From a bacterium (lineage in GTDB: Bacteria > Patescibacteriota > Minisyncoccia > UBA6257 > 02-FULL-45-10c): a stretch of DNA of 64,000 nucleotides. Of this stretch, positions 1-64,000 are shown one piece after another. Made by a program: the position numbers and the translations under genes. The notes under the pieces are model-generated. The model was not told the DNA's origin. It was given only the letters and a program-made list of their open reading frames with translations, and did not search any database. How positions within the stretch are numbered: the first letter of the stretch is position 1; each line of letters begins with the position of its first letter. The DNA lies in contig JAUSKP010000048.1 in assembly GCA_030646555.1 (NCBI GenBank), forward strand, positions 2,236-66,235. Reading direction: 5' to 3'.

Positions 1-4
1 TCTT

Positions 5-778
5 TTGGCGGATGTCCGCATCAGGGGCGTAAAAGTGGATGGGCACAAAGTGGTAAATCCGCTGGGATTTAAAGCAAAATCCGTAGAAATATATTTGAGC
101 GAAACTTTCGGTGTCAGGGATTTTATCAGGGGAGTCAGAGAATTAATGCCTTCCAATAAAATTATTTTCGTAAGCGAGGCGGGCACAACGCTGTCCCACA
201 CGCTTCTTAATTCTATAAATGAAAATAAGCCGTTGTTCCTGGTAAATTTATTTCCAAACCAAACCGCCGTCTTTCATGCTTCGGCCGGCCATCTGCGCCA
301 TATAGATAATTTTGCTTGGGGAGGCAATTCCTTGCTGCAAAATTTAAATGATAATTTTAAACTTGACGATGCCGTCTCTAAAACAATGATAGAAATTTAT
401 AATAGAAACGGCGGTTCTCCTCACCTGATTAAAAAATTGGAAAATATTTTTATGGAAGAATGCCAGCTTTTGGCTAATGGAATTGAGTTGTTGGCGCCGG
501 AAACCGGGAAAATATTCATAAATCCATACTTCAATCTTCCTTCTTGCCTGATCTCTGAAAGATTTGAGTCAAAGTTTAATAAAAATTTTAAAGTTGAATT
601 GTTATCCACCGATACAGTTATGAAAAAAACGGGTTTTACGATACAATTTAGTAAGTCTGTTAAAAAAATAAAGAATTTGTCAACGCTATCTTCTGTTCTG
701 TTGGAAATATTTTTGATGCCTAAAAACGAAAAGATCAATTATCTTGCCAATAGAAGGGTAAGGTGGCTTTTATCCTAA
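5..778 (+). CDS. hypothetical protein, 5'-partial at window edge; no family recognised
   Basis: Long ORF running into the window start, upstream of the infA operon. Possibly an actin-fold/FtsA-PilM-like C-terminal region, but no motif confirmed. Confidence 0.45.
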   Translation: MADVRIRGVKVDGHKVVNPLGFKAKSVEIYLSETFGVRDFIRGVRELMPSNKIIFVSEAGTTLSHTLLNSINENKPLFLVNLFPNQTAVFHASAGHLRHIDNFAWGGNSLLQNLNDNFKLDDAVSKTMIEIYNRNGGSPHLIKKLENIFMEECQLLANGIELLAPETGKIFINPYFNLPSCLISERFESKFNKNFKVELLSTDTVMKKTGFTIQFSKSVKKIKNLSTLSSVLLEIFLMPKNEKINYLANRRVRWLLS

Positions 779-791
779 CCAATTATTTTAA

Positions 792-2456
792 ATGAAAAAA
801 ATAAATATCAATAAAAGCGACGAGGCGGCTCTTATTGTTGAAAAAATTATAGAAACCGATTCAGACGAAGTTATTTTAATTATCCCAAGATTTTCTCAAC
901 TAGGGGAGTCTTTGAGCAATTTCCATCTTTTAAAAAGAGAGGCCGACGCTATAAGTAAAAAAATATTAATAGAGTCCGTAGATAACCGCGTTATTGAATT
1001 AGCCGAGCTTGCAGGCATTGAAGCCATAAATCCTTTTTTTGTAAAAAATAAAAGGCAATTTTCAGATATAATCCCTAAAAAAGAAAAAAGCGGGTCAGGT
1101 AAAAAAGATAAACCATCAGTTTCTACCAGAGAGACTTCTCGCGGAGAGGAAGATTGGAAAAAAGAAGAGGAATTTATTAAAAAAATTTCCAGCAATTTAA
1201 GCCTTGAAGAATTTGAAAACAAACAAAGTAGATTTCATAAAAAAGAAAAAGAGGAAAGAGTAGAAGAAGAAAGTAGTGAGGAAGTTGATGGATCTGAAGA
1301 AAAGGAATCTTTCATAAAAAAGATTCCCATTAAAATGGTTGTCGGAGCCGTTGTTTTAGGGTTGGTTGTTTTTGGCGCCGTCACAATACTTCCCAAAGTA
1401 GACATTAAGCTCGTTTCTAAAAAAATAGATTGGTCTTATAACGATTCAGTGATCACCCAAGTAAATGCTAAAGCTGATTACAAGACTGTCACCATTCCTA
1501 ATCAAAAATCTACTTCATCTAAATCTTCCTCTCTGCCATTTCCGGCAACCGGAAAAAAACAAGTTTCCGACAAAGCTTCCGGAAAAATGACGATCTATAA
1601 CAGCTATAGTTCCGATGCTCAAACCTTAGTAAAAGATACCCGTTTTCTTTCTCCCGATGGAAAGATATTTAAATTAGCCAAACAGATCATTGTGCCGGGA
1701 GCTAAAATATCCGAGGGCAAGATACTTCCATCAAGCATTGACGCGGATGTTGTTGCCGAAAAAGCCGGTGAAGAATACAACGTTGGTCCGGTGAAACTTT
1801 TCCAGATTCCAGGATTTAAAGGCACTCCAAAATACGCGGCGTTTTACGGGGAATCAAAAGGCAGTATGGCCGGCGGATTTGTTGGAGAAATTTCTTATCC
1901 AACCACATCCGATATTGCCGCTGCCAAGAAAAAAATGAAAGAAACATTGGAAAGCAGTTTGAAGACGGAGCTTTATTCTAAAATTTCCAGCGATTTTAAA
2001 ATTGTGGAAGGATCCTCGGTTTTTTCAACCACAAAAGAAGAGATAAATGAAACCGTTGATAAGGACGGCAATTTTTCTATTTCATCTGAAGCGCAGATGA
2101 CCGTTATTTCTTTTAAAGAATCCGATTTGATTGATGTATTAAGTCAAAAAGCGAAAGCCGAGAAAGGCGAGAATTATGCCGTTAAAAGCCATAGTTTGGA
2201 ATATGGCATTGCCAGAATGGATGTAGCTTCCGGGAGATTGAGCTTCCCGATGACTTTTAAGGCTGTTTTGAGCTATAAAACAGATATTGAAAAGCTTAAA
2301 AGCGATATTGCCGATATGTCGGATATTAAACTCAGAGAAACGATCTTTTCTCTTCCCAGTATTGATATGGAAAGCCAGAACGTTGTTTCGTTTTGGCCAT
2401 TTTGGGTAAAAACGGTTCCGAACAACCTAAATAAGATAAATATAACGGTTGACTAA
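792..2456 (+). CDS. hypothetical membrane protein: Lys/Glu-rich cytoplasmic N-region, one TM helix, large extracytoplasmic domain
   Basis: 554-aa ORF; TM segment VVGAVVLGLVVFGAVTIL; low-complexity KEEE stretch; no catalytic motif recognised. Confidence 0.55.
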   Translation: MKKININKSDEAALIVEKIIETDSDEVILIIPRFSQLGESLSNFHLLKREADAISKKILIESVDNRVIELAELAGIEAINPFFVKNKRQFSDIIPKKEKSGSGKKDKPSVSTRETSRGEEDWKKEEEFIKKISSNLSLEEFENKQSRFHKKEKEERVEEESSEEVDGSEEKESFIKKIPIKMVVGAVVLGLVVFGAVTILPKVDIKLVSKKIDWSYNDSVITQVNAKADYKTVTIPNQKSTSSKSSSLPFPATGKKQVSDKASGKMTIYNSYSSDAQTLVKDTRFLSPDGKIFKLAKQIIVPGAKISEGKILPSSIDADVVAEKAGEEYNVGPVKLFQIPGFKGTPKYAAFYGESKGSMAGGFVGEISYPTTSDIAAAKKKMKETLESSLKTELYSKISSDFKIVEGSSVFSTTKEEINETVDKDGNFSISSEAQMTVISFKESDLIDVLSQKAKAEKGENYAVKSHSLEYGIARMDVASGRLSFPMTFKAVLSYKTDIEKLKSDIADMSDIKLRETIFSLPSIDMESQNVVSFWPFWVKTVPNNLNKINITVD

Positions 2457-2495
2457 AATATAGCGCCGTGCTATATTTTGCATACCGTTTTTATT

Positions 2496-2708
2496 ATGAA
2501 AGATGACTCAGTAAAGCAGCTGGAAGGCATCGTTGAAGAGGCTCTTCCGGGCACTAATTTTAGAGTAGTAAGTGGAGATAAGAAAATTCTCGCGCATCTT
2601 TCTGGTAAAATGCGCATGAATTATATTAAAATATTACCAGGCGATAAGGTCCTGCTCGATGTCAGCGCTTACGATGAGACTCGGGGAAGAATAACAAGAA
2701 GACTTTAA
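2496..2708 (+). CDS. infA: translation initiation factor IF-1
   Basis: 70-aa S1-like fold sequence (LPGTNFRVV...[20 protein letters not shown]...YD..RGRI). The ATG at 2496 is preferred over the upstream TTG at 2478 given by the ORF track. Confidence 0.85.
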
Positions 2709-2750
2709 AGTAATCAACTAATAGCGAATTAAGTACGAATTTACGAATAA
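2707..2750. repeat. D-family repeat AAGTAATCAACTAATAGCGAATTAAGTACGAATTTACGAATAA immediately after the infA stop
   Basis: See the 54283-54325 feature; both copies begin at the A of the TAA stop. Confidence 0.75.
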
Positions 2751-2754
2751 TACT

Positions 2755-2868
2755 ATGAAGGTAAGAGCTTCGGTAAAAAAAATTTGCAACAGCTGTATAG
2801 TGGTCAGAAGAAAGGGCCGCGTTTGCATTGTTTGCAAAACTAAAAAACATAAACAAAGACAAGGTTAA
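2755..2868 (+). CDS. rpmJ: 50S ribosomal protein L36
   Basis: 37-aa ORF below the track threshold: [37 protein letters not shown], with the Cys-x2-Cys...Cys-x-His zinc-ribbon pattern, in the canonical position between infA and rpsM. Confidence 0.8.
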
Positions 2869-2873
2869 AATTT

Positions 2874-3257
2874 ATGAGACTATTGGGTATAAATATTCCG
2901 GACAATAAAAAAGTAGAAATTTCTCTTATGTATCTTTATGGCATAGGCCGTACTTTGTCGCGCGATATTTTGGAAAAAACTAGAATTGATATGAATAAAA
3001 GAGCGAAAGATCTGACTTCCGATGAACTTAGCAAGCTTAAAGAATATATTGAAAAAAATTATAAAATTGAAGGAGAATTAAAACAGATTATCAAGCAAAA
3101 TATAATGATGCTGAAAGATTTGGGAACTTATAGGGGATCCAGGCATGCCCGCAAACTTCCAGTGCGCGGACAAAGGACAAAAACCAATTCTAGAACCGTT
3201 CGCGGCAATGTCAGAAAAACTGCCGGCAGCGGTAAGAGAAAAACTGACTTAAAATAA
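2874..3257 (+). CDS. rpsM: 30S ribosomal protein S13
   Basis: MRLLGINIP...YLYGIGR; basic C-terminal tail; operon position. Confidence 0.9.
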   Translation: MRLLGINIPDNKKVEISLMYLYGIGRTLSRDILEKTRIDMNKRAKDLTSDELSKLKEYIEKNYKIEGELKQIIKQNIMMLKDLGTYRGSRHARKLPVRGQRTKTNSRTVRGNVRKTAGSGKRKTDLK

Positions 3258-3281
3258 TATATAAATTAATTTCTAAACAAA

Positions 3282-3737
3282 ATGGGAAAAGTTAAGGTGG
3301 CAAAAAACGAAAATAAAGAGGCAGTATTGGAAGGAAAAGACAAGGTTGAAAACGCAGTTGTAAAGACTAGCGCTAAATCAAGCGCTAAAAAAGTTGATAC
3401 CGGCAATGCTTATATAAAAGTTTCATATAATAATACTTTGATTTCGGTTACCGATGAAAAAGGTAATTTGTTAGCCTGGTCTTCAGCCGGCGCCCTTGGC
3501 TTTTCCGGACCTAAAAAGGCCACGCCATTCGCAGCCTCTAAAGTTGTCGCTGCGTTAGCTGAAAAATTAAAAAAGTCAGGTCCAGTCAATTTGCATGTTA
3601 TGGTCAATGGTATCGGCGGGGGCAGGGATTCTTCCATCCGTTCATTTGCCAACCAGGGTTTTAATATCTTATCCGTTAGAGACATTACCCCGATCCCGCA
3701 CAATGGTCCGAAACCAGTTAAAGTCAGAAGAGTTTAA
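3282..3737 (+). CDS. rpsK: 30S ribosomal protein S11
   Basis: YIKVSYNNTLISVTDEKGN...WSSAG..GF.G.KK.TPFAA core, with an N-terminal Lys/Ala extension. Confidence 0.9.
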   Translation: MGKVKVAKNENKEAVLEGKDKVENAVVKTSAKSSAKKVDTGNAYIKVSYNNTLISVTDEKGNLLAWSSAGALGFSGPKKATPFAASKVVAALAEKLKKSGPVNLHVMVNGIGGGRDSSIRSFANQGFNILSVRDITPIPHNGPKPVKVRRV

Positions 3738-3752
3738 TTTTTTAAAATAATT

Positions 3753-4367
3753 ATGTTTGATACTAGAGAAAAAAAGGAACGATCATTGGGCACTAAGCTT
3801 TTTTTGAAAGCCCATCGTTGTAATTCTCCAAAATGCGCCCTTGAAAGAAGGCAGGTCAAGCCGGGAGCTCATGGAGCCAGTAGGAAAGGAAAAAAATCAG
3901 AATATGGAGAGCAGCTCAATGAAAAGCAGAAAGTGCGATTTACTTATGGACTCAGGGAGTCTCAGATTCGCATTATTTTTAAAGCTGCTTCTAAAAAATC
4001 AGGAATTACGGGCAATATGATTATCCAACTCTTAGAAAGACGTCTAGACAATGTCGTTTTTAGGCTTGGATTAGCTCCATCTCGTTCCGTAGCGCGACAA
4101 TTGGTAAATCATGGACATATTATGGTAAACGATAAAAAGGTGACCATTTCTTCGTTTTCCGTGAAAGTAGGAGATAAAATAAGTATTCGTCCGCAATCAA
4201 AAGATCACGTAGTTTTTAAGGATCTGTCCGTTAATTTATTGAAGTATGTCGCTCCTCTTTGGCTCAATTTAAACCCGGAAAAATTAGAAGGAAAGGTAAT
4301 TTCTCTTCCGGCCGATATTGAGTTTCCTTTTGATATTAATATGGTCGTCGATTTTTACTCTAAATAA
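3753..4367 (+). CDS. rpsD: 30S ribosomal protein S4
   Basis: N-terminal C-x-C zinc-finger-like segment CNSPKCALER, S4 RNA-binding domain (ERRLDNVVFRLG). Confidence 0.9.
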   Translation: MFDTREKKERSLGTKLFLKAHRCNSPKCALERRQVKPGAHGASRKGKKSEYGEQLNEKQKVRFTYGLRESQIRIIFKAASKKSGITGNMIIQLLERRLDNVVFRLGLAPSRSVARQLVNHGHIMVNDKKVTISSFSVKVGDKISIRPQSKDHVVFKDLSVNLLKYVAPLWLNLNPEKLEGKVISLPADIEFPFDINMVVDFYSK

Positions 4368-4382
4368 TAATTAAAAAAAACT

Positions 4383-5144
4383 ATGGAATTTACATATTTA
4401 AGCGAGTCAGTAAGCATTAAAAAAATCTCTGAAACTATTACCGATGGCGTTTTTGAAATAGAAGGTCTTTATAACGGATATGGTTTAACGTTAGGAAACG
4501 CCCTAAGAAGAACTTTGTTTTCTTCTTTGCCCGGAGCAGCCATCACGCAAGTTAAAATAAAAGGCGTTGATCATGAATTTTCTACCATTCCGCATGTCTT
4601 AGAGGATATAGTGGAAATTTGCCTTAATCTTAAGAAAATAAGATTTAAGATCCTTGTAGACGAGCCTCAAATTTTAACATTGAAAATAAAAGGCGAGAAA
4701 AAAGTTTTAGCCAGTGATATTAAAGCCGGATCTCAAATTGAGATAATCAGCCCGGATATTCACATTGCTACTTTGTCTTCAAAATCAGCCGATTTAGATA
4801 TGGAATTAACAGTTGAAAAAGGCCTCGGATATGTGCCTGTTGAAGTCAGGAAATTTGAAAAACTCCCTGTCGGCACCATTGCCCTGGATTCATTTTTCTC
4901 CCCGGTTGTTAAAGTTAATTTTACGGTGGAAAATATGCGCGTAGGCGACAGGACCGATTATAATAAATTGAAAATAGAGATCAAGACAGACGGCAGTATT
5001 ACGCCTTCTTCCGCTTTGCATAAAGCCGGAAATATCTTGAAAGATCATTTTGATAAGATCTCAAAAGTAGAGGTATTGGAAATTACATCGGCTGAGACTA
5101 AAAAAGAAGTTAAAATCAAAAAAACAGTCAAAAAGAAGAAATAA
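4383..5144 (+). CDS. rpoA: DNA-directed RNA polymerase alpha subunit, N-terminal domain only (no alpha-CTD)
   Basis: LTLGNALRRTLFSSLPGAAITQVKIKGVDHEFSTIPHV matches the alpha-NTD dimerisation region. The protein is only 253 aa and ends in a Lys-rich tail. Confidence 0.85.
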   Translation: MEFTYLSESVSIKKISETITDGVFEIEGLYNGYGLTLGNALRRTLFSSLPGAAITQVKIKGVDHEFSTIPHVLEDIVEICLNLKKIRFKILVDEPQILTLKIKGEKKVLASDIKAGSQIEIISPDIHIATLSSKSADLDMELTVEKGLGYVPVEVRKFEKLPVGTIALDSFFSPVVKVNFTVENMRVGDRTDYNKLKIEIKTDGSITPSSALHKAGNILKDHFDKISKVEVLEITSAETKKEVKIKKTVKKKK

Positions 5145-5159
5145 TAAAAGCGATTAGTA

Positions 5160-5217
5160 CTTAGCGACTAGCGACTAGTAAAGAAAAAATACTAGGAACT
5201 AGTGGCTAGTGGCTAGT
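5160..5217. repeat. imperfect palindrome AGCGACTAGCGACTAGT...ACTAGTGGCTAGTGGCTAGT upstream of rplQ
   Basis: Tandem CTAGCGA / CTAGTGG units in inverted orientation; related motif at 34190-34215. Confidence 0.6.
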
Positions 5218-5229
5218 CCACTATTCACA

Positions 5230-5562
5230 ATGAGAAAGTTCCACAAGAAAAAGGGTCCGAGAAAGTTGTTTATAAAAACTTTGGCCCACAACTTAATAAT
5301 GAAGGGCAAGATGGAAACCACGGAAGCTAAAGCAAAGGGAATCAGGCCCGTTGTTGAAAAGGCTATGACTTTGGCTAAGAAAAATAATTTGGCCAGCTTG
5401 AGATTGCTTTTATCGAGACTCACCAAAGATTCAGCCAATAAATTATATTACGAATTAGCCCCGAAATATAAAGATAGAACCTCCGGATATTTGCGCATCC
5501 TAAAGATCGGCGGACAAAGAAAACGTGATGCCGCTCAAAAAGCATTAATTGAATTTGTATAA
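5230..5562 (+). CDS. rplQ: 50S ribosomal protein L17
   Basis: MRKFHKKKGPRKLF...LRIL..GGQRKRDAA. The track's GTG start at 5209 lies inside an upstream repeat, so ATG 5230 is preferred. Confidence 0.85.
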   Translation: MRKFHKKKGPRKLFIKTLAHNLIMKGKMETTEAKAKGIRPVVEKAMTLAKKNNLASLRLLLSRLTKDSANKLYYELAPKYKDRTSGYLRILKIGGQRKRDAAQKALIEFV

Positions 5563-5903
5563 TGGAATATATTATTGACGCGACAAATAAAAAATTAGGC
5601 AGAATGGCTTCAGAAATAGCTTCTATTTTGCAAAATAAAAAGAGCGCCTATTATGAGCCAAGGCTCGCCGGCAGTGATAGCGTTCTTGTCAAAAATATTG
5701 ATAAGCTGGATATCGCCGCTAATAAAAGAGAGCAAAAGATATATTATCGCCACACCGGCTATATGGGGCATTTAAAGGAAAAGAAATTAGGAATTGCTTA
5801 TGCTGAAAATCCCGCCAAGGTCTTGAGAAGGACTGTGGAAAGGATGCTACCGAAAAACTTTTTGAAAATGAAAAGATTAAGACGTTTAATTATTGAAAAA
5901 TAA
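5562..5903 (+). CDS. rplM: 50S ribosomal protein L13
   Basis: MEYIIDATNKKLGR.AS.IA..L...K....YYRHTGYMG.LK. Confidence 0.9.
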   Translation: MEYIIDATNKKLGRMASEIASILQNKKSAYYEPRLAGSDSVLVKNIDKLDIAANKREQKIYYRHTGYMGHLKEKKLGIAYAENPAKVLRRTVERMLPKNFLKMKRLRRLIIEK

Positions 5904-5904
5904 T

Positions 5905-6414
5905 ATGATAAAAAAAGCTGTAAAAAAGGAAACAACTAAAAAGGAGCCCGTAGTTAAAAAAGTTGCCATAAAATCAGCGGTTGTTAAACCGGTGATTGTT
6001 AAAAAGGAAGAGAAAGCGGTTTCAAAGGGCAGATATATTGAAACGGTTGGAAGAAGAAAAACTTCCATTGCAAGAGTAAGACTCATGATTAATGAGTCCG
6101 GCATTAAGATCAATGGAAAGGACTATAAAGATTATTTGAGGTTGTTAAAACTCCAAGAGATTATAATCGCGCCTTTAGCGATTTTGGAATTAAGAGATAA
6201 GCATGGGTTTACTGTTGTTGTGAGCGGTGGCGGAATATTTTCACAAGCCGAAGCCATTAGGCACGGAATTACAAGGGCTCTGATCAAATTAAATGCTGAA
6301 TTTAGAAAGAGGCTTAAAAAATACGGCTTTATTACCAGGGATTCAAGAATGGTAGAAAGAAAGAAACCGGGCCTTAAAAAGGCAAGAAAAGCTCCGCAAT
6401 GGGCCAAGAGATAA
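5905..6414 (+). CDS. rpsI: 30S ribosomal protein S9 with Lys-rich N-terminal extension
   Basis: GRRKTSIARVRL...VVVSGGG..QAEAIRHGITRAL...KKPGLKKARKAPQWAKR. ATG 5905 is preferred over the TTG at 5893 that overlaps the rplM stop. Confidence 0.85.
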   Translation: MIKKAVKKETTKKEPVVKKVAIKSAVVKPVIVKKEEKAVSKGRYIETVGRRKTSIARVRLMINESGIKINGKDYKDYLRLLKLQEIIIAPLAILELRDKHGFTVVVSGGGIFSQAEAIRHGITRALIKLNAEFRKRLKKYGFITRDSRMVERKKPGLKKARKAPQWAKR

Positions 6415-6432
6415 GGATTTAGTAAATAAAAA

Positions 6433-6467
6433 CTCCCTCAATCCATCGGATTGAGGGAGTTTTGTTT
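6433..6467. terminator. bidirectional rho-independent terminator
   Basis: 12-bp stem CTCCCTCAATCC/GGATTGAGGGAG with a 3-nt loop, A-run before and TTTTGTTT after; between convergent rpsI and ORF 6466-7863. Confidence 0.75.
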
Positions 6468-7863
6468 ATTGTGCGATCTTATATAGAGATTCGTTCTTGA
6501 TCAGAAATATTGAATTTTCCTGTCCGTCGTAAAAATATTTATCAATGCCGGTATCAATCGTTTGCAGATTTACTGGCTGATCATCATTGATCTCTAAAAA
6601 TTTCAGGGTTGTTTCGGATTTCACAAATAGATAATAGGAATTACCACTCCAAATAAAAGGAAGACTGGTATCTAAAGAGCTTATTTCAAAAGATGAAGTT
6701 CCCATTGATTTTTTGTTGAATAATTCGTAATCATCCCCGATAAAGAATATTTTTATCGTATTATTAGAGACCGTGGCTATTTTTTTACTATCCGGAGAGA
6801 ATTTAAAGAAAGTTGGGTTATCTATCAGGTTTATTAAATTGTTTTCTTTTTTAGATCTGTCTAAAAGTGTCAGCTTGTTATTTTCGGATAAAGCTACGAA
6901 TTGATTATTTGGTGAAATTTCTAAAGAATTAATACCCGCTTGATTTAATAGGGTAGAGGTCTCACCATTGTTTAAATTGTAGAAATATAAAGAATTTGTA
7001 TCGGTAAAAAATATTTCTTCTCCGCTAGCGCTAAAAAGAGTATATTGGCCGGGGTTAATTATTTCCAGGGAGGGCCTATAAAAATCTAAAATGTATAAAT
7101 TTTTATTTGTTGCTAGGATAAGCTTGTTTTTATCAGAGGGATGAGCGATGATTTTTTTAATAGGATTTTTATCGGTAATTATTTTTTGATACTTAAGATT
7201 ATCAAAAAGCAAATTGATATTTAAAGCGGAATTGTTTTGCGCGGGATTGATAATAAGATAATTTTTTGTAATCTCATCGTAAACTAAAGCAGATTTTTTG
7301 CCGGCTAGCCACGTTAAGAATTCGGTTCCCTTGATTATTTTGTCGCCCATTCTCAACTTATTATTTGTATCTTGCCATGCCAGATAGTTAGTATTTGAAA
7401 AAAAATCCCCAACTTTGTTTTTTAAAAGCGTTTCGGCGCTTTTTACGGGAATTAAAATTATTGGATAAATTTGAGTGACTAAAGATGGTTTTATAGCCAA
7501 GTTTTTATTCCATGATTGATACTCGTCTTTTTGTATGGAAATATGATAGGTTTTTGGAAATAGATTAGCTATTAATAAGCCACTTTTCATAAAACTGGAT
7601 TTTATTTCAAAACTTAACTTATCTACTCGGACCGAAGCTTCGGTTGGTTCTACATTCAAATAAAGTCCGCCAAGCTTTACAAAGCTAAGATTGCCAAGAT
7701 CAAAACGCCAGCCATTGGAATAGGGAATAATAAAAAAGGCGAGAATTAAGAAGATTATTATTAGGGCGTAAAATATGAGCCGTCTAATTTTTAGATTCAT
7801 TTTAATTGAGTTATTATGTAAGTAATACTTATTATGAAGTTTATCATTAACGGAGGCAAGCAT
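6466..7863 (-). CDS. membrane-anchored beta-propeller (TolB/PD40-like repeat) protein
   Basis: N-terminal TM helix (LIFYALIIIFLILAFFIIPY), then repeated motifs of the type FSPDSKKIA.., ISPNNQFVAL... Convergent with the ribosomal operon. Confidence 0.55.
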   Translation of the reverse strand: MLASVNDKLHNKYYLHNNSIKMNLKIRRLIFYALIIIFLILAFFIIPYSNGWRFDLGNLSFVKLGGLYLNVEPTEASVRVDKLSFEIKSSFMKSGLLIANLFPKTYHISIQKDEYQSWNKNLAIKPSLVTQIYPIILIPVKSAETLLKNKVGDFFSNTNYLAWQDTNNKLRMGDKIIKGTEFLTWLAGKKSALVYDEITKNYLIINPAQNNSALNINLLFDNLKYQKIITDKNPIKKIIAHPSDKNKLILATNKNLYILDFYRPSLEIINPGQYTLFSASGEEIFFTDTNSLYFYNLNNGETSTLLNQAGINSLEISPNNQFVALSENNKLTLLDRSKKENNLINLIDNPTFFKFSPDSKKIATVSNNTIKIFFIGDDYELFNKKSMGTSSFEISSLDTSLPFIWSGNSYYLFVKSETTLKFLEINDDQPVNLQTIDTGIDKYFYDGQENSIFLIKNESLYKIAQ

Positions 7864-9099
7864 TTAAAAGGCGAGGTGTCCGTGAAGGGATTTAAAAATT
7901 CTGCTACCCCCATTATAGCCGCTACAATTTTAAATACTACCGGTAAAACTATCCTGGAAAACATCCCCAAAATAGGCGATGTTTTGACGATGCTTGATAT
8001 ATTAAAAAGCTGCGGATCCAAACAGAAATGGATAGGCGAATATTCTATTGAAATAGATAATACCGATTTTTCACCTGAGCTCATAGACCACGTTTTGGTT
8101 AAAAAAATAAGGTCATCGGTTCTTTTGGTGGGACCAATGCTTGCCAGATTTAAAAAATTCAAATTAGCCACTCCGGGCGGCTGCCATATCGGCGCCAGAC
8201 CATTAGATACCCACCTTGAAGCATTTAAAGAACTTGGAGTTAAAATTAATTTTGATGAAAAAGCCGGTTTGTATGAATTGTCTTTTAATGAAATAAAGGG
8301 CAATAAAATAATCTTAAAAGAATTAAGCGTCACTGCCACGGAAAATTTATTGATGTTCGCGGCTGACAACAATTTGGAAATAAGGCTGGCCGCGACAGAG
8401 CCGCATGTTTTAGATCTTTCTATTTTTTTGAAAAAGATAGGAGTATCTATTTCCGGACTAGGCACCAATTTTTTATTCGTCAAAAAGAGAGAGAACAGCG
8501 CCAATAAAGAAATAAAACACAGAATAATCAATGATCCTATTGAGGCGGGAACTTTTGCTGTTTTGGCGGCGGCCACGAAGAGCGATATTTTAATTAAGGG
8601 GTGCAACCCCGAATTTTTAGACGCGCCCATTATGAAATTAAGGGATTTTGGAGTATCTTTTGAAATAAGCGATAATAATATCCGTGTAAATGGAAAGGCT
8701 TCGGTATTAAAGGCGGCAAAAATTCAAACGCTTCCTTATCCAGGCTTTCCAACCGACCTTCAGGCTCCATTTGGAGTTTTAGCCACACAGGCCAAGGGCA
8801 GTTCGCTTATTTTTGACATTATGTATGAAGGCAGATTAAAATATATAAATGAATTGAAAAAGATGGGGGCGGATGCAGTTATCCTAGATCCTCATCGGGC
8901 AATTATTACCGGGCCGACAGTTTTGGAAGGAGCAGAGATAGAAAGTTTAGATTTGAGAGCGGGAGCCACGCTCGTGATTGCGGCCTTACTAGCAAAAGGT
9001 AAAAGTGTGATTGGAAATATTGAACAGATAGACAGGGGATACGAAAAACTTGATGAGCGACTAGCGAAACTAGGAGCAGATATAAAAAGAACTAATTAA
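7834..9099 (+). CDS. murA: UDP-N-acetylglucosamine 1-carboxyvinyltransferase
   Basis: MKFIINGGK.L.GEV.V.G.KNSA.PI..A..L; EPSP-synthase fold length 421 aa; GGCHIGARP.D.H. Confidence 0.9.
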   Translation: MKFIINGGKHLKGEVSVKGFKNSATPIIAATILNTTGKTILENIPKIGDVLTMLDILKSCGSKQKWIGEYSIEIDNTDFSPELIDHVLVKKIRSSVLLVGPMLARFKKFKLATPGGCHIGARPLDTHLEAFKELGVKINFDEKAGLYELSFNEIKGNKIILKELSVTATENLLMFAADNNLEIRLAATEPHVLDLSIFLKKIGVSISGLGTNFLFVKKRENSANKEIKHRIINDPIEAGTFAVLAAATKSDILIKGCNPEFLDAPIMKLRDFGVSFEISDNNIRVNGKASVLKAAKIQTLPYPGFPTDLQAPFGVLATQAKGSSLIFDIMYEGRLKYINELKKMGADAVILDPHRAIITGPTVLEGAEIESLDLRAGATLVIAALLAKGKSVIGNIEQIDRGYEKLDERLAKLGADIKRTN

Positions 9100-9117
9100 T
9101 TTTTTAAATATAATAAA

Positions 9118-10125
9118 ATGTTTAATCGTAAAATAGGAATAGATCTTGGGACGGCAAATACAATCGTTTTTGTTTCGGGTAAGGGCTTTATTATTAATGA
9201 GCCTACAATTGTGGCCTTGAGCAAACCAGATAACACTGTTTTGGCTGTCGGCAGGGAAGCAAAAGAAATGATTGGTAGAACACCGGCGGATTTAATGGCG
9301 TATAGGCCGTTAAAAGATGGCGTGATAGCGGATTACTATATCACTAAGGCAATGCTTAGGTATTTTATTTCCAGGGCCAATGGAAGATTTAATCTGTTTA
9401 AACCCGATGTGGTTATATCTTCTCCTGCTGGCATCACCCCGACTGAAAGGAGGGCGGTTATGAACGCCGCGCGTGAAGCGGGCGCCAAAGAGGCATATAT
9501 CGTCAAAGAACCGATTCTGGCGGCATTAGGAGCAGGAATACCTATTAATGCCTATTCCGGAAGCATGATTATTAACATCGGCGGCGGAACATCCGAGGTG
9601 GCCGTTGTTTCTTTAGGGGGTATAGTTTCTTGGTCCAGTCTCCGCATTGCCGGTAATAAATTTGATCAAGTAATTACGGATTATATTAAGAAAAAATATT
9701 CTCTCGCCATTGGCGAACAGACAGCTGAACAGGTTAAGATCCAGATCGGATCGGCTTTGCCGACCAAGGATAAATTAGAATATCAGTTAAGAGGAAGGGA
9801 TCTCATCTCCGGACTTCCAAAAGATATAATTGTAAATTCCAACGAAATAGCGGAAGCTTTGACACCTCATCTTATTGATATAGCCGCTTCCGTTCAAAAT
9901 GTTTTCAACGAAACTCCTCCGGAACTTGTGGCGGATATTATGGAAAAAGGAATTATTGTTTCCGGCGGAGGCGCGATGCTTAGAAATATTGATGAATTTT
10001 TTAAACGAATGACTGGTGTGCAGACATATATCGCTGACGAGCCCTTGTTCTGCGTAGCAAAAGGCGCCGGAATTATCCTGACTCATTTGGATGTTTATAA
10101 GAGAACATTGCTTAATAAAAGATAA
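9118..10125 (+). CDS. mreB: rod shape-determining protein MreB (paralog 1)
   Basis: IGIDLGTANT...NEPTIVA; actin-fold phosphate motifs; GGGTSEVAV; 335 aa. Confidence 0.9.
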   Translation: MFNRKIGIDLGTANTIVFVSGKGFIINEPTIVALSKPDNTVLAVGREAKEMIGRTPADLMAYRPLKDGVIADYYITKAMLRYFISRANGRFNLFKPDVVISSPAGITPTERRAVMNAAREAGAKEAYIVKEPILAALGAGIPINAYSGSMIINIGGGTSEVAVVSLGGIVSWSSLRIAGNKFDQVITDYIKKKYSLAIGEQTAEQVKIQIGSALPTKDKLEYQLRGRDLISGLPKDIIVNSNEIAEALTPHLIDIAASVQNVFNETPPELVADIMEKGIIVSGGGAMLRNIDEFFKRMTGVQTYIADEPLFCVAKGAGIILTHLDVYKRTLLNKR

Positions 10126-10135
10126 AAATTAAGCA

Positions 10136-10951
10136 ATGCTTTGCGGACATAAAGATCTAAAAGAAAGTTTTTTTATTTTAGCTAAAAGGGGGAGTCTCTC
10201 TCACGGCTATATTTTTTTTGGAGAGCCACAAGTTGGTAAATTCAGTTTTGCTCTGTCACTGGCTAATTTTTTGGAAGCTGGCGATTTCAACTCAAAAGGA
10301 AAAATGCTTTCCGAAGTTTTAATCATAAAAGACTCCGGTATTGATTGCGTGAGAGAAATTAAGAATTTTCTGTGGCAAAAACCCCAAAATTCTCAAAAAA
10401 GGACCGTAATTATAGACAATGCGGACTTGTTAACTGCGGAAGCGCAGAGCGCCATTTTAAAAATAACCGAGGAACCCCCAGAACACGCTTTAATAATTTT
10501 GGTTGTCAGCAATCTGAATAATATTTTGCCGCCAATTCTTTCCAGACTGCAAAAAATATATTTCCCAAGAATAAGCAAAAATGAGATTAGTGAGTTTTTG
10601 ATAAAAGATATAGGTGTTAAAAAAGATAAAGCCGAAGAACTAGCAGTTCTTGCTTATGGCAGGCCAGGGAGGGCTATGAACCTGATAAATAACAAAGAAT
10701 TATCAGAAATAGATGAGTTGGCTCAAAAATTTTTAAGATTCACTGGTCTTAACAGATCACAATTCATTAAAAAGTTAGTTGATGATCAAAAAGAAAAACC
10801 GGAAATATTAGATCAATTTTTTGAAAGTCTGATTGTTATATTAAGAAAAGATCCTGTAAAAAATCATCAAATGATTAAGTCGATTTTAAGTAGACTATTT
10901 TTGATAAAAAGTTATAATGTTAACAAACGTTTACAAATTGAAGCAATATAA
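10136..10951 (+). CDS. holB: DNA polymerase III delta-prime-like clamp-loader subunit
   Basis: AAA+ clamp-loader motifs: GYIFFGEPQVGKFSFALSLANFL, VIIDNADLLTAEAQSAILKITEEPPEHALIIL, SRLQKIYF. Confidence 0.7.
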   Translation: MLCGHKDLKESFFILAKRGSLSHGYIFFGEPQVGKFSFALSLANFLEAGDFNSKGKMLSEVLIIKDSGIDCVREIKNFLWQKPQNSQKRTVIIDNADLLTAEAQSAILKITEEPPEHALIILVVSNLNNILPPILSRLQKIYFPRISKNEISEFLIKDIGVKKDKAEELAVLAYGRPGRAMNLINNKELSEIDELAQKFLRFTGLNRSQFIKKLVDDQKEKPEILDQFFESLIVILRKDPVKNHQMIKSILSRLFLIKSYNVNKRLQIEAI

Positions 10952-10962
10952 AATATAAAAAA

Positions 10963-11511
10963 ATGGATATTACTAAAGAATTGGACGCAAAACTTAAGAA
11001 CTTTTTAGAATTTCTTAAAACCGAATTCCAAACTATAAGAAGCAACAGGCCTTCAGCCAGAATGGTTGAGGACATAAAAGTTGAATATTTTGGCCAATTG
11101 ACTCCAATTAAGGCATTGGGTTCTATATCTATAGTTCCGCCGAGAGAAATAAATATTTCGGTTTGGGATGCAACCGTGGCTGGTGCAGTGGCAAAAGCTA
11201 TTGAAAATTCTTCTTTAAAGATTGGGGCCAGTATTACCGGCAATTTAATTAGGGTAAGTTTGCCATCTTTAACAGAAGAGAGAAGAAAAGAATTGGAAAA
11301 AGTTATCAGAAAAATAACAGAGGAAACTAAAATAAAAATTCGTGGCGCTCGAGATGATTCAAATAAGAGTATTAAAAAAATGGAGGACGAGGATGTTTTT
11401 TCAGAAGATGTGGCCTTTAAGAAAAAAGAAGAAGTGCAAAAGATTGTAGACAGATACAACGGGGAAGTAGATAAGGTGCTCGGAGCGAAAATTAAGGAGA
11501 TATTTGAGTAG
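10963..11511 (+). CDS. frr: ribosome recycling factor
   Basis: 182 aa; F..IR.NRPS..M.E.I.V.YFG..TPI...G.I; Lys/Glu-rich C-terminal half. Confidence 0.9.
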   Translation: MDITKELDAKLKNFLEFLKTEFQTIRSNRPSARMVEDIKVEYFGQLTPIKALGSISIVPPREINISVWDATVAGAVAKAIENSSLKIGASITGNLIRVSLPSLTEERRKELEKVIRKITEETKIKIRGARDDSNKSIKKMEDEDVFSEDVAFKKKEEVQKIVDRYNGEVDKVLGAKIKEIFE

Positions 11512-11528
11512 GGTTAAAAATAGTTTTT

Positions 11529-12548
11529 ATGGGAATAATTGTTTTTTTAGGACTTTCTTTTGTTGTTATAGTGCACGAACTTGGGCATTTTTTAATGTCT
11601 AAGTTTTTTGGTGTTGCTGTTGAAGAATTTGGAATAGGTTTTCCGCCCAGAATTTGGAGCAAGAAAATAAAAGAAACAATTTATAGCTTCAATTGGATCT
11701 TGTGGGGAGGCTTTCTCAAAATAAACGGCTTAAGGTCCGAAGTGGAAAGAAAAGATCTTCCGCCTCACACCAGTTTTATGCGTCAGAGTTTTTGGAAAAA
11801 GGCGCTGATAATCGCCGGGGGCGTCATGATAAATTTCTTTTTAGGATGGTTCTTGCTTTTTATAGTTATGACCTTGGGAATCCCGCAGGGTATTTTTGTG
11901 GCGGATATAAAGCCCGAGAGCTTGGCTTACTATTCCGGGTTCCAAAAAGGAGATTTAATATTAAATTTTCAGAATGCCGATGAATTCAATAGTTATTTAA
12001 AGGAAAGCGCCGGAAAAGAAGCAGATTTTAAAGTAAAAAGGGATGGTTCTGAAAAGAATATATCAGTTCTTTTTCCGGAAGAAAGCTCTAAAACAGGAGA
12101 AATATTAGGAATTTATTATAGCGAGACAGGTACGCCAAAAACCGGGATAGTGGAAGGTGTCATTGAAAGTTTTAAAACTGCGTGTGGTTTAGTTATTTCC
12201 TATCTGGGTGGATATATTTCTTTAATTGGCAGATTATTTACGGATTCTTCGGCTATTCAAAGTTTAGTGGGTCCAGTCGGTCTTTTTGCCATGGGATCAT
12301 TAGTTTCTAAAGCGGGACTGGTTTATTTTCTTCAGCTTCTGGCTTTTCTCTCTATAAATCTTGTAATTTTTAATTTTTTGCCATTCCCAATGCTGGATGG
12401 CGGGTGGTTTATAGTGATTTTAATTGAAAAAATAAAAGGTTCTCCTGTAAGCCAAAAAACTGAAATGATAGTGAATGGATTTGGCTTTATTGTTCTTTTT
12501 TCTTTATTTGTATTTACGACAATTAAGGACGTGATCGGTCTTTTTTAG
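11529..12548 (+). CDS. rseP: RIP metalloprotease RseP (site-2 protease, M50)
   Basis: HELGHF zinc motif at the N-terminus, multiple TM segments, central PDZ-like region, C-terminal LDGG motif. Confidence 0.8.
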   Translation: MGIIVFLGLSFVVIVHELGHFLMSKFFGVAVEEFGIGFPPRIWSKKIKETIYSFNWILWGGFLKINGLRSEVERKDLPPHTSFMRQSFWKKALIIAGGVMINFFLGWFLLFIVMTLGIPQGIFVADIKPESLAYYSGFQKGDLILNFQNADEFNSYLKESAGKEADFKVKRDGSEKNISVLFPEESSKTGEILGIYYSETGTPKTGIVEGVIESFKTACGLVISYLGGYISLIGRLFTDSSAIQSLVGPVGLFAMGSLVSKAGLVYFLQLLAFLSINLVIFNFLPFPMLDGGWFIVILIEKIKGSPVSQKTEMIVNGFGFIVLFSLFVFTTIKDVIGLF

Positions 12549-12594
12549 ATTTGTTTTATCACCGTTTTTCGCTTAAAATATTAGTACTAGTAAA

Positions 12595-13851
12595 ATGAAA
12601 CAATCTCAATTATTTGCAAAGACATCGAGGAAACTTTCTGAAAGTGAGGCATCTAAAAATGCCCAATTTTTACTTAGAGGGGGATTCATAGATAAATCTT
12701 CCGCCGGAGTTTATACCCTGCTTCCTTTGGGCTTGAGAGTTTTAGAAAAAATAAATAAGATTATTCGAGAAGAAATAAATGCCATTGGCGCAGAAGAGCT
12801 TTTGATGCCTTCTTTGATCCAGAAAAAATATTGGGAAAAGTCTGGAAGATGGGGAGTGGATGTTATTTACAAAACTTCAACCGGCACAGAAAATAAAGAT
12901 AAAAAAGATTTTGAATATGGCCTTGGCTGGACTCACGAAGAAGTCATCTCGGCCATAGCCGTAAAGTTCATTAATTCTTATAAAGATCTTCCTAAGGCCG
13001 CCTATCAGATTCAAACTAAGTTCAGAGCCGAGGCAAGGCCTCAAGCCGGACTTTTGCGCGGACGCGAATTTTCAATGAAAGACTTGTACAGTTTCCACGA
13101 ATCAAAAGAAGATTTGGATAATTATTATGAAAAAGTTATCAATGCCTACAAAAATATATTTAAGAGACTTGGTCTTAAAACTTTAATTTGTGAAACTGGG
13201 GGCGGGGACTTTACGAAAGAATATACCCATGAATTTCAAGTTCTCAATCCCGCCGGAGAAGATACTATTTTTTATTGCGAAAAGTGCGGTTTCGGCCAAA
13301 ATCAGGAAGTTTATAAGCCCGAAGCTCATAAAAATTGCAAAAATCCAATACAATCTGGCAGAGCTATTGAAGTGGGTAATATTTTCAAGTTGGGAATCAA
13401 GTTTTCCGAAGCTTTTGGAATTTCATTTTTGAATAAAAACGGCGAGAAAAAACCGGTAATAATGGGCTCTTACGGAATTGGACCAACCAGAGTTTTAGGA
13501 ACCATCGTAGAGGAGTTCAGTGATGAATATGGGATTATTTGGCCTGAAACAGTAGCTCCATTTCAAGTTCACTTAGTTGAATTAAGCGGTAAAGATTCGG
13601 ATGGCAAAGTAACTAAGGCAGCTATGGCCTTATATGAAAAACTAGTTAAGAATGATATTGAGGTATTGTATGATGACAGAGACGCTTCAACGGGAGAAAA
13701 ACTTAATGACGCGGATCTGATGGGGATTCCGAATAGGGTGGTAATCAGTGAAAAAACGTTGGCTGCCAAAAAAATTGAATTAAAAATAAGAGGATCCAAA
13801 AAAACTGATCTGATCTCTGAAGCAGAACTAATTAAAATTTTACAAAAATGA
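12595..13851 (+). CDS. proS: proline--tRNA ligase, bacterial type without INS editing domain
   Basis: Class II motif 2 FRAEARPQAGLLRGREFSMKDLYSFH; N-terminal YTLLPLGLRVL; 418 aa. Confidence 0.75.
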   Translation: MKQSQLFAKTSRKLSESEASKNAQFLLRGGFIDKSSAGVYTLLPLGLRVLEKINKIIREEINAIGAEELLMPSLIQKKYWEKSGRWGVDVIYKTSTGTENKDKKDFEYGLGWTHEEVISAIAVKFINSYKDLPKAAYQIQTKFRAEARPQAGLLRGREFSMKDLYSFHESKEDLDNYYEKVINAYKNIFKRLGLKTLICETGGGDFTKEYTHEFQVLNPAGEDTIFYCEKCGFGQNQEVYKPEAHKNCKNPIQSGRAIEVGNIFKLGIKFSEAFGISFLNKNGEKKPVIMGSYGIGPTRVLGTIVEEFSDEYGIIWPETVAPFQVHLVELSGKDSDGKVTKAAMALYEKLVKNDIEVLYDDRDASTGEKLNDADLMGIPNRVVISEKTLAAKKIELKIRGSKKTDLISEAELIKILQK

Positions 13852-14894
13852 AAATTTTCGATTATTTTTCAAAAAATATAGGAATTGATCTCGGCACAGC
13901 TAATTCGCTTATTTATCTGGCCGGCAAAGGCATGGTTATAAACGAGCCTTCAATTGCCGCCATCAATAATAAAACCGGACAAATAGTGGCCATCGGAGAA
14001 GAGGCTAAAAAAATGATTGGCAGAACCCCGCTTCACATTACCGTTATCAGACCGCTTATCAATGGCGTTATTTCTGACTTTGAAATGACCCAAGAAATGC
14101 TCAATTTTTTGCTTAAAAAAGCAGTTGGACCGTCAAATTTTTTAAATTTTAACAAAGCCGTCATAGGCGTACCCAGTAATCTTACTGAAGTTGAGCGTAA
14201 ATCTGTTGAAGATGCGGTGATCGGCGCCGGAGCCAGCAAAGTTTATATCGTTGAAGAGCCACTTTTGGCCGCTTTAGGAGCTAAAATGCCGATAGATGAG
14301 CCAACTTCTAATATGATCATTGATATCGGAGGGGGCACTACTGAAATAGCGGTAATTTCTATGGGCGGCATAGTAAATGCTAAGAGTATTAAAATTGCAG
14401 GTGATAAATTAAATGAAGATATTGTCAGATTTATCCGGGACGAATTTCATTTGGCTATCGGCGAACCTACAGCCGAAGAACTGAAAATAAATATCGGATC
14501 AGCGTTGCCACTAGACCAAAAGATGGACTTGCCCATAAGGGGAAGGGATATGACAACGGGACTTCCAAGAGAAATTATTGTCAGAGATACGCATATCAGA
14601 ATGGCAATTTCTAAATCTTTAAAAATAATCATAGATTCAATAAAAGAAACCATAGAAACGACTCCACCAGAATTAGTCGGAGACGTTCTTAAGAGAGGTA
14701 TCTTTATTTGCGGCGGGGGGAGCTTGTTGAAAGGCATAGATAAATTAGTTGAAAAGGAAATAACTGTAACCACCAGAATCGTTGAGGATCCATTAACCTG
14801 CGTTGCAAGGGGGGCCGGAATGATAGCCGAAAATCTCATTAAATATTCTTACCTGGTAAATAATCCTTTGAGACCCAAAGAGATTAAAATATAA
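13848..14894 (+). CDS. mreB: rod shape-determining protein MreB (paralog 2), first gene of mreBCD-pbp2 cluster
   Basis: IGIDLGTANSLIYL...NEPSIAA; GGGTTEIAV; 348 aa; immediately upstream of mreC. Confidence 0.9.
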   Translation: MKIFDYFSKNIGIDLGTANSLIYLAGKGMVINEPSIAAINNKTGQIVAIGEEAKKMIGRTPLHITVIRPLINGVISDFEMTQEMLNFLLKKAVGPSNFLNFNKAVIGVPSNLTEVERKSVEDAVIGAGASKVYIVEEPLLAALGAKMPIDEPTSNMIIDIGGGTTEIAVISMGGIVNAKSIKIAGDKLNEDIVRFIRDEFHLAIGEPTAEELKINIGSALPLDQKMDLPIRGRDMTTGLPREIIVRDTHIRMAISKSLKIIIDSIKETIETTPPELVGDVLKRGIFICGGGSLLKGIDKLVEKEITVTTRIVEDPLTCVARGAGMIAENLIKYSYLVNNPLRPKEIKI

Positions 14895-14940
14895 GGGCTT
14901 TGTCTGAGTCTTGCGAAGCGAGACGAAGCTACAAAACCTT

Positions 14941-14997
14941 ACCCTGTTAAATAATCCGTCAGTTGACGGATTGCCGCTAGGCGGCATTTAACAGGGT
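14941..14997 (+). other. Y-shaped structured intergenic element (12-bp outer stem closing two inner hairpins)
   Basis: ACCCTGTTAAAT...ATTTAACAGGGT outer stem. Inner hairpins are AATCCGTC-agtt-GACGGATT and GCCGC-tag-GCGGC. Sits between mreB2 and mreC. Confidence 0.5.
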
Positions 14998-15112
14998 GCT
15001 CAAATTTATTAGCCCGCTAAAATAGTTAACTGATTTAGTTAAAAAACAAAAAATCTAGATATTATGTGCTATTATCAAAAATTTATAATTAATTTAGCAG
15101 GATAAATTTGGC

Positions 15113-15799
15113 ATGATCTTTATCCGTTTTGCGATAATTGCGGTCTTGCTGATTTTATTATTCAGTAATAATTTAATTTTTGTTAAAAATTTATTTTCAC
15201 CTTCATTAAACGCTAAAAATGAAATTGAAAGATTGGCGCTAGAAAATGATTCTTTAAAAACAGAGCTTTATATTGCTGAAAATCTAAGCGGAAAAGAGCT
15301 TAGCGACGGCAAATGGGAGTATTTTTATTCAAAGATATTTTCTTCTTATCCGTTCAATGATCAAAATTTGATAGGCATAGCTAGCGGTGAAATAAGCGGC
15401 ATTCAGCAGTATCAAGCCGTTGCTGCCGCCCCAGGTGTTTTATTGGGGCAGATCATAAAAGTTAATAAAAATACCGCTCTAGTCAGAACGATTTTTGATA
15501 AGGATTTCATTGCTGCCGTTAAAATTGGGGAGAATAAAACCGACGCTTTATTGAAAGGAGGCATTCCTCCGACTCTGGAGATGATTGAGAAAAGTAAAAC
15601 CATTAAAAATGGGGAAGTTGTTTATAATGCGGATAAAAATTATCCATATGGCTTTAAGTTAGGTGAGGTTCAAATAGTTGAAAATAAAAATACAGATACT
15701 GCCGGATTATTTCAAAAAGCATATCTAAGAGTCGATTACAGCATCGCCTTGTTAGAAGATGCCTTAATCATAAAAAACTTTGAAGTTCTAAAAAATTAA
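15113..15799 (+). CDS. mreC: rod shape-determining protein MreC
   Basis: N-terminal TM, coiled-coil region (LALENDSLKTELY), beta-rich C-terminal domain with the G.ISG....QY motif; position after mreB. Confidence 0.7.
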   Translation: MIFIRFAIIAVLLILLFSNNLIFVKNLFSPSLNAKNEIERLALENDSLKTELYIAENLSGKELSDGKWEYFYSKIFSSYPFNDQNLIGIASGEISGIQQYQAVAAAPGVLLGQIIKVNKNTALVRTIFDKDFIAAVKIGENKTDALLKGGIPPTLEMIEKSKTIKNGEVVYNADKNYPYGFKLGEVQIVENKNTDTAGLFQKAYLRVDYSIALLEDALIIKNFEVLKN

Positions 15800-15815
15800 T
15801 TTATATTGATCTAGT

Positions 15816-16271
15816 ATGAAAGAGAGGATGGCATTTTTTTTAGACATAACGTTGGTTTCTATGATCGGTTTAGCGCAGAGCGCCTCTCTTATAATTTTTA
15901 GCGGCGTAAAACCCAATCTTATTTTGGCGGTATTGGTTGTTTTGCTCTTTTCCGAAAAAGAATTTTGGAAATACTTAATTTTAGTCTTGGTCTCTTTAAT
16001 TTGTTTAGATTATTCTGTTTTTATCTCAAAAGAAGTGGTTCTTTTTGGAGTAATAATGCTCTCAGCTTTTTATTTTAAAAAATATTTAAGTGAAAATACA
16101 TATTTAAATTTTTTCTTACTCACTTCAATTTTAACAGCAATGCTTTACCTGCTCGTTGATTACAAGTTCATTTTTAACAATTTCGGCTTATTTTTATGGG
16201 AACTATTTTATAATGTATTAATAAGTTTGGCCTTCGGATTTTTGTATAAAGGATTAAATGGCAAAGAATAA
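15816..16271 (+). CDS. mreD: rod shape-determining protein MreD-like polytopic membrane protein
   Basis: 151 aa, about 5 hydrophobic helices, lies between mreC and PBP2; call based on synteny. Confidence 0.5.
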   Translation: MKERMAFFLDITLVSMIGLAQSASLIIFSGVKPNLILAVLVVLLFSEKEFWKYLILVLVSLICLDYSVFISKEVVLFGVIMLSAFYFKKYLSENTYLNFFLLTSILTAMLYLLVDYKFIFNNFGLFLWELFYNVLISLAFGFLYKGLNGKE

Positions 16272-18096
16272 TTTTTCATCAAAGGAAGAAGTTTTTTTTG
16301 AAGAAGCTGTTTTTGACAGCTTTTCTTCGCATAAAAATTTAAATCATTTAGAGCTCCCTGTATCTAAAAAAGCTTTTGCCTTGATCGCTGCGGCGGCAAT
16401 TTTAATAGCCGGGGTAGTTTTTTTGAGGGTGTTGTATTTGAGCTCATTTATGGGGGGATTTTATAGCCTCAGATCGGAAGCCAATGTCGGCAAGGAAATT
16501 TATAATCCGAGCAATAGGGGTATCATTTACGATCGTTATGGAGAACCGTTGGTGGAAAATATTCCGGCTTTTGCTGTTTCTTTAAAAATTAAAGATTTTT
16601 CAGAAAATTCTGAAGCAGAAAAACAAGCCCTTTCCGATATATTAGAGATACCTCTATTAGAAATTGGAAATAAAATTTCCGGTCAGAACATAGAAAGATC
16701 CCCATCTTTTATTTTGGCTAGAGATGTTGATTCAGAAAAAATAATAAGCTTAAAAGCTTTAAATCTAAAAGGCGTTGAAATAATAGACGATTATAAACGC
16801 CAATATATTGACGGACCGGCTTTTTCTCACGTTTTAGGTTATACAGGTATGAGCGATAAAAGCAATGAAATAATAGGAAAAACCGGAATAGAGCTGTCTT
16901 ATGATGATATTTTAAAAGGGACTGACGGCAAAACTATCGTTTATAGAGATGCAAAGGGCAATATTTTTGATAAAAAGATAGTTGAAGAGCCTAAGAATGG
17001 GGAAAGCATAACGCTCACAATAGACGCTGATCTGCAAAATTATTTTTATAATAGCCTCAACCAAGCATTGATAAATTTAGGAAGAAATTCGGCTGTGGGC
17101 CTAGCTATCAATCCCCAAAATGGAGAAGTTCTGTCCCTTATCAGTCTGCCGAGTTTTGACAATAATATTTTTTCCAGATCGAGAAATAACGCGGAAAAAA
17201 ATAGAATTTTAAATTCTGTCTATGCTCCGCTTTTCAATAAAGCTATTTCCGGCGCTTATACGCCGGCTTCAACCATAAAACCAATGGTGGGACTGGCGGC
17301 CTTAGCAGAGGGTCTTATTGATCCAAAAAAACAAATTCTTTCTATTGGCTATATTGAAATACCAAATCCATATGATTCTACAAAGCCAAGCAGATTTTTA
17401 GACTGGAAGGCAAATGGCTGGGTGGATCTTTATTCGGCTCTGGCAAGATCCAGCAACGTTTATTTTTACGAAGTTGGCGGAGGATTTGAAGACCAAAAAG
17501 GCTTGGGAATTGATAAGCTTAAAGAGTATTGGCAAAAATTCGGTTTGGGCAAGAAAACAGGAATTGATTTGCCCAGCGAAGCCGAAGGTTTTTTGCCGGA
17601 TCCGGTTCAAAAAGAAGCCGATAAAAATGATATTTGGAGAATAGGCGATACATATAACGTCAGTATCGGGCAGGGAGATCTGTTGGTTACGCCAATCCAA
17701 TTAATTTCCCAGATTGCGGCCATAGGAAACGGCGGTTATTTTTATAAGCCGCATGTATTAAAAGATGCGGCCAGTGAAACTTTAATAGATTTTAGCAATC
17801 TAGGAAATTATATAAAAGAAATTAAAAGGGGAATGGGCGATGCAGTAAGCAAACATTATGGCACGGCGAATATGCTTAGCAGTATACCAGTGGGCATAGG
17901 CGCTAAAACAGGAAGTTCGCAGGTTTCTAATAATTTGAAAACAAATGCATTTTTTGTAGGATTTATGCCGCTGGAAAATCCGCAAATAGCAATTTTAGTT
18001 TTAATTGAAAATGCGAAAGAAGGCAGTCTGAACGCGGTTCCTGTCGCTAAGGATGTCTTGGAATGGTATTATTGGAACAGAATAGTTAATCTATAA
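16258..18096 (+). CDS. mrdA: penicillin-binding protein 2 (peptidoglycan D,D-transpeptidase)
   Basis: Transpeptidase motifs ASTIKP (SxxK), SNVYF (SxN), KTGS (KTG); N-terminal TM; 612 aa. Confidence 0.85.
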   Translation: MAKNNFSSKEEVFFEEAVFDSFSSHKNLNHLELPVSKKAFALIAAAAILIAGVVFLRVLYLSSFMGGFYSLRSEANVGKEIYNPSNRGIIYDRYGEPLVENIPAFAVSLKIKDFSENSEAEKQALSDILEIPLLEIGNKISGQNIERSPSFILARDVDSEKIISLKALNLKGVEIIDDYKRQYIDGPAFSHVLGYTGMSDKSNEIIGKTGIELSYDDILKGTDGKTIVYRDAKGNIFDKKIVEEPKNGESITLTIDADLQNYFYNSLNQALINLGRNSAVGLAINPQNGEVLSLISLPSFDNNIFSRSRNNAEKNRILNSVYAPLFNKAISGAYTPASTIKPMVGLAALAEGLIDPKKQILSIGYIEIPNPYDSTKPSRFLDWKANGWVDLYSALARSSNVYFYEVGGGFEDQKGLGIDKLKEYWQKFGLGKKTGIDLPSEAEGFLPDPVQKEADKNDIWRIGDTYNVSIGQGDLLVTPIQLISQIAAIGNGGYFYKPHVLKDAASETLIDFSNLGNYIKEIKRGMGDAVSKHYGTANMLSSIPVGIGAKTGSSQVSNNLKTNAFFVGFMPLENPQIAILVLIENAKEGSLNAVPVAKDVLEWYYWNRIVNL

Positions 18097-18100
18097 TAAA

Positions 18101-19525
18101 ATGTTCGATCTCATACCTTTAATTAAAGCAATCGGATATCTCGGTATTTTTATAATTGTTTTTGCCGAATCAGGGCTTTTTATCGGATTTTTTTTGCCGG
18201 GAGACAGCCTGATTTTTACGGCCGGTTTTTTGGCATCCCAAGGATTTTTAAATATTTGGGATCTGATATTTTTAATATTTATCGCTGCCGTTATTGGCGA
18301 TAATTTTGGCTATGCTTTCGGAAAAAAAGTTGGCCCCATGATATTCAAAAGAGAGGATTCATTTTTATTCCATAAAGATAATTTAAACAAAGCTAAGATG
18401 TTTTATGAGAAATATGGCGGAAAGGCGATAATTCTGGCGAGGTTTATGCCAGGCATTAGGACGTTTGCTCCAATTTTAGCTGGAGTCGGAAAAATGCAGT
18501 ACAGCAAATTTTTATCATTCAATATTATTGGCGGAGCTCTTTGGGGCATTGGATTACCTTTGCTTGGATACTATTTAGGGAACGTTATTCCAAATATAGA
18601 CAGGTATATTGTCTTTATAGTTCTTTTAATCATATTTATTTCAGTTTCCCCTATGATTTGGCACGTTGTAAAAGACAAAGCTACCAGGGATCGCATTTTA
18701 AATACTTTGTTAAACGCCCTGCATACTAAAGCAACAAAATATGCGGGCAAATTGGTTGTTTTTAACTGGAAAATGAATCCGGAAACTTTAGAAAGCGCGA
18801 TAGATATGGCAAGAAAAAGTGATCATAAAAATATCGTGGTTGCGCCGCCGTTCGTATTTATTGAAGAAATTGGAAAAATTATTAAAACAGCCAAACTTGG
18901 AGCCCAGGACTTATTTTATAAAAATACAAATGGAGGATCTTTTACGGGGGAAATATCTGCGTCAGAACTTGTTAATTTAGGAGTAAAATATGCAATTATC
19001 GGTCATTCGGAAAGACGGGCTATGGGTGAAAGCGATGAAATAATATCTAAAAAAATAAAAACGGCATTGGATAACGGGCTTATTCCAATACTTTGCGTGG
19101 GCGAATCCAAAAAAGAATCAGGAAGTATGAATAATGAATTAAGCGTTTCATCGAAAGAGTTTGTCAGGGATCAATTAGAAAAAGACCTATTTCTTATTCG
19201 TAATTCATCATTCTCAATTCACAATTCTCTCATCGTCGCCTACGAACCAATTTGGGCAATCGGCACCGGGAATAATTGTTCTCCGGAAGTTGCTCTGGAA
19301 ATGATCAAATTTATTAAAAGTCTTTCCGGGTCATTAGCTCCGGCGCTCGCTAAAAGCGAGGTCGGAGTCCCGACCGCTGAGCGCGTCGGGATTGTTGGTT
19401 GTAGGTTGTTAGTTTTATATGGCGGCTCCGTTAACTCAAAAAATATAAGTGATTTTCTTAAATATAAGGAGATAGATGGAGTTTTGGTTGGGGGAGCAAG
19501 TTTAGATCCAAAACTATTTTTTTGA
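18101..19525 (+). CDS. tpiA: fusion protein: DedA/SNARE-associated membrane domain + triosephosphate isomerase
   Basis: The first ~190 aa carry DedA motifs (FLPGDSLIFTAGFLA..., ILARFMPGIRTFAPILAGVGKM). A TIM barrel follows with NWKMN, IGHSERR, AYEPIWAIGTG, YGGSV. Single uninterrupted frame of 474 aa. Confidence 0.8.
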   Translation: MFDLIPLIKAIGYLGIFIIVFAESGLFIGFFLPGDSLIFTAGFLASQGFLNIWDLIFLIFIAAVIGDNFGYAFGKKVGPMIFKREDSFLFHKDNLNKAKMFYEKYGGKAIILARFMPGIRTFAPILAGVGKMQYSKFLSFNIIGGALWGIGLPLLGYYLGNVIPNIDRYIVFIVLLIIFISVSPMIWHVVKDKATRDRILNTLLNALHTKATKYAGKLVVFNWKMNPETLESAIDMARKSDHKNIVVAPPFVFIEEIGKIIKTAKLGAQDLFYKNTNGGSFTGEISASELVNLGVKYAIIGHSERRAMGESDEIISKKIKTALDNGLIPILCVGESKKESGSMNNELSVSSKEFVRDQLEKDLFLIRNSSFSIHNSLIVAYEPIWAIGTGNNCSPEVALEMIKFIKSLSGSLAPALAKSEVGVPTAERVGIVGCRLLVLYGGSVNSKNISDFLKYKEIDGVLVGGASLDPKLFF

Positions 19526-19569
19526 AAAAATCGAAATCCATATTTTTTAATTTTATTTTTCCTTCCCAT

Positions 19570-19667
19570 CTGTCATTGCGAGGAGTCTGCGACGTGGCAA
19601 TCCAGTTCTTTTTCTAGATTCCAGCCGTAGTTTACCCTCGAGCTACATCGGGGGCTGGAATGACAGA
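19570..19667. repeat. composite palindromic element (B-unit TGTCATTGCGAGGAGTCTGCGACGTGGCAATC + inverted A-like hairpin ...GGCTGGAATGACAGA)
   Basis: Terminal inverted motifs TGTCATTGCG / GGAATGACA. Internal 9-bp stem ATTCCAGCC/GGCTGGAAT. Lies immediately 3' of the dedA-tpiA fusion gene. Confidence 0.8.
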
Positions 19668-19721
19668 AAAATTATATGTTATTATATAATTGTATTGAGT
19701 ATTTAAATATAAATAAAAAAA

Positions 19722-19858
19722 TGGATCCCGCACATAACAAAGATAATTAATTTGTATGTGCAGATTCAAAAATAAAGTAATAAAGTCGTTTAAAATAATA
19801 ATTAATAAAAACAGAGAGTAAGAAAGCTTTGTTTTCAAATCTTTGTTATGTGCGGGAT
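19722..19858. repeat. perfect 20-bp inverted repeat (ATCCCGCACATAACAAAGAT / ATCTTTGTTATGTGCGGGAT) flanking ~97 nt of AT-rich DNA
   Basis: Arms at 19722-19741 and 19839-19858. The right arm overlaps the first possible start codon of the SIMPL gene. Confidence 0.7.
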
Positions 19859-20624
19859 GGATAATAATTTAGAATCATTAAAAAAATATTTTTGGCCTAT
19901 TTTAAACATATTATTAATAGTTTTGGTGATTTTGGGCATATTTTCAGTTAGCGCGTTGCGCCGGTATGTTGATACCACTTCTTCAAATCGCACGATCTCT
20001 GTTTCAGCTGAAGGCAAAACTGTGGTTACTCCGGACATAGCTAAGATTAATTTTTCTGTTGTGACCGAAGGCGCCGATACCGTTAAAATATCCGAAGAAA
20101 ATATTAAGAAAATGAATAAGGCCATTGATTTTGTAAAGTCGCAGGGGATCGGATCAAAAGATATCCAAACGGCAGGATACAGCCTTTCTCCAAAATATGA
20201 ATACAACGAAGATAAGAGGGAAAGTTTCATTAGCGGCTACACATTAACCCAGACCATCTATATTCAGATCCGTGATTTTTCAAAGATTAGCGGCATTTTA
20301 GGCGCGTTGCCCGGACTCGGCGTTAACAACATAAGCTCCCTGTCTTTTGCCATAGAAAACCAAGATGAAGCTTTGAAAGTTGCGCGTGATCAGGCTTTTG
20401 AGAAAGCTTTTGTAAAAGCCAGAGAAATGGCAAAACAAAATGGAGTAAGAATTAAAAGAGTGGTCACTTTTTCCGATTATCAAAACAATTACCCAATCTA
20501 CGCTAAAACAATGAGTTATGGAATCGGTGGAGGAGCGACCGATGAAGCAGTTCGGGCACCATCAATTGAGCCGGGTAGCCAAGAAGTGACCGTAAATGTG
20601 AGCATAACCTACGAAATAGATTAA
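19857..20624 (+). CDS. SIMPL (DUF541) domain periplasmic protein
   Basis: N-terminal TM/signal, then ISVSAEGK..V.PD.A...FSV..E.....A...N...M..A...VK..G....DIQT..YS..P.Y. Start at ATG 19857 because ATG 19848 lies inside the inverted-repeat arm. Confidence 0.65.
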   Translation: MDNNLESLKKYFWPILNILLIVLVILGIFSVSALRRYVDTTSSNRTISVSAEGKTVVTPDIAKINFSVVTEGADTVKISEENIKKMNKAIDFVKSQGIGSKDIQTAGYSLSPKYEYNEDKRESFISGYTLTQTIYIQIRDFSKISGILGALPGLGVNNISSLSFAIENQDEALKVARDQAFEKAFVKAREMAKQNGVRIKRVVTFSDYQNNYPIYAKTMSYGIGGGATDEAVRAPSIEPGSQEVTVNVSITYEID

Positions 20625-20627
20625 AAA

Positions 20628-21083
20628 ATGATAGCAAGATTTAGTAATTTGAAAGAAAGGTATCCTTTTATTCCTCAATTCATCAGATTCTTCCTTGTTG
20701 GAGCTATAAATACCGGAATAGATTTCGCGGTGCTGAATTTTCTTATTTTTTTTACCGAAAAAAGCAGCGGTGTTTACTATCCAGTTTTTAAATTTATTTC
20801 TTTTATGATTGCGGTCACCAATAGCTATTTTATGAATAAATATTGGACTTTCAAGTCCGATGATGCGTGCGGCGCAAAGCCTGGTGAATTTTTGAAGTTT
20901 TTGGGCGTTTATTTGGTTGGCGCAATAGTTAATGTCGGCGTTGCCACATATGTAGTAAATTACATTAGCGCCCCAATCGGATTTTCACCGGTCTTATGGG
21001 CGAATGTAGGGGCCTGTTTTGCAGTAGTGTTTACTCTTACTTGGAATTTCGTAGGTCTTAAATTTATAGTTTTTAAGAAATAA
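20628..21083 (+). CDS. GtrA-family membrane protein (polysaccharide synthesis/translocation associated)
   Basis: FIRFFLVGAINTGIDFAVLNFLIF N-terminal signature; 4 TM helices; 151 aa. Confidence 0.65.
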   Translation: MIARFSNLKERYPFIPQFIRFFLVGAINTGIDFAVLNFLIFFTEKSSGVYYPVFKFISFMIAVTNSYFMNKYWTFKSDDACGAKPGEFLKFLGVYLVGAIVNVGVATYVVNYISAPIGFSPVLWANVGACFAVVFTLTWNFVGLKFIVFKK

Positions 21084-21153
21084 ATTTAAACTTTAGTCCT
21101 TAGAAAATTGGAACGTGTTTTAAGATATATCTTATATGACGTTCTAAATTTGA

Positions 21154-21186
21154 CAAGAATGAGAAAATAGTGTATATTATACACTC
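21154..21186 (+). promoter_or_regulatory. sigma70-type promoter (TTGACA-17-TATATT) with overlapping palindromic operator AGTGTATA-T-TATACACT
   Basis: -35 TTGACA at 21154-21159, 17-nt spacer, -10 TATATT. An 8-bp perfect inverted repeat is centred on the -10. A near-identical module occurs at 29763-29800. Confidence 0.65.
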
Positions 21187-21231
21187 AAGTGAATTGTTCG
21201 TTCCAAATTCAGAAAAAGGAGATAAAAAAGA

Positions 21232-21369
21232 TGTCAGAACCGAAAAAAGAGCTGAGTAGCGAGGATCAGAAAAGCGAGGAGGCTTTTGCCGATCTGGTCT
21301 TTGCTAGCGAAAATGCGGTTATGGACAAAACCGGCTGGTTCGAAGTTCCGGTAAAGGCAGGGGAATAAG
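21232..21369 (+). CDS. small acidic protein (45 aa), hypothetical
   Basis: MSEPKKELSSEDQKSEEAFADLVFASENAVMDKTGWFEVPVKAGE. Strong RBS AAAGGAG 8 nt upstream, consensus promoter before it and a terminator after it. Below the ORF-track length cutoff. Confidence 0.45.
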
Positions 21370-21377
21370 TTTCAATA

Positions 21378-21412
21378 AAAGGGCGGATCTAATATGATTT
21401 CGCCCTTTTTTA
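21378..21412 (+). terminator. rho-independent terminator
   Basis: Stem AAGGGCG/CGCCCTT followed by TTTTTTATTT. Confidence 0.6.
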
Positions 21413-21466
21413 TTTGATGTTTTTAAGTTATAATCTTATTTAAGATTAGTAAAAAGAAAAAATTTA

Positions 21467-21577
21467 TGTCATTCCGGGCTCGACCCGGAATCCAGTCCGT
21501 CATTGCGAGCCCTAAAGGGGCGTGGCAATCTAATGAATTACTAGAGATTGCTTCGTCGCAGACTTCTCGCAATGACG
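21467..21577. repeat. composite palindromic element (A-unit, B-unit, spacer, inverted B-unit)
   Basis: TGTCATTCCGGGCTCGACCCGGAATCC + GTCATTGCGAGCCCTAAAGGGGCGTGGCAATC ... GATTGCTTCGTCGCAGACTTCTCGCAATGACG. Confidence 0.8.
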
Positions 21578-21606
21578 AAGATAATAATTAAAATTAGTAA
21601 AAATAT

Positions 21607-21921
21607 ATGAACTTAGATATTAAGGCAACAAATTTAGAATTAACTCCCGCTATTAAGCAGTATATTGAAACCAAAATTTCCGGGCTTTCCAAATTTTTAG
21701 AGAAATGGGAAAAATCCGGCAAAATAAACGTTAAATTTGAATTGGCCAGAACCACTAACCACCATAGCAAGGGTGAAGTTTTTTACGCTGAAATGAATCT
21801 TAATTTGGGAGAAAAAATGCTCCGCGCCGAACATTCAGCCGAGGATGCGTATAAAGCGATAGATAAAGTGAAAGACATAATGAAAGAAGAAATTATTGAG
21901 TTTAAAGAAAAGTCTGAGTAA
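21607..21921 (+). CDS. hpf: ribosome hibernation promoting factor / RaiA family (short form)
   Basis: MNLDIKATNLELTPAIKQYIETKISGLSKFL...YKAID.V; 104 aa. Confidence 0.85.
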   Translation: MNLDIKATNLELTPAIKQYIETKISGLSKFLEKWEKSGKINVKFELARTTNHHSKGEVFYAEMNLNLGEKMLRAEHSAEDAYKAIDKVKDIMKEEIIEFKEKSE

Positions 21922-21944
21922 AAATATAATACTCGTCATTGCGA

Positions 21945-22007
21945 TTGCCGCTGAAGCAATCTATTTTAATCACGAGATTGCCACGTCGCAGACTCCTCGC
22001 AATGACA
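21945..22007. repeat. composite palindromic element (B-variant + inverted B-unit) between hpf and secA
   Basis: GTCATTGCGATTGCCGCTGAAGCAATC ... GATTGCCACGTCGCAGACTCCTCGCAATGACAGA. Ends 10 nt before the secA ATG. Confidence 0.8.
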
Positions 22008-22016
22008 GAAAAATAA

Positions 22017-24365
22017 ATGTTTAACTTTTTTTCTTTTTTTGATCCGGTCAAGAAGCTTAAACCGGTTATTGAAAAAATAAATGATCTGGAAAAAGAAATA
22101 TCTTCTTTGAGCAATGAACAGCTTTTGGAAGAAAGCAAAAAACTTTTTGAAATAGAAATAGGCGAGAATGAATTGGTAAAAGGTTTTGCTTTAGTCAGAG
22201 AAACTGCCAAGAGAAATCTTGGCCAGCGTCATTTTGATGTCCAGCTGATGGGCGGCTTGGCGCTCCACGAAGGAAGAATTGCTGAAATGGCAACCGGTGA
22301 AGGAAAAACATTGGCTTCCACCGCGCCGATATATTTGAATGCGCTTTCCAAAAAAGGCGTTCACGTGGTAACCGTCAATGAATATTTAGCCAAAAGAGAT
22401 GCTGTTTGGATGGGCCAAATTTATCATGCTTTGGGGCTTTCTGTGGCTTGTTTGATCCACGAAGGCGCTTTGATGTATGACCCAAAATACATCTCTAAAA
22501 ACGCTGAAACGCTCATAGACAGGGAAAGGGACACAACCGGCAGTTTTATGGTGCAAGGCGAGTATTTAAGGCCAATTTCGCGCAAAGAAGCCTATTTAGC
22601 GGACATTACCTATGGCACAAACCATGAATTCGGCTTTGACTACCTAAGGGACAATTTAGCTTATTCTAGCGGAAACCAGGCGCAAAGAGGGCATAATTAT
22701 GTAGTAATTGATGAAATAGACAGCATTTTAATTGATGAAGCTAGGACCCCGCTTATTATTTCTGCTCCGGACGAAGAATCCAGCGATTTTTATAAGCAAT
22801 TTTCGCGCATAGTTTCCATGCTCAAAAAGGACGAGGATTATATAATTGACGAGAAAATGAAGTCGGCCGACATCACCGACGAAGGAATAAATAAAGTTGA
22901 AAAAGCTTTAAAGATAAAAAATCTTTATGATCCGGAAAATCTGAGACTGACCCGATATTTGCAGGAAACCCTGAAAGCTTACGGTTTGTTCAGGCGAGAC
23001 AAAGATTATGTGGTAAAAAATAATGAAGTAATTATCGTTGACCAGTTTACCGGCAGGCTTATGCCGGGCAGAAGATATTCCGGCGGATTGCATCAGGCCT
23101 TGGAGGCGAAAGAAAATGCGCAAGTTCAAAATGAATCCAGGACCTATGCGCAAATTACAATTCAAAATTATTTCAGGCTTTATAAAAAGATTGGGGGTAT
23201 GACCGGCACTGCCAGGACTTCAGCCGAGGAATTTGAAAAAGTATACGGACTGAAAGTTTTAAATATTCCGACCAATAAACCTTTGGCGAGAATTGATCAG
23301 CCAGACTTGATTTATAAAAACGAAGGCGCGAAATACAACGCCATTATTGAAGATGTTAAAGAAAGGCAAAAAATGGGTCAGCCGATACTCATCGGTTCAA
23401 TTTCTATAGAAAAAAATGAAATTTTGTCTAATTTGCTTAATAAATTCGGCGTGAGACACGAAATATTAAATGCTAAAAATCATGAACGTGAGGGCGCCAT
23501 TATTGCCCAGGCAGGAAGAGTCGGGGCCGTGACAGTCGCCACTAATATGGCGGGCCGTGGTGTAGATATTGTTCTTGGCGGCAATCCGGTGGATCCGGTA
23601 GAAAACCAAAAGGTAAAAGAATTGGGCGGACTCCACGTGATCGGCACGGAAAGGCACGAGGCTAGAAGAATTGACTATCAGCTTCAGGGACGAAGCGGAA
23701 GGCAGGGAGATCAAGGCTCATCCCAGTTTTTCCTTTCCTTGGAAGATGATCTTTTGCGTGTTTTTGGCGGAGAAAGAATTAAAAATTTAATGGAAAATTT
23801 TAATATCCCTGAAAATATGCCAATTGAATCGGGGATTGTGTCCAAAGCAGTTTCTCAAGCTCAAACCAAAATTGAAGGATTTAATTTTGACTCAAGAAAA
23901 AATTTGCTTGATTATGACGACATTTTAAATAAACAAAGACTCTCTGTTTATAAGAAACGCCAGGAAATGCTTGAAAAAAGTACTCATCCACAAATACTTT
24001 CTGTTTTAGATCTGTTTTGGATGAATCATTTGGAAAGTATGGAGGCCCTGCGGGAATCTGTGAGAATAAGGGCTTATGGCCAGCATGATCCGCTTGTTGA
24101 ATATCGCCGTGAAAGCCACGTTTTATATAGGCAGATGCTGGAGGGTTTTGAGAAATGGCTTGTTGAAAATAAAGAAAAAATTGAGGAAATGATTAAACAA
24201 CAAGCAGCCTCCTCTGTCATTCCCGCGAAAGCGGGAATCCAGGAAAAGAACTGGATTCCGGGTCAAGCCCGGAATGACAACAAGATGAATGGCCAAAAAG
24301 TTGGCAGAAATGATAATTGTCCATGCGGAAGCGGAAAAAAATACAAAAAGTGCCACGGAAAATAA
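22017..24365 (+). CDS. secA: preprotein translocase ATPase SecA with C-terminal zinc-binding tail and an in-frame repeat-encoded insertion
   Basis: DEAD-like motor motifs (MATGEGKT, VIDEIDSILIDEARTPLIIS), C-terminal CPCGSGKKYKKCHGK. Residues VIPAKAGIQEKNWIPGQARND are encoded by an A-family repeat pair. Confidence 0.9.
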   Translation: MFNFFSFFDPVKKLKPVIEKINDLEKEISSLSNEQLLEESKKLFEIEIGENELVKGFALVRETAKRNLGQRHFDVQLMGGLALHEGRIAEMATGEGKTLASTAPIYLNALSKKGVHVVTVNEYLAKRDAVWMGQIYHALGLSVACLIHEGALMYDPKYISKNAETLIDRERDTTGSFMVQGEYLRPISRKEAYLADITYGTNHEFGFDYLRDNLAYSSGNQAQRGHNYVVIDEIDSILIDEARTPLIISAPDEESSDFYKQFSRIVSMLKKDEDYIIDEKMKSADITDEGINKVEKALKIKNLYDPENLRLTRYLQETLKAYGLFRRDKDYVVKNNEVIIVDQFTGRLMPGRRYSGGLHQALEAKENAQVQNESRTYAQITIQNYFRLYKKIGGMTGTARTSAEEFEKVYGLKVLNIPTNKPLARIDQPDLIYKNEGAKYNAIIEDVKERQKMGQPILIGSISIEKNEILSNLLNKFGVRHEILNAKNHEREGAIIAQAGRVGAVTVATNMAGRGVDIVLGGNPVDPVENQKVKELGGLHVIGTERHEARRIDYQLQGRSGRQGDQGSSQFFLSLEDDLLRVFGGERIKNLMENFNIPENMPIESGIVSKAVSQAQTKIEGFNFDSRKNLLDYDDILNKQRLSVYKKRQEMLEKSTHPQILSVLDLFWMNHLESMEALRESVRIRAYGQHDPLVEYRRESHVLYRQMLEGFEKWLVENKEKIEEMIKQQAASSVIPAKAGIQEKNWIPGQARNDNKMNGQKVGRNDNCPCGSGKKYKKCHGK
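24215..24279. repeat. A-family repeat pair inserted in-frame in the secA 3' end
   Basis: TGTCATTCCCGCGAAAGCGGGAATCCAG...GGATTCCGGGTCAAGCCCGGAATGACA translates in the secA frame as SVIPAKAGIQEKNWIPGQARND. Confidence 0.8.
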
Positions 24366-24391
24366 TTTTAGGAAGTCCGACTTCCTAAATT

Positions 24392-24422
24392 AAAAACCTC
24401 CAAAATTTTGGAGGTTTTTTTG
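24392..24422. terminator. bidirectional rho-independent terminator between secA and the pilin-like gene
   Basis: Palindrome CCTCCAAAATTTTGGAGG followed by TTTTTTT and preceded by AAAAA. An additional hairpin AGGAAGTCCGACTTCCT lies at 24370-24386. Confidence 0.75.
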
Positions 24423-24431
24423 CTTCTAAAC

Positions 24432-26768
24432 TTACCTTATTTTTAATTTCAGTCCAGTAATTTCGGCTCTTAATTCTTCAATCTGTTTCTGCTGGTCTTG
24501 AATAGCGCCGGTCAAAATTGCTTCCATACCGGTTGGATTGTACCAATAGTATCCTTTATCATCTTGCGAGATCATTTCCGGAATAACATTTTTAACCTCT
24601 TGAGCAATAAATCCATACTTCAATCCCGGATTTGTGCCAAACTGGCTGTCGTGAAGCGCGTTCCATCTGTAAGAAACAGGGCGAAGAGCCATTATTTTAT
24701 TAAGAGACTCTCCTTTTAATTCACTATAAACATTTTTCCATCGCTGGTCAGAAGTGCTAGTCCAGGCAGTTCCCGTAGACAATCCGGCTGTTCCGACAAC
24801 ACTAAGCGCGTACGTCCCTGGCGCCGTCGTCCCAATGCCGACTTTGCCGGATGAATTTACCGTCAAAACATCACCCACTGAAGCATCGCTAACAGAAAAA
24901 TAATTCTTTCCTCCATTATAGTTTCCATAAGCGGAAGTTGGAGGCGTAAAATTAGCTGTCCATCTGGCAATCCCTTTGCTTACACGAACCTCATCTATTG
25001 CCCCGGTAAATCTTGACCCAGGGGCAGAGTCTGCGCCAAGGAAAAAGCCGGCGGTGGCGGCGTCATTGGTCGGAACCCCTGTTACGTCTTTAGTGTCTTG
25101 AAGTGCACCATCTATGTATAATTTTAGCGTGTTGCTTTGCCTAATAAAGGCGACGTGGTGCCAAGCATTATCACTGGTGTCCACCGTAGAGGTTACATCG
25201 TAGGCCGTCGCAGAGCTGTTCCAAATATACGCCCATAAATATTTCCCGCCGTAAATTTTCCAACTGGAACCGGCGCCGGTATTGTCTCCATATGCAATTA
25301 TAGGGTTAGTCCATTGACTATCCGTAGTAATCGCGCTTTTGTACCATAGATCTATAGTGAATTCGCCGCTTCCCATTTCATAGTCAACGTTATCCGTTGG
25401 TCCGGCAACATAGTCGCCTGTACCATCAAACAAAATAGAACCTGTCCCAAATTTTTGAAATGCTGTGTCAATTTGAGCGTCTGCTTGGCGCGTCATAGTT
25501 TTACTGGATTCATCGGTTATAGTAGCGGAACCGTCTGTTCCATTGGCATGGATAAGCGTTTTACTATAACTGTCATCCACACCTACTTCCGTAAATAATC
25601 CAGTATCGCGTCCTCTTACGTCAAGTGTTGATTCTGGTGTCGTCGTCCCTATGCCGACTTTGCCGGCAGTTGAAATAAATATCGTTGATGTTCCGACTGC
25701 GGTGTTTGCACTGCTAAAGTATGCAAGCTGGCCGGTAGAACCCGTCAAACTCGCGCTTCCGCCCGCGACACAAGTTCCATTTATGGCAAAACAGCCTCTT
25801 GCAACATCTATTCCGCCAGTTGAAGAAAAAGTAGATGTGGCAGTTGAAAAGTTTATGCCATTAGTATTTCCCACAGAAAACAAACTGCCGGGAGTCGTGG
25901 AGGAAATGCCGACGTTGCCGCCATTAGTGATGATTAAGTTAGTAGCCGTGGAAGAACCAATCACAAAAGCTGGACCGGTAATTCCGTTGGGATTGACAGA
26001 CAAAAGTCCCCATGGAGAAGAAGAGGCGATGCCAGTCTTGCCCTCTATTATCATTCCTGAAGTTGGCGCCGCGATAATGCCGTAAGTTGCTCCGACAGAA
26101 GCGCTGCCAGTTATACCCAGTTTGGACAGGGGCGCCGTATTTCCGATGCCGACACTACCACTTATATAAGCATTATTCCAAGGCAAAGCAGTAGTGCCGA
26201 TATCATAAAAAGTTGCGGCGCCGGGAATAAGATTAGAATCAAAAGTAGCGGCGGACACGCGGGCAATTGCCGAGCTTAAAGTGCGGGAAAAAGCGGATGC
26301 CGGATTAGTGGTGTTGTAGCTCAAAGTCAGATCAATTTGCACGGAATCATGCCCTGAATATCCGGAAACTTTTAAAAAGTTAACTGCGTCGGCAACAACA
26401 CTGCTATTGGTAAGCGGTTGGGGAGTGCCGTTAGCTTCTTCTTTATAAACTATGCCGTTTAAAATATAAAATTCCGTAGGATTTTTGGTATCGTCTTTAA
26501 ATCTCAAAACTAAAGTGGAGGTGGAAGTGCCGGCGTCTATATCAATGACAGAAGAATCCCTAATAGATCTCTGCATATTTTGCAGGGTGAAATTAAGCTG
26601 TTCATTGACTTCTATGACGGCAGTTTGCCTGCTTTTAATTTTTGTAGTGTCAATCAGAACGCCGGATAAAACTGCTCCTGTGGCGCCTAAGATGGCGGTA
26701 TAAATTAAAACTTCCATGAGGGTAAAACCACCTATTTTTTTATTTGTAGTCATAGATATATTATACAA
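24432..26768 (-). CDS. type IV pilin-like protein with tail-fibre-like repeats, LamG-like domain and C-terminal S74 intramolecular-chaperone (auto-cleaving) domain
   Basis: N-terminal class-III signal KKIGG|FTLMEVLI with Glu at +5. Gly/Ser/Thr-rich repeats of the GKVGIGTTTPESTLDVRG type. LamG-like segment (WHHVAFIRQSNTLKLYIDG...AIDEVRVSKGIARW). C-terminal ...STSDQRWKNVYSEL...LRPVSYRWN...GFIAQEVKNVIPEM...IQDQQKQIEELRAEI matches the phage tail-spike/endosialidase chaperone domain. Confidence 0.8.
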   Translation of the reverse strand: MYNISMTTNKKIGGFTLMEVLIYTAILGATGAVLSGVLIDTTKIKSRQTAVIEVNEQLNFTLQNMQRSIRDSSVIDIDAGTSTSTLVLRFKDDTKNPTEFYILNGIVYKEEANGTPQPLTNSSVVADAVNFLKVSGYSGHDSVQIDLTLSYNTTNPASAFSRTLSSAIARVSAATFDSNLIPGAATFYDIGTTALPWNNAYISGSVGIGNTAPLSKLGITGSASVGATYGIIAAPTSGMIIEGKTGIASSSPWGLLSVNPNGITGPAFVIGSSTATNLIITNGGNVGISSTTPGSLFSVGNTNGINFSTATSTFSSTGGIDVARGCFAINGTCVAGGSASLTGSTGQLAYFSSANTAVGTSTIFISTAGKVGIGTTTPESTLDVRGRDTGLFTEVGVDDSYSKTLIHANGTDGSATITDESSKTMTRQADAQIDTAFQKFGTGSILFDGTGDYVAGPTDNVDYEMGSGEFTIDLWYKSAITTDSQWTNPIIAYGDNTGAGSSWKIYGGKYLWAYIWNSSATAYDVTSTVDTSDNAWHHVAFIRQSNTLKLYIDGALQDTKDVTGVPTNDAATAGFFLGADSAPGSRFTGAIDEVRVSKGIARWTANFTPPTSAYGNYNGGKNYFSVSDASVGDVLTVNSSGKVGIGTTAPGTYALSVVGTAGLSTGTAWTSTSDQRWKNVYSELKGESLNKIMALRPVSYRWNALHDSQFGTNPGLKYGFIAQEVKNVIPEMISQDDKGYYWYNPTGMEAILTGAIQDQQKQIEELRAEITGLKLKIR

Positions 26769-26782
26769 TAATATTAGGTTAA

Positions 26783-26836
26783 GGAATATAGAATTTAGAA
26801 TATTGAATATAGAATAGGAATAGAGAATGTTGAATT
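26783..26836. repeat. AT-rich GAATATAGAAT-type low-complexity repeat (inverted copy at 27236-27275; similar motif at 34088-34135)
   Basis: AGAATATTGAATATAGAATA here versus the reverse complement of 27245-27270 (AGAATATTGAATACAGAATA) gives 19/20 identity. The two copies flank the four-helix-bundle gene. Confidence 0.5.
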
Positions 26837-27225
26837 TAAGATTCGTATCTTTTCTGGCGAGTAGCTTGCAATAAGCCTGTAAGAAGTTTATTGGCTATAA
26901 TTGATTGCTCAGCGCATTCGTCAAAATATTCTTTTGATAAATAACCAACATCCTTAGCAATTAAAAGCTGGTTTTGAAGCTCAGTCATTGAACCCTTAGC
27001 GTTGCTGTAGAAATAATGTTTTTCTTTTGAGGACCTTCTGCTAAAACCCTCGGCAATATTAGAAGTAAAAGAAACTACAGCTCTTCTCATTTGATCTGTG
27101 AGTCCATATTTTTCTTCTGAAGGAAAGTTTTTAGTTTCCTTATAAATCATCAAAACTAGTTTGTGTCCTTCCTGCCAAACTAATAAATCGGTAAATCTTT
27201 GAATTTTCTTAATTTCCTTATTCAT
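26836..27225 (-). CDS. four-helix-bundle protein (23S rRNA IVS-protein family, TIGR02436-like)
   Basis: 129 aa; LLVWQ....L...IY..T..FP..E.YGLTDQMRRA..S...NIAEGF.R.S..E...F...A.GS..E; family assignment from memory of the conserved pattern. Confidence 0.6.
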   Translation of the reverse strand: MNKEIKKIQRFTDLLVWQEGHKLVLMIYKETKNFPSEEKYGLTDQMRRAVVSFTSNIAEGFSRRSSKEKHYFYSNAKGSMTELQNQLLIAKDVGYLSKEYFDECAEQSIIANKLLTGLLQATRQKRYES

Positions 27226-27235
27226 AGTTTTAGTT

Positions 27236-27275
27236 TTTTATTCTATATTCTATATTCTGTATTCAATATTCTCAT
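27236..27275. repeat. inverted partner of the 26783-26836 AT-rich repeat
   Basis: TTCTATATTCTATATTCTGTATTCAATATTCTC; see the 26783-26836 feature. Confidence 0.5.
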
Positions 27276-27970
27276 TATACCCCAGAGGGGTCCGTGAAAA
27301 AGATAACCAAAGTTTTAAAAAGAATTTTAATATCTAGCCATAAAGACTGATTTTCCAAATAATATTTGTCGTATTCTAATTCCTTAAGAAAGGGGAGTCC
27401 TGAAGCGCCATTCACTTGAGATAGGCCGGTCAAGCCCGTTTTTGCCGCAAGAAGCTCGCGATATTCTCTGGGGTAAGCAAATAGTTCTTCCGGTTCGTGC
27501 GGCCTTGGGCCGACCAAAGAAAGCTCTCCTTTTAAAACATTTATTAATTGCGGAAGCTCATCTAATCTGAATTTTCTTAAAAACCTGCCAACTTTTGTAA
27601 TGCGGGGATCATTTTTTATCTTAAAGAATGGCCCGTCCTTGCGCTCATTTAAGCTTAATAAATCTTTCTTTTGTTTTTCAGCGCCTAAAACCATGGATCT
27701 GAATTTATACACTTTGATTATTTTTCCTTCGCTTATTCTGTCTAGTTTTATTAAAATCGGACTATTTGTCATTTTTGCGAAAAATCCCCCTTCATCCCCC
27801 TTTATAAAGGGGGAAAGAGGGGGATTAGGATTTGTTAATATTTGGGACATCGGAAGTCCAAGAAAAGAATCCATTTTTATGGCCAGCGCGATGAACGGAA
27901 AGAACGGAAGCAAAATAATTAGACCTATTAATGAGCCAAGTATGTCAATTAGTCTTTTTATGATAAACAT
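27275..27970 (-). CDS. initiating sugar transferase (bacterial sugar transferase / WbaP-WcaJ C-terminal domain family) with in-frame palindrome insertion
   Basis: N-terminal TM, KVYKFRSM, LSLVGPRPHEPEE..., LTGLSQVNG signature. Extra segment FLGLPMSQILTNPNPPLSPFIKGDEGG between the conserved AIK.DS and FF...KFRSM positions. Confidence 0.8.
   Translation of the reverse strand: MFIIKRLIDILGSLIGLIILLPFFPFIALAIKMDSFLGLPMSQILTNPNPPLSPFIKGDEGGFFAKMTNSPILIKLDRISEGKIIKVYKFRSMVLGAEKQKKDLLSLNERKDGPFFKIKNDPRITKVGRFLRKFRLDELPQLINVLKGELSLVGPRPHEPEELFAYPREYRELLAAKTGLTGLSQVNGASGLPFLKELEYDKYYLENQSLWLDIKILFKTLVIFFTDPSGV
27783..27826. repeat. 44-nt nested perfect palindrome inside the sugar transferase coding region
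   Basis: AATCCCCC-ttcat-CCCCCTTTATAAAGGGGG-aaaga-GGGGGATT. The reverse complement translates in-frame to NPPLSPFIKGDEGG. Confidence 0.85.
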
Positions 27971-27992
27971 TTTTTAATTATATACTATTATT

Positions 27993-28192
27993 GTTAATAA
28001 TTTTAAATTACAAATTTTAAATTTTTAATCAATACCCAATTACTAAATTTAAATGAATAAACAAAAACAAGGAAGGGTTTACGGGTCTATGTTATAATTT
28101 TGAAATCAAAAAAGATGAAATAAATGTTAGAACCTGTTTTTAAATTTAGATATTACTGTTTTAAAATTGATTTAAAATTTGTAATTTTAAAT
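27993..28192. repeat. inverted AT-rich repeats (TTTAAATTACAAATTTTAAA / TTTAAAATTTGTAATTTTAAA) bracketing the divergent promoter region between the sugar transferase and GT4 genes
   Basis: Arms at 27993-28013 and 28172-28192. An extended -10 TGTTATAAT at 28091-28099 lies between them. Confidence 0.45.
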
Positions 28193-28206
28193 TTAATATT
28201 TATTAT

Positions 28207-29685
28207 ATGCGCGTTGCAATCATTCACGATTATCTAAATCAATATGGCGGAGCGGAAAGAGTACTTGAAGCTTTTTGCGAGCTTTTTCCTGATGCGCCAA
28301 TCTATACTCTTTTTTACGATGAGGAAAAAACACTCGGGAGATTTAAAGACAAGGATATTAGAACAAGTTTTTTGGATATGAACTGGATTGCCACGTCTCA
28401 CCTGTCCGAAGCTTTACGCGAAGGAGGGTCGCAGGCTTTCCCGATTGCAAAGCAATCGAGGATCCTCGATAAAGTCGGGACTCGCAATGACAGAAAGGGG
28501 GAACTGGATTCCCGCTTTCGCGGGAATGACAGAGAGATTGCTTCGGCGCAGACTTCTCGCAATGACGGAATGGAAGCGGGAATAGTGGAAAAGAAAGGCG
28601 GAATCTTTCATAAATTTGTAATAAATAATCACAGGCTTTTTATCCCGCTAATGCCTATCGCCGCTTCGCTTATGAAAGTTGACGATGACTACGATGTGGT
28701 TTTATCTTCTAGCGCCGGATTCGGAAAGGGGATGAGAGTCGGGAAAAACACTATCCATATTTCTTATTGCCATACGCCCCTGCGTTACGCCTGGGAACAT
28801 TACAAATATTTTAATTGGCAAACTTATTTAAAAATTTTATCTGCCCCGGCTTTTTGGTATTTAAGAATATGGGATAAGTGGGTTGGACGAAAACCGCAAA
28901 AACTAATCGCCAATTCCAAATATATCTCCGAAAAAATAAAAAAATATTATAAAAGAGAGGCGGAAGTAATTTATCCGCCGGTAGATACCGAAAAATTCTG
29001 CGTCAAACCGAAAGTCAAAAAAGGGGATTATTTTTTGGCTGTCGGCAGGCTTATTCACTACAAAAAATTTGACCTGATCATTCGGGCATTCAATAAATTG
29101 AATTTGCCGCTTTTAATAATCGGCAATGGTCCGGAATTGGAAAATTTAAAACAATTAGCTAAATCCCCCCGCCTTCGCCCCGACTTCGCGAATGTTTCGC
29201 CGGGCAAACAAGGCTCCCTCCTTCGCCAAGGCTATGGCGGGCAAGCTGGCGGGCAAAGTAAAATAGAGTTTTTAACTTCCATAACCGATGAGCAATTAAT
29301 TCTTTTATATAATGGCGCGCAAGCTTTTATTTTTCCTCAGGTAGAAGATTTTGGACTGGTGGCCGCTGAAGCGCAGGCTTGCGGAACGCCGGTAATAGCC
29401 CTAAACCAAGGCGGTGGAAGAGAAATAGTTGAAGACGGCAAAACCGGCATTTTGTTTAACAATCAAAATGTAGATGATCTGATTATGGCGGTAAAAAGAT
29501 TCACCCTGTTAAATAATTTCGCTTTTAGAGAAATTCCCGCAAGAGCGGGATTTAACAGGGTAAAAATAAAGCAATTTGACCAAAAATTGATCCGTGAATC
29601 TGCGCTGCGATTTTCTAAAAATAAATTTAAAAAAGCGATATTGAAGGCGGTTTATGAAGCAAGGAATGCGTCATCCCGTACTTGA
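28207..29685 (+). CDS. GT4-family glycosyltransferase carrying repeat-derived in-frame insertions
   Basis: N-terminal MRVAIIHDYLNQYGGAERV, C-terminal GT-B motifs (E..G....EA.ACG.PVIA). Two internal segments and the C-terminal NASSRT-stop are encoded by A/B/C-family repeat units. Confidence 0.8.
   Translation: MRVAIIHDYLNQYGGAERVLEAFCELFPDAPIYTLFYDEEKTLGRFKDKDIRTSFLDMNWIATSHLSEALREGGSQAFPIAKQSRILDKVGTRNDRKGELDSRFRGNDREIASAQTSRNDGMEAGIVEKKGGIFHKFVINNHRLFIPLMPIAASLMKVDDDYDVVLSSSAGFGKGMRVGKNTIHISYCHTPLRYAWEHYKYFNWQTYLKILSAPAFWYLRIWDKWVGRKPQKLIANSKYISEKIKKYYKREAEVIYPPVDTEKFCVKPKVKKGDYFLAVGRLIHYKKFDLIIRAFNKLNLPLLIIGNGPELENLKQLAKSPRLRPDFANVSPGKQGSLLRQGYGGQAGGQSKIEFLTSITDEQLILLYNGAQAFIFPQVEDFGLVAAEAQACGTPVIALNQGGGREIVEDGKTGILFNNQNVDDLIMAVKRFTLLNNFAFREIPARAGFNRVKIKQFDQKLIRESALRFSKNKFKKAILKAVYEARNASSRT
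28385..28585. repeat. tandem B-long, A and B repeat units inserted in-frame in the GT4 gene (about 67 aa)
   Basis: GATTGCCACG...CTCGCAATGACA (109 nt), then GGATTCCCGCTTTCGCGGGAATGACA, then GATTGCTTCGGCGCAGACTTCTCGCAATGACGG. Encodes ...LDSRFRGNDREIASAQTSRNDG.... Confidence 0.85.
29163..29258. repeat. C-family GC-rich hairpin repeat inserted in-frame in GT4 (encodes SPRLRPDFANVSPGKQGSLLRQGYGGQAGGQS)
   Basis: CCGCCTTCGCC...CTCCTTCGCCAAGGCTATGGCGGGCAAGCTGGCGGGCAAAG resembles the 32694-32749 and 33205-33235 units. Interrupts the conserved GT-B region between LKQLAK and KIEFL. Confidence 0.7.
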
Positions 29686-29758
29686 TACGGGATCCAGGTC
29701 GAGGACTGGATTCCAAATCAAGTTTGGAATGACAGAGGGAGAAATGCTCGCAATGACA
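29669..29758. repeat. composite A/A/B-remnant element overlapping the GT4 stop codon
   Basis: GTCATCCCGTACTTGATACGGGATCC (the GT4 TGA stop lies in the hairpin loop) ... GGATTCCAAATCAAGTTTGGAATGACA ... GCTCGCAATGACAGA. Confidence 0.8.
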
Positions 29759-29764
29759 GAAAAT

Positions 29765-29799
29765 TTGACAAATAGGTGAAATTAGTGTATTTTATACAT
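29765..29799 (+). promoter_or_regulatory. sigma70-type promoter with operator-like palindrome, sibling of 21154-21186
   Basis: TTGACAAATAGGTGAAATTAGTGTATTTTATACAT; about 30/38 identity to the 21153 module, including the GTGTAT.TTATACA core. Confidence 0.6.
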
Positions 29800-29827
29800 A
29801 GTTCATTCAACCTTTAGGAGGGGAAAA

Positions 29828-30082
29828 TTGATAGAAACAATAAAAGAAGAAGAGGTAAAGATAAATACCAAGAGCGGGATTGTCGGAAAAACAATAAGCG
29901 AAATTGAGAAAGAATTCCAGGTTTGCATAGTGGAATTAAAAAATCTCAGCGATCGCGCATTCGTGTTTTCGTGGGAGGAAAAACCTGAAAAATCCACAAC
30001 TATCAAACCGGAAGACGAGATAGTTGTTTCCGGAGAACCGTTGAATATCAAGCAGTTTTCCAAGGCCGCCTCTCTGAATTAA
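29828..30082 (+). CDS. stand-alone TrkA-C (RCK C-terminal)-like domain protein, TTG start
   Basis: 84 aa; G.IVGKTISEIE....V.IV.....R.......P...I..GD.I.V.G; RBS AGGAGGGG upstream; followed by a strong terminator. Confidence 0.5.
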   Translation: MIETIKEEEVKINTKSGIVGKTISEIEKEFQVCIVELKNLSDRAFVFSWEEKPEKSTTIKPEDEIVVSGEPLNIKQFSKAASLN

Positions 30083-30088
30083 GAGAAG

Positions 30089-30128
30089 CACCCCCTCACT
30101 CATATAGAGTGAGGGGGTTTTATTTTTA
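30089..30128 (+). terminator. rho-independent terminator
   Basis: CACCCCCTCACTC-atatag-AGTGAGGGGGT followed by TTTATTTTTAT. Confidence 0.8.
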
Positions 30129-30155
30129 TATCATTTTTCTTCCTTTCTGTTTGTT

Positions 30156-30298
30156 TGTCATTCCTGCGAAAGCAGGAATCCATGTTTTTAGTTCATAATC
30201 TCTGGATTCCGGGTCAAGCCCGGAATGACAGATATGAGTAGATTGCTTCCTCCTTCGCATGGCTTCGGACGGACAAGTCGGCGGCACTCGCAATGACG
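30156..30298. repeat. composite palindromic element (A fwd, A rev, B-long rev with internal C hairpin)
   Basis: TGTCATTCCTGCGAAAGCAGGAATCC ... GGATTCCGGGTCAAGCCCGGAATGACA ... GATTGCTTCCTCCTTCGCATGGCTTCGGACGGACAAGTCGGCGGCACTCGCAATGACGG. Confidence 0.8.
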
Positions 30299-30362
30299 GA
30301 AAGACAACAAAAATGACATAGAGAAACTTCATTTTTTGTTCATTTTAAGTTAAAATCTATAA

Positions 30363-32192
30363 ATGTTAGAAAATATCAGAAATTTCTGTATAATCGCGCA
30401 TATTGACCACGGCAAATCCACATTAGCCGATAGACTTTTGGAATTCACCGGCACGATTGAAAAGAGAAAAATGAAAGCCCAATATCTGGACCAAATGGAT
30501 CTTGAAAGAGAACGCGGTATTACCATTAAAATGACACCGGTCCGGATGAAATATAAGTATAATGATACTGAGTACACCCTTAACTTAATTGATACCCCGG
30601 GGCACAGCGATTTTTCCTATGAAGTTTCCCGCGCTTTAGCGGCGGTAGACGGCGCTATTTTACTAGTAGACGCTTCCCAGGGAATACAAGCCCAAACATT
30701 GGCCAACTATAATCATGCTAAAAAAGCAGGACTAAAAATAATCGGCGCCATAAACAAAATAGATCTGAATCCGTACGGGGTGGAAGAAATAGCAAAAAGC
30801 ATCAGTGAATTAACCGGGGAAAATCCGGATGATATCCTAAAAGTTTCGGGTAAAACCGGCCAGGGCGTGGAAGAGCTTTTAAAGGTAGTGATAGAAAAAA
30901 TTCCTGCTCCTAAAAAAGCTTTGATCTCGGAAAAGATCTTTGATAAGGATATTTTTCAGGCTTTGATATTCGATTCTTTTTATCATGAACATAAAGGCAT
31001 CGTTGCCAATGTCAGAGTCTTTAACGGATCCTTAAAAAGAGAAGGCGAGGCATATTTGGTTGCCGCTCAGAATAAATTCAAAGTAAAAGAGCTCGGACAT
31101 TTTTCTCCAGAATTAAAAAATGATGAGATCATAGAAGCCGGACAGATTGGCTATATTGCCACAGGACTTAAAGATCCGGAGATCTTGAAAATAGGCGACA
31201 CTATAATCAGCAGTGATCAGAGGCTAACAGAAGAAGATGTGAGATCACTGGCGCTTTCCGGCTATAAGGACCCTCAGCCGGTTGTTTTCGTGTCTTTCTA
31301 TCCGGACGAAGCTGATGATTACGAAAATTTAAAAACCGCTTTGGGAAAATTGAAACTAAATGATTCCGCGCTTAAATTTGAAGCGGACTTTAATGAATTT
31401 CTGGGAAGGGGATTCAAGGGCGGATTTTTAGGAAGACTTCACTTTGAAATAACCGCCGAAAGACTTGAACGTGAATTTAATTTACGAACCGTAAACAGCT
31501 TTCCATCTGTTTCTTATAAAGTTAAAACCAGGAATGAGAAATGGATAACTGTGGACACGCCCAAAGATTTTCCAGAAGATCACCTAGAAGTATTGGAGCC
31601 TTTGGCAAACATTGAAATAATAACCCCATCAAATTATTTAGGCGCGGTTTTGGGGTTGCAGCAAAGTTTTAAATTAAGAGATATAAACACCCGCTCTCTA
31701 GGAAATTCTGTAATTTTAGACGGGATTTTGCCAGTTGCCGAACTTATCAGGGATTTTGATGACCAATTAAAATCTGTTTCGGCTGGATACGCTTCATTAA
31801 GTTATGAGGTTTCCGGTTATAAAAAAGCTCAAGTGGTAAAACTGGAAATTTTAGTTGCCGAACATAACATTGGCGGACTCACGCGCATTGTTTATAAAGA
31901 TGATATGGATAGGGAAGCCAGAAAAACCGTGGAAAGACTAAAAGAACTTTTGCCCGCTCAACAATTTTCTCAAGCTATACAAGCCACTATCGGAAGCAAA
32001 ATCATTGCCAGAGAAACTATTCCGGCTATGAAAAAAGAGCTTGGTAATTTCGGAAAAAATGGCGGAGACAGGACCAGGAAAATGAAGCTCTGGAAAAAAC
32101 AGCAAAGGGGCAAGGAACGGCTTAAAGAAAGGGGCATTAAGAGTAAAATAGATATTCCGGCTAGGATATTTAAAGAATTACTGAAGAAATAG
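30363..32192 (+). CDS. lepA: elongation factor 4 (LepA)
   Basis: NFCIIAHIDHGKSTLADRLL; G-domain motifs DTPGH, NKID; LepA-specific C-terminal domain; 609 aa. Confidence 0.9.
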   Translation: MLENIRNFCIIAHIDHGKSTLADRLLEFTGTIEKRKMKAQYLDQMDLERERGITIKMTPVRMKYKYNDTEYTLNLIDTPGHSDFSYEVSRALAAVDGAILLVDASQGIQAQTLANYNHAKKAGLKIIGAINKIDLNPYGVEEIAKSISELTGENPDDILKVSGKTGQGVEELLKVVIEKIPAPKKALISEKIFDKDIFQALIFDSFYHEHKGIVANVRVFNGSLKREGEAYLVAAQNKFKVKELGHFSPELKNDEIIEAGQIGYIATGLKDPEILKIGDTIISSDQRLTEEDVRSLALSGYKDPQPVVFVSFYPDEADDYENLKTALGKLKLNDSALKFEADFNEFLGRGFKGGFLGRLHFEITAERLEREFNLRTVNSFPSVSYKVKTRNEKWITVDTPKDFPEDHLEVLEPLANIEIITPSNYLGAVLGLQQSFKLRDINTRSLGNSVILDGILPVAELIRDFDDQLKSVSAGYASLSYEVSGYKKAQVVKLEILVAEHNIGGLTRIVYKDDMDREARKTVERLKELLPAQQFSQAIQATIGSKIIARETIPAMKKELGNFGKNGGDRTRKMKLWKKQQRGKERLKERGIKSKIDIPARIFKELLKK

Positions 32193-32201
32193 TCTTTTTT
32201 C

Positions 32202-32352
32202 TGTCATTCCGCACTTGTCGCCGAAGTCATCGCTATGCGAGATCTGGCGAAGCCAGACAATCTATCTATCTGTCATTGCGAGGGCTTTGGCCCGCGGCAA
32301 TCTATCTTATTATGGATTGGATTGCCACGTCGCGGACTCCTCGCAATGACAG
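32202..32352. repeat. composite palindromic element (A-long, B, inverted B) immediately 3' of lepA
   Basis: TGTCATTCCGCACTTGTCGCCGAAGTCATCGCTATGCGAGATCTGGCGAAGCCAGACAATC, TGTCATTGCGAGGGCTTTGGCCCGCGGCAATC, GATTGCCACGTCGCGGACTCCTCGCAATGACAGA. Confidence 0.8.
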
Positions 32353-32379
32353 AGAATATGATAAAATTAGAGGATAATA

Positions 32380-32670
32380 ATGAAAAATATTATAAATATT
32401 TTATTAATCGCGGTTATAGGTTTTTTAGGCTGGCAGTTTTTTAATTTATACATTAAGAATATTTCTTTAGAAAAATCGTCAAATAAATTAAATGCTGAAA
32501 TTTTTTCAATAAAGGCGGAAAATAAAGATCTCGTTTCAGATACCAACTATTTTTCTAATCCGGAAAATCAGGTGAAAGAAATAAAAAGCCAAACAAATTA
32601 CAAAGACCCAGGAGAAAAAGTGATCATTATAATTCCTCCGGCAACGGCAACGAGTACCGCCAATCAATAG
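32380..32670 (+). CDS. small single-TM protein with coiled-coil (FtsB/DivIC-like septum protein candidate)
   Basis: 96 aa; TM IINILLIAVIGFLGWQFF, then a heptad-like region ...LNAEIFSIKAENKDL. Weak call. Confidence 0.4.
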   Translation: MKNIINILLIAVIGFLGWQFFNLYIKNISLEKSSNKLNAEIFSIKAENKDLVSDTNYFSNPENQVKEIKSQTNYKDPGEKVIIIIPPATATSTANQ

Positions 32671-32693
32671 TAAATGTTAAAATAATTAGTGAT

Positions 32694-32749
32694 CCATCCT
32701 TCGCTGTTTCAGCGGGCTTGCCCGCCGAAGCCAGCTATGGCTGGCAAAG
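32694..32749. repeat. C-family GC-rich hairpin repeat abutting tRNA-Gly
   Basis: CCATCCTTCGCTGTTTCAGCGGGCTTGCCCGCCGAAGCCAGCTATGGCTGGCAAAGGCGGG, with nested stems CCCGCC/GGCGGG and GCCAGC/GCTGGC. Confidence 0.65.
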
Positions 32750-32820
32750 GCGGGATTAGTACAATGGTAGTACGCGACCTTCCCAAGGTTGAGACGCGAG
32801 TTAGATTCTCGTATCCCGCT
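32750..32820 (+). tRNA. tRNA-Gly (anticodon CCC), atypical T-loop
   Basis: Acceptor GCGGGAT/ATCCCGC is a perfect 7 bp; D-arm GTAC-AATGGTA-GTAC; anticodon arm CGACC-TTCCCAA-GGTTG. The T-loop is TTAGATT with A where the conserved C56 should be, so it could be degenerate. Confidence 0.5.
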
Positions 32821-32942
32821 CGCTTTGAGAATAATTCTTCTTTGGTAATGGGACGCTGGTTAAGACAGGGATCCGACCGCGCCCCGCACTCAGCTTCGCT
32901 GTAGTGCTGGGGCTCCCGTTACCCGCTCATAGTTAGATAAAA

Positions 32943-33015
32943 GCCACCTTAGCTCAGCTGGTAGAGCAATGCTTTCGTAAAGCAGAGGTCCCCGGTTCAA
33001 TCCCGGGAGGTGGCT
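32943..33015 (+). tRNA. tRNA-Thr (anticodon CGT)
   Basis: Acceptor GCCACCT/AGGTGGC is a perfect 7 bp; D-arm GCTC-AGCTGGTA-GAGC; anticodon loop TTCGTAA; T-arm CCCGG-TTCAATC-CCGGG; no encoded CCA. Confidence 0.8.
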
Positions 33016-33047
33016 CTGAAAAATGATACTATGAATATATGGCAGTT

Positions 33048-33067
33048 CCCTGCCTGCCGGCAGGCAG
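33048..33067. repeat. perfect 20-nt palindrome CCTGCCTGCCGGCAGGCAGG downstream of tRNA-Thr
   Basis: Self-complementary; possible tRNA 3' processing or terminator hairpin. Confidence 0.5.
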
Positions 33068-33164
33068 GAATTCTGGCAGGGGGCTCCGAAATAAAAAAAC
33101 AAATGACAAATTTCTAATATCTAATCAAATCCAAAATTCAAACAACAAAATTTTTAAACAAGAG

Positions 33165-33257
33165 TGTCATTCCCGCGAAAGCGGGAATCCAGAAAACCTA
33201 GATTCCGCATCCCTCCGCCGCAAGGCTTCGGACGGGCAAGCAAGTGCGGAATGACAG
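33165..33257. repeat. composite palindromic element (A fwd + A-long rev with internal C hairpin) upstream of prfB
   Basis: TGTCATTCCCGCGAAAGCGGGAATCC ... GATTCCGCATCCCTCCGCCGCAAGGCTTCGGACGGGCAAGCAAGTGCGGAATGACAGA. Confidence 0.8.
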
Positions 33258-33344
33258 AATATTTTTTTTAAACATTAGACATTTAATATTAGATATTGAT
33301 TAAAAATTGTAAATTAGAAATTAAAAATTGTTTTAGTAAATTAT

Positions 33345-34088
33345 ATGTTTAACCCATTGCTAGATAAATACGATAAAAAAAACGCCAACATCTCCCTTTT
33401 TCCCGGCGTGGGCGGAGATGATGCAAAAGATTGGGCGATAATGCTTTTGAATATGTACGTTAAATACGCCCAAAAACGAGGCTGGAAAGTGGTTCAAGTT
33501 GACGATAGATCTATAGATATAAGAGGGGAATATGCTTATGGCAATCTGAAAAAAGAAACTGGCGTGCACCGCCTGGTCAGAATATCTCCATTTGATTCCA
33601 AAAAACTCCGGCACACATCTTTTGCTTTAGTTGAAGTTTTGCCGGAAATTCCCGAAATAGAATTAAAGAATATAATAATTCCTTCGGAAGATCTGAAAAT
33701 AGAATTATCAAATTCCAGCGGTCCCGGCGGACAAAACGTGAATAAAAGAGAGACCGCGGTAAGGGCAGTGCATTTGCCGACAGGTCTCGCGGCGGCATCT
33801 CAAGTAGAAAGATCACAGCTTCAAAACAAAGAAAAAGCTTTGGCGTTGTTAAAGGCCAAATTGTTTAAATTGATGGCTGATAAGCAAGAAGGCGAGATAA
33901 AAAATCTTAGAACGCAAGTAAAACCGGAATGGGGCAATCAGATTCGCTCATATGTCCTTCATCCGTACCAACAGGTTAAGGATCATCGCACTGATATGGT
34001 AAGCCATCAGCCGGACAAAGTGTTAAACGGCGATTTGGAAAAATTCATTGAAGCAGAATTGGACACGGCGCCAGAATCTAGAATTTAG
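33345..34088 (+). CDS. prfB: peptide chain release factor 2 lacking N-terminal domain 1
   Basis: SPF tripeptide (RISPFDSKKLRHTSF), GGQ motif (SGPGGQNVNK); 247 aa, aligning from about residue 115 of E. coli RF2. All upstream frames are closed. Confidence 0.8.
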   Translation: MFNPLLDKYDKKNANISLFPGVGGDDAKDWAIMLLNMYVKYAQKRGWKVVQVDDRSIDIRGEYAYGNLKKETGVHRLVRISPFDSKKLRHTSFALVEVLPEIPEIELKNIIIPSEDLKIELSNSSGPGGQNVNKRETAVRAVHLPTGLAAASQVERSQLQNKEKALALLKAKLFKLMADKQEGEIKNLRTQVKPEWGNQIRSYVLHPYQQVKDHRTDMVSHQPDKVLNGDLEKFIEAELDTAPESRI

Positions 34089-34189
34089 AAAATAGAATAT
34101 AGAATAAGAGAAAAAGAATCTAGAAAATAGGATAAGATTGAAAAATTTGATATAATCAAAGTAATTAACGGTTAGTAAGTTTTTTATTT

Positions 34190-34215
34190 CTAATTACTAG
34201 TCGCTAGTGGCTAAC
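34190..34215. repeat. CTAGTCGCTAGTGGCTA motif (related to 5160-5217) upstream of ftsE
   Basis: TTACTAGTCGCTAGTGGCTAACTAC; compare AGCGACTAGCGACTAGT...ACTAGTGGCTAGTGGCTAGT at 5160-5217. Confidence 0.5.
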
Positions 34216-34225
34216 TACTATCTTT

Positions 34226-34909
34226 ATGATCAGTTTTCAAAACATTACAAAAGTATACAATAATAAATCTATTGCCCTGGAAGAGGTTAATTTGACTATA
34301 AAACCAAATGAATTTGTTTCTATAGTCGGTAAAAATGGGGCAGGAAAATCAACATTGATAAAGATCCTCATCGGTGAAGAAAAACCAAGTAAGGGCAGGG
34401 TTATGTTTGGTTCCTATGAGGTAAACAAGATAAGGCCCAGTGAAATCCCTGAATTCAGGCGTAAAATAGGCATAGTTTTTCAAGATTTTAAGCTATTGGC
34501 GACAAAAACCGCCTATGAAAACATAGCATTTGCGTTAGAAGTTGATGGAAAGTCGCAATCCGAGATCCAAGAATTCGTTCCTCAAATATTAGATATGGTT
34601 GGTCTTTCTGATCGCGCTTTTAATTTCCCGCACGAACTTTCCGGCGGAGAAAAACAAAGAGTGGCGATCGCCAGGGCATTAATACATCAACCGATGCTTT
34701 TAATCGCCGATGAGCCAACCGGAAATTTAGACCCGCTGAATTCAGCCGAAATAGTTAAGCTGCTTGTAAAAATCAACGAGCTTGGCACGACCGTTATGCT
34801 TGTTACCCATAATAAAGACATCGTTAATAATCTGCATAAAAGAGTGGTAAGTATGGATAGTGGTAGAATAATAAGAGATGAAGAAAATGGAAAATACGTA
34901 TTAGCATAA
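34226..34909 (+). CDS. ftsE: cell division ATP-binding protein FtsE
   Basis: Walker A GKNGAGKST, ABC signature LSGGEKQRVAIARAL, Walker B LLIADEPTGNLD; 227 aa. Confidence 0.9.
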   Translation: MISFQNITKVYNNKSIALEEVNLTIKPNEFVSIVGKNGAGKSTLIKILIGEEKPSKGRVMFGSYEVNKIRPSEIPEFRRKIGIVFQDFKLLATKTAYENIAFALEVDGKSQSEIQEFVPQILDMVGLSDRAFNFPHELSGGEKQRVAIARALIHQPMLLIADEPTGNLDPLNSAEIVKLLVKINELGTTVMLVTHNKDIVNNLHKRVVSMDSGRIIRDEENGKYVLA

Positions 34910-34925
34910 ATTAATTATCTATAAA

Positions 34926-35834
34926 ATGTTCACCGCCTTATTCAGAATAATAAAATATGGGGTTCAGGGATTTAAAAGAAATAGCTGGCTTTCCGTGACA
35001 ACCATAATAGTAATGACCTTAACTTTACTGGTTTTTGTCGGCCTAATTCTTTTTAGCGTGCTAACAACGGATACGATCAATTTATTAAAAGAAAAAATAG
35101 ATATCAGTGTTTATTTTAAAAATGAAACATCCGAAGACAGTATATTAAAAATTAAGAGATCTTTGGAGAGTTTGTCTGAAGTAAAAATTATAGAATATAT
35201 ATCCCGCGACGAAGCTTTAAAAATATTTAAAGAAAGGCACAAGGAAGACGTAACGATCTCTGAAGCTATAGACGTACTGGAAACAAACCCCCTTTCGGCT
35301 TCTTTAAATATAAAAGCCAAGGATCCAAAGGATTACCCTGTAATCACGGCTTATCTAAACAATGAAAACTTAAAAGAACAGGTGGAACAGGTAAGTTATA
35401 ATCAAAATCAGGTGGTCATTGATAGGCTGGCCACGATTGTAGACACAGTTCAGAAAAGTGGAATGGTTTTGATCTTAATTCTTTCATTGGTGGCTGTTTT
35501 GGTATCTTTAAATGCCATAATGCTGGCAATCCACTCAACACGCGAGGAAATAAGCATTATGAGGCTAGTGGGCGCCACAAACATATTTATAAGGGGACCA
35601 TATATCGTACAAGGAATACTTTATGGATTAATAGCCGGTATTTTAAGCATTGTATTTATCGCCCCATTGATTTATTTTTCTGCTCCCTACATAAAGATGA
35701 TCACTCCGGAAATAAATTTGTGGTCATACTTAATTGCCAATCTTTTTTCTATGACCGCCTATCAAATGCTCTTTGGAATTTTACTTGGCGCCATATCCAG
35801 CTCAATAGCTGTCAGAAAATATCTGAAACAATAG
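34926..35834 (+). CDS. ftsX: cell division permease FtsX
   Basis: N-terminal TM, periplasmic loop, 3 C-terminal TM helices; follows ftsE. Confidence 0.85.
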   Translation: MFTALFRIIKYGVQGFKRNSWLSVTTIIVMTLTLLVFVGLILFSVLTTDTINLLKEKIDISVYFKNETSEDSILKIKRSLESLSEVKIIEYISRDEALKIFKERHKEDVTISEAIDVLETNPLSASLNIKAKDPKDYPVITAYLNNENLKEQVEQVSYNQNQVVIDRLATIVDTVQKSGMVLILILSLVAVLVSLNAIMLAIHSTREEISIMRLVGATNIFIRGPYIVQGILYGLIAGILSIVFIAPLIYFSAPYIKMITPEINLWSYLIANLFSMTAYQMLFGILLGAISSSIAVRKYLKQ

Positions 35835-35853
35835 TTAGCGTCCGCTAAATAAA

Positions 35854-35886
35854 AATACCCCCGCTAATTGGCGGGGGTATTTTTAT
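35854..35886. terminator. bidirectional rho-independent terminator
   Basis: ATACCCCCGC-taatt-GGCGGGGGTAT flanked by AAAAAT and TTTTTAT. Confidence 0.8.
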
Positions 35887-35950
35887 AAACTTTATGAAAT
35901 GGGGCTATAATACTTTTTAAAATGAAGAAAGTGGAAATTCTCAATTGCTG

Positions 35951-36973
35951 CTATAGGTGTGGGGACTTAGAAATGATCTTATAAATTTCTAACAGGGTTA
36001 AATAGAAACTTAGGATTATTGGACCGAATAGCAATCCTAGGGGACCAAACAATGAAAGCCCGCCAAAGACAGCAAAAAGAATAAAAATTGGATGGGCCGA
36101 AACACCCTTCTTATAAATGATTGTTCTTAAAACATTATCTATAGAACCAACGAGGATGGTGCCCCAAATAAATAACCCAAAAGCCGCTAAATAGCTCCCA
36201 TTAATGAATAAATAGGCAATTGCAGGAAGCATAACAAGGGATGTTCCTATGCCGGGAACTAAGGCGACAATCACGCCAATCGTTCCCCAAAAAACTGGAC
36301 TCGGAATTCCAAATACCCAAAATCCAATACCGGCCAACGCGCCCTGTATTACGGCGATTAAAAGAGACCCCTTTACCACGGAATTAACAGCGTTATCAAG
36401 CTTCTCAAGTATTAAATTATCATACTTATCTTCTAATGGACTGATTTCTAATAATAATTTTCTGATTTTTAAATTATCTTTTAAGAAAAAGAATAGCGCC
36501 ACAATTACCAAAAGCAGATCAAACAATATTTGGGTGGTGCTAGAAACCAATGGGCCGATATTGCCCACAAACCAATTAAATAATTTCTGAATGTATAAAC
36601 TTAAATTTATAGAAAAGTCCGGAATCAATCTCTTTAGGGGCCCCTCCAAAAGGGTGTTTATTTTGTCCACATAAACAATTTTATTAGTTACCGCATCTGT
36701 ATATAAAGATTGAGCATCTTTAAGTATTTGCCATCCTAAAAGAATTAACGGAATAATGATAAATATCGCCAAAAGAACAATAACAATCAAAGAAGATAGC
36801 CAATCTACTCTAAATAGGGATTTGATCTTTTCATATGTTGGTTGAAGAGCTAGTGAAAGAATTGCGGCAAGCGCCAAAACACCTATAAATGGATAAAAAA
36901 CCAGTCCCATTAATATCGTGGTAGCTAGTAATAAAAATACGAAGAAATATGTTTGTAGTTTTTGATTATCCAT
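35951..36973 (-). CDS. AI-2E family transporter (UPF0118/PerM-like)
   Basis: 340 aa, about 8 TM helices, conserved ...G.IG...P....I......G..... C-terminal pattern. Confidence 0.7.
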   Translation of the reverse strand: MDNQKLQTYFFVFLLLATTILMGLVFYPFIGVLALAAILSLALQPTYEKIKSLFRVDWLSSLIVIVLLAIFIIIPLILLGWQILKDAQSLYTDAVTNKIVYVDKINTLLEGPLKRLIPDFSINLSLYIQKLFNWFVGNIGPLVSSTTQILFDLLLVIVALFFFLKDNLKIRKLLLEISPLEDKYDNLILEKLDNAVNSVVKGSLLIAVIQGALAGIGFWVFGIPSPVFWGTIGVIVALVPGIGTSLVMLPAIAYLFINGSYLAAFGLFIWGTILVGSIDNVLRTIIYKKGVSAHPIFILFAVFGGLSLFGPLGLLFGPIILSFYLTLLEIYKIISKSPHL

Positions 36974-37148
36974 ACCGGGTCAGTAGAAATTCAATAATTA
37001 TTAAAAAATAAGCGACTTTAAGCTGACTGTTTGTTTTATTACCCAGGTAGTGATTTATTTATCAATTATGTCGCATGGCGACCAATTGAATTTTCACTGC
37101 CCGGCATAATAGTTATTATAGCCTATTTTTATAAAATACAATAAATAA

Positions 37149-37176
37149 AATCCAGCCGCTTGGGCGGCTGGATTTA
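37149..37176 (-). terminator. rho-independent terminator for ORF 37209-37811
   Basis: AATCCAGCCGC-ttgg-GCGGCTGGATT; the minus strand is followed by a T-rich tract. Confidence 0.7.
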
Positions 37177-37208
37177 TATCTGTTTTAAAGTTTTAACTCT
37201 CTAAAAAT

Positions 37209-37811
37209 CTAATAACTCACAAAATAACGGATGGTATTGGCGGCCTTAAGAGAATCAACAAATGTTTTTGATTCAGCATTTAATTTTTGCTGCTTTATTT
37301 CTTGTGTTATCTGGTTATCGTAACTGACTTCTTCGCCTTTTGGAATTTCAATTTTATTATCAGCGATAAACTTTTCTTTATCAGCATCGGTAACTTGTAT
37401 CTTATCGGCAAGAAGCCCTTCTAATTTCTTTTGGATAGCAATTTGTTTTTTAAGGATTTCAAGTGTCATGCCCTGAGACGCAAGAGCTTCTTCCAATGTT
37501 CCGCCCTGGCTCTTAATTTGCGCCTCTGCATTGGCAATTTCAATATTAACTTCATCGTCGGTTACCTTAATATCGTTTTTATTGGCTTCATTATTAATAA
37601 GTTTTTTAACGATAAGACTTTCCAAAGCTGCCTTGCCCGAATTCCTCTCAAGTTCCTGGATAACAGAAAGACGGCTGATAGGAGATCCGTTAACCATGGC
37701 TGCGATGAATAAGCCTTTAATTGCGAAAAGAATAGCTAAAGCAACAATGACTACGCCAACAATGGTCGCTGTTTTTATGCTAATTGTTATTTTTTTATTT
37801 GATGCATCCAT
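37209..37811 (-). CDS. SurA N-terminal-domain-like periplasmic chaperone-related protein, membrane anchored
   Basis: N-terminal TM, then V.G..I.......E...........L..LI...L....A....I.V.D.E....I pattern typical of SurA_N/PpiD N-domains. Confidence 0.5.
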   Translation of the reverse strand: MDASNKKITISIKTATIVGVVIVALAILFAIKGLFIAAMVNGSPISRLSVIQELERNSGKAALESLIVKKLINNEANKNDIKVTDDEVNIEIANAEAQIKSQGGTLEEALASQGMTLEILKKQIAIQKKLEGLLADKIQVTDADKEKFIADNKIEIPKGEEVSYDNQITQEIKQQKLNAESKTFVDSLKAANTIRYFVSY

Positions 37812-37965
37812 AATATTTTTTGTTTATTTTATTAATTATCCCGATATTCTAATCAAGACTGGTTGAATTATAGCGTAAATATAAAAAAGTTAAAAGTGAA
37901 TAACCCTGCATACAACACAAAAACGCTCCTCAATATGGTAATATTTAAATAATATAGTAATTTTT

Positions 37966-39762
37966 ATGGAAACAGGATCTAAAAAATCATATGTTTACGC
38001 GACAATAGGTTTTGCTTTATTTTTGGCATTTTTCTTCGGATATTATTACTCCGATAAATTTTATCCGCGCACGTTCATTGGCGGCGTAGCGGTCAGCGGA
38101 ATGACTTACGCGGAAGCTCAGGCAAAAATAAAAACGGAACTGGAAGACATTGGCGCAAACGGATTTAATTTGGAATTTATCAAAGAAGCCGCCACTCATA
38201 AAGTGAGTGTCCCGGCTTCAATATCTGGGTTTACACCTGACACGGTAGTTGAATATTTTTCTATCAACAATATTGATGAAACCATTAAAAAAGCCTACGA
38301 CCGGGGCAGAGGACCATCATTCGTCCTTCGATGGGGCGAAAGAATATCTTCATTATTTTTCAAAAAAGCATTTACAGTTCCGTATTCCATTCAAAAGGAG
38401 GCAGTCTTTTCCTTATTAGAAAGAGAACTGAACGGATTTTTAAAGGGCCCGCAAACCGCGGAATTCAGTGAAAGCGGAAATAAAATAATTATATCCGAAG
38501 GAAAATTTGGAGCGGATATTGATTATGAAAGGGTAATCAAAGAAATGGACAAAGTGTTATTTAATGCAAGCGCTAAAAGTCTGAGATTTGACGTTAATTT
38601 AATAGCTCCATCCATAACCGCGGAAGATCTTAAATTGAAACTGGATTTTGTGAATGCCCTAATAGGCTCCGTTGATTTGAAATTGTGGAATGATCCATAT
38701 TGGTGGCGCGCGCGCGGGCCTATTTTGGCAACTTGGCTTACCATAAATAAAGATGACGAGGACAAAATAGAAATAAGGAGCGAAAAACTAAAGAATTTTG
38801 TTGAAATAAATACCAATTTATTGATTGACGGAAGGATGGTAAATAGCCGCTTTGAAATGCAAAATGGCAAGCTGGCGGAGATTGTTCCCGGCCAAGCCGG
38901 ACTGGGGGTAAATTTTGATAAATTAAAAGCAGATATAGAGAAGGAATTGCAAAGGATTTATCAAAATTATAATGGTAAAAAAATAAAGCCGGAAACGCTG
39001 GCGGTTAAATTTACCATTGAAAAAGTATTACCAAAAGTTACGAAGGAAACCATTGAACAGTACAAAATAACCAACCTGATCGGTGAAGCAAAAACTAGTT
39101 TTGCCGGAAGTTCTGCTGCTAGAATACATAATATAAAAGTTGGGGTTTTAAAGCTTAACGGAATATTGATAGCTCCAGGGGAAGAATTTTCCACGGTAAA
39201 AGCAATCGGGGAAGTAACTGAGAAAGAAGGATATAAAAAAGAATTTGTAATCAAGCTAGATAAAAGCGTGGAAGAATTCGGGGGCGGACTTTGCCAAATA
39301 GCGACTACATTATTCAGATTAGCGCTTAATACCGGGCTGCCGATCACTGAGAGGCAAAATCATAGCTACGTTGTCGGTTATTACGGACCGGGACTGGACG
39401 CGACAATTTATGGACCGCATCCGGATCTCAGGTTTGTTAACGACACGGGAAATTATGTTTTATTGCAGGGAATGGTAAAAAATAACGATTTAATCTTTGA
39501 GCTTTATGGAAGAAAAGACGGCAGAAAAGTATCAATTTCCGAACCAAGAATACGCGACAGAATATCTCCGCCTGATACAAAATATATTTTAACGGATGCC
39601 CTGCCGCTGGCGCAAAAAAAATGCACCGAGAGGCGCAGAGAGGGACTAACTGCGGAAACTGATTATCGCGTGGAATATGCCGACTCCAGCATTCATGAAC
39701 AAACTTTTTTCAGCGAGTATAAGCCTTGGCAGGAAGTGTGCCTCTTTGGCACACGGTTTTAA
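37966..39762 (+). CDS. VanW-family protein (N-terminal TM, peptidoglycan-associated)
   Basis: VanW domain signature GGGLCQIATTLFRLALNTGLPITERQNHSYVVGYY near the C-terminus; 598 aa. Confidence 0.7.
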   Translation: METGSKKSYVYATIGFALFLAFFFGYYYSDKFYPRTFIGGVAVSGMTYAEAQAKIKTELEDIGANGFNLEFIKEAATHKVSVPASISGFTPDTVVEYFSINNIDETIKKAYDRGRGPSFVLRWGERISSLFFKKAFTVPYSIQKEAVFSLLERELNGFLKGPQTAEFSESGNKIIISEGKFGADIDYERVIKEMDKVLFNASAKSLRFDVNLIAPSITAEDLKLKLDFVNALIGSVDLKLWNDPYWWRARGPILATWLTINKDDEDKIEIRSEKLKNFVEINTNLLIDGRMVNSRFEMQNGKLAEIVPGQAGLGVNFDKLKADIEKELQRIYQNYNGKKIKPETLAVKFTIEKVLPKVTKETIEQYKITNLIGEAKTSFAGSSAARIHNIKVGVLKLNGILIAPGEEFSTVKAIGEVTEKEGYKKEFVIKLDKSVEEFGGGLCQIATTLFRLALNTGLPITERQNHSYVVGYYGPGLDATIYGPHPDLRFVNDTGNYVLLQGMVKNNDLIFELYGRKDGRKVSISEPRIRDRISPPDTKYILTDALPLAQKKCTERRREGLTAETDYRVEYADSSIHEQTFFSEYKPWQEVCLFGTRF

Positions 39763-39774
39763 CCTTTGCGGTCT

Positions 39775-40401
39775 TTAAAGCCGCACCGTAATAAATCTTT
39801 TTTTCCACACCTTAATAAAATCCTGGATGGAAATTTTTTCTCCTGCCGATGTTCCGGCGGGATCATTATAATAAATTGTATCGCCGTCAATGCCGCTTAT
39901 AACCGCGAGGTGAGGTATTGAGCTTTTTAGATCAAATTTATAATGGACCGATGCAATGACGGGACCTTCCTTTAAGGATTTTTTAAATTGAGCGAAGGCG
40001 GCATCCACGCTCAAACTTGAAAGATCATAATTTTCGCCTTTTAGGCCATATTTGCTGGCAAGAAGCGCAAGCTCTCTATGTTTCCATCCCGCATCGTTAA
40101 GATATGCTCCGGCATCAATACCTTCCTTGAGCAGGGTATTAACCGCCACAGTTCCCGGTTTATAAAATTCAATAAGCATCGCCAAGCTTGCTATGCCGCA
40201 ACCCAGTTTTTGCCATTCAACATCATCAATATCGCTAAATTGCGAGTAAAAGAGAACATCGGGAATTTTAGTTTGAACGTTAATAACCATCTCATTTTGA
40301 GAATTATAGCGAGTATCAATCGGAGCATTCAAAGAAACGCCTGAAGCGGCGATTGAAGTACCAACCAAGAAATTTATAAGAAGGTTGAAATATGATGCCA
40401 T
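39775..40401 (-). CDS. secreted C39-like cysteine peptidase-domain protein
   Basis: Signal peptide, QKLGCGIASLAMLIEFY catalytic-Cys context, downstream H (IPHLAVISGID); 208 aa. Confidence 0.55.
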   Translation of the reverse strand: MASYFNLLINFLVGTSIAASGVSLNAPIDTRYNSQNEMVINVQTKIPDVLFYSQFSDIDDVEWQKLGCGIASLAMLIEFYKPGTVAVNTLLKEGIDAGAYLNDAGWKHRELALLASKYGLKGENYDLSSLSVDAAFAQFKKSLKEGPVIASVHYKFDLKSSIPHLAVISGIDGDTIYYNDPAGTSAGEKISIQDFIKVWKKRFITVRL

Positions 40402-40498
40402 GTTTTAAATTATACCATATTTTAACAAATATTGCAAGATAGGGTGATATAACTGCCAACCTTAGGGCAGCTCATCCAAATGAACTTAATAATTATTT

Positions 40499-41986
40499 TT
40501 ATTTCCTTGGAATTTTGGAAAACACTGTGTGTTTTTCAATCCCTGATACGTATTTGAAATAGAAAAGCATATAATACTTGGCCATTCTTAAAAGCCCTTT
40601 CTTACTCGCATTTTTAGCTGTTTTATATCCGTAAAAAGCAAAGTATAGCCAAGTATAAAAATGGGTAAGCGGTTGAGAGATCAAGAATTCCGTGAATGGA
40701 CGCAAAAATGGAAACTGCACAATAATGCCGAATAACTTATGCAAATTGACTATTTTTAATTTTAATTTGGGGTCTCCAAAATTCAAAGCAGAATCGGTCT
40801 TGTTGGAAACATGGATTTTATCAAAATTCTCATCAAACATTCCTTTCTGAATTGCCAGTTTGCCAAGTTCCGTTTCCGGATAAGGATAGAGAATGGAAGA
40901 CCAAGCATAATCCGGTTTAAGTTTAATATTAAAGTCTAGGGTCTCCAAATCCGCTTTCAATGGATCATCCACCGGCAGACCGACTAAATTTTGCGTTAAT
41001 ATTTTAATCTTATATTTATGAAGGATTTCGCAAGCTTTGACAATTTGTTCATTAGGAATATTACGTTTTAGAATTTTAGTTGAAATTTCGTTGTTAGCGC
41101 ACTCTACTCCCAAGCACATAGTTTGGCAGCCCATTTGTTTTAAAAGTTTGCCTATCCTGTCTTCATATATTAAATTTGCTCGTCCATTACAAAAGAGCGG
41201 CAGTCCTATTTCTTTAAGAAATTTCTCGGCAAACTCTTCTAGCCAGCCATTAGGCTTAATAAGAAATGTATCATCGTCAATAAATACACAATCCAAAAAA
41301 TAATTTTGTTTAACTTCTTTAATCTCGGCGATCATATTGTCAACTGAACGCACTCGGAGCATCTTGCCCTTGCCCTCAGTCATTTTGTTGTAAACATGAT
41401 TAAAACAATACGTGCACTGATTTGGACATCCCCGCATAGACATAAACATCTTTTTACCATTGAAGCGCAAAGAAGGATCCGCATCATAGAATAATTTTCT
41501 GTCCGGAAAAGGGAGGCTATTTAAATCTTCAACTAGGGGGCCTATTTCATTTCGGATAATATCGCCATTTGGTTTTTTAAACCAAAAATTTGGAGTGTTA
41601 TAAAAATCCTTACCCTTTTCCATCCGTTCAACCAATTCCAAAAAATAAATATCTCCTTCTCCGCGGCAAATGGCGTCCACCCTATCCTTTTCAACCATTT
41701 CCGGTTTAAACGTAGGGTGAGGTCCGCCAAAGACCGAAAAGCAATCATAGCGATCTCTCACTATCTTATTCAAATCAATATAATAATTGTGTTCACCTGT
41801 AGTAATGCTGTAAGCAAGGATATCTGGTTTGTACTCTTTTATTTTTGCGACACACTCATCCTCACTTAATTCCTCAGTTAATAATAGCCGGACAGAATGG
41901 CCTTTCTGTTTAAGAATGCTTGAAAGCGTCATAATTCCTAATCGCTCGTACATGGTCGTGCTTTTAAGAAAAAATTGGATTTTCAT
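40499..41986 (-). CDS. B12-binding-domain radical SAM protein
   Basis: N-terminal Rossmann-like B12-binding region (ILAYSITTGEH), radical SAM CxxxCxxC cluster site GCPNQCTYC; 495 aa. Confidence 0.8.
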   Translation of the reverse strand: MKIQFFLKSTTMYERLGIMTLSSILKQKGHSVRLLLTEELSEDECVAKIKEYKPDILAYSITTGEHNYYIDLNKIVRDRYDCFSVFGGPHPTFKPEMVEKDRVDAICRGEGDIYFLELVERMEKGKDFYNTPNFWFKKPNGDIIRNEIGPLVEDLNSLPFPDRKLFYDADPSLRFNGKKMFMSMRGCPNQCTYCFNHVYNKMTEGKGKMLRVRSVDNMIAEIKEVKQNYFLDCVFIDDDTFLIKPNGWLEEFAEKFLKEIGLPLFCNGRANLIYEDRIGKLLKQMGCQTMCLGVECANNEISTKILKRNIPNEQIVKACEILHKYKIKILTQNLVGLPVDDPLKADLETLDFNIKLKPDYAWSSILYPYPETELGKLAIQKGMFDENFDKIHVSNKTDSALNFGDPKLKLKIVNLHKLFGIIVQFPFLRPFTEFLISQPLTHFYTWLYFAFYGYKTAKNASKKGLLRMAKYYMLFYFKYVSGIEKHTVFSKIPRK

Positions 41987-42145
41987 TATACGGCTTTATT
42001 TATTAATAAAATAATTGGAACATACCTGGTAAGCTTTTAATCCTTAAAAATTTTACAAGCGATTTACAAATATTGCAAGCCAACTTAGCCGCCAATAAAT
42101 TTTACATGACTCTTATTATTACAATAAATAGAATATAATATTAGT

Positions 42146-43810
42146 GTGAACACTACATTTGAATCCCTCAAGCCTTCTTTTAAAGGTGATGTAGATAATT
42201 CGGAAATGGCTCTTTCTACTTACTCTCATGACGCAAGCTTGTTTGAAATTCGTCCGCGCGCAGTGCTCTATCCAAAAGACGCAGAAGATGTCAAAACCTT
42301 GACGCGCTGGGTTGCGGCAAACAAAAAACAGGATCCATCACTTTCTATAACTGCCCGTTCTGCCGGCACTGATATGTCCGGCGCGGCTATTGGCAGCTCT
42401 ATTATCGTTGACTTCACTAGATATATGAATGAGATCAAAGAAATAGCGCCAGACCACGCCATAGTAATGCCGGGGTGCTATTACAGAGACTTCGATGCCG
42501 CGACTCAAAAAATAAATCGTTTTATGCCTGCTTATACCGCTTCCAGAGAAATAAATGCCATGGGCGGAATGATTGGAAATAATAGCGGCGGTGAAAAAGC
42601 CATTAAATATGGAAAAACCGAGCAATATATAAACTCCCTTAAGATAGTTCTTTCCGATGGCAACGAATATATTATTAAACCGCTGACAAAAACTGAAATC
42701 GAAGAAAAGATTGCTAAAACGCCTAAACCGGAAAATTCTTTTGAGGTTGAACTGTATCAAAAACTGCATAAGCTTATAACTGAAAACTATGATCAAATTA
42801 TGTCCGCAAAGCCCGCTGTTTCCAAAAACTCCGCCGGATACTATCTATGGAATGTGTATAACAAAAACATGGGAACATTTGATCTGTGCCAGCTGATCGT
42901 CGGATCGCAAGGAACGCTGGGCATCGTAACCGAAATTAATTTTAAACTTGCGCCGACCCAGCCATATTCAAATATTCTAGTGGTTTTCTTGCCATCTCTT
43001 GATGCGGTAAGCGATCTTGTTACTGAAATATTGCCTTTCAAACCTGACAGTTTGGAAACATATGATGATAAGAGCATGATGCTGGCAGTAAGATTCTTTT
43101 TTGATTTCTTCAAGCAATTGGGTTTTTGGGGTGCGATCAAACTCGGCCTCCAATTTATTCCCGAAGCTTGGATGATGGCCATCGGCGGCGTGCCAAAACT
43201 TATCCTTATGATTGAATTTACCGGCCAATCCAAAGAAAATGTAAATAAAAAACTGATGGAAGTAGAACAGCATATTAAACACTTCGGCTTTCGCGCACAT
43301 ATTGCCCGATCAAATGCTGAAGCGAATAAATATTGGAAAATCCGGCATGAGAGTTTTAATCTACTCAGAAAACACGTTAAAAACAAGCGAACAGCGCCTT
43401 TTATTGACGATGTCATCGTAAAACCGGAATATTTGCCGGAGTTTCTGCCAAAAATAAAAGTCTTGCTTGATGAATACAAGCTTGACTATACAGTCCAAGG
43501 GCACCTTGGCAATGGAAATTTTCATATCATCCCGCTAATGGATCTCAACTCTCCTTTTTCGGCGGATATCATTATTGATCTTTCGGCCAAGGTATACGCT
43601 CTCGTGCATGAGTATCGTGGTTCAATTACCGCGGAACACAATGATGGAATTATTAGAACGCCATACCTGGCGCAACAATATGGCGCAGAAATAATCTCGC
43701 TTTTTGAGCAGACAAAAAATATATTTGATCCAAACAATATTTTTAATCCCAAAATAAAAGTGGGAGGAACTTTTGAGGATATTAGAAAAGCAATTAAGAA
43801 AAATAACTAA
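42146..43810 (+). CDS. FAD-linked oxidase (FAD_binding_4 / GlcD-like) protein
   Basis: FAD-binding PCMH fold N-terminal half (ARSAGTDMSGAAIG, NAMGGMIGNNSGGEKAIKYG) plus a C-terminal oxidase domain; 554 aa. Confidence 0.75.
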   Translation: MNTTFESLKPSFKGDVDNSEMALSTYSHDASLFEIRPRAVLYPKDAEDVKTLTRWVAANKKQDPSLSITARSAGTDMSGAAIGSSIIVDFTRYMNEIKEIAPDHAIVMPGCYYRDFDAATQKINRFMPAYTASREINAMGGMIGNNSGGEKAIKYGKTEQYINSLKIVLSDGNEYIIKPLTKTEIEEKIAKTPKPENSFEVELYQKLHKLITENYDQIMSAKPAVSKNSAGYYLWNVYNKNMGTFDLCQLIVGSQGTLGIVTEINFKLAPTQPYSNILVVFLPSLDAVSDLVTEILPFKPDSLETYDDKSMMLAVRFFFDFFKQLGFWGAIKLGLQFIPEAWMMAIGGVPKLILMIEFTGQSKENVNKKLMEVEQHIKHFGFRAHIARSNAEANKYWKIRHESFNLLRKHVKNKRTAPFIDDVIVKPEYLPEFLPKIKVLLDEYKLDYTVQGHLGNGNFHIIPLMDLNSPFSADIIIDLSAKVYALVHEYRGSITAEHNDGIIRTPYLAQQYGAEIISLFEQTKNIFDPNNIFNPKIKVGGTFEDIRKAIKKNN

Positions 43811-43828
43811 AAAAAGAGGATGGATTAT

Positions 43829-43902
43829 TGGCTGCCAGACCTGGATTCGAACCAAGATACCCGCCTCCAAAGGGCGGTGTCCTACCATTAGACGATCTGG
43901 CA
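43829..43902 (-). tRNA. tRNA-Gln (anticodon TTG), CCA encoded
   Basis: The reverse complement reads TGCCAGA-TC-GTCT-AATGGTA-GGAC-A-CCGCC-CTTTGGA-GGCGG-GTAT-CTTGG-TTCGAAT-CCAGG-TCTGGCA-G-CCA; all stems are canonical. Confidence 0.85.
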
Positions 43903-43974
43903 ATATTTTATTTATACTATCACGATTTTTTTTAAAATTCCACTTAATTTGTTATAATAAATACCTATTTAAAT

Positions 43975-44451
43975 ATGATTTTATCTATACACGCAATAGT
44001 CGGAGCAGTTTTAGCCTCTAATTCTAATAGTATCGGGCAAGCTATCATATTAGGCCTCGTGAGCCATTATTTTTTGGATTCTATTCCTCATGTTGAATAT
44101 ACAATAAAAAATATTCAAAAAGGGGACTTAAAAACGGCCATTAAGGAATTCGTCAATATTTCCATTGATCTGATTGTCAGTCTTGCGATCCTTTTGTACT
44201 TGATCCAAAATAAAAATTTTGATCAAACAATTTTGATATTAACCGGATCTTTTTTTGCGTTACTTCCTGATGGGCTATACTTTATTGATTGCCTTGTTAA
44301 AAATAAGAATAGGAATATATTTACAAAGTTTCTAAAAATGCATTCTGATTTTCACGCAAAAACACATTCCAATATTGCTTCTTTTAAAATACAGCTTATT
44401 ACGCAGATTATAATAGCCTTAGCCCTGCTTTTCTTTATCCTTTTTAAATAA
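43975..44451 (+). CDS. hypothetical polytopic membrane protein
   Basis: 158 aa, 4-5 hydrophobic helices; no motif recognised. Confidence 0.45.
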   Translation: MILSIHAIVGAVLASNSNSIGQAIILGLVSHYFLDSIPHVEYTIKNIQKGDLKTAIKEFVNISIDLIVSLAILLYLIQNKNFDQTILILTGSFFALLPDGLYFIDCLVKNKNRNIFTKFLKMHSDFHAKTHSNIASFKIQLITQIIIALALLFFILFK

Positions 44452-44455
44452 AAAA

Positions 44456-44478
44456 CGTCCCGATGTTTATCGGGACGC
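44456..44478. terminator. hairpin ACGTCCCGAT-gttt-ATCGGGACG between convergent genes (weak T tract)
   Basis: 9-bp perfect stem; overlaps the stop of the minus-strand L,D-transpeptidase gene. Confidence 0.45.
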
Positions 44479-45207
44479 TTTGCCAAGAATTTTTACCAGA
44501 ACAGGCGGACCATTTATCCGGCCCATTTTCTTTTTGTCGGTCGCCACTATCCACATATAAAGCGTTTTAGCGTCCATTAGCGCGGGCTTTTTCGGATAAC
44601 CGTAATATTTTTTCTGCATTTCCTCATCATATAAACCGATACAGCCGTGCGAAGCGGGTTTTCCGTCCAAGTCCCTGCCATGGATAAAAAAGTTAGTATC
44701 TTTTTTTTCTGACCGAGAAAGCTGCAATGCCCAATCCATAGGATAGGGCCGTGTGGAATTATTTATAAAATAACGGGAAGAACGCTTATTTTTTTCAAAA
44801 TTATAAATATAAAATAATCCAGTTGGCGTAGCAAAGCCTTCTTTTCCGGAGGATATCGGAAAACTAAATTTAAGTCTGCCGTACTGATAAGCTCCTAAAA
44901 ACTGCTTAGAAAGATCAACAACTATCACCTTGGGAACTAGCCTATATTTTTTTAAAGCCATAGGCAGGGGATTATAATGAAAATTCTCCGAATTGAGAGG
45001 AATTTTGACTTTGTATCCCTTGTAAATGTGAACTCTATCTATGCGATTAAATCTTAATATTTCAATCCACGATTCAGGAAAAACTTTTTCTAAATCATTT
45101 TGGCGTTTAAGCGTATACATCCTAAAGTCGGGTTCTTGAGAGAAGACCATTCCCGAACCTGCAAATAAGAAAAAAATGCCTAGCAGCGCCCTATATAACG
45201 CGAACAT
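44467..45207 (-). CDS. L,D-transpeptidase (YkuD domain)
   Basis: Catalytic motif ASHGCIGL preceded by H (FFIHGRD); N-terminal signal/TM. Confidence 0.8.
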   Translation of the reverse strand: MFALYRALLGIFFLFAGSGMVFSQEPDFRMYTLKRQNDLEKVFPESWIEILRFNRIDRVHIYKGYKVKIPLNSENFHYNPLPMALKKYRLVPKVIVVDLSKQFLGAYQYGRLKFSFPISSGKEGFATPTGLFYIYNFEKNKRSSRYFINNSTRPYPMDWALQLSRSEKKDTNFFIHGRDLDGKPASHGCIGLYDEEMQKKYYGYPKKPALMDAKTLYMWIVATDKKKMGRINGPPVLVKILGKASR

Positions 45208-45217
45208 ATTTCCTCCC

Positions 45218-45251
45218 TTTGTCCGCCATAGCTTTATGCGAAGGCGGATTT
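45218..45251. repeat. C-family hairpin; antisense near-copy of the RNase P RNA P3 region
   Basis: TTTGTCCGCCATAGCTTTATGCGAAGGCGGATTT versus the reverse complement of 57958-57986 (TTGTCCGCCATAGCTTTAGCGAAGGCGGATC). Confidence 0.7.
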
Positions 45252-45445
45252 ATTTTAATTTTTAAGAATCTAATATCTAGGTTAGTATTTAATGGCTTGC
45301 ATTACAAGCGCCCTAAAACATTCGCCCTTGGCGGATGTTCGGGCGATCATTTTGCAAAACAAAATGATTTAGCCCTAAAACCAGCACCGTCAAAATTATA
45401 AACATAAACAGTTGTGCAAAGAAAAAATTAAGTTATAATTAAAAC

Positions 45446-45712
45446 ATGGACACTTTAATGAAATCAGAAATATTCTTTTTTATTACATCAATAGCGGTGG
45501 TAATTTTGACAATATTTATAGGAATAGTGGCGGCATATTTAATTAGGATCCTTAGGAATGTTGACAATATTTCTAAAACGGCAAAAGATGAGGCTGCGCT
45601 TATCAAAGAAGATGTTGCGGACCTGCGCCAAAACATCAGGGACGAAGGAATAAAAGTAAAAAGTTTTGTCAGGTTTTTTAATAAATTGAAAGGCCGAAAA
45701 AATAAAAAATAA
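45446..45712 (+). CDS. small single-TM protein (DUF948/YtxH-like), probably leaderless
   Basis: 88 aa; TM FFFITSIAVVILTIFIGIVAAYLI; -10 TATAAT ends 7 nt before the ATG. Confidence 0.5.
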   Translation: MDTLMKSEIFFFITSIAVVILTIFIGIVAAYLIRILRNVDNISKTAKDEAALIKEDVADLRQNIRDEGIKVKSFVRFFNKLKGRKNKK

Positions 45713-45724
45713 TCTTAAATAAAA

Positions 45725-46087
45725 ATGAATAAAAAAACAAAAAGAATAGCAGTTGAAACGGGCATGGGTCTTGCCGCATTAGCCGCAACCGCCGCCGGAG
45801 TATATTTCTTGTCCGGCAAGAAAGGCGCAAAAAACCGCAAAAAGGTTAAAGGCTGGATGCTAAAAGCCAAGGGCGAAGTTCTCCAAGAAATGGAACATAT
45901 GAAAAATATGGGCGAGGGCACTTATCACGATACAATTGATGCTATGTCTGAAAGATATAAAATTCTTAAGAATGTAGATAAAAAAGAGCTTGATAATTTG
46001 GTTAAAGAATTAAAAAGCCATTGGAAACATATTAAAAAGGATCTGAAACCAAAAGCCAGAAAATCTTCCAGCAAGAAAAGAAAGTAA
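45725..46087 (+). CDS. YtxH-like small membrane-associated protein
   Basis: 120 aa; N-terminal GMGLAALAATAAGVYFL glycine-zipper helix, Lys-rich tail. Confidence 0.5.
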   Translation: MNKKTKRIAVETGMGLAALAATAAGVYFLSGKKGAKNRKKVKGWMLKAKGEVLQEMEHMKNMGEGTYHDTIDAMSERYKILKNVDKKELDNLVKELKSHWKHIKKDLKPKARKSSSKKRK

Positions 46088-46097
46088 ACTTAAAAAA

Positions 46098-46140
46098 CAT
46101 CCCCTCACTCTGCAAGAGTGAGGGGATGTTTTTTGTTTTT
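46098..46140. terminator. bidirectional rho-independent terminator
   Basis: CATCCCCTCACTC-tgcaag-AGTGAGGGGATG, then TTTTTTGTTTTT. Shares the CCCTCACTC/GAGTGAGGG core with the 30089 terminator. Confidence 0.8.
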
Positions 46141-47923
46141 AGTTCTTTGCCTTTAAATCCCTCTTTCTAATTCTCAGGCTTTTCGGCGTAACCTCTAAAA
46201 GTTCGTCGTCCCCTAAATATTCTATATGTTGCTCCAAGCTCATTTCTCTTGGGGCGATTAAACCAGCAGTTAAAGCTTCTGTTTTTGCTCTAAAGTTATT
46301 TAATTGCTTTGCTCGACAAACATGTACGGCCAAATCCATAGCTTTAGCATTTTGACCAACTACCTGACCCGCGTATACCTTTACGCCAGGACCAATAAAC
46401 AGTTCGGCACGCTCTTGAGCGATTACCAATCCATAATTAGTGGTCGTGCCAGTTTCGTGGACTATTAAAGATCCGTGTGGATTTGTTTTTATATCTTCAA
46501 CAAAAAGAATATATCCAGAAAACAGGGTATTAATAATACCAGTACCTTTAGTTTCAATCATAAAGTCATTTCTAAATCCTATTAAACCTCTAGTTGGGAT
46601 ATTGAAATGGAATATTGCTATACCATTTTCTACGCCCATATTCTTCATTACACCCTTTCTATTATTCATTCTTTCTATGATTATTCCAGAATATTTTTCC
46701 GGCGCCTCAATCCAAATATCTTCAGCTGGTTCAGTTTTCTTTCCGTTTTCTTCTTTAAAAATAACCTCCGGCTTAGAAACCTGAAATTCATATCCTTCGC
46801 GCCTCATCGTTTCAATTAAAATACCTAAATGGAGCTCTCCGCGTCCACTCACGATAAATTCATCAGTTGATTTTCCTCCCTCAACTCTCAAAGCCACATC
46901 ATTATCTAGTTCCTTTTCCAATCTTTCTTTTAAATTTCTGGAAGTGCAATATTCGCCTTCTTCGCCGGCAAAAGGGGAGTTGTTCACGCTAAAAATCATT
47001 TTAACAGTAGGTTTTTCAATATTAATCGGCGGAAGGGCCATTGGATTATTTAAGTCCGCAATAGTATCACCAATGTTTATATTTTCTATTCCGCTCACGG
47101 CCACAATATCTCCGGCTTCACATTCCGCGGCCTCAACCTTACCTAAACCGACAAAAGTCATAAGACTACTAATTTTGACTGACTTATTTTTTCCCTCCCT
47201 GGAAATATGCATAACTTGCTGAGAATTCTTTATAGTGCCTTGATGGATTCTCCCAATTCCTATTCGGCCCTTATAATTATCGTAGGCGATTGTCACAATC
47301 ATCATTTGCAGAGGAGCTTCTGGATGAAATTCGGGCTGAGGGATATATTTTAAAACAGCGTCAAAAACAGGTCTTATGCCGGTCATACTGGCTAAATCCG
47401 GGATTAACCCCGCTTTTGCAAGTTTAGAAGAAGCATAAATAATAGGAAAATTAAGCTGTTCCTCATTGGCACCAAGCTCAATAAAAAGATCGAGTACTTT
47501 ATCCAATGCGTAATTGATACGGGCGTTCGGTTTATCTATTTTATTTATAACCACGATAACCTTGTGATTGAAGGATAAAGCTTTCTTTAAAACGAATCTT
47601 GTTTGAGGCATTGGGCCTTCCTGTGCATCAACTAAGAGTAAAACTCCGTCCGCCATATTTAAAACACGCTCCACTTCGCCGCCGAAGTCGGCGTGTCCGG
47701 GAGTATCTATAATATTTATTTTTGTATCTCCATAATAAACGGCTGCATTTTTAGAAAATATAGTAATTCCACGCTCTCTTTCAAGATCGTTAAAATCCAT
47801 TATTAATTCCTTATCACTAAGCTTTCCTAAATCAGTGTCTGATTGCTTAAGCAAAGCGTCCACGAGAGTGGATTTCCCATGGTCAACGTGAGCAATGATA
47901 GCTATGTTTCTAATCTTTTTCAT
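46139..47923 (-). CDS. typA: translational GTPase TypA/BipA
   Basis: [42 protein letters not shown]; 594 aa with BipA C-terminal domain. Confidence 0.9.
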
Positions 47924-47995
47924 GAGTTGTTATTTTACAATAAATAAACCAAAAATACAAGTTTTTATATCTAAATTCATTAACAACCGATTTAT

Positions 47996-48024
47996 ACCAC
48001 TATTCCGCGGTCGCGGAATAGTGG
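47996..48024. repeat. 13-bp perfect inverted repeat CCACTATTCCGCG-gt-CGCGGAATAGTGG upstream of typA
   Basis: Self-complementary; the ATTCCGCG arm is reminiscent of the A-family core. Confidence 0.55.
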
Positions 48025-48059
48025 AGTAAAAAATATTTTTTAGAAAAGATAAAAAAGAA

Positions 48060-48092
48060 AAGAGCCCTTTATGCTGAGGGCTCTTTATTATA
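48060..48092 (-). terminator. rho-independent terminator for ORF 48099-48317
   Basis: AGAGCCC-tttatgctg-AGGGCTCT; the minus strand is followed by TTTCTTTTTT. Confidence 0.6.
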
Positions 48093-48098
48093 AGAGTA

Positions 48099-48317
48099 TT
48101 AAGATATCTCTATCTTAACGATATCTTCTTCCTTAATTTCGCCAGGGGAAAGAAGGTAAAGATAAGGAAGCACCACGGTGCGGTTCTTTAAGACAGAGCC
48201 GTCTTTAAGAGTAATGTCGACGACTTGATAGCCCATTCCGCTTTCGGGCATTCTAAGAAGTTTACTTACCCACTTCTCACTTAATTCTAATTGCATAGCG
48301 CCTCCTTCAAAGAACAA
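48099..48317 (-). CDS. hypothetical small protein
   Basis: 72-aa ORF with a downstream terminator; no motif recognised. Confidence 0.35.
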   Translation of the reverse strand: MFFEGGAMQLELSEKWVSKLLRMPESGMGYQVVDITLKDGSVLKNRTVVLPYLYLLSPGEIKEEDIVKIEIS

Positions 48318-48332
48318 TTTTGTTTTGAAAGC

Positions 48333-48620
48333 TTATATCCAAGCCAGCGCAAGCGCCAGCTTTAGCACAAGAGATAAAACCGCCAATAAAAAGAAAACTA
48401 AGGCGATTATCAAGTCACAGCACAGATATCTGCCTATGCGCCTCTTCATTGCTTCAATCTCAAAGATATCAAATTCTTTTTTTATTTCCGGCCGATCCAG
48501 CCTGAAATAAGCGTAGATAGCCTGACCGATAAAGAACAGATAAATAATAAAAAATCCTACCCAGTACCAAATGTGACCGACCAAAAACAGAATGCAGGCA
48601 TTGATAGCTTCCATACTCAC
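48333..48620 (-). CDS. hypothetical small membrane protein (2-3 TM)
   Basis: 95 aa, hydrophobic helices (ILFLVGHIWYWVGFFIIYLFFI; LIIALVFFLLAVLSLVL). Confidence 0.4.
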   Translation of the reverse strand: MSMEAINACILFLVGHIWYWVGFFIIYLFFIGQAIYAYFRLDRPEIKKEFDIFEIEAMKRRIGRYLCCDLIIALVFFLLAVLSLVLKLALALAWI

Positions 48621-48691
48621 CTCCGTTAGATTGTGAAGTTCCTAAGCCGGATTATCGCACAAGCAGCCGAGAGTTGTAAAGAAACCGAAAT

Positions 48692-49792
48692 TTATTTCAA
48701 ATTCTCAATTATAGCAACCTCCAAAGGCGCGATAGGGAACGGGGAATAGCGCATTTCCGAATAAGCGCGTATAAAAGATTTTATGAGATTTATATGTTTC
48801 TCCGGCTTTATCAATGCTGAATGTTTTTTAAGAGTATTTAAATTATCTGAAGTCAACTCTTTTTTATAAAATTCTTCCACTTTAGGGCTTAGATTTAAAG
48901 CTAGCGCGCGCCTCAGATAGTGAATAAGATCTTTTGTCAGTTGGACCAGGTTATATCCTTCTTCGTTTATTTGCGATAAATAAGTTAAAGATTTTTCTAA
49001 ATCTCCAGCCAATATCAAGGCGGCAAGTTCTGCTGTTTTTTTATAGCCGATCTTTCCCACTATCTTTTCAACATCTTTCAGCTCAATACTAGAATCCATT
49101 GAAGCGATCTGATCTAAAAGAGATTCGGCATCCCGGAAACTGCCTTCGCCAAGAGAAGCAATAAGCTCCAAAGCTTCATCGGATATCTTTATTTTCTCGG
49201 TCTTTACTATGCCGTCTAATTTTTTCAAAATATCCCCGATAGCCAACTTTTTAAAATTAAACTTTTGAGTTCGGGAAGAAACTGTGGCTGGAATTTTTTC
49301 ATATTCAGTGGTAGCTAAAATAAATATGGCATGAGCAGGAGGCTCTTCTAGAGTTTTCAAAAGCGCGTTAAAAGCATCGCGGGTGAGCATATGAACTTCG
49401 TCTATGATAAAAACTTTTTTGGATAAATAAATAGGGGACAGCTTGATGCCTTCTTTAAGATCCCTAATCTCATCTATACCTCTATTGGAAGCAGCGTCAA
49501 TTTCCACCACATCCATTGCCTGATTGGCGTCTATTTCGGTACAGGCCCTGCATTCATTGCACGGCTCTCCTTTTTCCATAAACTTTTCATCTTTTATCCT
49601 TTTCTCGCAATTTACCAATTTAGCCAAAAGCCTGGCGGTTGTGGTTTTACCGGAACCCCTGGAACCATAAAATAAATAAGCGTGCGCAAATCTGTTCTGC
49701 CTGGCGGAATTTCTTAATACTTCAATTATATGTTCCTGTCCCAACAATTCGGAAAGTTTTTTAGGACGATATTTTCTGTAGATGGCTAACAT
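48692..49792 (-). CDS. dnaX: DNA polymerase III gamma/tau subunit (short, gamma-like form)
   Basis: Walker A GSRGSGKTT, Zn module CNECRAC, SRT sensor motif (TVSSRTQKF); 366 aa without tau C-terminal domains. Confidence 0.85.
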   Translation of the reverse strand: MLAIYRKYRPKKLSELLGQEHIIEVLRNSARQNRFAHAYLFYGSRGSGKTTTARLLAKLVNCEKRIKDEKFMEKGEPCNECRACTEIDANQAMDVVEIDAASNRGIDEIRDLKEGIKLSPIYLSKKVFIIDEVHMLTRDAFNALLKTLEEPPAHAIFILATTEYEKIPATVSSRTQKFNFKKLAIGDILKKLDGIVKTEKIKISDEALELIASLGEGSFRDAESLLDQIASMDSSIELKDVEKIVGKIGYKKTAELAALILAGDLEKSLTYLSQINEEGYNLVQLTKDLIHYLRRALALNLSPKVEEFYKKELTSDNLNTLKKHSALIKPEKHINLIKSFIRAYSEMRYSPFPIAPLEVAIIENLK

Positions 49793-49898
49793 ATGAATAG
49801 TATATAGCCATTAGAAGTTAGAGACTAGTGTAAAAGTTAAAATTATGTGAATAAGAAAAAACCGCCAAGCTGATAAGCCGGCGGTTTTTAAAGTTTCA

Positions 49899-50480
49899 CT
49901 ATTTTTTAAAACAAAAGAGTTTTTTTAATATCTCCCACCGATTTTCCGATCTTTTGACCCATACAAGAGCATATTCGCTTTCTTTCGCAGCCAAATATGA
50001 AATAAATTTCGGCTTTTCTGAGGTCTGCGGGTTCATAGGAATAACAGTTTCACCGCCCAAACTGATAACGCCGGGAAACTGTACCCATTCGCCGGAGGTT
50101 TTGTAACTTACCCAGTAACCCCTGTTAACATTAAAATATTCTTCAGCGGTTATGGGTCCTTCGTATAGACTATCACTACCGCAACGGAACGCAGACGCCT
50201 TCTTAAAGGTCGCAAGGCATAAGTACAGCCCATCGTTATACCAACGATAGGCAAATTCTATCTCCAACAGCGCGCCTTTAACCATATAGGACTTAACGGC
50301 TTCATATTTCTTCAGTGGCTCTGGTCCGGTCTCAAAATAGATCTGAAAATATAGTTTGTGATTATCCTCTCCCTGTAAGTCGCATTCAAATACTTTTTGA
50401 GTTTTTTGATCCCACGGCTTTATAACAATTTCTGCCCTCGTTACCATATATACGCCGTAAACCATATCCATACGCCCCAC
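49899..50480 (-). CDS. hypothetical cytoplasmic protein, locally higher GC
   Basis: 193 aa, Trp/Tyr-rich; no family recognised. Confidence 0.45.
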   Translation of the reverse strand: MGRMDMVYGVYMVTRAEIVIKPWDQKTQKVFECDLQGEDNHKLYFQIYFETGPEPLKKYEAVKSYMVKGALLEIEFAYRWYNDGLYLCLATFKKASAFRCGSDSLYEGPITAEEYFNVNRGYWVSYKTSGEWVQFPGVISLGGETVIPMNPQTSEKPKFISYLAAKESEYALVWVKRSENRWEILKKLFCFKK

Positions 50481-50611
50481 CTCCTTTTGTTTCTGCTTTA
50501 ATGTGCTGATAGCAGTCTATATCCGAATATAAAACTTTGTCAATTAAAATAATTTACCTTTATTATACTCTGTTAAATGCATAAAAAATCAGATATAATT
50601 ACAGTATAAAA

Positions 50612-51853
50612 ATGCAAAAAGTTATTTATTTTTTTATTTTAATATTCAGCGGCATGGGCCTATTTTTATTTTTTACTTCCAATAACAATTTGAGCCTTTC
50701 CGATATTCCAAAAACAGCCAGCCAAGAAGATGTAGTAGCCGAGAAAAAAATACCCGAACAGGCAAAGCCCGTAGATCCCAAAGCCGACATTGAACCGCAA
50801 AAAAAACTGGAAAATCCTCCGTCTGTAATTAAGGCTATCTATTCAAGCGCCTGGTCAGCCAGCAGCGCTAAAAAAATTGATTATTTTATCAACCTTATTA
50901 AAACCACAGAAGTAAACGCTATTGTTGTTGATATTAAAGATTACACCGGAAATTTGAGCTATAAAAATGATATTGAGTTGGTCAATAAATATGGCGCCAT
51001 AGAAGTGAAAATCACAAAACCAAACGCCTTAATTAAAAAACTGCACGATGAAGGCATATATGTGATAGCCAGAATGGCGGTTTTCCAAGACCCGGCGCTT
51101 GTTAAAGCCAGACCGGACTTAGCATTGCAAAGCATATCCAAAAATAAACCCTGGACGGATTACAAAGGGATCCCTTGGGTGGATACATCTTCAAAAGAAG
51201 TTTGGGACTACAACATTACTATAGCCAAAGACGCGTTAAGCAGGGGATTTGATGAAATAAATTTTGACTACATTAGATTCGCTTCAGACGGAAATATGGC
51301 AGACATCAGATATCCTTTTTATAACTCAAAACTGCAGACAAAGAGACAGGTGATGAACAGCTTTTTTAAATACTTGAGAGAAAATCTGCCTGACGCAAAA
51401 ATGTCCGCTGATTTATTTGGCTACACCACATTGCTTCAGGATGATTTGGGTATCGGACAACATATAGATGATGCTATGCCGTATTTTGATTACATCGCGC
51501 CGATGGTTTACCCATCGCATTACAATAAAGGATTTAACGGCCATACTAATCCGGCGGAATTTCCTTATGACGTAGTTTATACATCTATGTTAAAAGCCGA
51601 GCAACGACTAAATGCTTTTAATGAGTCAACCACGACAATAAAAATAGTTGAATCCAAATTCAGGCCTTGGCTTCAGGATTTTGATTTGGGAGCGGATTAT
51701 GATGCCGCTAAAGTCCGGGCCCAGATTCAGGCGACTTACGACGCGGCCTCCACAACTGAAGCAGGCTCGCCCGCCGAAGCTTCGGCGAAGGCGGGATGGA
51801 TGCTTTGGGCGCCTACAAATATTTATACAAAGGACGCTTTATTAAGCGAGTAA
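50612..51853 (+). CDS. hypothetical secreted protein, possible glycoside-hydrolase-like TIM-barrel (DUF4015-like) fold
   Basis: N-terminal TM/signal; NAIVVDIKDYTGNL...IYVIARMAVFQD...GFDEINFDYIRF pattern. Contains the C-family repeat-encoded segment TEAGSPAEASAKAGW. Confidence 0.5.
   Translation: MQKVIYFFILIFSGMGLFLFFTSNNNLSLSDIPKTASQEDVVAEKKIPEQAKPVDPKADIEPQKKLENPPSVIKAIYSSAWSASSAKKIDYFINLIKTTEVNAIVVDIKDYTGNLSYKNDIELVNKYGAIEVKITKPNALIKKLHDEGIYVIARMAVFQDPALVKARPDLALQSISKNKPWTDYKGIPWVDTSSKEVWDYNITIAKDALSRGFDEINFDYIRFASDGNMADIRYPFYNSKLQTKRQVMNSFFKYLRENLPDAKMSADLFGYTTLLQDDLGIGQHIDDAMPYFDYIAPMVYPSHYNKGFNGHTNPAEFPYDVVYTSMLKAEQRLNAFNESTTTIKIVESKFRPWLQDFDLGADYDAAKVRAQIQATYDAASTTEAGSPAEASAKAGWMLWAPTNIYTKDALLSE
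51764..51799. repeat. C-family palindromic unit inside the coding sequence of ORF 50612-51853
   Basis: GGCTCGCCCGCCGAAGCTTCGGCGAAGGCGGGATGG, containing the perfect palindrome CGCCGAAGCTTCGGCG. Confidence 0.6.
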
Positions 51854-51860
51854 AAGAAAA

Positions 51861-52637
51861 ATGCGATACGAAATAAAATCAGACCAATTCACTGGCCCAC
51901 TGGATAAACTGCTTGAACTGATAGAAGAAAGAAAAATGGAAATAACGGTAGTAAATTTGGCGGAAATTACCAACGATTTCTTAAAATATCTGCAAAGCAT
52001 CAATGAGGAGACAACTCATCCAAGCGTAATTGCTGATTTTATAATAGTCGCCTCAAAACTTTTACTGATAAAATCAAAGGCTCTTTTGCCATCTCTAGAA
52101 CTGACCCCAGAAGAAGAAAACGACATCCAAGATCTTGAGCTTAGATTAAAGATCTATAAAGAATTCTCCGCCAGAGGCGGATCTGCCTTGGGCGGAAAGA
52201 ATGCCGCTCTGAATCTTAAAACTCTGTGGGACAATAAAAAATATTGTTTCGGCAAAGAATTATTCGCTGATTTGCCGCCGATTTTCTATCCGCCCAAAAA
52301 CTTGGAAATTAAAGATCTGATCGGTCCGATAGAAAAAATAATTACTGAGCTTAAAGCTCTTATTCCGGAAAAGAAGACTGTTAAAAAAATAGTCATTTCC
52401 ATTAAAGAAAAAATGGAGGAATTGCTTAACAGATTCAAACAAAAAGCCGAAAATAGCTTTAAAAATGTGGTTGAATCAAAATCAAAGCTTGAAATTATTG
52501 TCTTTTTTCTGGCAATACTACACTTAATACGCGACCGGCTCATCACCTCTACTCAGGAAGACCAATTTTCTGATATAATCATTAAGCAAAAGCCTAAGGA
52601 ATCCGAACCGTTATTAAGCGGAGAACAAAGCATATAA
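51861..52637 (+). CDS. scpA: segregation and condensation protein A
   Basis: F.GPLDLLL.LI......I..V.L..IT..FL.YL N-terminal signature; 258 aa. Confidence 0.8.
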   Translation: MRYEIKSDQFTGPLDKLLELIEERKMEITVVNLAEITNDFLKYLQSINEETTHPSVIADFIIVASKLLLIKSKALLPSLELTPEEENDIQDLELRLKIYKEFSARGGSALGGKNAALNLKTLWDNKKYCFGKELFADLPPIFYPPKNLEIKDLIGPIEKIITELKALIPEKKTVKKIVISIKEKMEELLNRFKQKAENSFKNVVESKSKLEIIVFFLAILHLIRDRLITSTQEDQFSDIIIKQKPKESEPLLSGEQSI

Positions 52638-53227
52638 TGGACAATCTATTATCAAAAATTGAAGCGGTTCTATTTGCCTATGGAGAGCCTATTTCCGTTG
52701 AAAGGCTCGGTAAAATTTTAAAGATAACTTCAGCCGAACTGGAAACAGCCTTAAAAGATCTAGAGATAGAACTAAACAGACAAGAAAGGGGAATTGTCCT
52801 TATTAAAAATGTCGGGAAAATACAGCTCGCAACTAAGCCTGAACTCACCGGTCTTTTGGAAGACATCATAAAACAGGAATTTACCGAAGATCTTACTCCG
52901 GCGGCATTAGAAACCCTTTCTATCATTGCCTATGCCGGTCCTATAAGCCGCGCCGATATTGAATATATCCGCGGAGTTAATTCCAGTTTTACAATGAGGA
53001 ATCTTCTTTTAAGAGGGTTAGTTGAAAGAACAATTGATCCAAAAAGAGCCAATGCGTATATTTATACAGCCAGTTTTGATCTGATCAAAAGATTGGGAAT
53101 TCTAAAAGTAGAAGATCTGCCGGATTATGAAAGATATAAGCAAATGGTAAAAAATCTTCACGAATCATCTCTAAATCCTATCCAGCAAAAAGCCGAGGTT
53201 TTAACCCCCGAAGAACAAAATATTTAA
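52637..53227 (+). CDS. scpB: segregation and condensation protein B
   Basis: IEA.LF..GEP.S...L winged-helix signature, second wHTH (PISRADIE.IRGV); 196 aa. Confidence 0.8.
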   Translation: MDNLLSKIEAVLFAYGEPISVERLGKILKITSAELETALKDLEIELNRQERGIVLIKNVGKIQLATKPELTGLLEDIIKQEFTEDLTPAALETLSIIAYAGPISRADIEYIRGVNSSFTMRNLLLRGLVERTIDPKRANAYIYTASFDLIKRLGILKVEDLPDYERYKQMVKNLHESSLNPIQQKAEVLTPEEQNI

Positions 53228-53229
53228 TT

Positions 53230-54282
53230 ATGCTGTCCCAAACAATAAGATTGTTAATTTTAGCCGGAACCGCTTTTACGGTGGCATTGATATTGACCCC
53301 TGTTTTTATAAAAATACTGGATCGGTTTCATCTCCATAAACAGATTCGCAGCCAAGAATCAGCTCCGGTTTTTTACAGTCTTCATAAACACAAAGAAAAT
53401 ACCCCAACAATGGGCGGGGTGATAATCTGGGTAACTGTTTTAGGGCTAGCTTTTTTAATTTGGATTTTAAGCGATATTTTTGGAGGAGTTTTTGATTATT
53501 TAAATTTTGTTGATAGAGCCCAGACATATCTACCGATAGCGGCCATGCTCATTGCGGCATTGCTAGGCTTGTCAGACGATATATTGGGCGCTCTAAGAAT
53601 AGGGCCGAACGGGGGAGGGCTCAGAATTTCTCAGAAGCTTATTATGTATACTGTTTTGGCCGCCATCGGAGGTTTTTGGTTTTTTTATAGATTAAATTGG
53701 GATGTTTTATATATTCCATTTTGGGGCAATTTAACGATCGGCTGGTGGTACATTCCAATTTTTATATTTGTAATTGTAGCAAGCGCTTTTTCCGCCAATG
53801 AAACCGATGGATTAGACGGACTGGCCGGCGGAGTTATGCTTTTCGCTTTCGTTTCTTTAACGGCTGTGGCTTTTATCTTGGGAAGGTATGATCTGGCAGC
53901 TTTCGGCGCCACGGTCATAGGCGCGCTTTTGGCATTTTTATGGTTTAACATTTATCCGGCAAGATTTTTTATGGGCGACACCGGATCCATGGCTCTGGGA
54001 ATTACAATGGGCGTGATCGCAATGCTCACCAACACGACACTTTTCCTGCCATTATTCGGATTCATTCTGGTAGGAGAATCAATTTCCGTAATAGTCCAAT
54101 TACTAAGCAAGAAAATATTTAAGAGAAAAATATTTTTATCCACGCCGATACACCATCACTTTGAAGCGCTGGGCTGGCACGAAACCAAAGTTACTATGCG
54201 TTTTTGGATCATCTCGGTCATCTCCTGTATTTTAGGCCTGGTGCTTTTTATGATGAGCAAGTTTATGTTTTTAATAAAATAA
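53230..54282 (+). CDS. mraY: phospho-N-acetylmuramoyl-pentapeptide transferase
   Basis: NETDGLDGLAGG and MGDTGSMALG motifs; 10 TM helices; HHHFE. Confidence 0.9.
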   Translation: MLSQTIRLLILAGTAFTVALILTPVFIKILDRFHLHKQIRSQESAPVFYSLHKHKENTPTMGGVIIWVTVLGLAFLIWILSDIFGGVFDYLNFVDRAQTYLPIAAMLIAALLGLSDDILGALRIGPNGGGLRISQKLIMYTVLAAIGGFWFFYRLNWDVLYIPFWGNLTIGWWYIPIFIFVIVASAFSANETDGLDGLAGGVMLFAFVSLTAVAFILGRYDLAAFGATVIGALLAFLWFNIYPARFFMGDTGSMALGITMGVIAMLTNTTLFLPLFGFILVGESISVIVQLLSKKIFKRKIFLSTPIHHHFEALGWHETKVTMRFWIISVISCILGLVLFMMSKFMFLIK

Positions 54283-54325
54283 AAGTAATCAACGAATAGC
54301 GAATTAGTACGAATATACGAATTCC
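54283..54325. repeat. D-family repeat AAGTAATCAACGAATAGCGAATTAGTACGAATATACGAATTCC immediately after the mraY stop
   Basis: About 39/43 identical to 2707-2750, the sequence immediately after the infA stop. Confidence 0.75.
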
Positions 54326-54381
54326 ATCATTGCGAGGCAACTGACTTGTCCGCCATAGCTTCGGCGAAGGTGGAAGCAATC
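54324..54381. repeat. B-family unit with internal C-family hairpin
   Basis: CCATCATTGCGAGGCAACTGACTTGTCCGCCATAGCTTCGGCGAAGGTGGAAGCAATC. Confidence 0.75.
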
Positions 54382-54401
54382 TATAATCCAGTAAATAATT
54401 T

Positions 54402-55484
54402 ATGAAATATCTAAGCAATCTAAACAAAAAGGAACTCAACGGAAAAACCAGTCTTTTAAGAGTGGACTTGAATATTAAATCCCTAAAAGATCATTTTAGA
54501 ATTGATTCGGTTTTGCCAACCATTAAATATCTTCTAAAGAACAGTTCAAAAGTTGTCATATTAAGCCACCGCGGCAGGCCAAATAGTATAGATCCAAAGT
54601 TAAGCCTGCGGCCAATAGCTAAAATAATTTCTCAAAAATTAAAATCAAAGATCAAATTTATTGATTCATTTGCTGACTTTAATTTTTCCACCAGAGGCGG
54701 ATCAGCCTTTGGCTGGAAAAAAATAAAGAAAGAGATCGATTCTGAAAAAAAAGTAAAAGTTTTTGTTTTGGAAAATTTACGATTTCTGTCCGGTGAAGAA
54801 AAAAACAGCAACAACCTGGCTAAAAAACTAGCAAGTCTTGGAGATCTATACATAAATGACGCCTTTGCCGTATCTCACAGAAAAAATGCGTCAGTTTTTG
54901 CGATCACTAAGCACATCAAAAGCTACGCCGGATTACTTATGGAAAAAGAGATAGCGGGACTTACCAAGGCCACAAAAAATCCTAAACAACCATTAATTGT
55001 TGTTCTTGGAGGTACTAAAATAGACACTAAAATAAATATTGTTAAGAATCTAAATTCGCGAACAAAATTCTTTCTTTTAGGGAGTTCTATTTTTAACGAA
55101 ATAAAAAATCCTATAGTTAAAAATATTATTAAAAATAAAAAATGCCTGATACCAATTGATTTTTTTAAAAGAAATGGGAAATTTTTTGATATCGGACCGG
55201 AAACAATTGTCTTATATAAAAAAATAATTTCGGAGGCAAATACTATAATTTGGAACGGACCAGTGGGAATGTTTGAAGATAAAAAATATTCTAAAGGAAC
55301 GGCCAAGATTGCGAGCGCCATAATAAGATCAAAAGCTTTTAAGGTGATCGGCGGGGGAGAAACGGCTAATTTCATCCTAAATAACAAAATGAATAAGAAT
55401 ATAGATCTCCTATCAACCGGGGGCGGAGCTATGCTGGATTTTTTGGCCGGCAAAAAATTGCCAGGCATAGAAGCCTTAAAATAA
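54402..55484 (+). CDS. pgk: phosphoglycerate kinase (divergent)
   Basis: LLRVDLN, VVILSHRGRP, ENLRF...EE, GGGETANF; 360 aa. Confidence 0.75.
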   Translation: MKYLSNLNKKELNGKTSLLRVDLNIKSLKDHFRIDSVLPTIKYLLKNSSKVVILSHRGRPNSIDPKLSLRPIAKIISQKLKSKIKFIDSFADFNFSTRGGSAFGWKKIKKEIDSEKKVKVFVLENLRFLSGEEKNSNNLAKKLASLGDLYINDAFAVSHRKNASVFAITKHIKSYAGLLMEKEIAGLTKATKNPKQPLIVVLGGTKIDTKINIVKNLNSRTKFFLLGSSIFNEIKNPIVKNIIKNKKCLIPIDFFKRNGKFFDIGPETIVLYKKIISEANTIIWNGPVGMFEDKKYSKGTAKIASAIIRSKAFKVIGGGETANFILNNKMNKNIDLLSTGGGAMLDFLAGKKLPGIEALK

Positions 55485-55485
55485 T

Positions 55486-56682
55486 ATGATCAAGTTAAAA
55501 AACACCGATAAGGCCGTCAAAAGACTCATTTTAGCCCTTAAAAATAACGAGAAAATAGGCGTCTGGAGCGACTATGACCCGGACGGTGTATTTGCTTTAA
55601 CCCTAGCCTATGAAGCCCTTTTAAACGCCGGTTTTAAGAAGAATAACCTGGCGCTTTCTTTGCCGAACCAGCATAAATATAGAAGAAGTTTTAATAAATT
55701 TCATTTAAAACTTTTCAAAAAATCAGGCGTCAAATTAATTATCGGCATTGATTTTGGCACAACCGACTTTGAACAGGTCGGCTGGGCAAAAAAAATGGGA
55801 TTTGAAGTGATACTTTTAGACCATCATCGCCAAAGACCGGGCAACTTACCGGCGCTTTTGATAAATCCATACCAAAAAGGAGATGATTCCAAAACTAAAA
55901 ATTGGAGTGGGGCCGGAGTGGCGTATTTATTTTTTGAAAATCTTTATAATTTCTTAAAAATAGATCCCAAAAAACTTGAAAAGAGCATTGATCTAATATT
56001 AATTCCGGCGCTTACCGATTACATACAAATTAATAATGGAAATCTGCCCTATCTTAAAAAAAGTTTGGGAAAAATAAAAGCCGGTGATCGTCCGGGACTC
56101 AATGCTTCTCTAAAACAGATTGGGTTAAATAAAAATCTAGCTATTGAAGATTTTAAGGAAAAAAGGGCTGATTTATGCGATTTTTATGGGACGCTGAATG
56201 GAAATGGAAAACAAAACAACGTTTTTAATTTGCTCTTGTCCAAAAACAAAAAAGACGCTGATAAAATATCGAAACAAATCAAAAAAGATCTTGCGGTTTT
56301 TGAAAAATATATTGATTCAATGGTCGCGCAAGGCATCAAAAAATTCAGATCAGCCAATCAAGCAAAGAAACTTAAATTTATTTTTTGGGGAACAGATAAG
56401 GATATGGGAATGATTGCCACTGGCTCAAAGATAGCCAACAGATTAAATGAATATTTCAGAATTCCAGTTTATTTTTATAACAAAGAAAACAATATTATGA
56501 AAGGTTCGGTTAGAACCAACTATCCCGAAAACTCTGACGCAAATGTGATTGATTCCATGAAAAGTTCCGCTCAATTATTTTTCAGTTTTGGCGGGCATCC
56601 TAGAGCGGCCGGATTCTATATTAAAAAGAAAAACTTGCCATTGTTTGAAAAAGCTTTAAATAAATACTATGGAAACAGTTAA
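55486..56682 (+). CDS. DHH/DHHA1-family phosphoesterase (NrnA/RecJ-like)
   Basis: Motif I VWSDYDPDGV, DHH motif ILLDHHRQRP, DHHA1 GGH motif FSFGGHPRAAGF; 398 aa. Confidence 0.7.
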   Translation: MIKLKNTDKAVKRLILALKNNEKIGVWSDYDPDGVFALTLAYEALLNAGFKKNNLALSLPNQHKYRRSFNKFHLKLFKKSGVKLIIGIDFGTTDFEQVGWAKKMGFEVILLDHHRQRPGNLPALLINPYQKGDDSKTKNWSGAGVAYLFFENLYNFLKIDPKKLEKSIDLILIPALTDYIQINNGNLPYLKKSLGKIKAGDRPGLNASLKQIGLNKNLAIEDFKEKRADLCDFYGTLNGNGKQNNVFNLLLSKNKKDADKISKQIKKDLAVFEKYIDSMVAQGIKKFRSANQAKKLKFIFWGTDKDMGMIATGSKIANRLNEYFRIPVYFYNKENNIMKGSVRTNYPENSDANVIDSMKSSAQLFFSFGGHPRAAGFYIKKKNLPLFEKALNKYYGNS

Positions 56683-57307
56683 ACCGAAAAAATATTACGC
56701 TTATATGCTGACTAACAAAAATCAGTCCGGAATATTGGAAAACTGGAAAGAATGCGAAAAGATTGTTTCCGGAAAAGATGCCAGATATAGAAGCTTCACA
56801 TCCAAGGAAGAAGCTGGAAATTGGCTTAAAAACGGCGCTAACTATGAAGTAAGGCCCTCAAAAAAAATATCTCCCTTCGGGAGACCTCCCGCAGGGAGAG
56901 AAAAGGGGATCTATTTTGATTCCGGCACTGGCCGCAACCAAAAAGTGGAAGTGAGCGTCACCGATGAAAAAGGAAAAGATCTTTTGGACAAGATCAGGCC
57001 AAAAATAAAACTTAACAAATTTGGAAAACATCCGGAGCCTAAAGCTACAAATAATTATGGTGAATTATTAGGCTGTAAATACGCATTACAAATCTCTCTT
57101 AAAGAGAAAAATAAAAAAATATTCGGAGACAGCCAGCTGGTGCTGAACTATTGGTCCAAGGGATTCATAAACAAAAAAGAAATGGATAAAAATACAATCA
57201 AGCTTTCTGAAGATGTGTCAAAATTGCGCAAAAAATTTGAAGAAGCGGGCGGTACGATCGAATTTATTAAAGGTGCCTACAATCCCGCAGATTTGGGTTT
57301 TCATTAA
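56669..57307 (+). CDS. rnhA: ribonuclease HI with N-terminal hybrid-binding (Cauli_VI-like) domain
   Basis: N-domain KKYYAYMLTNKNQSGILENWKECEKIVSGKDARYRSFTSKEEAGNWL; RNase H core GIYFDSGTGRN...NNYGELLG..YAL...GDSQLV. Confidence 0.75.
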   Translation: METVKPKKYYAYMLTNKNQSGILENWKECEKIVSGKDARYRSFTSKEEAGNWLKNGANYEVRPSKKISPFGRPPAGREKGIYFDSGTGRNQKVEVSVTDEKGKDLLDKIRPKIKLNKFGKHPEPKATNNYGELLGCKYALQISLKEKNKKIFGDSQLVLNYWSKGFINKKEMDKNTIKLSEDVSKLRKKFEEAGGTIEFIKGAYNPADLGFH

Positions 57308-57320
57308 ACCATTCAATGGT

Positions 57321-57812
57321 TTATTTGGTAAAAAATTCAAAAAATCGTTCTCGAAAAAAAATAAATAATGTCGCTCCTGACCCAATAATAAAACTTGAAA
57401 CAACCGAGGCGGTATAACCATATTCTCTCGCACACGCCTCAATAAAATACAGTGGCTTGATAAAATCCCTTCCCCTCCAATCAGTTGTTAGAGTGGTATT
57501 TCTATTATTAGCGTCGAGTGGTATGAGTAATTCTTTTTTTATGGCTTTATCAATCAAATCATCTATCTTTTTCCACTGTATTCTAACCAAATTTGTTCCA
57601 TATTCTGTTGCCTGTGTCGGATATTTACCACTTATACATTGATACCATCTGCGTATTGTTGATTTCCAATCTTCATAAAAGTTTTTTTCATGTGCAAGAT
57701 GTATTCTAAAATATGAACGACTTATATTGTCGTTAAACCAATTCGGGGCATTACCATCTTTCGGCCTGTTCGGACGTGTAAAATACCACATTAACCACCA
57801 AAGTTTTATCAT
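57321..57812 (-). CDS. hypothetical protein, AT-rich and Trp-rich
   Basis: 163-aa ORF between rnhA and rnpB; no motif recognised. Confidence 0.4.
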   Translation of the reverse strand: MIKLWWLMWYFTRPNRPKDGNAPNWFNDNISRSYFRIHLAHEKNFYEDWKSTIRRWYQCISGKYPTQATEYGTNLVRIQWKKIDDLIDKAIKKELLIPLDANNRNTTLTTDWRGRDFIKPLYFIEACAREYGYTASVVSSFIIGSGATLFIFFRERFFEFFTK

Positions 57813-57895
57813 AATACTTATTCTACTCCAAAGACATAATTTTTCAATAATTTTTGTATTACTTATGTTTATGGTATAGCCGCTAATTACAATTT

Positions 57896-57924
57896 ATTGA
57901 AATAAACTCCATAATATGTTATAG
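57896..57924 (+). promoter_or_regulatory. sigma70-type promoter for RNase P RNA
   Basis: TTGAAA-17 nt-TATAGT, positioned about 16 nt upstream of the P1 5' strand. Confidence 0.55.
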
Positions 57925-57940
57925 TATTTTTGTTGGCAGT

Positions 57941-58578
57941 TTAGACAGCAGCCGTGATCCGCCTTCGCTAAAGCTATGGCGGACAACGGAGGAAAGTCCG
58001 GACACTCCTCCGATGCAAATCGGAGAGCAGGGTAGCGGGTAACCCCCGTCCAGGACTCTATTTCGATAATAATTCCTAAACGCGTTGCCAGGATAAGTTG
58101 AAAATTTCAAGGCTTGCCGACAAGCCAGTGGATGATTCCACGGCTTGGAGGCATAACACAGAAATTTTCAAGTTAGACCGCAAACCTCCGGGATACAGCC
58201 AATTTTATTTATAACTGCGTTGGTCGTCGGAAATGTAGAATCATCTACTAATTTCCTCCTCCCGCCTGGTTCTAAATAAAATTGGCTAGTATCGCGTTGG
58301 AAACTATTATCGAAATAGAGTCCGATAGTAATATAGAGGTGCGAGCAGAAACGTCTTGTTTTGAAAAGAACAAGGAGACCTGATCTCAAGCTAATCGGTC
58401 TAGTTCAGATATAGAGATAAAAAATCTGAAATGAAACGGCTAAATCCTTACCCGAGTGCAAGGCCGTACTGCGCAAGCAGTGTGCCGCAAGAGCCATTAA
58501 GCAATTAGTGGCCCAGATAAATTGCTGTTATCTATCCGTTAAAAGACAGAACAGAATCCGGCTTATTAGCTGCCAACA
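57941..58578 (+). ncRNA. rnpB: RNase P RNA (bacterial type A) with large internal expansion
   Basis: P4 strands GGAGGAAAGTCCGGAC and ACAGAATCCGGCTTA. P1 pairing GTTGGCAGTT/AGCTGCCAAC. P18-like AGCCATTAAGCAATTAGTGGCCCAGATAAATTGCTG. A ~280-nt AT-rich insertion is closed by the 19-bp helix GGACTCTATTTCGATAATA (58042-58060) / TATTATCGAAATAGAGTCC (58304-58322). Confidence 0.75.
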
Positions 58579-58581
58579 ACA

Positions 58582-58612
58582 AATCCCCTCGCAAGAGGGG
58601 ATTTTGTTTTCT
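58582..58612 (+). terminator. rho-independent terminator after rnpB
   Basis: AATCCCCTC-gcaa-GAGGGGATT followed by TTGTTTTCTT. Confidence 0.75.
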
Positions 58613-58635
58613 TAATTAAAAAGAAAACCCGCTCC

Positions 58636-58845
58636 CTAGTGATAGGGGCGGGTTTTTATCTTTGCCCGGTTTACGAGAATGCTCGCACCGGAATAAAGAA
58701 AGAACAGAGAAATGAGCACTGTATTTATGTTCCGCAGTTCGCGAATGTAAATATGCATTTTAACACCGAGATAAGCCTCTGCCATGAGACCGCACACAGC
58801 GAAGCAGAACAATCCCCAGCAAACATCCTTCTGTTTATTAGACAT
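58636..58845 (-). CDS. hypothetical small membrane protein (2 TM)
   Basis: 69 aa; RBS AGGAGA 5 nt upstream of the ATG; hairpin terminator at 58626-58652 overlapping the stop. Confidence 0.4.
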   Translation of the reverse strand: MSNKQKDVCWGLFCFAVCGLMAEAYLGVKMHIYIRELRNINTVLISLFFLYSGASILVNRAKIKTRPYH

Positions 58846-58913
58846 GAAATTCTCCTAAAGAACAAATTCTTCCGTCTGATAATTCAGACTGAAGTTTTTA
58901 TACTATAACACAC

Positions 58914-60260
58914 TTATTTGTACTTTGTCAAGAGTTCCTGAGAATAGTTGATTATGTCGCCGGCACCCATCATTACGATAGTAACAGGGGACTTATAACC
59001 CCTAATTACCTCAAAAATAGCCTTATTTAAGCCCGTTTTAGGGTTTTCCAGGTATATTGAACCCTTAATATGATTGGCTAGACTTTTAGCATTATATCTA
59101 ATTTCTACCTGATTTTCCCTACCGGCAACCTTATAAATAGGGAACACAATAGTCTTATTGGCATCGGAAAATGCGCGCGTAAAATCTTTAAAAAGCGCTT
59201 TGAGCCGTTTGGCCTGATGAGGCTGAAAAACACATATCAGTTTGTTCTTGGGGTATTTTTCTTTGAGGCCCTGAAGCGTGGCCTTGACTTCATTCGGATG
59301 ATGGGCATAATCGTCAAAAAGAATAATTTTATTTTTTAAACTGTGAAATTTTAATTCGCCCTTATATTCCATTCTTCGCCAAACTCCGTTGAATTTACTT
59401 ATTGAACTTAAAATTATTTTTTCGGAAATATCCAAACCCCTGGCAACGGAGTAGGCGACAAGCGCATTCAATTGGTTGTGTTTTCCGGGAATTTTAAGCA
59501 TCCACCTAATCTCATCTTTAATTTTTGCCGGCACATCCGAAATTGGATATTTCTTCAAAGACGCCGCTTTTGAAACAACTTCGCCAAGAGCTTTATTGAG
59601 ATCATTAAATATTATTTTTGATCCGGCTTTATGATTTGCCAAAAATCTTTGAAAAGACTTTTTAACTCCAGCGAAGTTCTTATAAAAATCCAAATGCTCG
59701 CGATCAATATTGGTGATACCGGAGATAAAGGGATGATAATTCCAGAACGCTCCGCCATATTCATCGGCTTCTAAAACTAAATATTCACTTTTGCCTAATC
59801 GAAAATTGCTGCCATTAAACTCTTTAAGTTTGGTGCCTACTATAACCGTCGGGTCCAAACTGGCGCTTATCATAATTAAAGCCACTAAAGCCGTAGTCGT
59901 GCTTTTTCCGTGCGCGCCGGCAATGGCGACTATCTTGAATTCCTTGGAAAGTTCACCAACAGCTTCGGGATACGACATATGATCCAAACCCATTTTAAGA
60001 ACCTGCTTCATTTCGGAATTATCCAAATTAACCGCCTGACTATGGATGATCAAGGTATTCTTCAAATTTCTTATATTTCCGGCATTATGCCCAATATAGA
60101 CAACCGCCCCTTCTTTTGCCAAATCCCTGATTATAGGGGAGTCAGATAAGTCGGAACCTAATACTTTATACCCCTTAGACAAAAAATAACGCGCCAAGGC
60201 GCTCACGCCTATCCCGCCGATGCCAATGAAATAAATTAATTTATATTTGGCAAAAATCAT
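58914..60260 (-). CDS. murC: UDP-N-acetylmuramate--L-alanine ligase
   Basis: N-terminal Rossmann GIGGIGVSALA, Mur ligase ATP motif GAHGKSTTTA, C-terminal domain; 448 aa. Confidence 0.9.
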   Translation of the reverse strand: MIFAKYKLIYFIGIGGIGVSALARYFLSKGYKVLGSDLSDSPIIRDLAKEGAVVYIGHNAGNIRNLKNTLIIHSQAVNLDNSEMKQVLKMGLDHMSYPEAVGELSKEFKIVAIAGAHGKSTTTALVALIMISASLDPTVIVGTKLKEFNGSNFRLGKSEYLVLEADEYGGAFWNYHPFISGITNIDREHLDFYKNFAGVKKSFQRFLANHKAGSKIIFNDLNKALGEVVSKAASLKKYPISDVPAKIKDEIRWMLKIPGKHNQLNALVAYSVARGLDISEKIILSSISKFNGVWRRMEYKGELKFHSLKNKIILFDDYAHHPNEVKATLQGLKEKYPKNKLICVFQPHQAKRLKALFKDFTRAFSDANKTIVFPIYKVAGRENQVEIRYNAKSLANHIKGSIYLENPKTGLNKAIFEVIRGYKSPVTIVMMGAGDIINYSQELLTKYK

Positions 60261-60402
60261 ATGAGATCAAATTGTTTTGGATTTAAAGTGGCTAGTCTGA
60301 GCGTAGGGGGAAGGGCTCCTTTTTCCTATACTACCTGTCGCACAATATACCTTTTGCGACATGTTATCCTATACACAAAGCTGAAGACGCCCGATAAGCC
60401 AT

Positions 60403-60669
60403 TTAAACACTTTCTGTCATCTTCTTTATTAGCTCTATCAAAAAATTATATGCCAACGAAAAATATTTTATAATAAATTCTGTAAAAACATTTATTATTT
60501 TTTGAATATCAATCCCCAATACATTTCCCAGCCAAACATTCGCGCCGCCCAACAAGTTCCAACCCTGCTTTAAAATCCCTAAAACGTCTTCTTTGCTCTG
60601 TGGAACATACTTGGCAAGCATTGCGCTGGCTGCGTTAAACATATTAAACAATTTAAGCCATATATCCAT
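60403..60669 (-). CDS. hypothetical small protein in the M23-murC intergenic region
   Basis: 88-aa ORF co-directional with flanking genes; no strong RBS. Confidence 0.3.
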   Translation of the reverse strand: MDIWLKLFNMFNAASAMLAKYVPQSKEDVLGILKQGWNLLGGANVWLGNVLGIDIQKIINVFTEFIIKYFSLAYNFLIELIKKMTESV

Positions 60670-60735
60670 TACTTAAGTATAAACCTTATAAATCGTGGCT
60701 TCAAACTCAAAAATCCCTCTTAAAAATAGCTAATT

Positions 60736-61998
60736 TTAGAGGTAATCTTCGGGATTTATTGTAACGCCAACAGGAACCAAGCCTTTTACCGGCGGGAAAT
60801 TCTTAAAAAGTAAACTCGGTGTCCAATAAATGCCAAGATGTAAATGGGGCCCCGTACTATAACCGGAATTACCGACGTATCCGATCAATTCACCGCGTTT
60901 TACAACATCTCCTTTTTTAACCGCCGTGGCTGAAAGATGTGGATATAAAGTACTTAAATTATTAGCGTGCTCTATCATAATATATTGGCCGTATTGATAT
61001 TTCTGCCAATAACTTCTGTCATTATTATCAACCGCGGACACCTTGCCGTCTTCCGCGGCAAAAACAGGCGTACCTATAGCCGCGCCTATATCCAAACCAT
61101 TATGGAAACCATTTTTATACAGCCTAATTGCAGCGGCGGTCCTTCCATATTTTTGAGTGATAATTCCCAAACCGCCATCTTTTTTAAGCTTAACCGGCCA
61201 AGCAAAAACCCCGGGTCTTTTAGACGGCAGTAAATTAGGATCAAAGCTCTCTCTTAATTTAGATTCAACATCGTTTATCTCTTTAGATAGGGCCTCTTGA
61301 TCTTTTTCGAGTTGTTTTATAAGTTGTTGGTATATTTTTTCCTGATTTTTAGTTTGTGTCAGCAAGCTTTGTCTTTCTGTTTTCTGATCCTGTAAAATTA
61401 CTTTTCTGTTCTTTAAATTTTTATTTTCTACTTCAACCTTAGATTTTTTAGTTGATCTATCAGTTAAGTTATTAGAGAGTTTGTCATTGAGAATTTGCAG
61501 ATCACCAACTTGATTAGAAAGCCCTGAATTTATGTCAACAATATTTTGTATTTCATCCATGCTCTCAGCAATACTTTTATTCTTTAAAATAATAACCAAG
61601 GAGTTTTCCATATCTTTTTTTTGCAGTTCCCGTAAAAGTTCGGCTATTGCCAGCTTTTTAACGTCAATCTGGGATTCCGTATCCCCAATATCGTATTTTA
61701 AAGCCTCTATTTCCAGATTAAGTTTTTGTATATTTAATTCGCTTGATTTGACGCTTAAATTAAGCTGATTAATGCTGTAATCTGATTTTTTAAGGTCTTT
61801 TTGAAGGGATTCCCTTTTTCCCTCGGTGGCTTCCAGATCTTCTTTTGTCTCAGTTATTTTTTGATTGACTTCTTGAAGAGCCTGAGTCTTTTCTTCAATG
61901 GCTTTTTTCAGTTCCTCCGGCGTTTCAGCGGCGAAAGAAATGCCTTTAAAAGCAAAATACAGAATAAATATAAAACAGATATAAGATTTCTTTGGCAT
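60736..61998 (-). CDS. M23-family metallopeptidase with N-terminal coiled-coil (EnvC-like)
   Basis: Signal peptide, long Glu/Lys/Gln heptad region, C-terminal HxxxD ... HLHLG (GFHNGLDIGA..., GPHLHLGIY). Confidence 0.8.
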   Translation of the reverse strand: MPKKSYICFIFILYFAFKGISFAAETPEELKKAIEEKTQALQEVNQKITETKEDLEATEGKRESLQKDLKKSDYSINQLNLSVKSSELNIQKLNLEIEALKYDIGDTESQIDVKKLAIAELLRELQKKDMENSLVIILKNKSIAESMDEIQNIVDINSGLSNQVGDLQILNDKLSNNLTDRSTKKSKVEVENKNLKNRKVILQDQKTERQSLLTQTKNQEKIYQQLIKQLEKDQEALSKEINDVESKLRESFDPNLLPSKRPGVFAWPVKLKKDGGLGIITQKYGRTAAAIRLYKNGFHNGLDIGAAIGTPVFAAEDGKVSAVDNNDRSYWQKYQYGQYIMIEHANNLSTLYPHLSATAVKKGDVVKRGELIGYVGNSGYSTGPHLHLGIYWTPSLLFKNFPPVKGLVPVGVTINPEDYL

Positions 61999-63437
61999 TA
62001 TTTCTCAAGCGCAATATTAATGCGCCTGATCGTTTCTTTTTTACCAAGAACGCCCATAATATCAAATGGACCGGGAGACTTATCTTTTCCGGACAAAGAA
62101 ACCCGGAGCGGCCAAAGCACGTCTCCCCTGCCGATCTCATTGGCAAAAGGCATCAGAATAGATTCCAGCTTGGCCTTATTAAAATCATTTTCGTTTATTT
62201 CTGAAATTTTTTCTAAAACTAATTTTAAATTTTCAAAAGATTTTTCAAGCGGAGAATTCTTCCAAACTAAAAGCTGTTTTTCGTAATTAGGCAAATTAAA
62301 GAAAAACTCGTTCATTTCCTTAAAATCAGTCAGTTTCTCCATTCTGTCCCTTGATAGATTGATCAGTTTATCAATCAGATCTTTCTTGATAAAATCGTGT
62401 CCGAAAATGTCTGCTAAAGATTTTTTTAATTCCGAAACTGGGGCTTTTTTAATATATTCTGAATTGAGCCAATTTAATTTTTTAACATCAAAAATAGCCC
62501 CGCCTTTCTGAACTCTGTCCAAGGAAAATTCTTTTATCATTTCCTTAAAACTTAGAACCTCCCGGTCTTCTTTGGGATGCCAGCCCATCAAACCGATAAA
62601 ATTAAGAATTGCTTCCGGTAAATATCCAAGTTGTTTATATTCAAAAACTCCGGTCGCGCCATGACGCTTGGAAAGCTTGGATTTATCCGGAGCAAGGATC
62701 ATCGGCAAATGCGCGAATTTTGGAGCCTCCCAACCGAACATTTTATAAAGAACAAGGTGTTTCGGCGTAGACGGCAGCCACTCCTCGGCGCGGATCACGT
62801 GAGAAATTTTCATTTCACGGTCGTCAATGACATTGGCTAAATGATAAGTCGGATAGCCGTCGGACTTCAAAAGCACCTGGTCGTCTATAAGCGACTGGTC
62901 AAACTCAACATCGCCCCTGATAAGGTCATGAACCGTTATTTTGCCGATTTTGGGCATTTTCATCCTTATCACATACGGCTCTTTACCTTCAACTTCCGAT
63001 ATTTTGATCCCGACTTCACGGCAATGGCCGGAATACATCGGCGGCCTTCCCATTTTCATCTGTTCTTCCTGATCGGCGGCCAATTTTTCTTTGGAACAGA
63101 CACAGACATAGGCATCTTTTTTTTCTAATAATTCTAAGGCGCGTTTTTTATAAATATCAACTCGTTCTGATTGAACCATCACATGACCTTCGTTGTCCAG
63201 TTCCATACCCAGCCATTTAAGAGCGGCTTTGATACGGTCAACTGAACCCGGAACCAGCCTTTCTCTGTCTGTGTCCTCAATTCTTAATAAAAATTTTCCG
63301 CCATTGCGCCTGGCAAAAAGATAATTAAAAAAAGCTGTTCTGGCGCCGCCAATATGAAGCTCTCCTGTCGGACTGGGCGCAAATCTTACTATCACTTTAT
63401 TTTTTCCGCCGAAGATATTTTTTAAAAAACTAAGCAT
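61998..63437 (-). CDS. gltX: glutamate--tRNA ligase
   Basis: Class I HIGH (PSPTGELHIGGARTA) and KMSKS (KLSKRHG) motifs; 479 aa. Confidence 0.9.
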   Translation of the reverse strand: MLSFLKNIFGGKNKVIVRFAPSPTGELHIGGARTAFFNYLFARRNGGKFLLRIEDTDRERLVPGSVDRIKAALKWLGMELDNEGHVMVQSERVDIYKKRALELLEKKDAYVCVCSKEKLAADQEEQMKMGRPPMYSGHCREVGIKISEVEGKEPYVIRMKMPKIGKITVHDLIRGDVEFDQSLIDDQVLLKSDGYPTYHLANVIDDREMKISHVIRAEEWLPSTPKHLVLYKMFGWEAPKFAHLPMILAPDKSKLSKRHGATGVFEYKQLGYLPEAILNFIGLMGWHPKEDREVLSFKEMIKEFSLDRVQKGGAIFDVKKLNWLNSEYIKKAPVSELKKSLADIFGHDFIKKDLIDKLINLSRDRMEKLTDFKEMNEFFFNLPNYEKQLLVWKNSPLEKSFENLKLVLEKISEINENDFNKAKLESILMPFANEIGRGDVLWPLRVSLSGKDKSPGPFDIMGVLGKKETIRRINIALEK

Positions 63438-63440
63438 AAT

Positions 63441-64000
63441 TTATTTTAACAGCGCTTCTTTAATTGGAGCATTATTCGGATAAATATTAAGGCCGCTAAA
63501 AGATAAAAGATGCGCGGCTACGGTTTCGGACGAAAATGGCCTATAAAAAGCCGATGCTGACTTGGACATCGCTTTTAAAACTTCTGCTTTAGAAATTAAA
63601 GTTTCCAGTTGAACCAAAACCAAATGACTCAAGAAGTTTTCCTGTTCAATATCAATTGTGGCGCCCGATTCTTCAAATTCAATAGCATTCAAAACTTGAT
63701 GATCATTGGCCGCGTCCGGAAGTGGAATTAAAATTGAGGGCTTGCCAAAATATGCCAATTCAAAAATAGTGCCGGCTCCGGCGCGGGCCAAGATTATATC
63801 AGCGGCAATATAGGCGCTTTTTAGATTATTTTCAAAATAAGGATAAAATTTATAATTATTTTTTACCGGATCAGGAAGAGTCTTGCTCAAAAAATCGTAA
63901 TCTTTTTTATACTCATCAAAATTGCTTGGCCCGACTTGATGCAAGACCTGAAATTTAACAGAGAGAGTTTCAATGTTTTTAAGCACAAAATCATTAATAA
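63441..64000 (-). CDS. murG: MurG glycosyltransferase, C-terminal part (gene continues beyond the window)
   Basis: GT28 C-terminal domain ...ARAGAGTIFELAYFGKPSILIP.P.A..DHQ..NA; the ORF runs off the 3' window edge. Confidence 0.8.
   Translation of the reverse strand, partial: INDFVLKNIETLSVKFQVLHQVGPSNFDEYKKDYDFLSKTLPDPVKNNYKFYPYFENNLKSAYIAADIILARAGAGTIFELAYFGKPSILIPLPDAANDHQVLNAIEFEESGATIDIEQENFLSHLVLVQLETLISKAEVLKAMSKSASAFYRPFSSETVAAHLLSFSGLNIYPNNAPIKEALLK

Follow-up and report, generated by a model that had tools for sequence, protein, structure and literature searches.

The stretch analysed here (64,000 nt of a patescibacterial contig, hereafter the window) carries a secA gene. The Pfam scan of its ORF returned the complete SecA set (SecA_DEAD, SecA_PP_bind, P-loop_SecA, SecA_SW and SEC-C), and the protein is 100% identical to a database protein annotated as SecA (P0001), which is recorded from one contig. 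In E. coli, the C-terminal tail of SecA consists of a flexible linker and a metal-binding domain and is dispensable for translocation; the linker has been proposed to occupy the substrate groove and autoinhibit the ATPase (PMC6620043). The tail encoded in the window has the same architecture: an unstructured linker of low conservation comes first, then a CxC...C[HC] zinc motif, whose cysteines C768, C770 and C779 are invariant among 79 homologs. Inside the linker-coding part of the ORF lies a 65-nt nested palindrome (24215-24279), through which the frame continues to the SEC-C zinc finger. The features of the gene are the following:

22017..24365 (+), complete secA coding sequence of 782 aa, from ATG to stop codon (ORF list)
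24213..24281 (+), repeat-derived peptide SVIPAKAGIQEKNWIPGQARNDN, codons S733-N755, with V734-D754 as the 63-nt core (codon comparison)
24215..24242 (+), REP unit 1, of CGTC-1 type: TGTC tag, stem ATTCCCGC/GCGGGAAT, loop GAAA, tail CCAG
24243..24250 (+), A-rich spacer GAAAAGAA between units 1 and 2 (from the sequence)
24251..24279 (-), REP unit 2, inverted, of CGTC-2 type; on the minus strand: TGTC tag, stem ATTCCGGG/CCCGGAAT, loop CTTGA, tail CCAG
24282..24305 (+), native linker remnant KMNGQKVG, common to the repeat-free ortholog P0008 (codon comparison, 11 orthologs)
24306..24362 (+), SEC-C zinc-finger (metal-binding) domain, residues 764-782 (Pfam PF02810, E = 6.3e-9)
24392..24419 (+), terminator-like hairpin with a T run, 3' of the secA stop codon (consensus scan)

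Two CGTC-tagged REP units in inverted orientation make up the palindrome, which is a heterodimer whose tags face outward. Its outer arms (TGTCATTCC/GGAATGACA) are terminal inverted repeats of 9 nt with 100% complementarity, and inside them lie the inner arms (GGAATCCAG/CTGGATTCC) and a pair of small hairpins; both unit stems have 8 bp, start with AT and are 100% complementary. The predicted fold is a three-way junction, at -37.3 kcal/mol for RNA (z = -6.4) and -20.1 kcal/mol for DNA (z = -6.0), placed 84 nt 5' of the stop codon. Matching found three further copies of unit 1 in the window, two of them identical, and two of unit 2, one of them identical, where shuffled sequence gives an expectation of 0 for both. 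Comparable A-rich spacers occur in related pairs of two other loci (L004 and L010). The element is free of stop codons in three of its six reading frames, and the translation around it reads ...QQAASS-VIPAKAGIQEKNWIPGQARND-NKMNGQKVGRNDN-CPCGSGKKYKKCHGK. This is the peptide given by the first-pass annotation, which had placed the two units at 24215-24242 and 24253-24279 inside the secA frame; both are found there with no mismatch, in the 782-aa ORF that holds all the SecA domains. That annotation also put the repeat directly before the zinc-binding tail, but 13 native residues intervene before the first zinc-finger cysteine. The Rfam scan of the region between 19 and 34 kb returned two tRNAs only, with no family above threshold at the repeat; a match of FtrB over the repeat was discarded as chance (27 bits vs a gathering score of 66, E = 0.77).

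CGTC-tagged REPs, small non-coding repeats that form hairpins, are defined by a stem of 8-9 bp with A-T pairs at positions 1 and 2, a loop of 4 nt in family 1 and 5 nt in families 2-4, and an unpaired 3' tail near CCA; they are mostly inverted dimers, often heterodimers, present in multiple copies per genome and mainly between genes (PMC3733652). The secA pair agrees with this description in its tag variant, stems, loops, tails and inverted arrangement: TGTC tags on both units (CGTC on other units of the window, e.g. at 29669 and 21933), 8-bp stems with an AT start, the loop sequences GAAA (unit 1) and TCAAG/CTTGA (unit 2), and CCA(G) tails, CCA being the end of 236 of the 265 units over all loci. 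The adjacent pairs inspected in the cross-phylum scan are all + then - (e.g. L014, L024, L033, L048, L073). Di Nocera, De Gregorio and Rocco (2013, BMC Genomics 14:522; PMC3733652) equated CGTC-1/CGTC-2 with R. conorii RPE-6/RPE-4 and Neisseria dRS3. The supplementary table of that study lists VIPAKAGI, SFPRKRES and DSRFRGND as peptides encoded by intragenic CGTC-1 copies of R. conorii, and CHSRESGNP is another characteristic peptide of intragenic CGTC-REPs (PMC3733652). We found VIPAKAGIQ in SecA, with VIPAKAGI identical to the published peptide, and LDSRFRGND in a GT4 glycosyltransferase. The analogy with Rickettsia drawn from the sequence at first reading is therefore borne out in a precise form, since the unit fits the definition of CGTC-1, that is, of R. 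conorii RPE-6, whose intragenic copies encode VIPAKAGI.

The distribution of the units may also resemble that of the published family, which is mostly intergenic with an intragenic minority where pairs encode 20-30 aa. About 10% of the units in our cross-phylum sample lie within long open frames, and exact matches to the 28-nt unit were found in at least 120 genome stretches that span many phyla, among them stretches of a Rickettsia endosymbiont and of several Patescibacteria lineages. Some traits differ from the 2013 description: the host phylum is outside the five phyla listed, secA is not among the interrupted genes (neither 'secA' nor 'translocase' appears in the list), several REP types occupy one site across close relatives, and co-resident units of the window with stems of 11-12 bp (GTCATTGCGAG...) exceed the 8-9-bp definition. 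The secA case is an example of an already described type of intragenic selfish DNA, in a host phylum absent from the 2013 survey.

The window, as distinct from the whole genome, contains at least 10 REP clusters between 19.5 and 33.3 kb, most of them intergenic. Repeat features of the window outside secA are:

21467..21577 (+), intergenic REP cluster 5' of hpf; at this site L004, the nearest relative, carries just one REP unit, which is a different one
21935..22009 (+), REP pair located after hpf and before the secA start codon, with longer stems (CGTCATTGCGA...CTCGCAATGACAGA); L006 and L009 lack it
28378..28608 (+), in-frame REP cluster of 77 aa, residues 58-134 of the GT4 glycosyltransferase ORF 28207-29685
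28504-28531 (-), exact copy of unit 1 within this 77-aa cluster
29500..29564 (+), another nested palindrome of 65 nt, which belongs to a different sequence family and is read in frame at GT4 residues 433-452
30156..30230 (+), intergenic pair of the same type as that of secA, with a unit 1 variant carrying a compensatory stem change, an identical unit 2 and a longer spacer

The GT4 glycosyltransferase gene (28207-29685) holds three in-frame repeat inserts, which make its product about 130 aa longer than its orthologs. The earlier statement that the units are intergenic elsewhere does not hold for every copy: the one at 28504-28531 (-) is in frame in this gene.

Comparison with orthologs supports an insertion. 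Five of the closest orthologs, with 85-90% identity (P0004, P0006, P0008, P0009 and P0010) have no repeat-derived residues in the linker, and the gene order is that of the window in the four whose loci were compared. The first-pass annotation had anticipated a gap of about 21 aa in such orthologs, and the extra segment relative to P0008 amounts to 21-22 codons, with the right flank K(I/M)NGQKVGRNDN common to both. It had also named two observations that would speak against an insertion; neither was made, as the five empty orthologs lack the residues of the repeat and the ORF shows no frameshift or early stop but runs into an intact SEC-C motif. The native linker upstream of the repeat is about 12 residues shorter in the window than in P0008, so that the net gain of the linker is only about 10-14 residues and a deletion or replacement must have accompanied the insertion.

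Other relatives have different occupants at the same site. The sister sequence P0002 (core 97% identical) has a different REP pair with the same left junction, P0003, P0011, P0014 and P0015 have other REP units, and P0012 has a decayed copy that has kept the frame. The pair of the window was found in the secA of two relatives, P0007 and L131 (JGI), the latter with a half-unit followed by a pair identical to that of the window. A perfectly clean empty site is absent among the relatives compared, the nearest of which holds another REP. Rather than one clean insertion, the site is a nest of several REP types that turns over among relatives. On either side of the repeat, the coding sequence is collinear with that of orthologs, and the same junctions between secA and REP occur in three independent assemblies, in the case of P0007 on 7 contigs. 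A metagenome scan for the pair with its spacer gave a single match, in another secA, a result that is uninformative on sites outside secA.

The shared pair is more conserved than its surroundings. Between the window and L131, it is identical at 62/62 positions with flanks 80% identical (P = 8e-7), and between the window and P0007 at 58/62 with flanks 76% identical (P = 4e-4). This is unlike a neutral passenger inherited vertically, and an extra force is therefore needed, be it re-insertion, gene conversion or selection. Vertical inheritance of one ancestral pair was accordingly rejected as the whole story, because the core tree separates the carriers and the pair outconserves its flanks. Together with the REP difference at one intergenic site between close relatives, this conservation implies that occupied sites turn over. 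Three of the four substitutions in the P0007 pair are synonymous and two of the four disrupt stem pairs, which hints weakly at constraint on the coding rather than on the hairpin. Stem covariation among REP variants is always canonical, but the finder requires a stem, so this covariation is not independent evidence of structural constraint.

The linker itself seems well suited to accept such elements. Its mean column conservation is 0.13-0.20, vs 0.5-0.93 elsewhere in SecA, its length ranges from 29 to 78 residues across homologs, and the AlphaFold model gives residues 736-759 a pLDDT <50 and coil, with no secondary structure. When a library of REP peptides was compared with 120 SecA homologs, hits with multiple matches fell only 29-53 residues from the C-terminus, which confines recognisable REP-derived peptides to this linker. 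No other part of SecA is less conserved or modelled with less confidence, and the insertion probably persists because almost no constraint bears on the sequence or length of the linker. With low conservation, variable length, low pLDDT and empty orthologs all pointing the same way, the initial proposal of a palindromic element tolerated in a variable linker is supported.

Our results make it very probable that the secA segment is an inverted CGTC-tagged REP pair, in frame in a flexible linker and tolerated there, probably as a selfish or neutral passenger. Such a pair would have joined the secA coding sequence in the linker between the helical scaffold and the C-terminal zinc-binding domain. 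The ribosome would read through the 63-nt core, because the reading frame has no stop codon, and SecA would gain about 21 residues of unstructured linker while keeping its zinc finger. REPs may accumulate here because they tend to land within or next to REPs already present, or because recombination or gene conversion exchanges them with other copies. An occupied site would then act as a landing pad whose occupants change but stay near the family consensus, and the REP-derived peptide itself would have no required function.

The REP residues might instead have been recruited into a functional SecA linker, for example by altering the length or the binding of the autoinhibitory segment. Since the E. 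coli linker is proposed to autoinhibit the ATPase (PMC6620043), changes in the linker could matter, and the persistence of the pair in three diverged lineages, the synonymous nature of three of the four P0007 substitutions and the retention of REP-derived linkers by several relatives, which could have lost them, fit such a role. Yet close relatives do without a REP or have unrelated REP peptides, the REP-derived linker of P0012 decays freely, the same peptides turn up in unrelated proteins as well as in spurious short ORFs, the model shows the segment as disordered, and four substitutions in P0007 are too few for a test of selection. We thus regard this exaptation as quite unlikely. A function in the secA mRNA, where the hairpin would for example block 3'-exonucleases, be targeted by an RNase or make ribosomes pause, seems very unlikely. 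In its favour, the predicted RNA fold has high stability, conservation of the element exceeds that of its flanks, paired changes in the stems distinguish REP variants (in units selected for having stems), and RNA roles have been proposed for many REPs (PMC3733652). Against this, two of the four P0007 changes break stem pairs, repeat-free orthologs exist, a stable 3' end within the ORF would give non-stop transcripts, an ordinary terminator follows the secA stop codon, and no Rfam family exceeds its threshold.

That there was no insertion at all, the residues being native to SecA and alike by chance, or the contig an assembly chimera made from collapsed repeats, is hardly credible. Metagenome assemblers can join contigs at repeats and the window protein comes from a single contig, but two further identical copies of unit 1 and one of unit 2 are present in the window where 0 are expected, the flanking coding sequence on either side aligns collinearly with orthologs, and L131 (JGI) and P0007, the latter on 7 contigs, show the same junctions independently.

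The target-site duplication suggested by the first-pass annotation is not visible, as the flanks of the seven window copies inspected share no direct repeat. The pair at 21935 has AAAAAT on both sides, which could be chance in AT-rich DNA. In the 20 ORFs scanned with Pfam from 16 to 44 kb, no transposase domain was detected, nor was a parent insertion sequence of the secA element found. No transposase is known for the CGTC superfamily (PMC3733652).

Other known systems match less well. RPE-1, the Rickettsia palindromic element (Ogata et al. 2000, Science 290:347, as summarized in PMC10969869), is similar in being palindromic selfish DNA found in frame in many unrelated genes, including housekeeping ones, and judged compatible with the fold and function of the protein. 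Compared by description, it is larger (about 100-150 bp, with a conserved peptide of about 30-50 aa) than the secA element, which has 65 nt, 21-23 aa and two short REP units. REPINs (Bertels and Rainey 2011, PMC3116915) likewise form multi-copy populations near a consensus within a genome, but they have a GTAG tag and a single-copy RAYT gene, encoding an IS200/IS605-like tyrosine transposase, flanked by REPs; the tag of the secA element is TGTC/CGTC. MITEs in genes, such as ERIC (reviewed in PMC10969869), are also short, non-autonomous, bounded by terminal inverted repeats and able to make in-frame fusions. They differ from the secA element, for which no target-site duplication or parent insertion sequence was found. 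Typical MITEs are also larger than its 65 nt.

The secA element belongs to the same REP family that is spread over many phyla. In a broader scheme, the SecA linker of this clade could be a landing pad where REPs insert, nest, swap and are re-homogenised, the REPs could serve as portable homology through which diverged secA alleles recombine, and a conserved mobile or host activity could lie behind the exact 28-nt unit. We consider this scheme rather unlikely as a whole. If it were true, linker cassettes and the short and long variants of the zinc finger would shuffle independently of a core that is 90-97% identical, and the constancy of the 28-nt unit from Rickettsia to sub-megabase Patescibacteria, with no transposase known, would imply that an activity conserved across many lineages, of the host or of a mobile element, makes or corrects these repeats, also in essential genes.

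REP segments lengthen proteins and seed spurious short ORFs, and should be masked when proteins of Patescibacteria are annotated, aligned or used for phylogeny. A protein search with the doubled 22-aa peptide gave 94 matches, all of 30-77 aa and without a Pfam domain, and those with a name were almost all 'hypothetical protein'; the search missed P0001 and is uninformative on the frequency of the pair in real genes. Literature searches on the peptide and on REPs in Patescibacteria/Candidate Phyla Radiation returned nothing relevant, but their coverage was incomplete and they are weak evidence of novelty. In one linker of one essential gene, empty sites stand beside intact pairs of two types, nested pairs, half-units and a decayed copy, a compact natural series for the arrival, nesting, near-consensus upkeep and decay of REPs.

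The secA reading frame (22017-24365, +; 782 aa) has all SecA Pfam domains, with a SEC-C zinc-finger motif (residues 764-782) at its end. The two repeat units that the first-pass annotation had placed inside it are found at the stated coordinates without a mismatch; they are REP units in inverted orientation and form a 65-nt nested palindrome (24215-24279). Our preferred reading, which we consider very probable, is that this CGTC-type REP pair is a tolerated, probably selfish insertion in the flexible linker of SecA, lying within a nest of REPs that turns over.

Parts of the 65-nt element in secA
24215-24242, + strand: unit 1, TGTC-ATTCCCGC-GAAA-GCGGGAAT-CCAG
between the units: A-rich spacer, GAAAAGAA
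24253-24279, inverted: unit 2, read on the minus strand as TGTC-ATTCCGGG-CTTGA-CCCGGAAT-CCAG

The repeat lies in frame, as had been claimed: the reading frame traverses it and enters the zinc finger, since the codons read ...QQAASS VIPAKAGIQEKNWIPGQARND NKMNGQKVGRNDN CPCGSGKKYKKCHGK and then stop. It does not lie directly before the Zn-binding tail, because 13 native residues separate it from the first cysteine. Both units recur in the window, and shuffled sequence yields no copies. The statement that the other copies are intergenic fails for one of them (28504-28531, -), which lies within a gene. The element is richer in G+C (54%) than the window (38%), and stop codons are absent from three of its six reading frames. 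It folds into a three-way junction both as RNA (-37.3 kcal/mol, z = -6.4 against shuffled controls) and as single-stranded DNA (-20.1 kcal/mol, z = -6.0). An Rfam search over the element gave no family above threshold; a match to the Francisella sRNA FtrB (24189-24302, +) scored 27 bits, below the gathering threshold of 66 (E = 0.77), and is most likely due to chance.

The units correspond to a known class. The CGTC-tagged REPs of Di Nocera, De Gregorio and Rocco (2013, PMC3733652) are mostly inverted dimers; each unit has a CGTC or TGTC tag that stays unpaired, a stem of 8-9 bp beginning with two A-T pairs, a loop of 4 or 5 nt and a CCA tail. The secA units show all these features, unit 1 being of the CGTC-1 and unit 2 of the CGTC-2 type. 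The same authors equated CGTC-1 and CGTC-4 of R. conorii with RPE-6 and RPE-4, and their supplementary table lists peptides from intragenic copies (VIPAKAGI, SFPRKRES, CHSRESGNP-like and DSRFRGND) that are the window unit translated in its various frames. When the exact 28-nt unit TGTCATTCCCGCGAARGCGGGAATCCAG was sought in one genome per GTDB species, at least 120 stretches carried it; the matches listed include a Rickettsia endosymbiont, Alphaproteobacteria, Planctomycetota, Desulfobacterota, Chloroflexota, Nitrospirales, Omnitrophota, Bacteroidota, Leptospiraceae and several Patescibacteria lineages. Taken together, the shared features, the equation with RPEs, the common peptides and the cross-phylum unit place the secA element, by sequence, in one repeat superfamily with the Rickettsia RPEs, so that the likeness proposed earlier goes beyond analogy. 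A crude estimate puts about 15 of the 146 exact units of this cross-phylum sample in frames that stay open for 200 codons or more, among them a pair in a Rickettsia endosymbiont frame of 1137 codons; this agrees with published work, in which a minority of copies lie inside genes. No dedicated transposase is known for these REPs (PMC3733652), and a scan of 20 window ORFs lying between 16 and 44 kb found no transposase domain.

Going by the names that relatives bear in their sources, a protein search puts the window in Patescibacteria. We compared the secA loci of eleven close relatives and of one metagenome match found by DNA pattern. The upstream hpf is common to 10 of the 11 relatives, and 8 also have SIMPL and GtrA genes further upstream. 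The repeat-derived residues are absent from five orthologs that are 85-90% identical over the full length (P0004, P0006, P0008, P0009 and P0010). A gap of about 21 residues had been predicted, and the comparison with P0008, which shares the right flank K(I/M)NGQKVGRNDN, comes close to this: the extra segment is a 63-nt core, GTCATT...AATGAC (21 codons), plus one extra window codon. The net gain of the linker is only ~10-14 residues because its native upstream part is shorter in the window. A clean empty site could not be defined among the relatives' secA loci. Nor could the anticipated target-site duplication be defined at the element, and the flanks of seven window copies showed no consistent one. 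Chance resemblance or an assembly artefact would account for the repeat with next to no probability, as three independent assemblies have the same junctions.

The linker seems well suited to accept such an insertion. Mean column conservation among 79 SecA homologs is 0.13-0.20 at residues 721-760, against 0.5-0.93 elsewhere, and linker length ranges from 29 to 78 residues (median 38; 48 in the window). In an AlphaFold2 model (mean pLDDT 79.9), residues 733-766 lack secondary structure and pLDDT falls below 50 at residues 736-759; the repeat encodes residues 733-755. The C-terminal tail of E. coli SecA, a flexible linker followed by a small metal-binding domain, is dispensable for translocation, and a role in autoinhibition has been proposed for the linker, which would occupy the substrate groove (PMC6620043).

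Relatives hold different REPs at this site. The sister sequence P0002 (core 97% identical, third-position identity 0.72) has another pair with longer stems (VIASEAKQS...LPRAKALAMT) that begins at the same left junction. P0003 has the same long-stem pair, and P0012 has a copy of it decayed through point changes and still in frame. In P0011 only the right half of this pair is present, following a third unit type; P0015 has two half-units and P0014 other REP units. The window-type pair recurs with the same junctions in P0007 (core 88% identical, from another clade of the core tree) and in L131, the sole match of a metagenome search for the pair including its spacer; in both, a unit or remnant of the long-stem family precedes it. 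We also screened 120 SecA homologs with 6-mer peptides from REP units outside secA. Multiple hits occurred in six homologs, all 29-53 residues from the C-terminus, and the rest of SecA gave only single chance hits in conserved motifs. Since other regions of SecA accept indels too, tolerance alone may not explain this concentration; REPs may also nest within other REPs or favour the 3' ends of genes.

The pair is much better conserved than the coding sequence around it. It is identical to that of L131 at 62 of 62 positions (flanks 80%; P = 8e-7) and to that of P0007 at 58 of 62 (flanks 76%; P = 4e-4); the long-stem pair matches between P0002 and P0003 at 70 of 72 (core nucleotide identity 0.86). 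Neither this conservation nor the scatter of carriers on the core tree fits a neutral passenger inherited by simple vertical descent. At the intergenic site upstream of hpf (21467-21577), the window has a 110-nt cluster (an A-family unit, the type found in secA, and a long-stem pair), where L004, the nearest relative's locus, has a single different 28-nt unit (~2530-2560), both bounded exactly by GATTAGTAAAAAGAA and AAGATAATAATTAAA. We infer turnover at sites occupied by REPs. New REPs could insert within resident ones or next to them, or resident ones could undergo recombination or gene conversion with copies elsewhere, and such turnover would also hold copies close to the family consensus. 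The alternative is that the hairpin or the peptide is under selection. Three of the four changes in P0007 are synonymous and two break stem pairs, too few to decide on selection. We find it improbable that the in-frame peptide was exapted as a SecA linker module, and slightly more so that the hairpin acts at the mRNA level.

In-frame REP and RPE insertions are established in the literature, and the element is part of a described superfamily. As far as an incomplete literature search found, the host phylum (Patescibacteria), the SecA C-terminal linker as a target, and a series in which a single site is seen empty, intact, nested or decayed appear to be new.

Two zinc-finger variants occur among SecA cores 90-97% identical, the short CPCGSGKKYKKCHGK and the long CPCGAKxxxGxxIKYKxCHGK (24318-24362; tails of P0002, P0005, P0006, P0013 and L131). 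Their patchy distribution, in all combinations with REP states, suggests that the 3' tail of secA recombined between lineages.

A second gene is similarly affected. The GT4-type glycosyltransferase (28207-29685, +) has 492 aa, compared with ~360 aa for most of the 120 matches listed, and alignment with eight close orthologs assigns the ~130-aa excess to three in-frame repeat insertions.

Inserts in the glycosyltransferase
residues 58-134: cluster of REP units, including the exact unit 1 copy (28504-28531, -)
residues 322-351: G+C-rich, non-palindromic repeat
residues 433-452: another 65-nt nested palindrome (29500-29564)

Two orthologs (P0122 and P0123) have other REP-derived inserts at the first site, which is therefore a second repeat nest. 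The 3' end of the gene overlaps a CGTC-tagged REP (29669-29696, +; paired with 29707-29734, -) that supplies its last codons (..NASSRT) and, from the REP loop, its TGA stop.

Other features of the window deserve mention. A release-factor-like ORF (33345-34088, +) of only 247 aa seems to lack the N-terminal domain, judging from a PCRF match that begins at profile position 91; upstream lie AT-rich non-coding DNA, a REP pair (33165-33256) and tRNA genes (32750-32820 and 32943-33015). A 45-aa ORF (21231-21368, +; MSEPKKELSSEDQ...GWFEVPVKAGE) lies between the GtrA-family gene (20628-21083) and hpf and is kept in several relatives: L004, L005 and L002 have it with an MSE... start and a C-terminus of GWFE type, and short ORFs are called there in L001, L007 and L009. 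A palindrome (GGAACGT...ACGTTC) and a TTGACA-containing stretch precede it both in the window and in L004, and a terminator-like hairpin follows it. Three two-copy repeat families are unrelated to CGTC REPs (2707-2748/54282-54322; 26784-26816/34074-34106; 45219-45249/57957-57986). They comprise an AT-rich ...ACGAAT... repeat, also present between hpf and secA in L004, L005 and L007, a GAATATAGAATTTAGAA repeat, and an inverted pair, TTGTCCGCCATAGC.../...GCTATGGCGGACAA, resembling the second glycosyltransferase insert. The gene 3' of secA (24432-26768, -) encodes a pilin-signal-like N-terminus with Laminin_G_3 and Peptidase_S74 chaperone domains, and its length and domain content vary strongly among otherwise syntenic relatives.

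Follow-up and report, generated by a model that had tools for sequence, protein, structure and literature searches.

A probable modular type IV pilin with a grafted phage-tail-fibre-like adhesin at a conserved chromosomal locus of Patescibacteria

The fibre gene described here is chromosomal, syntenic and vertically inherited, and its product is probably a modular type IV (minor) pilin onto which a phage-tail-fibre-like adhesin has been grafted, with the fibre perhaps located at the pilus tip. The protein is cellular, not viral, as seen from the housekeeping context, the conserved synteny and the normal GC3. Host attachment, the role proposed in the preliminary description, is the best-supported function and most likely the correct one, judging by the divergence from base to tip and by analogy to the precedents in other bacteria (PMC11623550, PMC10769870).

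The gene and its chromosomal setting

The window, i.e., the whole 64-kb stretch of DNA that was analysed, carries the fibre gene on its minus strand at positions 24432..26753. The gene encodes 773 aa followed by a stop codon, and the product is identical to NCBI MDO8443112.1. The open reading frame reported earlier (24432..26768, minus strand) was found exactly there and comprises 778 aa when counted from the first TTG, an alternative start given at 26768 in the ORF list. The ATG at 26753 is the probable true start, because the N-termini of the homologues align with the Met encoded at this position. The total GC content of the gene is 0.45 vs. approximately 0.37, being raised due to the Gly, Ala, Thr and Ser content of the protein, and GC3 is like that of the neighbouring genes. 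Related proteins have already been named 'tail fiber domain-containing protein' by NCBI.

Upstream of the fibre gene, and co-oriented with it, resides the gene for a PglC-like initiating sugar transferase (Bac_transf; 27275..27970, minus strand), and on the other side the fibre gene converges with SecA. This slot is a conserved housekeeping position outside any prophage, and the adjacency of Bac_transf is kept in loci L001-L010, L012-L014, L016-L018 and L050. A 12-bp hairpin with T/A runs on either side (24392..24419) lies between the convergent SecA and fibre genes and is likely a bidirectional terminator. Between Bac_transf and the fibre gene there is a gene for a PF05635 four-helix bundle ('23S rRNA IVS protein', bAvd-like; 26836..27225, minus strand), which according to a repeat search is flanked by 52-nt inverted repeats (26784-26835 and 27220-27271) and which adjoins a family member in 10 other loci. 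The bAvd-like neighbour hinted at a diversity-generating retroelement. This candidate was rejected: no reverse-transcriptase domain was detected in the Pfam-scanned ORFs, and a search for long repeats of the TR/VR type returned copies of a 33-nt motif only. The PF05635 gene could serve the same system as the fibre gene, in regulation or diversification, and the co-transcribed sugar transferase could do so in fibre glycosylation.

The window contains housekeeping genes only, and genes for a capsid, a terminase, a tail or an integrase are absent. Judged by sequence, ribosomal proteins and RpoA are encoded by the small ORFs at 2874-6414. Neither Peptidase_A24 (pilD) nor other type IV pilus (T4P) machinery nor another pilin gene was found in the window, and there is no T4P machinery within 10 kb of the gene, either in the window or in the relatives L001-L005 and L086-L088. 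In L086-L088, which are more distant relatives, the gene is again an orphan with Y1 transposase genes on its flanks. At locus L039 the related S74 fibres adjoining a family member carry plain N-terminal membrane (TM) anchors, so that fibres of this kind can be displayed without a pilus. In general, T4P are reported to be nearly universal in Patescibacteria (PMC11623550).

The prepilin leader and the pilin module

Residues 1-9, MTTNKKIGG (26727..26753, minus strand), form a class III (prepilin) leader with PilD cleavage predicted after Gly9. The leader is followed by FTLMEVLIYTAILG, which places Gly at -1, Phe at +1 and Glu at +5, and together with the hydrophobic helix (MTTNKKIGG followed by FTLMEVLIYTAILGATGAVLSG) it displays the short basic leader, Gly-1 and Glu+5 of a class III signal peptide. 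No second motif of this type occurs in any of the six frames of the window. The N-terminus has the features of a canonical prepilin-peptidase substrate that had been described, and they are also kept across the family. In alignment A1, G9 and F10 are conserved at 90% or more and E14 (the Glu at +5) is invariant; E14 is at least 90% conserved both in 150 representatives, the best-scoring clusters on which the conservation of Glu+5 was computed, and in 95 family representatives. The Pfam N_methyl model (PF07963/IPR012902) scores the query protein below threshold (18.0 bits vs. a cut-off of 21.2, E 0.002) and matches 71 of the 95 representatives at E<=1e-3, the best of them at 5.6e-8. Pilus assembly depends on a glutamate at position 5, whereas cleavage of the leader does not. 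With Glu+5, Phe+1 and Gly-1 conserved family-wide at 90% or above, the base of the protein is best read as a working pilin.

Two separate domain models (AF2), both of the monomer, were used for the structural comparisons and fold searches. Residues 10-167 (26253..26726, minus strand) are modelled as a pilin module with a GspJ/PilW-like minor-pilin fold, in which a hydrophobic alpha1-N and a long alpha1 helix (residues 12-66) are combined with a six-stranded antiparallel sheet (residues 81-164). The predicted structure is therefore the lollipop fold of pilins, a long alpha1 on an antiparallel beta-sheet. The closest folds are those of GspJ-type pseudopilins and of the pilins of the Thermus competence cluster, and the NCBIfam matches of the protein to GspJ and PilV are weak. 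The preliminary description had the leader followed by approximately 450 aa of repeats; the fibre does exist, at residues ~193-394 and 612-667 only, whereas residues 10-167 are a globular pilin domain. The best-conserved segment of the family is the pilin-to-fibre junction (RVSAATFDSNLIPG...G.....W, residues 165-192; 26178..26261, minus strand), which is disordered in the monomer model. Its residues R165, V166, S167, A169, T170, F171, D172, P177, G186 and W192 are invariant in alignment A1, and F171 and P177 also in the 150 representatives.

The fibre, the LamG domain and the S74 domain

The proximal fibre (residues 193-394; 25572..26177, minus strand) is rich in Gly, Ser and Thr, is marked by DNA repeat family D1 and carries the 'capping-loop' motif GxVGI(G/S)xTxP three times (residues 198-209, 278-289 and 363-374), as well as a Cys321/Cys328 pair. 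The tail-fibre-type motif noticed earlier, GKVGIGTTTPESTLDV, was recovered (residues 364-379); the protein has four copies of the motif, which at the DNA level constitutes a 33-nt repeat family. PHROG tail-fibre matches extend over residues 269-429. The top PDB sequence match of the proximal fibre is the Bdellovibrio MAT fibre Bd2133 (8OND), a weak one (E 0.013), and the motif corresponds to the MAT consensus V-G-G/N-pi-x-x-P-x-x-x-L (PMC10769870).

The LamG/concanavalin-A-like jelly-roll occupies residues 395-611 (Pfam core 443-593; 24921..25571, minus strand). Laminin_G_3 (PF13385) was detected by the HMM search at E 5.1e-23 and 82.3 bits, well above the cut-off of 27.6, Laminin_G_2 passes too, and the jelly-roll assigned earlier is upheld. 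The domain is 31-40% identical to the LamG domains of baseplate-wedge proteins of cyanophages and ConA-like virion proteins of Rhizobium phages, and to IMG/VR contigs; the matches to neurexin and laminin LG modules are weak. It is followed by the distal stalk (residues 612-667; 24753..24920, minus strand), which contains the fourth capping-loop motif (635-646) and ends with AGLSTGTAWTST at the predicted autocleavage site between Thr667 and Ser668. The distal stalk matches the mature tip of the Bd3182 fibre (8OJN) over the last 32 residues of that tip (E 5.5e-5), where the Bd3182 chain ends at an S74 cleavage site of its own. Two 33-nt direct repeats on the minus strand, 24818..24850 and 25634..25666, are identical at 30 of 33 positions, the latter encoding AGKVGIGTTTP. 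Between them lies the LamG cassette (residues 375-634), and the homology breakpoints against P0002, a relative without LamG, coincide with the two repeat motifs.

The C-terminal residues 668-773 (24435..24752, minus strand) form the Peptidase_S74 intramolecular chaperone domain (PF13884; Pfam E 1.4e-12, 48.1 bits vs. a cut-off of 22). The segments SDQRWK, LRPVSYRW, GFIAQEV and IPE are all found in it, and its C-terminus is a 30-residue helix. The catalytic residues predicted from the S74 alignment are Ser668 (24750-24752, minus strand) and Lys673 (24735-24737, minus strand) of the S668-D-Q-R-W-K673 motif (SDxxxK). Both are invariant among 19 aligned S74 sequences, and a motif scan found SDxRxK in the S74-bearing homologues. 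The dyad aligns with ADLRAK of MyRF, a Ser-to-Ala crystal mutant, and with SDERLK of a tail fibre. The model of the domain has a pLDDT of 85-96, and Foldseek related it to the MyRF ICA (7DC3, E 4.5e-6), endoNF (3GW6, E 3.8e-4) and GA-1 (3GUD, E 8e-3) with probabilities of 0.99-1.0. Characterised S74 structures matched by the model are those of endoNF, T5 pb1 and MyRF. The Pfam score, the motifs, the invariant dyad and the modelled chaperone fold agree with the chaperone domain originally proposed for the C-terminus; the released fragment, thought to be 110-120 aa, has a predicted size of 106 aa (668-773) instead.

Diversity of the family

Proteins with the pilin module make up a large family in Patescibacteria, with 541 clusters at E<=1e-30 and 2,304 clusters at E<=1e-10. 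In the Pfam census of tips, carried out on 95 representatives, S74 was present in 17, and the other tips included phage Collar, Kelch, C1q, F5/8C and YadA head; the fibre protein alone combined LamG with S74 (1/95). Orthologues at this locus share the pilin base and differ in their tips, the distal half being an exchangeable cassette. Identity to the syntenic orthologues is 81-94% for the neighbouring genes, 73-81% for the pilin base, 36-65% for the fibre and 34% for the tip, where it is not absent altogether. Since identity at a syntenic locus drops from base to tip, as it does in receptor-binding proteins, the tip would be the part that binds a receptor.

Comparison with known systems

With a pilin module, PF13385 and PF13884, the fibre protein fits the class of modular pilins. 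Among the architectures catalogued for this class (Raynaud et al., 2021; PMC8179133, Dataset S1) are IPR012902-PF13385 with 229 proteins, IPR012902-IPR030392 with 29 and pilins with a YadA head and S74 with eight, and the pilin-LamG-S74 combination is missing from that dataset. As originally worded, the idea of a novel surface appendage is not supported: pilin-LamG and pilin-S74 proteins are already on record (PMC8179133), and cellular S74 fibres for prey recognition are known. In the literature searched we found no paper combining 'Peptidase_S74' with 'pilin', and only the 2021 census mentions the architecture. None of the top-ranked papers on chaperones, endosialidases and pilins pairs 'intramolecular chaperone' with 'pilin', and none of those on Patescibacteria, S74 and fibres pairs 'Patescibacteria' with 'S74'. 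In the described modular pilins, such as PilB (vWA) and PilC (ConA-like lectin) of Streptococcus sanguinis (PMC8179133), one globular domain is placed on a short linker, whereas here the graft is a fibre of ~600 aa that should force homotrimerisation.

Similarly to the MAT (mosaic adhesive trimer) fibres of Bdellovibrio bacteriovorus, such as Bd3182 (8OJN) and Bd2133 (8OND; Caulton et al., 2024, PMC10769870), the protein is a non-phage cellular fibre, trimeric by prediction, in which the base is conserved and the tips are variable and swappable. Capping-loop motifs and an S74 domain with the SDxxxK dyad are further common features; four motif copies and matches to both Bd3182 and Bd2133 place its capping loops in the MAT type. 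The MAT fibres, however, have a Sec signal peptide and a beta-rich N-domain of ~130 aa that is reported to have no PDB homologue. By these descriptions the present protein is set apart, as it has a class III peptide and a pilin fold with clear PDB homologues, it belongs to another phylum and its similarity is confined to the motifs and S74. Phage tail fibres and tailspikes (K1F endosialidase 3GW6, T5 pb1 4UW8, GA-1 gp12 3GUD) and eukaryotic MyRF (7DC3) agree with it in the fold of the S74 domain, in the Ser-Lys dyad and in a beta-helical stalk ahead of that domain, and its LamG module is of a type known from baseplate and fibre proteins of phages, but the N-terminus of the protein joins a pilin module, not a virion adaptor. 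CofB of ETEC CFA/III and TcpB of Vibrio cholerae TCP are likewise built of a pilin domain, a linker and homotrimeric C-terminal beta-domains, the trimer being a prediction in our case. These type IVb minor pilins are thought to start assembly, sit at the tip and bind a ligand (PMC8179133), and they set the precedent for the capping of a pilus by three identical pilin modules. Pilins with lectin-like C-terminal domains are also found in Saccharibacteria, where TM7x has PilX1 (jelly-roll, L-type-lectin-like) and PilX2 (beta-propeller); compared here by description only, they differ in being located inside T4P loci. PilX2 was shown by experiment to be needed for binding to the host, a process with which sugars compete (Grossman et al., 2024, PMC11623550).

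Alternative explanations

The fibre might instead be membrane-anchored and project from the cell body, with the class III peptide serving for export and processing only and the alpha1-N helices forming a threefold anchor. Archaeal class III substrates that are not pilus components do exist. The orphan state of the gene in all loci examined, the simple TM anchors of the S74 fibres at L039 and the awkward geometry of a C3 trimer of pilin modules in a helical filament favour such an anchor, and MAT fibres act from the cell surface (PMC10769870). A mere anchor, however, would need neither a GspJ-like domain conserved over 2,304 clusters (E<=1e-10) nor a Glu+5 that is at least 90% conserved in the 150 best. 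Homotrimeric tip minor pilins are represented by CofB/TcpB, and orphan minor-pilin genes are common. We regard the membrane-anchored fibre as possible but rather doubtful. A minor pilin of a competence- or secretion-type filament, its fibre capturing a non-cellular ligand such as DNA, a polymer or a particle, would agree with the nearest folds and with the weak GspJ and PilV hits. Such a role is improbable, as the tips (LamG, C1q, Kelch, Collar, F5/8C) belong to module types of cell surfaces or of glycan binding, the tip diversifies like receptor-binding proteins and Pfam revealed no DNA-binding module.

The name 'peptidase S74' in MEROPS and InterPro, together with the intact Ser-Lys dyad, may suggest an effector peptidase displayed on the filament, and the IPR012902-IPR030392 proteins were indeed read as having peptidase activity, not as containing a folding chaperone (Raynaud et al., 2021). 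This is very improbable here, given that every characterised S74 domain acts a single time and in cis, chaperoning trimerisation before it is freed (PMC10769870), and that the domain is preceded by a conserved cleavage-site context and by the fibre and capping loop that such domains normally fold. It is almost certain that the S74 domain of 'pilin + peptidase S74' proteins chaperones trimerisation; the published reading is corrected in this way, and S74 pilins would therefore be obligate homotrimers. Least probable of all, to the point of being scarcely credible, is a phage or prophage tail-fibre gene or remnant whose hydrophobic N-terminus arose by chance. It would account for the PHROG tail-fibre and baseplate-wedge matches, the relatedness of LamG to phage virion proteins and an S74 domain typical of phage fibres. 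On the other hand, many genomes carry an orthologue in the Bac_transf–SecA slot amid housekeeping genes, none of the phage records extends over 80% or more of the fibre part, and the first 167 residues have the fold of a pilin. Prophage origin was rejected also for the GC3, which is normal.

Proposed mechanism

For the modular pilin favoured here, the following course may be envisaged. The prepilin would be inserted into the membrane via its class III signal peptide and cut after Gly9 by prepilin peptidase. The ~600 extracellular residues would then trimerise from the C-terminus, templated by S74 as in other members of that family, and the Ser668-Lys673 dyad is predicted from motif and fold to cut between Thr667 and Ser668 and to free the 106-aa fragment. 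The mature Phe10-Thr667 protein would be a three-chain fibre with a capping-loop stalk on three modelled GspJ-like pilin modules, and the three LamG jelly-rolls near its tip would most likely bind glycans on a host cell, a function suggested by family and context. The odds are about even that the three pilin modules would also act like those of CofB/TcpB, seeding or capping a type IV pilus and thereby displaying the fibre at the pilus tip; a C3 trimer may fit awkwardly to the staggered tip of a helical pilus.

More tentatively, and with less confidence than in the modular pilin itself, we suggest that one conserved, fast-diversifying locus in a large Patescibacteria lineage might encode a pilus-tip host-recognition device. 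It would consist of a homotrimeric fibre, similar to a phage receptor-binding protein, with three pilin bases capping or nucleating the pilus, and recombination at the repeated motif encoding GxVGIGTTxP would swap the cassettes of the tip (LamG, S74-only, C1q, Kelch, Collar and others).

Implications for Patescibacteria

Patescibacteria (CPR) comprise approximately a quarter of bacterial diversity, and to our knowledge, beyond a few cultured Saccharibacteria, little has been learnt about how CPR episymbionts locate their hosts and keep hold of them. Together with the other members of a family of over 500 clusters, the gene is a concrete candidate for host attachment, its base being a conserved pilin and its tip resembling a phage receptor-binding protein in appearance and evolution, and the fixed chromosomal position makes the locus a usable marker for host-range differences between close MAGs. 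The protein also offers the identifiable anchor that is lacking for the Bdellovibrio MAT fibres, and it suggests that bacteria living on bacteria employ phage-fibre modules by convergence or in common. S74 pilins as obligate homotrimers would bear on how type IV pilus tips are built. If the proposed device is real, the locus would set the host range of the episymbionts, and a cellular tail fibre would be carried on a retractable filament.

Gene start and leader

The ORF listing of the window gives the fibre gene as a 778-aa frame on the minus strand (24432..26768) with TTG as its first codon. For the 773-aa form of its product there is an identical NCBI entry, MDO8443112.1 ('LamG-like jellyroll fold domain-containing protein [bacterium]'), from a contig of 77 kb; this entry begins with the ATG at 26753. 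More than 60 homologue N-termini align with the same Met, and residues are therefore numbered from it (Pfam and PHROG coordinates run +5). No Shine-Dalgarno sequence is visible before the ATG, and the mRNA may be leaderless or close to it. An extended -10-like sequence, TGTATAAT (window 26754-26775, minus strand), stops 8 nt upstream of this codon.

The N-terminus, MTTNKKIGG/FTLMEVLIYTAILGATGAVLSG, carries Gly at -1, Phe at +1 and Glu at +5, as the preliminary description had read it; no other prepilin-type motif occurs in any of the six reading frames of the window. Of the three HMMs proposed there as a check, Laminin_G_3 and Peptidase_S74 exceeded their cut-offs, whereas Pfam N_methyl remained just below (18.0 bits against 21.2, E 0.002).

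Modules of the fibre protein

About 450 aa of repeats had been placed directly after the leader, but a pilin module comes first. The N-terminal 215 residues were aligned with 22 homologous N-termini (alignment A1) and modelled with AlphaFold, giving a helix (residues 12-66, 55 residues) on a six-stranded sheet (81-164; pLDDT 85-94), with the chain beyond residue 167 disordered in the monomer model. The predicted fold is that of a GspJ/PilW-like minor pilin. Across the family alignments, conservation peaks in the junction that follows (R165-V-S-A-A-T-F-D172...P177...G186...W192). The Gly/Ser/Thr-rich proximal fibre (193-394) has three GxVGI(G/S)xTxP motifs and a fourth copy is found at residues 635-646, all four being visible in the DNA as a 33-nt repeat family. 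This motif is the 'capping loop' consensus defined for the mosaic adhesive trimer (MAT) fibres of Bdellovibrio and for MyRF (PMC10769870). MAT structures are also the best PDB sequence matches of the fibre parts: Bd3182 (8OJN) for the distal stalk (E 5.5e-5) and, weakly, Bd2133 (8OND) for the proximal fibre (E 0.013).

The LamG module (395-611; Laminin_G_3, 82.3 bits, cut-off 27.6, E 5.1e-23) is 31-40% identical to LamG domains of cyanophage baseplate-wedge and Rhizobium-phage ConA-like proteins, and 28-38% to most of its IMG/VR contig matches. The distal stalk (612-667), terminating in ...AGLSTGTAWTST, leads to the S74 domain (668-773; Peptidase_S74, 48.1 bits, cut-off 22, E 1.4e-12). S668, K673, G714, I716, A717 and P725 are invariant among 19 aligned S74 sequences, and the Ser/Lys motif aligns with ADLRAK of MyRF (a Ser-to-Ala crystal mutant) and with tail-fibre SDERLK. 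The S74 model (pLDDT 85-96) matches three chaperone structures with probability 0.99-1.0: the ICA domain of MyRF (E 4.5e-6), 3GW6 of endosialidase and 3GUD of GA-1. The features described for this gene are real and well past chance, and the protein belongs with the modular pilins as well as with S74 and LamG proteins.

Genomic context

The window encodes ribosomal proteins, RpoA, two MreB, MreC, PBP2, TIM, SecA, LepA, RF2, FtsX, BipA, DnaX, ScpAB, MraY, PGK, a MurC-like protein, GltX and others, and is an ordinary Patescibacteria chromosome segment. Neither phage genes nor type IV pilus machinery genes were found in its 64 kb; a phage tail fibre in the sense of a virion component was rejected for lack of phage context. 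The two MreB paralogues (9118-10125 and 13848-14894, plus strand), along with MreC and PBP2 (15113-15799 and 16258-18096), imply that the rod-shape/elongation machinery is probably maintained in this small-genome bacterium. Another observation is a single 474-aa ORF (18101-19525, plus strand) joining a VTT/DedA-type membrane domain to triosephosphate isomerase, a fusion kept as 436 aa in four of the syntenic relatives (L002-L005).

Convergent secA is separated from the fibre gene by a hairpin terminator. Upstream on the same strand are a PF05635 four-helix-bundle gene and, next to it, a PglC-like initiating sugar transferase (Bac_transf, 27275-27970, minus strand), from which a GT4 glycosyltransferase (28207-29685, plus strand) diverges. 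The order GT4, Bac_transf, pilin-fibre, SecA, with the same orientations, is repeated in the syntenic relatives L001-L005 and in many species representatives. Bac_transf/GT4 genes occur at loci L001-L010, L012-L014, L016-L018, L050 and L085, and in L002 only 13 nt separate Bac_transf from the fibre gene. From this conserved neighbourhood, the Ser/Thr-rich fibre may be O-glycosylated. The GC3 of the fibre gene is 0.40 (neighbours 0.32-0.41), and its raised total GC is explained by the amino acids encoded rather than by a foreign source.

The PF05635 gene ('23S rRNA intervening-sequence protein', bAvd-like; 26836-27225, minus strand) lies between 52-nt inverted repeats (26784-26835 and 27220-27271) and is absent from the corresponding slot of the closest syntenic genomes, and therefore resembles a cassette insertion. 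Nearby, no reverse transcriptase was found. Besides the window, 10 of the 85 related loci have such a gene directly upstream of, and co-oriented with, a pilin-family gene (L021, L024, L030, L031, L036, L041, L046, L055, L076 and L084), although the loci examined, 1.3 Mb together, contain only 18 PF05635 ORFs overall.

GC-rich palindromic REP/MITE-like elements are scattered around the locus (19581-19668, 21547-21997, 24212-24281, 27782-27814, 28480-28569, 30159-30229 and 33166-33192), leaving peptide footprints such as AKAGIQ, FRGND, AFAGMT, PRKRES and SLRRGN. Judged against the 85-87%-identical L002 orthologues, several of them interrupt conserved genes in frame, at aa 740-750 of SecA, aa 36-70 of Bac_transf and aa 58-134, 322-351 and 433-452 of GT4, apparently resembling Rickettsia palindromic elements.

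A constant base with variable tips

A word-indexed search returned 432 relatives, the closest being Patescibacteria proteins with residues 1-381 in common that diverge thereafter. Among 1.84 billion representatives, 541 clusters matched the pilin-module profile at E<=1e-30, a number rising to 2,304 at E<=1e-10; the module is N-terminal in all of the 150 best-scoring representatives, which are 189-1,150 aa long. The one-genome-per-species scan gave 96 relatives, nearly all in Patescibacteria MAGs (Harrison-, Wolfe-, Lipton-, Brenner-, Colwell- and Jorgensenbacteria, Paceibacteria, and MAGs labelled Saccharibacteria). Since Pfam finds N_methyl in 71 of 95 representatives together with diverse tips, namely Peptidase_S74 (17), phage Collar (4), Kelch (2) and C1q, F5/8 type C, YadA head, dockerin, fn3 and RCC1 (one each), the family combines a constant base with a menu of receptor-binding-type modules. 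The survey for the same architecture recovered S74 repeatedly, whereas LamG was confined to the query; LamG plus S74 is a rare combination.

Identity to three syntenic genomes drops from base to tip: 81-94% in the flanking SecA, LepA, GT4 and Bac_transf, 73-81% in the pilin module, 36-65% in the proximal fibre, and 34% or no detectable homology in the distal part. P0002, a relative without LamG, shares 86% identity with the query over its final 142 residues, compared with 68% for the N-terminal part. Both homology breakpoints coincide with capping-loop motifs, which in the window DNA form a 30/33-nt direct repeat exactly bracketing the LamG cassette. Phage receptor-binding proteins and MAT 'tip swapping' show the same kind of pattern, and we infer that modules are exchanged through recombination at the conserved capping-loop motif.

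Two distant relatives, L086 (9196-9891, 12007-12693) and L088 (9007-9720), have Y1 (IS200/RAYT-like) transposase genes flanking the pilin-S74 gene, which agrees with a recombination-prone locus. In a Parcubacteria MAG (L039, 9923-16592 and 540-3803), a short member of 342 aa consists of the pilin module and a small C-terminal domain. After it come two small membrane proteins and then S74 fibres of 742 and 822 aa, both with plain N-terminal membrane anchors; at 6-9 kb upstream there are four further pilin-like genes. The arrangement resembles a 'split' form of the fusion in the window.

Proposed assembly and relation to known systems

The domain identities, both folds, the Ser-Lys dyad, conservation within the family, synteny and the divergence gradient are results of the present analysis. 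From what is established for these families, the class III leader would direct membrane insertion and cleavage by the prepilin peptidase PilD, and the external part would trimerise from the C-terminus with S74 as template. The Ser-Lys dyad would then cleave before Ser668, freeing 106 residues rather than the 110-120 first proposed, and the mature Phe10-Thr667 chains would assemble into a fibre whose three LamG domains sit close to its tip. Roughly extrapolated from Bd3182, with 135 residues over 60 Å (PMC10769870), the approximately 258 fibre residues would span about 10-15 nm including LamG.

The main rival to display on a pilus is that the fibre is anchored in the membrane through its three alpha1 helices. 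The conserved globular fold, together with Glu+5 conserved in at least 90% of the family representatives aligned, suggests a working pilin rather than a mere anchor; Glu5 is required for pilus assembly and not for processing. Patescibacteria are monoderm-like, and would therefore have no secretin restricting a bulky tip. Type IV pili are near-universal in the phylum, TM7x (Saccharibacteria) binds its host through lectin-like minor pilins (PMC11623550), and the homotrimeric minor pilins CofB and TcpB are known from pilus tips (PMC8179133). We put the chances of presentation at the pilus tip at about even.

Modular pilins were defined by Raynaud et al. (2021; PMC8179133), who list 229 IPR012902-PF13385 proteins, 29 IPR012902-IPR030392 proteins and eight YadA-head plus S74 variants, and took S74 as 'peptidase activity'; the pilin-LamG-S74 triple is absent from their listing. 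The nearest functional and structural analogues of the fibre part are the MAT fibres, whose N-terminal domain, with an anchor that is not known (Caulton et al., 2024; PMC10769870), differs by its description from the pilin base and is lacking here. With the class already catalogued and close analogues at hand, calling the protein a novel surface appendage was too strong, although the domain reading was correct and a role in host attachment is a reasonable guess. No paper on the pilin-fibre family or its trimer implication was found in the literature search. The fibre protein is a modular pilin with a LamG-bearing, MAT/phage-like and putatively S74-matured fibre graft in a conserved hypervariable locus, an idea that is testable and that corrects the published reading of S74.

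Follow-up and report, generated by a model that had tools for sequence, protein, structure and literature searches.

A nested palindrome of a ~46-nt repeat family within an in-frame insertion in a Patescibacteria phosphoglycosyl transferase gene

To our knowledge, selfish palindromes inserted in frame in genes are textbook material only for Rickettsia. The small dispersed repeats of cyanobacteria (Nostocales) that Elhai and colleagues treated in 2008 are reportedly tens of bases long with hairpin potential, nested in one another and also in other repeats; their mobilising enzyme is said not to be known, and their sequences are reportedly other than that of the 46-nt element considered here. 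The Rickettsia palindromic elements (RPEs; Ogata et al. 2000, in PMC10969869) are palindromic selfish repeats found in frame in unrelated housekeeping genes, and the passages of that source that treat them give a length of ~100-150 bp and genus-specific families, each encoding a conserved peptide. REP/REPIN sequences, which are mobilised by RAYT transposases, form lineage-specific, high-copy families (PMC3116915, PMC3733652). SPRITE is listed in PMC10969869 with other terminator-like mobile repeats of pneumococcus, and is species-specific and intergenic. Here we describe a palindromic insert in a sugar transferase gene of Patescibacteria, a mosaic in which, in our view, a selfish ~46-nt hairpin repeat probably sits inside an older palindromic insertion and is tolerated in a permissive loop.

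The host gene lies on the minus strand at 27275..27970 of the window, by which we mean the whole 64-kb stretch of DNA analysed. Its open reading frame, Pfam match, homologues and similarity to solved chains identify a small single-domain phosphoglycosyl transferase of the PglC/WbaP catalytic-domain type (231 aa), and the homologues are sugar transferases of Patescibacteria/Minisyncoccota. The match to Bac_transf PF02397 (E = 2.8e-54, 183.8 bits against a cutoff of 27) aligns residues 66-225 with profile positions 28-178 and comes as two stretches, broken at the insert. Solved WbaP and PglC chains are matched as well: against WbaP 8t53, query residues 4-32 align weakly with chain residues 331-359 at the N terminus, and query residues 77-223 align with chain residues 370-520 in the catalytic domain. 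D137-E138 (within RLDELPQL), GPRPHEP and residues P155, R156 and P157 are invariant in an alignment of 35 sequences. The Asp-Glu pair and the PRP motif belong to the active site, where published work on PglC has established their role. With the frame intact and these motifs kept, the transferase otherwise looks functional. A structure predicted from the 35-sequence alignment had a mean pLDDT of 55.6 and a pTM of 0.32, too poor to be used for placing the loop.

The sequence-only reading of this locus had proposed that structured, repeat-like DNA lies in frame in this gene and encodes an extra loop between the AIK.DS and KFRSM motifs. The split Pfam match agrees with this proposal, as does the spacing from the N-terminal helix to the first conserved strand (44 residues, against 10 in WbaP 8t53). 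A homologue alignment, the check that the reading had suggested, confirmed the extra loop: 26 of the 35 close homologues do without the segment, P0009-P0011 at 88-89% identity among them. It is missing from most orthologues, which are 195-200 aa long and up to 89% identical, and no conserved loop of the same length was found in unrelated taxa. Two details required correction. The extra segment, put at about 27 aa, is a stretch of 35 aa (FLGLPMSQILTNPNPPLSPFIKGDEGGFFAKMTNS) standing where insert-free orthologues have 'KG', which makes the protein longer by a net 33 aa; and the 'FF' taken to be family-conserved belongs to the insert, conservation resuming at P(I/V)LIKLDR(I/V)S. The insert occupies the linker that joins the N-terminal membrane helix to the catalytic domain. 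Monotopic phosphoglycosyl transferases of the PglC/WbaP type (PDB 8t53, 8e37, 8g1n) share the catalytic domain, the Asp-Glu pair and the N-terminal hydrophobic helix with the host protein, but the (K/R)GP motif of their short linker reads NSP in the host protein, whose linker carries the 35-aa insert.

From empty-site DNA and the protein alignment, the whole in-frame insertion spans 27763..27865 (minus strand), puts 103 nt in place of 4 nt (AAWG; net +33 aa), and encodes FLGLPMSQILTNPNPPLSPFIKGDEGGFFAKMTN(S). The empty sites read GATTCC-AATG-GTCCGG in orthologue L008 and AATTCT-AAAG-GTCCGG in L009, with hyphens marking the junctions. The net addition of 99 nt is free of stops, and the reading frame stays intact to the conserved C terminus. 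Judged by these alignments, the segment is an insertion relative to its orthologues. There is no need to invoke an intron, an intein or translational bypass, since no allele contains a stop and all keep the reading frame. In the neighbouring family 4 glycosyltransferase (GT4) gene, we observed three in-frame inserts relative to its orthologue.

At the centre of the insert lies the nested palindrome. Re-reading the sequence returned AATCCCCC-ttcat-CCCCCTTTATAAAGGGGG-aaaga-GGGGGATT at 27783-27826, exactly as first reported, and the minus-strand frame 27275..27970 translates this 44-mer as NPPLSPFIKGDEGG. Its description as a perfect 44-nt palindrome applies to both sets of arms, the outer being AATCCCCC/GGGGGATT, but not to the two 5-nt spacers, ttcat (27791..27795; ATGAA on the gene strand) and aaaga (27814..27818; TCTTT on the gene strand, placed from the sequence and spacer counts), which form a non-complementary internal loop. 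A palindrome scan returned an inner perfect palindrome of 20 nt (TCCCCCTTTATAAAGGGGGA, 27795..27814, without strand), and a repeat search returned 25-nt arms around the nested palindrome that are 88% complementary. From sequence, fold and family boundaries, the unit of this C5/G5 nested-palindrome family is 46 nt long (27782..27827, without strand); the paired 44 nt are 27783-27826, and the outermost pair, 27782/27827, is mismatched in the window copy.

As DNA, the palindrome folds at -16.1 kcal/mol (z = -3.55), and none of 200 shuffles folded equally well. The 44-mer and its 18-nt core each occur once in the 64-kb window, with shuffle expectations of 0.00 and 0.06. Shuffled windows contain on average about 0.7 perfect palindromes with a half-length of at least 9, and the length of the palindrome by itself therefore says little against a chance origin. 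The decisive evidence is the recurrence of the same element across many other genomes: single-copy in the window, the palindrome is nevertheless not unique and has many relatives elsewhere, at well over 150 other loci and with conserved bases outside the search pattern. An assembly artefact is excluded because the same allele is present in independent assemblies, with an identical protein encoded on Logan contig L001 and the sister allele found in two separate assemblies (ENA L002 and JGI L144). We therefore regard a chance feature or an artefact as hardly credible. Rfam 15 gave no match at gathering score to the element in the window and 12 element-bearing loci, and a permissive E-value added just generic hairpin matches far below threshold, none of them relevant.

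Aligned with orthologues, the 103-nt insert reads as a mosaic of three palindromic repeat families. The left part (TTTCTTGGACTTCCGATGTCCCAAATATTAACAAATCC; 27828..27865, minus strand) belongs, by comparison with orthologue L003, to a second palindromic family, of which it is the left half, with the right arm missing; it is identical at 28 of 29 nt to L003, which has the complete hairpin GGACTTCCGATGTCC...GGACATCGGAAGTCC, and it has relatives in the 3' intergenic region of L002 and at 24371-24385 of the window. The right part (TTCGCAAAAATGACAAATA; 27763..27781, minus strand) is the right arm, in degenerate form, of a palindromic repeat of the GTCATTGCG...CGCAATGAC type. Here the comparison is with orthologue L006, whose insert terminates in CTCGCAATGACAAATA immediately before GTCC, and L145, in which arms reading GTCATTGCC and CGTAATGAC flank a copy of the 46-mer. 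Within the window the CTCGCAATGAC family recurs (family D1), and both mosaic pieces other than the 46-mer have relatives there. Because the mosaic includes a GTCATTGCG...CGCAATGAC-type arm, the insert does not separate cleanly from the other repeat families of the window, contrary to what had been supposed.

In eight close orthologues this codon is occupied by other palindromic inserts, so that all nine insert-bearing alleles (9/9) have palindromic, hairpin-forming DNA at exactly one codon. Between the window and L002, the insert differs by 3 substitutions and one 3-nt indel over ~100 nt; a first comparison gave 97% identity for the insert in a gene that is 81% identical, and the insert is better conserved than the host coding DNA. 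A sliding comparison of the flanks tempers this contrast, since identity is 60-70% in the upstream coding DNA and ~86% over the 330 nt that follow downstream, which makes a recombination tract possible.

The shared codon may go back to repeated hits at one spot, or to one hit long ago, after which all further diversity would have arisen by recombination or gene conversion with other repeat copies, together with small deletions, rather than by fresh transposition of the 46-mer into the gene. We hold the single old hit to be the less probable course, though a serious one. The filled alleles share a left junction (TTTYTY after GAT(T/A)CT) and a right junction ((ATGAC)AAATA-GTCC or nearly so), where the Gly that precedes the conserved Pro has become Ser or Asn, and the window differs from L003 by the exchange of a 66-nt block for a 74-nt block, which is no simple insertion. 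However, the insert-bearing alleles are not monophyletic in a weakly resolved tree of 195 core residues, and empty-site orthologues are as near to the window as several filled ones. A single old hit would change just the route of entry, because a donor of the 46-mer elsewhere would still be required.

The 46-mer itself belongs to a family of the form AAAT-C5-TCTTT-C5TTTnnAAAG5-ATGAA-G5-ATTT, with the consensus AAAT-CCCCC-TCTTT-CCCCCTTTnnAAAGGGGG-ATGAA-GGGGG-ATTT. In a genome scan, at least 120 genome stretches match a 21-base pattern for which we estimate ~1-10 chance matches. Among the matches listed are Thermodesulfobacteriota, Chloroflexota, Bacteroidota, Cyanobacteriota, Pseudomonadota, Poribacteria, Elusimicrobiota and Patescibacteria. 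A subfamily scan returned 32 metagenome stretches of 0.37-0.74 GC with unrelated flanks, and 42 viral stretches (predicted viral contigs) carry family copies. At positions not fixed by the pattern, T follows the last G5 at +3 in 82% and at +4 in 87% of copies, and the flanks beyond these T's are random. A near-identical copy, including both spacers, lies in Syntrophaceae locus L092 upstream of an ORF that, by our reading of its translation, is quinolinate synthase (nadA)-like.

The outer arms covary (AAAT/ATTT, CAAA/TTTG, CACA/TGTG, GAAA/TTTC). Pairs were counted by script on 28 copies, because MAFFT moved the gap that reflects spacer length to the 3' end and so put the right arm out of register. 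The four outer pairs not forced by the pattern are Watson-Crick in 27, 26, 26 and 21 of the 28 copies, and pairing ends at the fifth pair. The search pattern fixes the TCTTT spacer and leaves the other free; in these 28 copies the free spacer is ATGAA(A) in 15 and starts with ATG in 22, and just 3 have the complementary AAAGA, so the asymmetric TCTTT/ATGAA internal loop is kept across the family. Most copies are intergenic, with a median spanning open frame of 99 codons against 373 at random positions. Taken together, these comparisons show that the element family exists, that its ends are defined and that its copies occupy unrelated sites in many phyla. Among annotated plasmids and phages there were a few weak, unannotated matches, in plasmids of Pseudanabaena and Acinetobacter. 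A full-text literature search with 16-18-nt core variants found no description of the family, and a literature search found no work joining the Candidate Phyla Radiation/Patescibacteria with MITE or REP.

Several of these observations bear on whether the hairpin is a functional cis-acting mRNA or DNA signal, kept by selection at the transferase codon; it could act as an intragenic attenuator or terminator, or as a translational pause after the membrane helix that aids membrane targeting. A consensus scan of 27000-28400 returned a single terminator-like site by pattern match, at 27775..27814 on the minus strand, where the sense strand has a hairpin (27814..27785) and then TTTTTCG, and the 131-nt region folds at -40.4 kcal/mol (z = -3.49). 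The hairpin-forming DNA at one exact codon in every filled allele and the conservation of the insert above flanking coding DNA point the same way, as does one viral contig whose copies share an orientation and lie in short spacers just before ribosome-binding sites. We nonetheless consider such a signal unlikely, since most orthologues, some of them 88-89% identical, carry no insert at all, and the family as a whole has no orientation bias with respect to where genes end or start (gene ends, 36 and 32 nearby copies; gene starts, 29 and 23). The asymmetric majority form also has no T-run directly after the stem, and similar in-frame repeats occur away from membrane helices, in the neighbouring GT4 gene, in a Wolfebacteria enolase and apparently in SecA. 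As for an intrinsic terminator in particular, a stem-loop and T-run are present, but the family lacks an orientation bias and the window copy occupies codons 49-62 of the transferase ORF instead of lying downstream of a gene.

The copy in the Wolfebacteria enolase is a clean in-frame insertion against the solved enolase 2pa6. By our reading of the translations, UvrA, MurD, Lnt and a GT4 also carry in-frame copies. The palindrome is conserved as DNA and not as a peptide motif, and the peptides read from the element in other genes differ (PPLERG, PPFEKGG, PPFQRGG). This weighs against the idea that the insert is kept for a Pro/Gly-rich, membrane-adjacent surface loop with a function of its own, as do the mostly non-coding occurrence of the element elsewhere and the unrelated peptides of orthologues at this position. 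In its favour are the intact frame with D137-E138 and GPRPHEP invariant, and the fact that 2 of the 3 insert substitutions between the window and L002 are synonymous; we judge it very improbable.

In the reading that we prefer, the nested palindrome would be one copy of a small, non-autonomous ~46-nt palindromic repeat, lying within a palindromic insertion that had entered the phosphoglycosyl transferase gene earlier. The ribosome presumably reads through the insert, which adds a net multiple of three bases and has no in-frame stop, giving a Pro/Gly-rich extra loop that probably has no function of its own. Selection would purge disruptive insertions and spare those in permissive loops. Read-through of the insert would also yield the peptides MDSFLGLPMSQILTNPNPPLSPFIK and GDEGGFFAK.

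The element probably is or was mobile. All-vs-all clustering of ORFs around ~150 copies (8-kb stretches) returned only housekeeping families, such as ABC ATPases, with no transposase or RAYT-like gene recurring near the copies, and comparison of the family showed no target-site duplication flanking them. With no recurrent linked gene and no visible target-site duplication, the argument for mobility is one of distribution, and a single copy in the 64-kb window does not speak for repetition within this genome. Our search gave no empty/filled pair isolating the 46-mer alone, so its exact insertion boundaries and target are taken from the family alignment; for a viral copy, a scan with the left flank returned just filled contigs. 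The conserved asymmetric loop, the sharp ends, the lack of target duplication and two cases of nesting in hairpin repeats hint that an enzyme acting in trans may recognise the element as a single-stranded hairpin. A bolder reading, which we hold to be less likely than not, is that the 46-nt palindrome is truly mobile and passes between phyla, possibly with phages as carriers; an enzyme widespread in hosts or phages would then act on it in trans, recognising the hairpin with the conserved asymmetric TCTTT/ATGAA loop. Alternatively, the close match among copies from different phyla, unpaired spacer bases included, may reflect a conserved function, and conservation of the insert above flanking coding DNA would also fit selection at the nucleotide level.

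The phenomenon of in-frame palindromes is now seen in Patescibacteria, whose genomes are very small, yet several enzymes in this one 64-kb window carry such inserts; in this genome it appears to be general. A tiny repeat is also common, near base for base, to distant phyla and viral contigs. If mobile, the element would set a lower size limit for mobile DNA and would point to a widely distributed enzyme that recognises a defined hairpin. Few known mobile DNA elements would then be so small or so widely distributed, and it would be a general source of in-frame loops in essential enzymes (transferases, enolase, UvrA, MurD). Such inserts inflate or distort protein predictions from metagenome-assembled genomes, split domain matches and yield spurious 'hypothetical proteins' with PPLxKGGxGG-like motifs, and a model of the family would aid annotation. 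The shared codon offers a natural allele series for testing how far a monotopic membrane enzyme tolerates loop insertion.

Among known repeat systems, the cyanobacterial small dispersed repeats, likened here by description only, resemble the 46-nt element in size, hairpin and nesting. Three other candidates were set aside: a MITE (the whole unit is palindromic, with no flanking duplication and no transposase recurring nearby), an integron attC site (no GTTRRRY core) and the neisserial dRS3 repeat (the arms differ). Like SPRITE (PMC10969869), the window element combines a hairpin and a T-run resembling an intrinsic terminator; unlike SPRITE, its family has no orientation bias to genes, and the majority form has no T-run directly after the stem. 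The likeness to REP/REPIN sequences (PMC3116915, PMC3733652) extends to short, GC-rich, imperfect palindromes that are mostly extragenic, to conserved unpaired bases, and to a presumed single-stranded hairpin substrate with no target duplication. However, the GTAG/CGTC head of REP/REPIN is missing from the 46-nt family, which ends in AAAT/ATTT, CAAA/TTTG and similar pairs, is near-same across phyla, is single-copy in the window and has no RAYT-like gene recurring near its copies. As far as the passages on RPEs in PMC10969869 go, the window insert shares with them its occurrence in small genomes and, presumably, its being read through as an extra peptide compatible with the fold. The repeat unit differs from the RPEs there described in its ~46-nt length, its spread over many phyla and viral contigs, its mostly intergenic location and the differing peptides read from it in other genes, and the 103-nt insert differs in being a mosaic of three families.

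The minus-strand ORF at 27275..27970 (231 aa) encodes a PglC-type phosphoglycosyl transferase (Bac_transf, PF02397, E = 2.8e-54) whose profile match falls in split stretches, residues 66-225 aligning to profile positions 28-178. Its nearest homologues are Patescibacteria/Minisyncoccota sugar transferases, mostly of 195-200 aa. Among the 35 homologues aligned, 26 lack a segment found in the window protein and pass directly from AIK(L/M)DS to (K/R)GPVLIKLDRVS, including three (P0009-P0011) with core identity of 88-89% to the window protein; where these have KG, the window protein has FLGLPMSQILTNPNPPLSPFIKGDEGGFFAKMTNS. At the DNA level, 103 nt in the window (27763-27865) stand where the empty sites of two related loci (L008 and L009) have 4 nt, AAWG. 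This bears out the proposal of the sequence-only reading that structured DNA has been inserted in-frame in a sugar transferase; its length of about 27 aa for the segment was an underestimate, and the FF that it assigned to a family motif belongs to the insert. In a comparison with solved WbaP (8t53), query residues 77-223 matched chain residues 370-520, and residues 4-32 gave a weak, non-significant pairing with chain residues 331-359. The intervening spacing, which depends on that weak N-terminal pairing, is 44 residues in the query versus 10 in WbaP and places the insert in the linker behind the N-terminal membrane helix. D137-E138 and GPRPHEP of the catalytic domain are invariant in the 35-homologue alignment, so the gene looks functional despite the insert. 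One 195-aa homologue (P0032) has AITINSNCNINISKDRVS at the insertion codon in place of AIKLDSKGPVLIKLDRVS, which may have arisen by a local frameshift or have been left behind by an insert since lost.

Within the insert, positions 27783-27826 read AATCCCCC ttcat CCCCCTTTATAAAGGGGG aaaga GGGGGATT on the plus strand and are translated from the minus strand as NPPLSPFIKGDEGG. This stretch had been described as a perfect nested 44-nt palindrome. The nesting stands, with perfectly complementary outer arms of 8 nt each and a perfect inner palindrome of 20 nt (27795-27814), but the two 5-nt spacers are not complementary to each other, making the structure a nested hairpin with an internal loop; a repeat search gave 88% complementarity over 25-nt arms. 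Folded as single-stranded DNA, the palindrome has an energy of -16.1 kcal/mol (z = -3.55), and none of 200 shuffles was equally stable. Four of the window's five-base C or G runs are grouped here, and the 44-mer and its core each occur once in the 64-kb window. A shuffled window has on average about 0.7 long AT-rich palindromes, so length by itself is weak evidence, and the decisive support is recurrence in other genomes. Chance or an assembly artefact is ruled out by this recurrence together with the presence of the same allele in other assemblies.

We scanned one genome per species with the 21-base pattern CCCCCTTTNNAAAGGGGGN{3,7}GGGGG and found matches in at least 120 genome stretches from many phyla, where about 1-10 would be expected by chance on our own estimate. 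Cultured isolates among the matches listed include Algoriphagus, Iodobacter, Moraxella, Pseudoxanthomonas, Microcoleus, and Paenibacillus. Bases outside the search pattern are also conserved: the last G5 is followed by (G)ATTT (T at +3 in 82% of copies and at +4 in 87%), and the flanks past it are random. Symmetric copies like the window's, with AAATCCCCC at the left, account for 20 of 137 (about 15%). Both window spacers are present at a Syntrophaceae locus (L092, AAATCCCCCTTTCATCCCCCTTTGTAAAGGGGGAAAGAGGGGGATTTT), upstream of the likely start of an ORF that we read from its translation as nadA-like. When the TCTTT spacer was fixed as well, for greater stringency, JGI metagenomes yielded 32 stretches with unrelated flanks, on contigs with GC content between 0.37 and 0.74. 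Of 28 distinct symmetric copies, 15 have ATGAA(A) as the free spacer, 22 have a free spacer starting with ATG, and only 3 have the complementary AAAGA. The four positions outside the C5/G5 runs are paired in 27, 26, 26, and 21 of these copies, with two-sided changes in the outer pairs (AAAT/ATTT, CAAA/TTTG, CACA/TGTG, GAAA/TTTC), and pairing drops to 8 of 28 at the fifth position, so the unit, which we call the C5/G5 element, is about 46 nt long with sharp ends. No target duplication was seen in the aligned symmetric copies, no Rfam family matches the element, and no annotation covers it at the few plasmid matches.

Viral sequences contain the pattern as well, with 42 stretches in IMG/VR. On one contig of 19 kb (IMGVR_UViG_3300002821_000286; stretches L183/L164) there are five copies, of which the four on L183 all point the same way; sequence resembling a ribosome-binding site follows copies on this contig. 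The viral copies could have a role in phage transcript processing, or phages could be carriers. On the predicted viral contigs L183/L164, L193, and L178, copies number up to five within a few kb. Separately, eleven viral contigs (L163, L165, L172, L173, L179, L180, L189, L194, L198, L202, L203) share a single conserved locus, aagaagaagCCCCCTTTGGAAAGGGGGTCTGGGGGaaaacctttgatttt, that fits the search pattern yet has no ATTT tail; it is probably a hairpin conserved within one phage group and unrelated to the element.

Most copies of the C5/G5 element lie between genes or at their edges: open frames across a copy have a median of 99 codons, and those at positions drawn at random from these loci one of 373. 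The metagenome set of 32 stretches has a single clearly genic copy (L144), the allele of the same transferase found at the orthologous locus L002. Elsewhere, in-frame genic copies occur in a Wolfebacteria enolase and in genes whose translations we read as UvrA, MurD, Lnt (in Microcoleus), and a family 4 glycosyltransferase (GT4, in the isolate Algoriphagus aquimarinus). The enolase open frame (L118, contig DAHWFZ010000065.1, 0-based offsets 1448-3044) is interrupted cleanly at least twice, by insertions of 27 and 21 aa that have no counterpart residues in solved enolase 2pa6; the second insertion contains a C5/G5 element, and more repeat-type segments lie near the N-terminus (SEYLRMT..., GLRMTERFAQDD). 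Across all copies we found no orientation bias relative to neighboring genes and no recurrent adjoining gene. The hairpin at the transferase insert could be functional, as a terminator-like attenuator or by pausing translation behind the membrane helix, but we disfavor this explanation because the insert is absent from most orthologues, the family has no orientation bias, and comparable inserts occur at sites unconnected with membrane helices.

Eight further close homologues (P0001-P0008) have inserts of different content at precisely the same codon, and we compared the DNA of six. The 100-nt insert of L002 is that of the window with three substitutions and one 3-nt deletion. L003 has the first 29 nt in common (28/29 identical) and then continues into its own complete hairpin, GGACTTCCGATGTCC...GGACATCGGAAGTCC, of which the window retains the left arm only; L002 has a relative of this hairpin in its 3' intergenic region. 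Palindromes of the GTCATTGCGAG...CTCGCAATGAC type occur in L005, L006, and L007, the L006 insert passing from CTCGCAATGACAAATA into GTCC in a match to the window's CGCAAAAATGACAAATA and GTCC, and L004 has several GTCATTCCCGCG/CGGAATGAC-type copies. On L145, an unrelated contig of low GC content from groundwater, GTCATTGCC and CGTAATGAC arms enclose a C5/G5 copy. Comparison with these orthologue inserts and other repeat copies resolves the window insert into three parts. Positions 27828-27865 are the left half of a hairpin of the GGACTTCC type, 27782-27827 are the C5/G5 unit, and 27763-27781 are the right arm of a repeat of the GTCATTGCG type. In a weakly resolved tree of 195 core residues the insert-bearing alleles are not monophyletic, and junction features are common to all filled alleles; there may have been either one old insertion with internal turnover or repeated hits at the same codon. 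The insert is about 97% identical between the window and L002, compared to 60-70% for the upstream flank and about 86% for the next 330 nt downstream, which could reflect recent acquisition, a recombination tract, or nucleotide-level selection. That the insert serves as a functional peptide loop is unlikely, given the unrelated peptides at this position in orthologues and the mostly non-coding location of the element elsewhere.

The adjacent plus-strand GT4 gene (28207-29685, 492 aa) has in-frame inserts of about 77, 30, and 20 aa (~28378-28608, 29167-29256, and 29503-29562) relative to a 91%-identical 362-aa orthologue in L009, with repeat-type peptides such as SRFRGNDREIASAQTSRNDG and LRQGYGGQAGG; in the L008 orthologue, the first of the three sites holds a different insert, of 27 aa. 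In secA (22017-24365, plus strand), the C-terminal linker SSVIPAKAGIQEKNWIPGQARND (especially 24215-24279) is encoded by palindromic families D7 (TGTCATTCCCGCGAAAGCGGGAATCCAG) and D9 (CTGGATTCCGGGTCAAGCCCGGAATGACA), which recur intergenically at 30156, 33165, 29706, and 30202; from its sequence, this linker looks like another, partly repeat-encoded in-frame insertion. Directly past the secA stop codon is a GGAAGTCCGACTTCC hairpin (24371-24385; region 24371-24419). Its relatives include the left portion of the transferase insert, the L003 hairpin, and a hairpin pair in the L002 3' intergenic region. After it comes AAAAACCTCCAAAATTTTGGAGGTTTTT, a perfect palindrome of 28 nt resembling a bidirectional terminator. 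At least four families of short palindromic repeats (D1, D7, D9, and D12), probably the A/B/C families of the sequence-only reading, are clustered side by side between genes and inside the GT4 gene (29706-29772, 30156-30277, and 33165-33240; also 21546, 21976, 28536, and 32320). A perfect 20-nt GC-rich palindrome, CCTGCCTGCCGGCAGGCAGG, lies at 33049-33068 near tRNA genes (32750-32820 and 32943-33015). On the minus strand, the transferase adjoins a small gene of the 23S rRNA intervening-sequence protein family (PF05635, 26836-27225). Its place varies among relatives: L008 and L009 have it on the opposite side of the transferase, L006 has one on either side, and L005 has a GIY-YIG gene in its position, so the transferase flanks hold variable small genes. 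A 778-aa minus-strand ORF (24432-26768) has a type IV pilin-like N-terminus (GFTLMEVLIY), and the L009 gene at the equivalent place has a Peptidase_S74 domain.

The best-supported explanation of the transferase insert is selfish DNA in a permissive linker. A small hairpin repeat, or a mosaic of several, would enter the linker and be read through by the ribosome as an extra protein segment, because its net length is a multiple of three and it has no stop in frame. With the GT4 inserts and apparently the SecA linker, in-frame repeat insertion is general in this genome. A full-text search outside subscription journals found neither the element's sequence in print nor a prior description of the C5/G5 family. 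Three things appear to be new: a 46-nt element whose sequence hardly changes from phylum to phylum, the way in which it is nested in mosaics with other repeats in enzymes of Patescibacteria, and a single codon holding different palindromic elements among orthologues. In-frame palindromic insertion is itself of a known kind: the same situation has been described for Rickettsia palindromic elements, selfish repeats that are read through in frame. The conserved asymmetric internal loop, sharp ends, lack of duplication, and nesting in other hairpins suggest that the C5/G5 element may be recognized as a single-stranded hairpin, the substrate that would be expected by likeness to REP/RAYT elements or IS200/IS605 ends.
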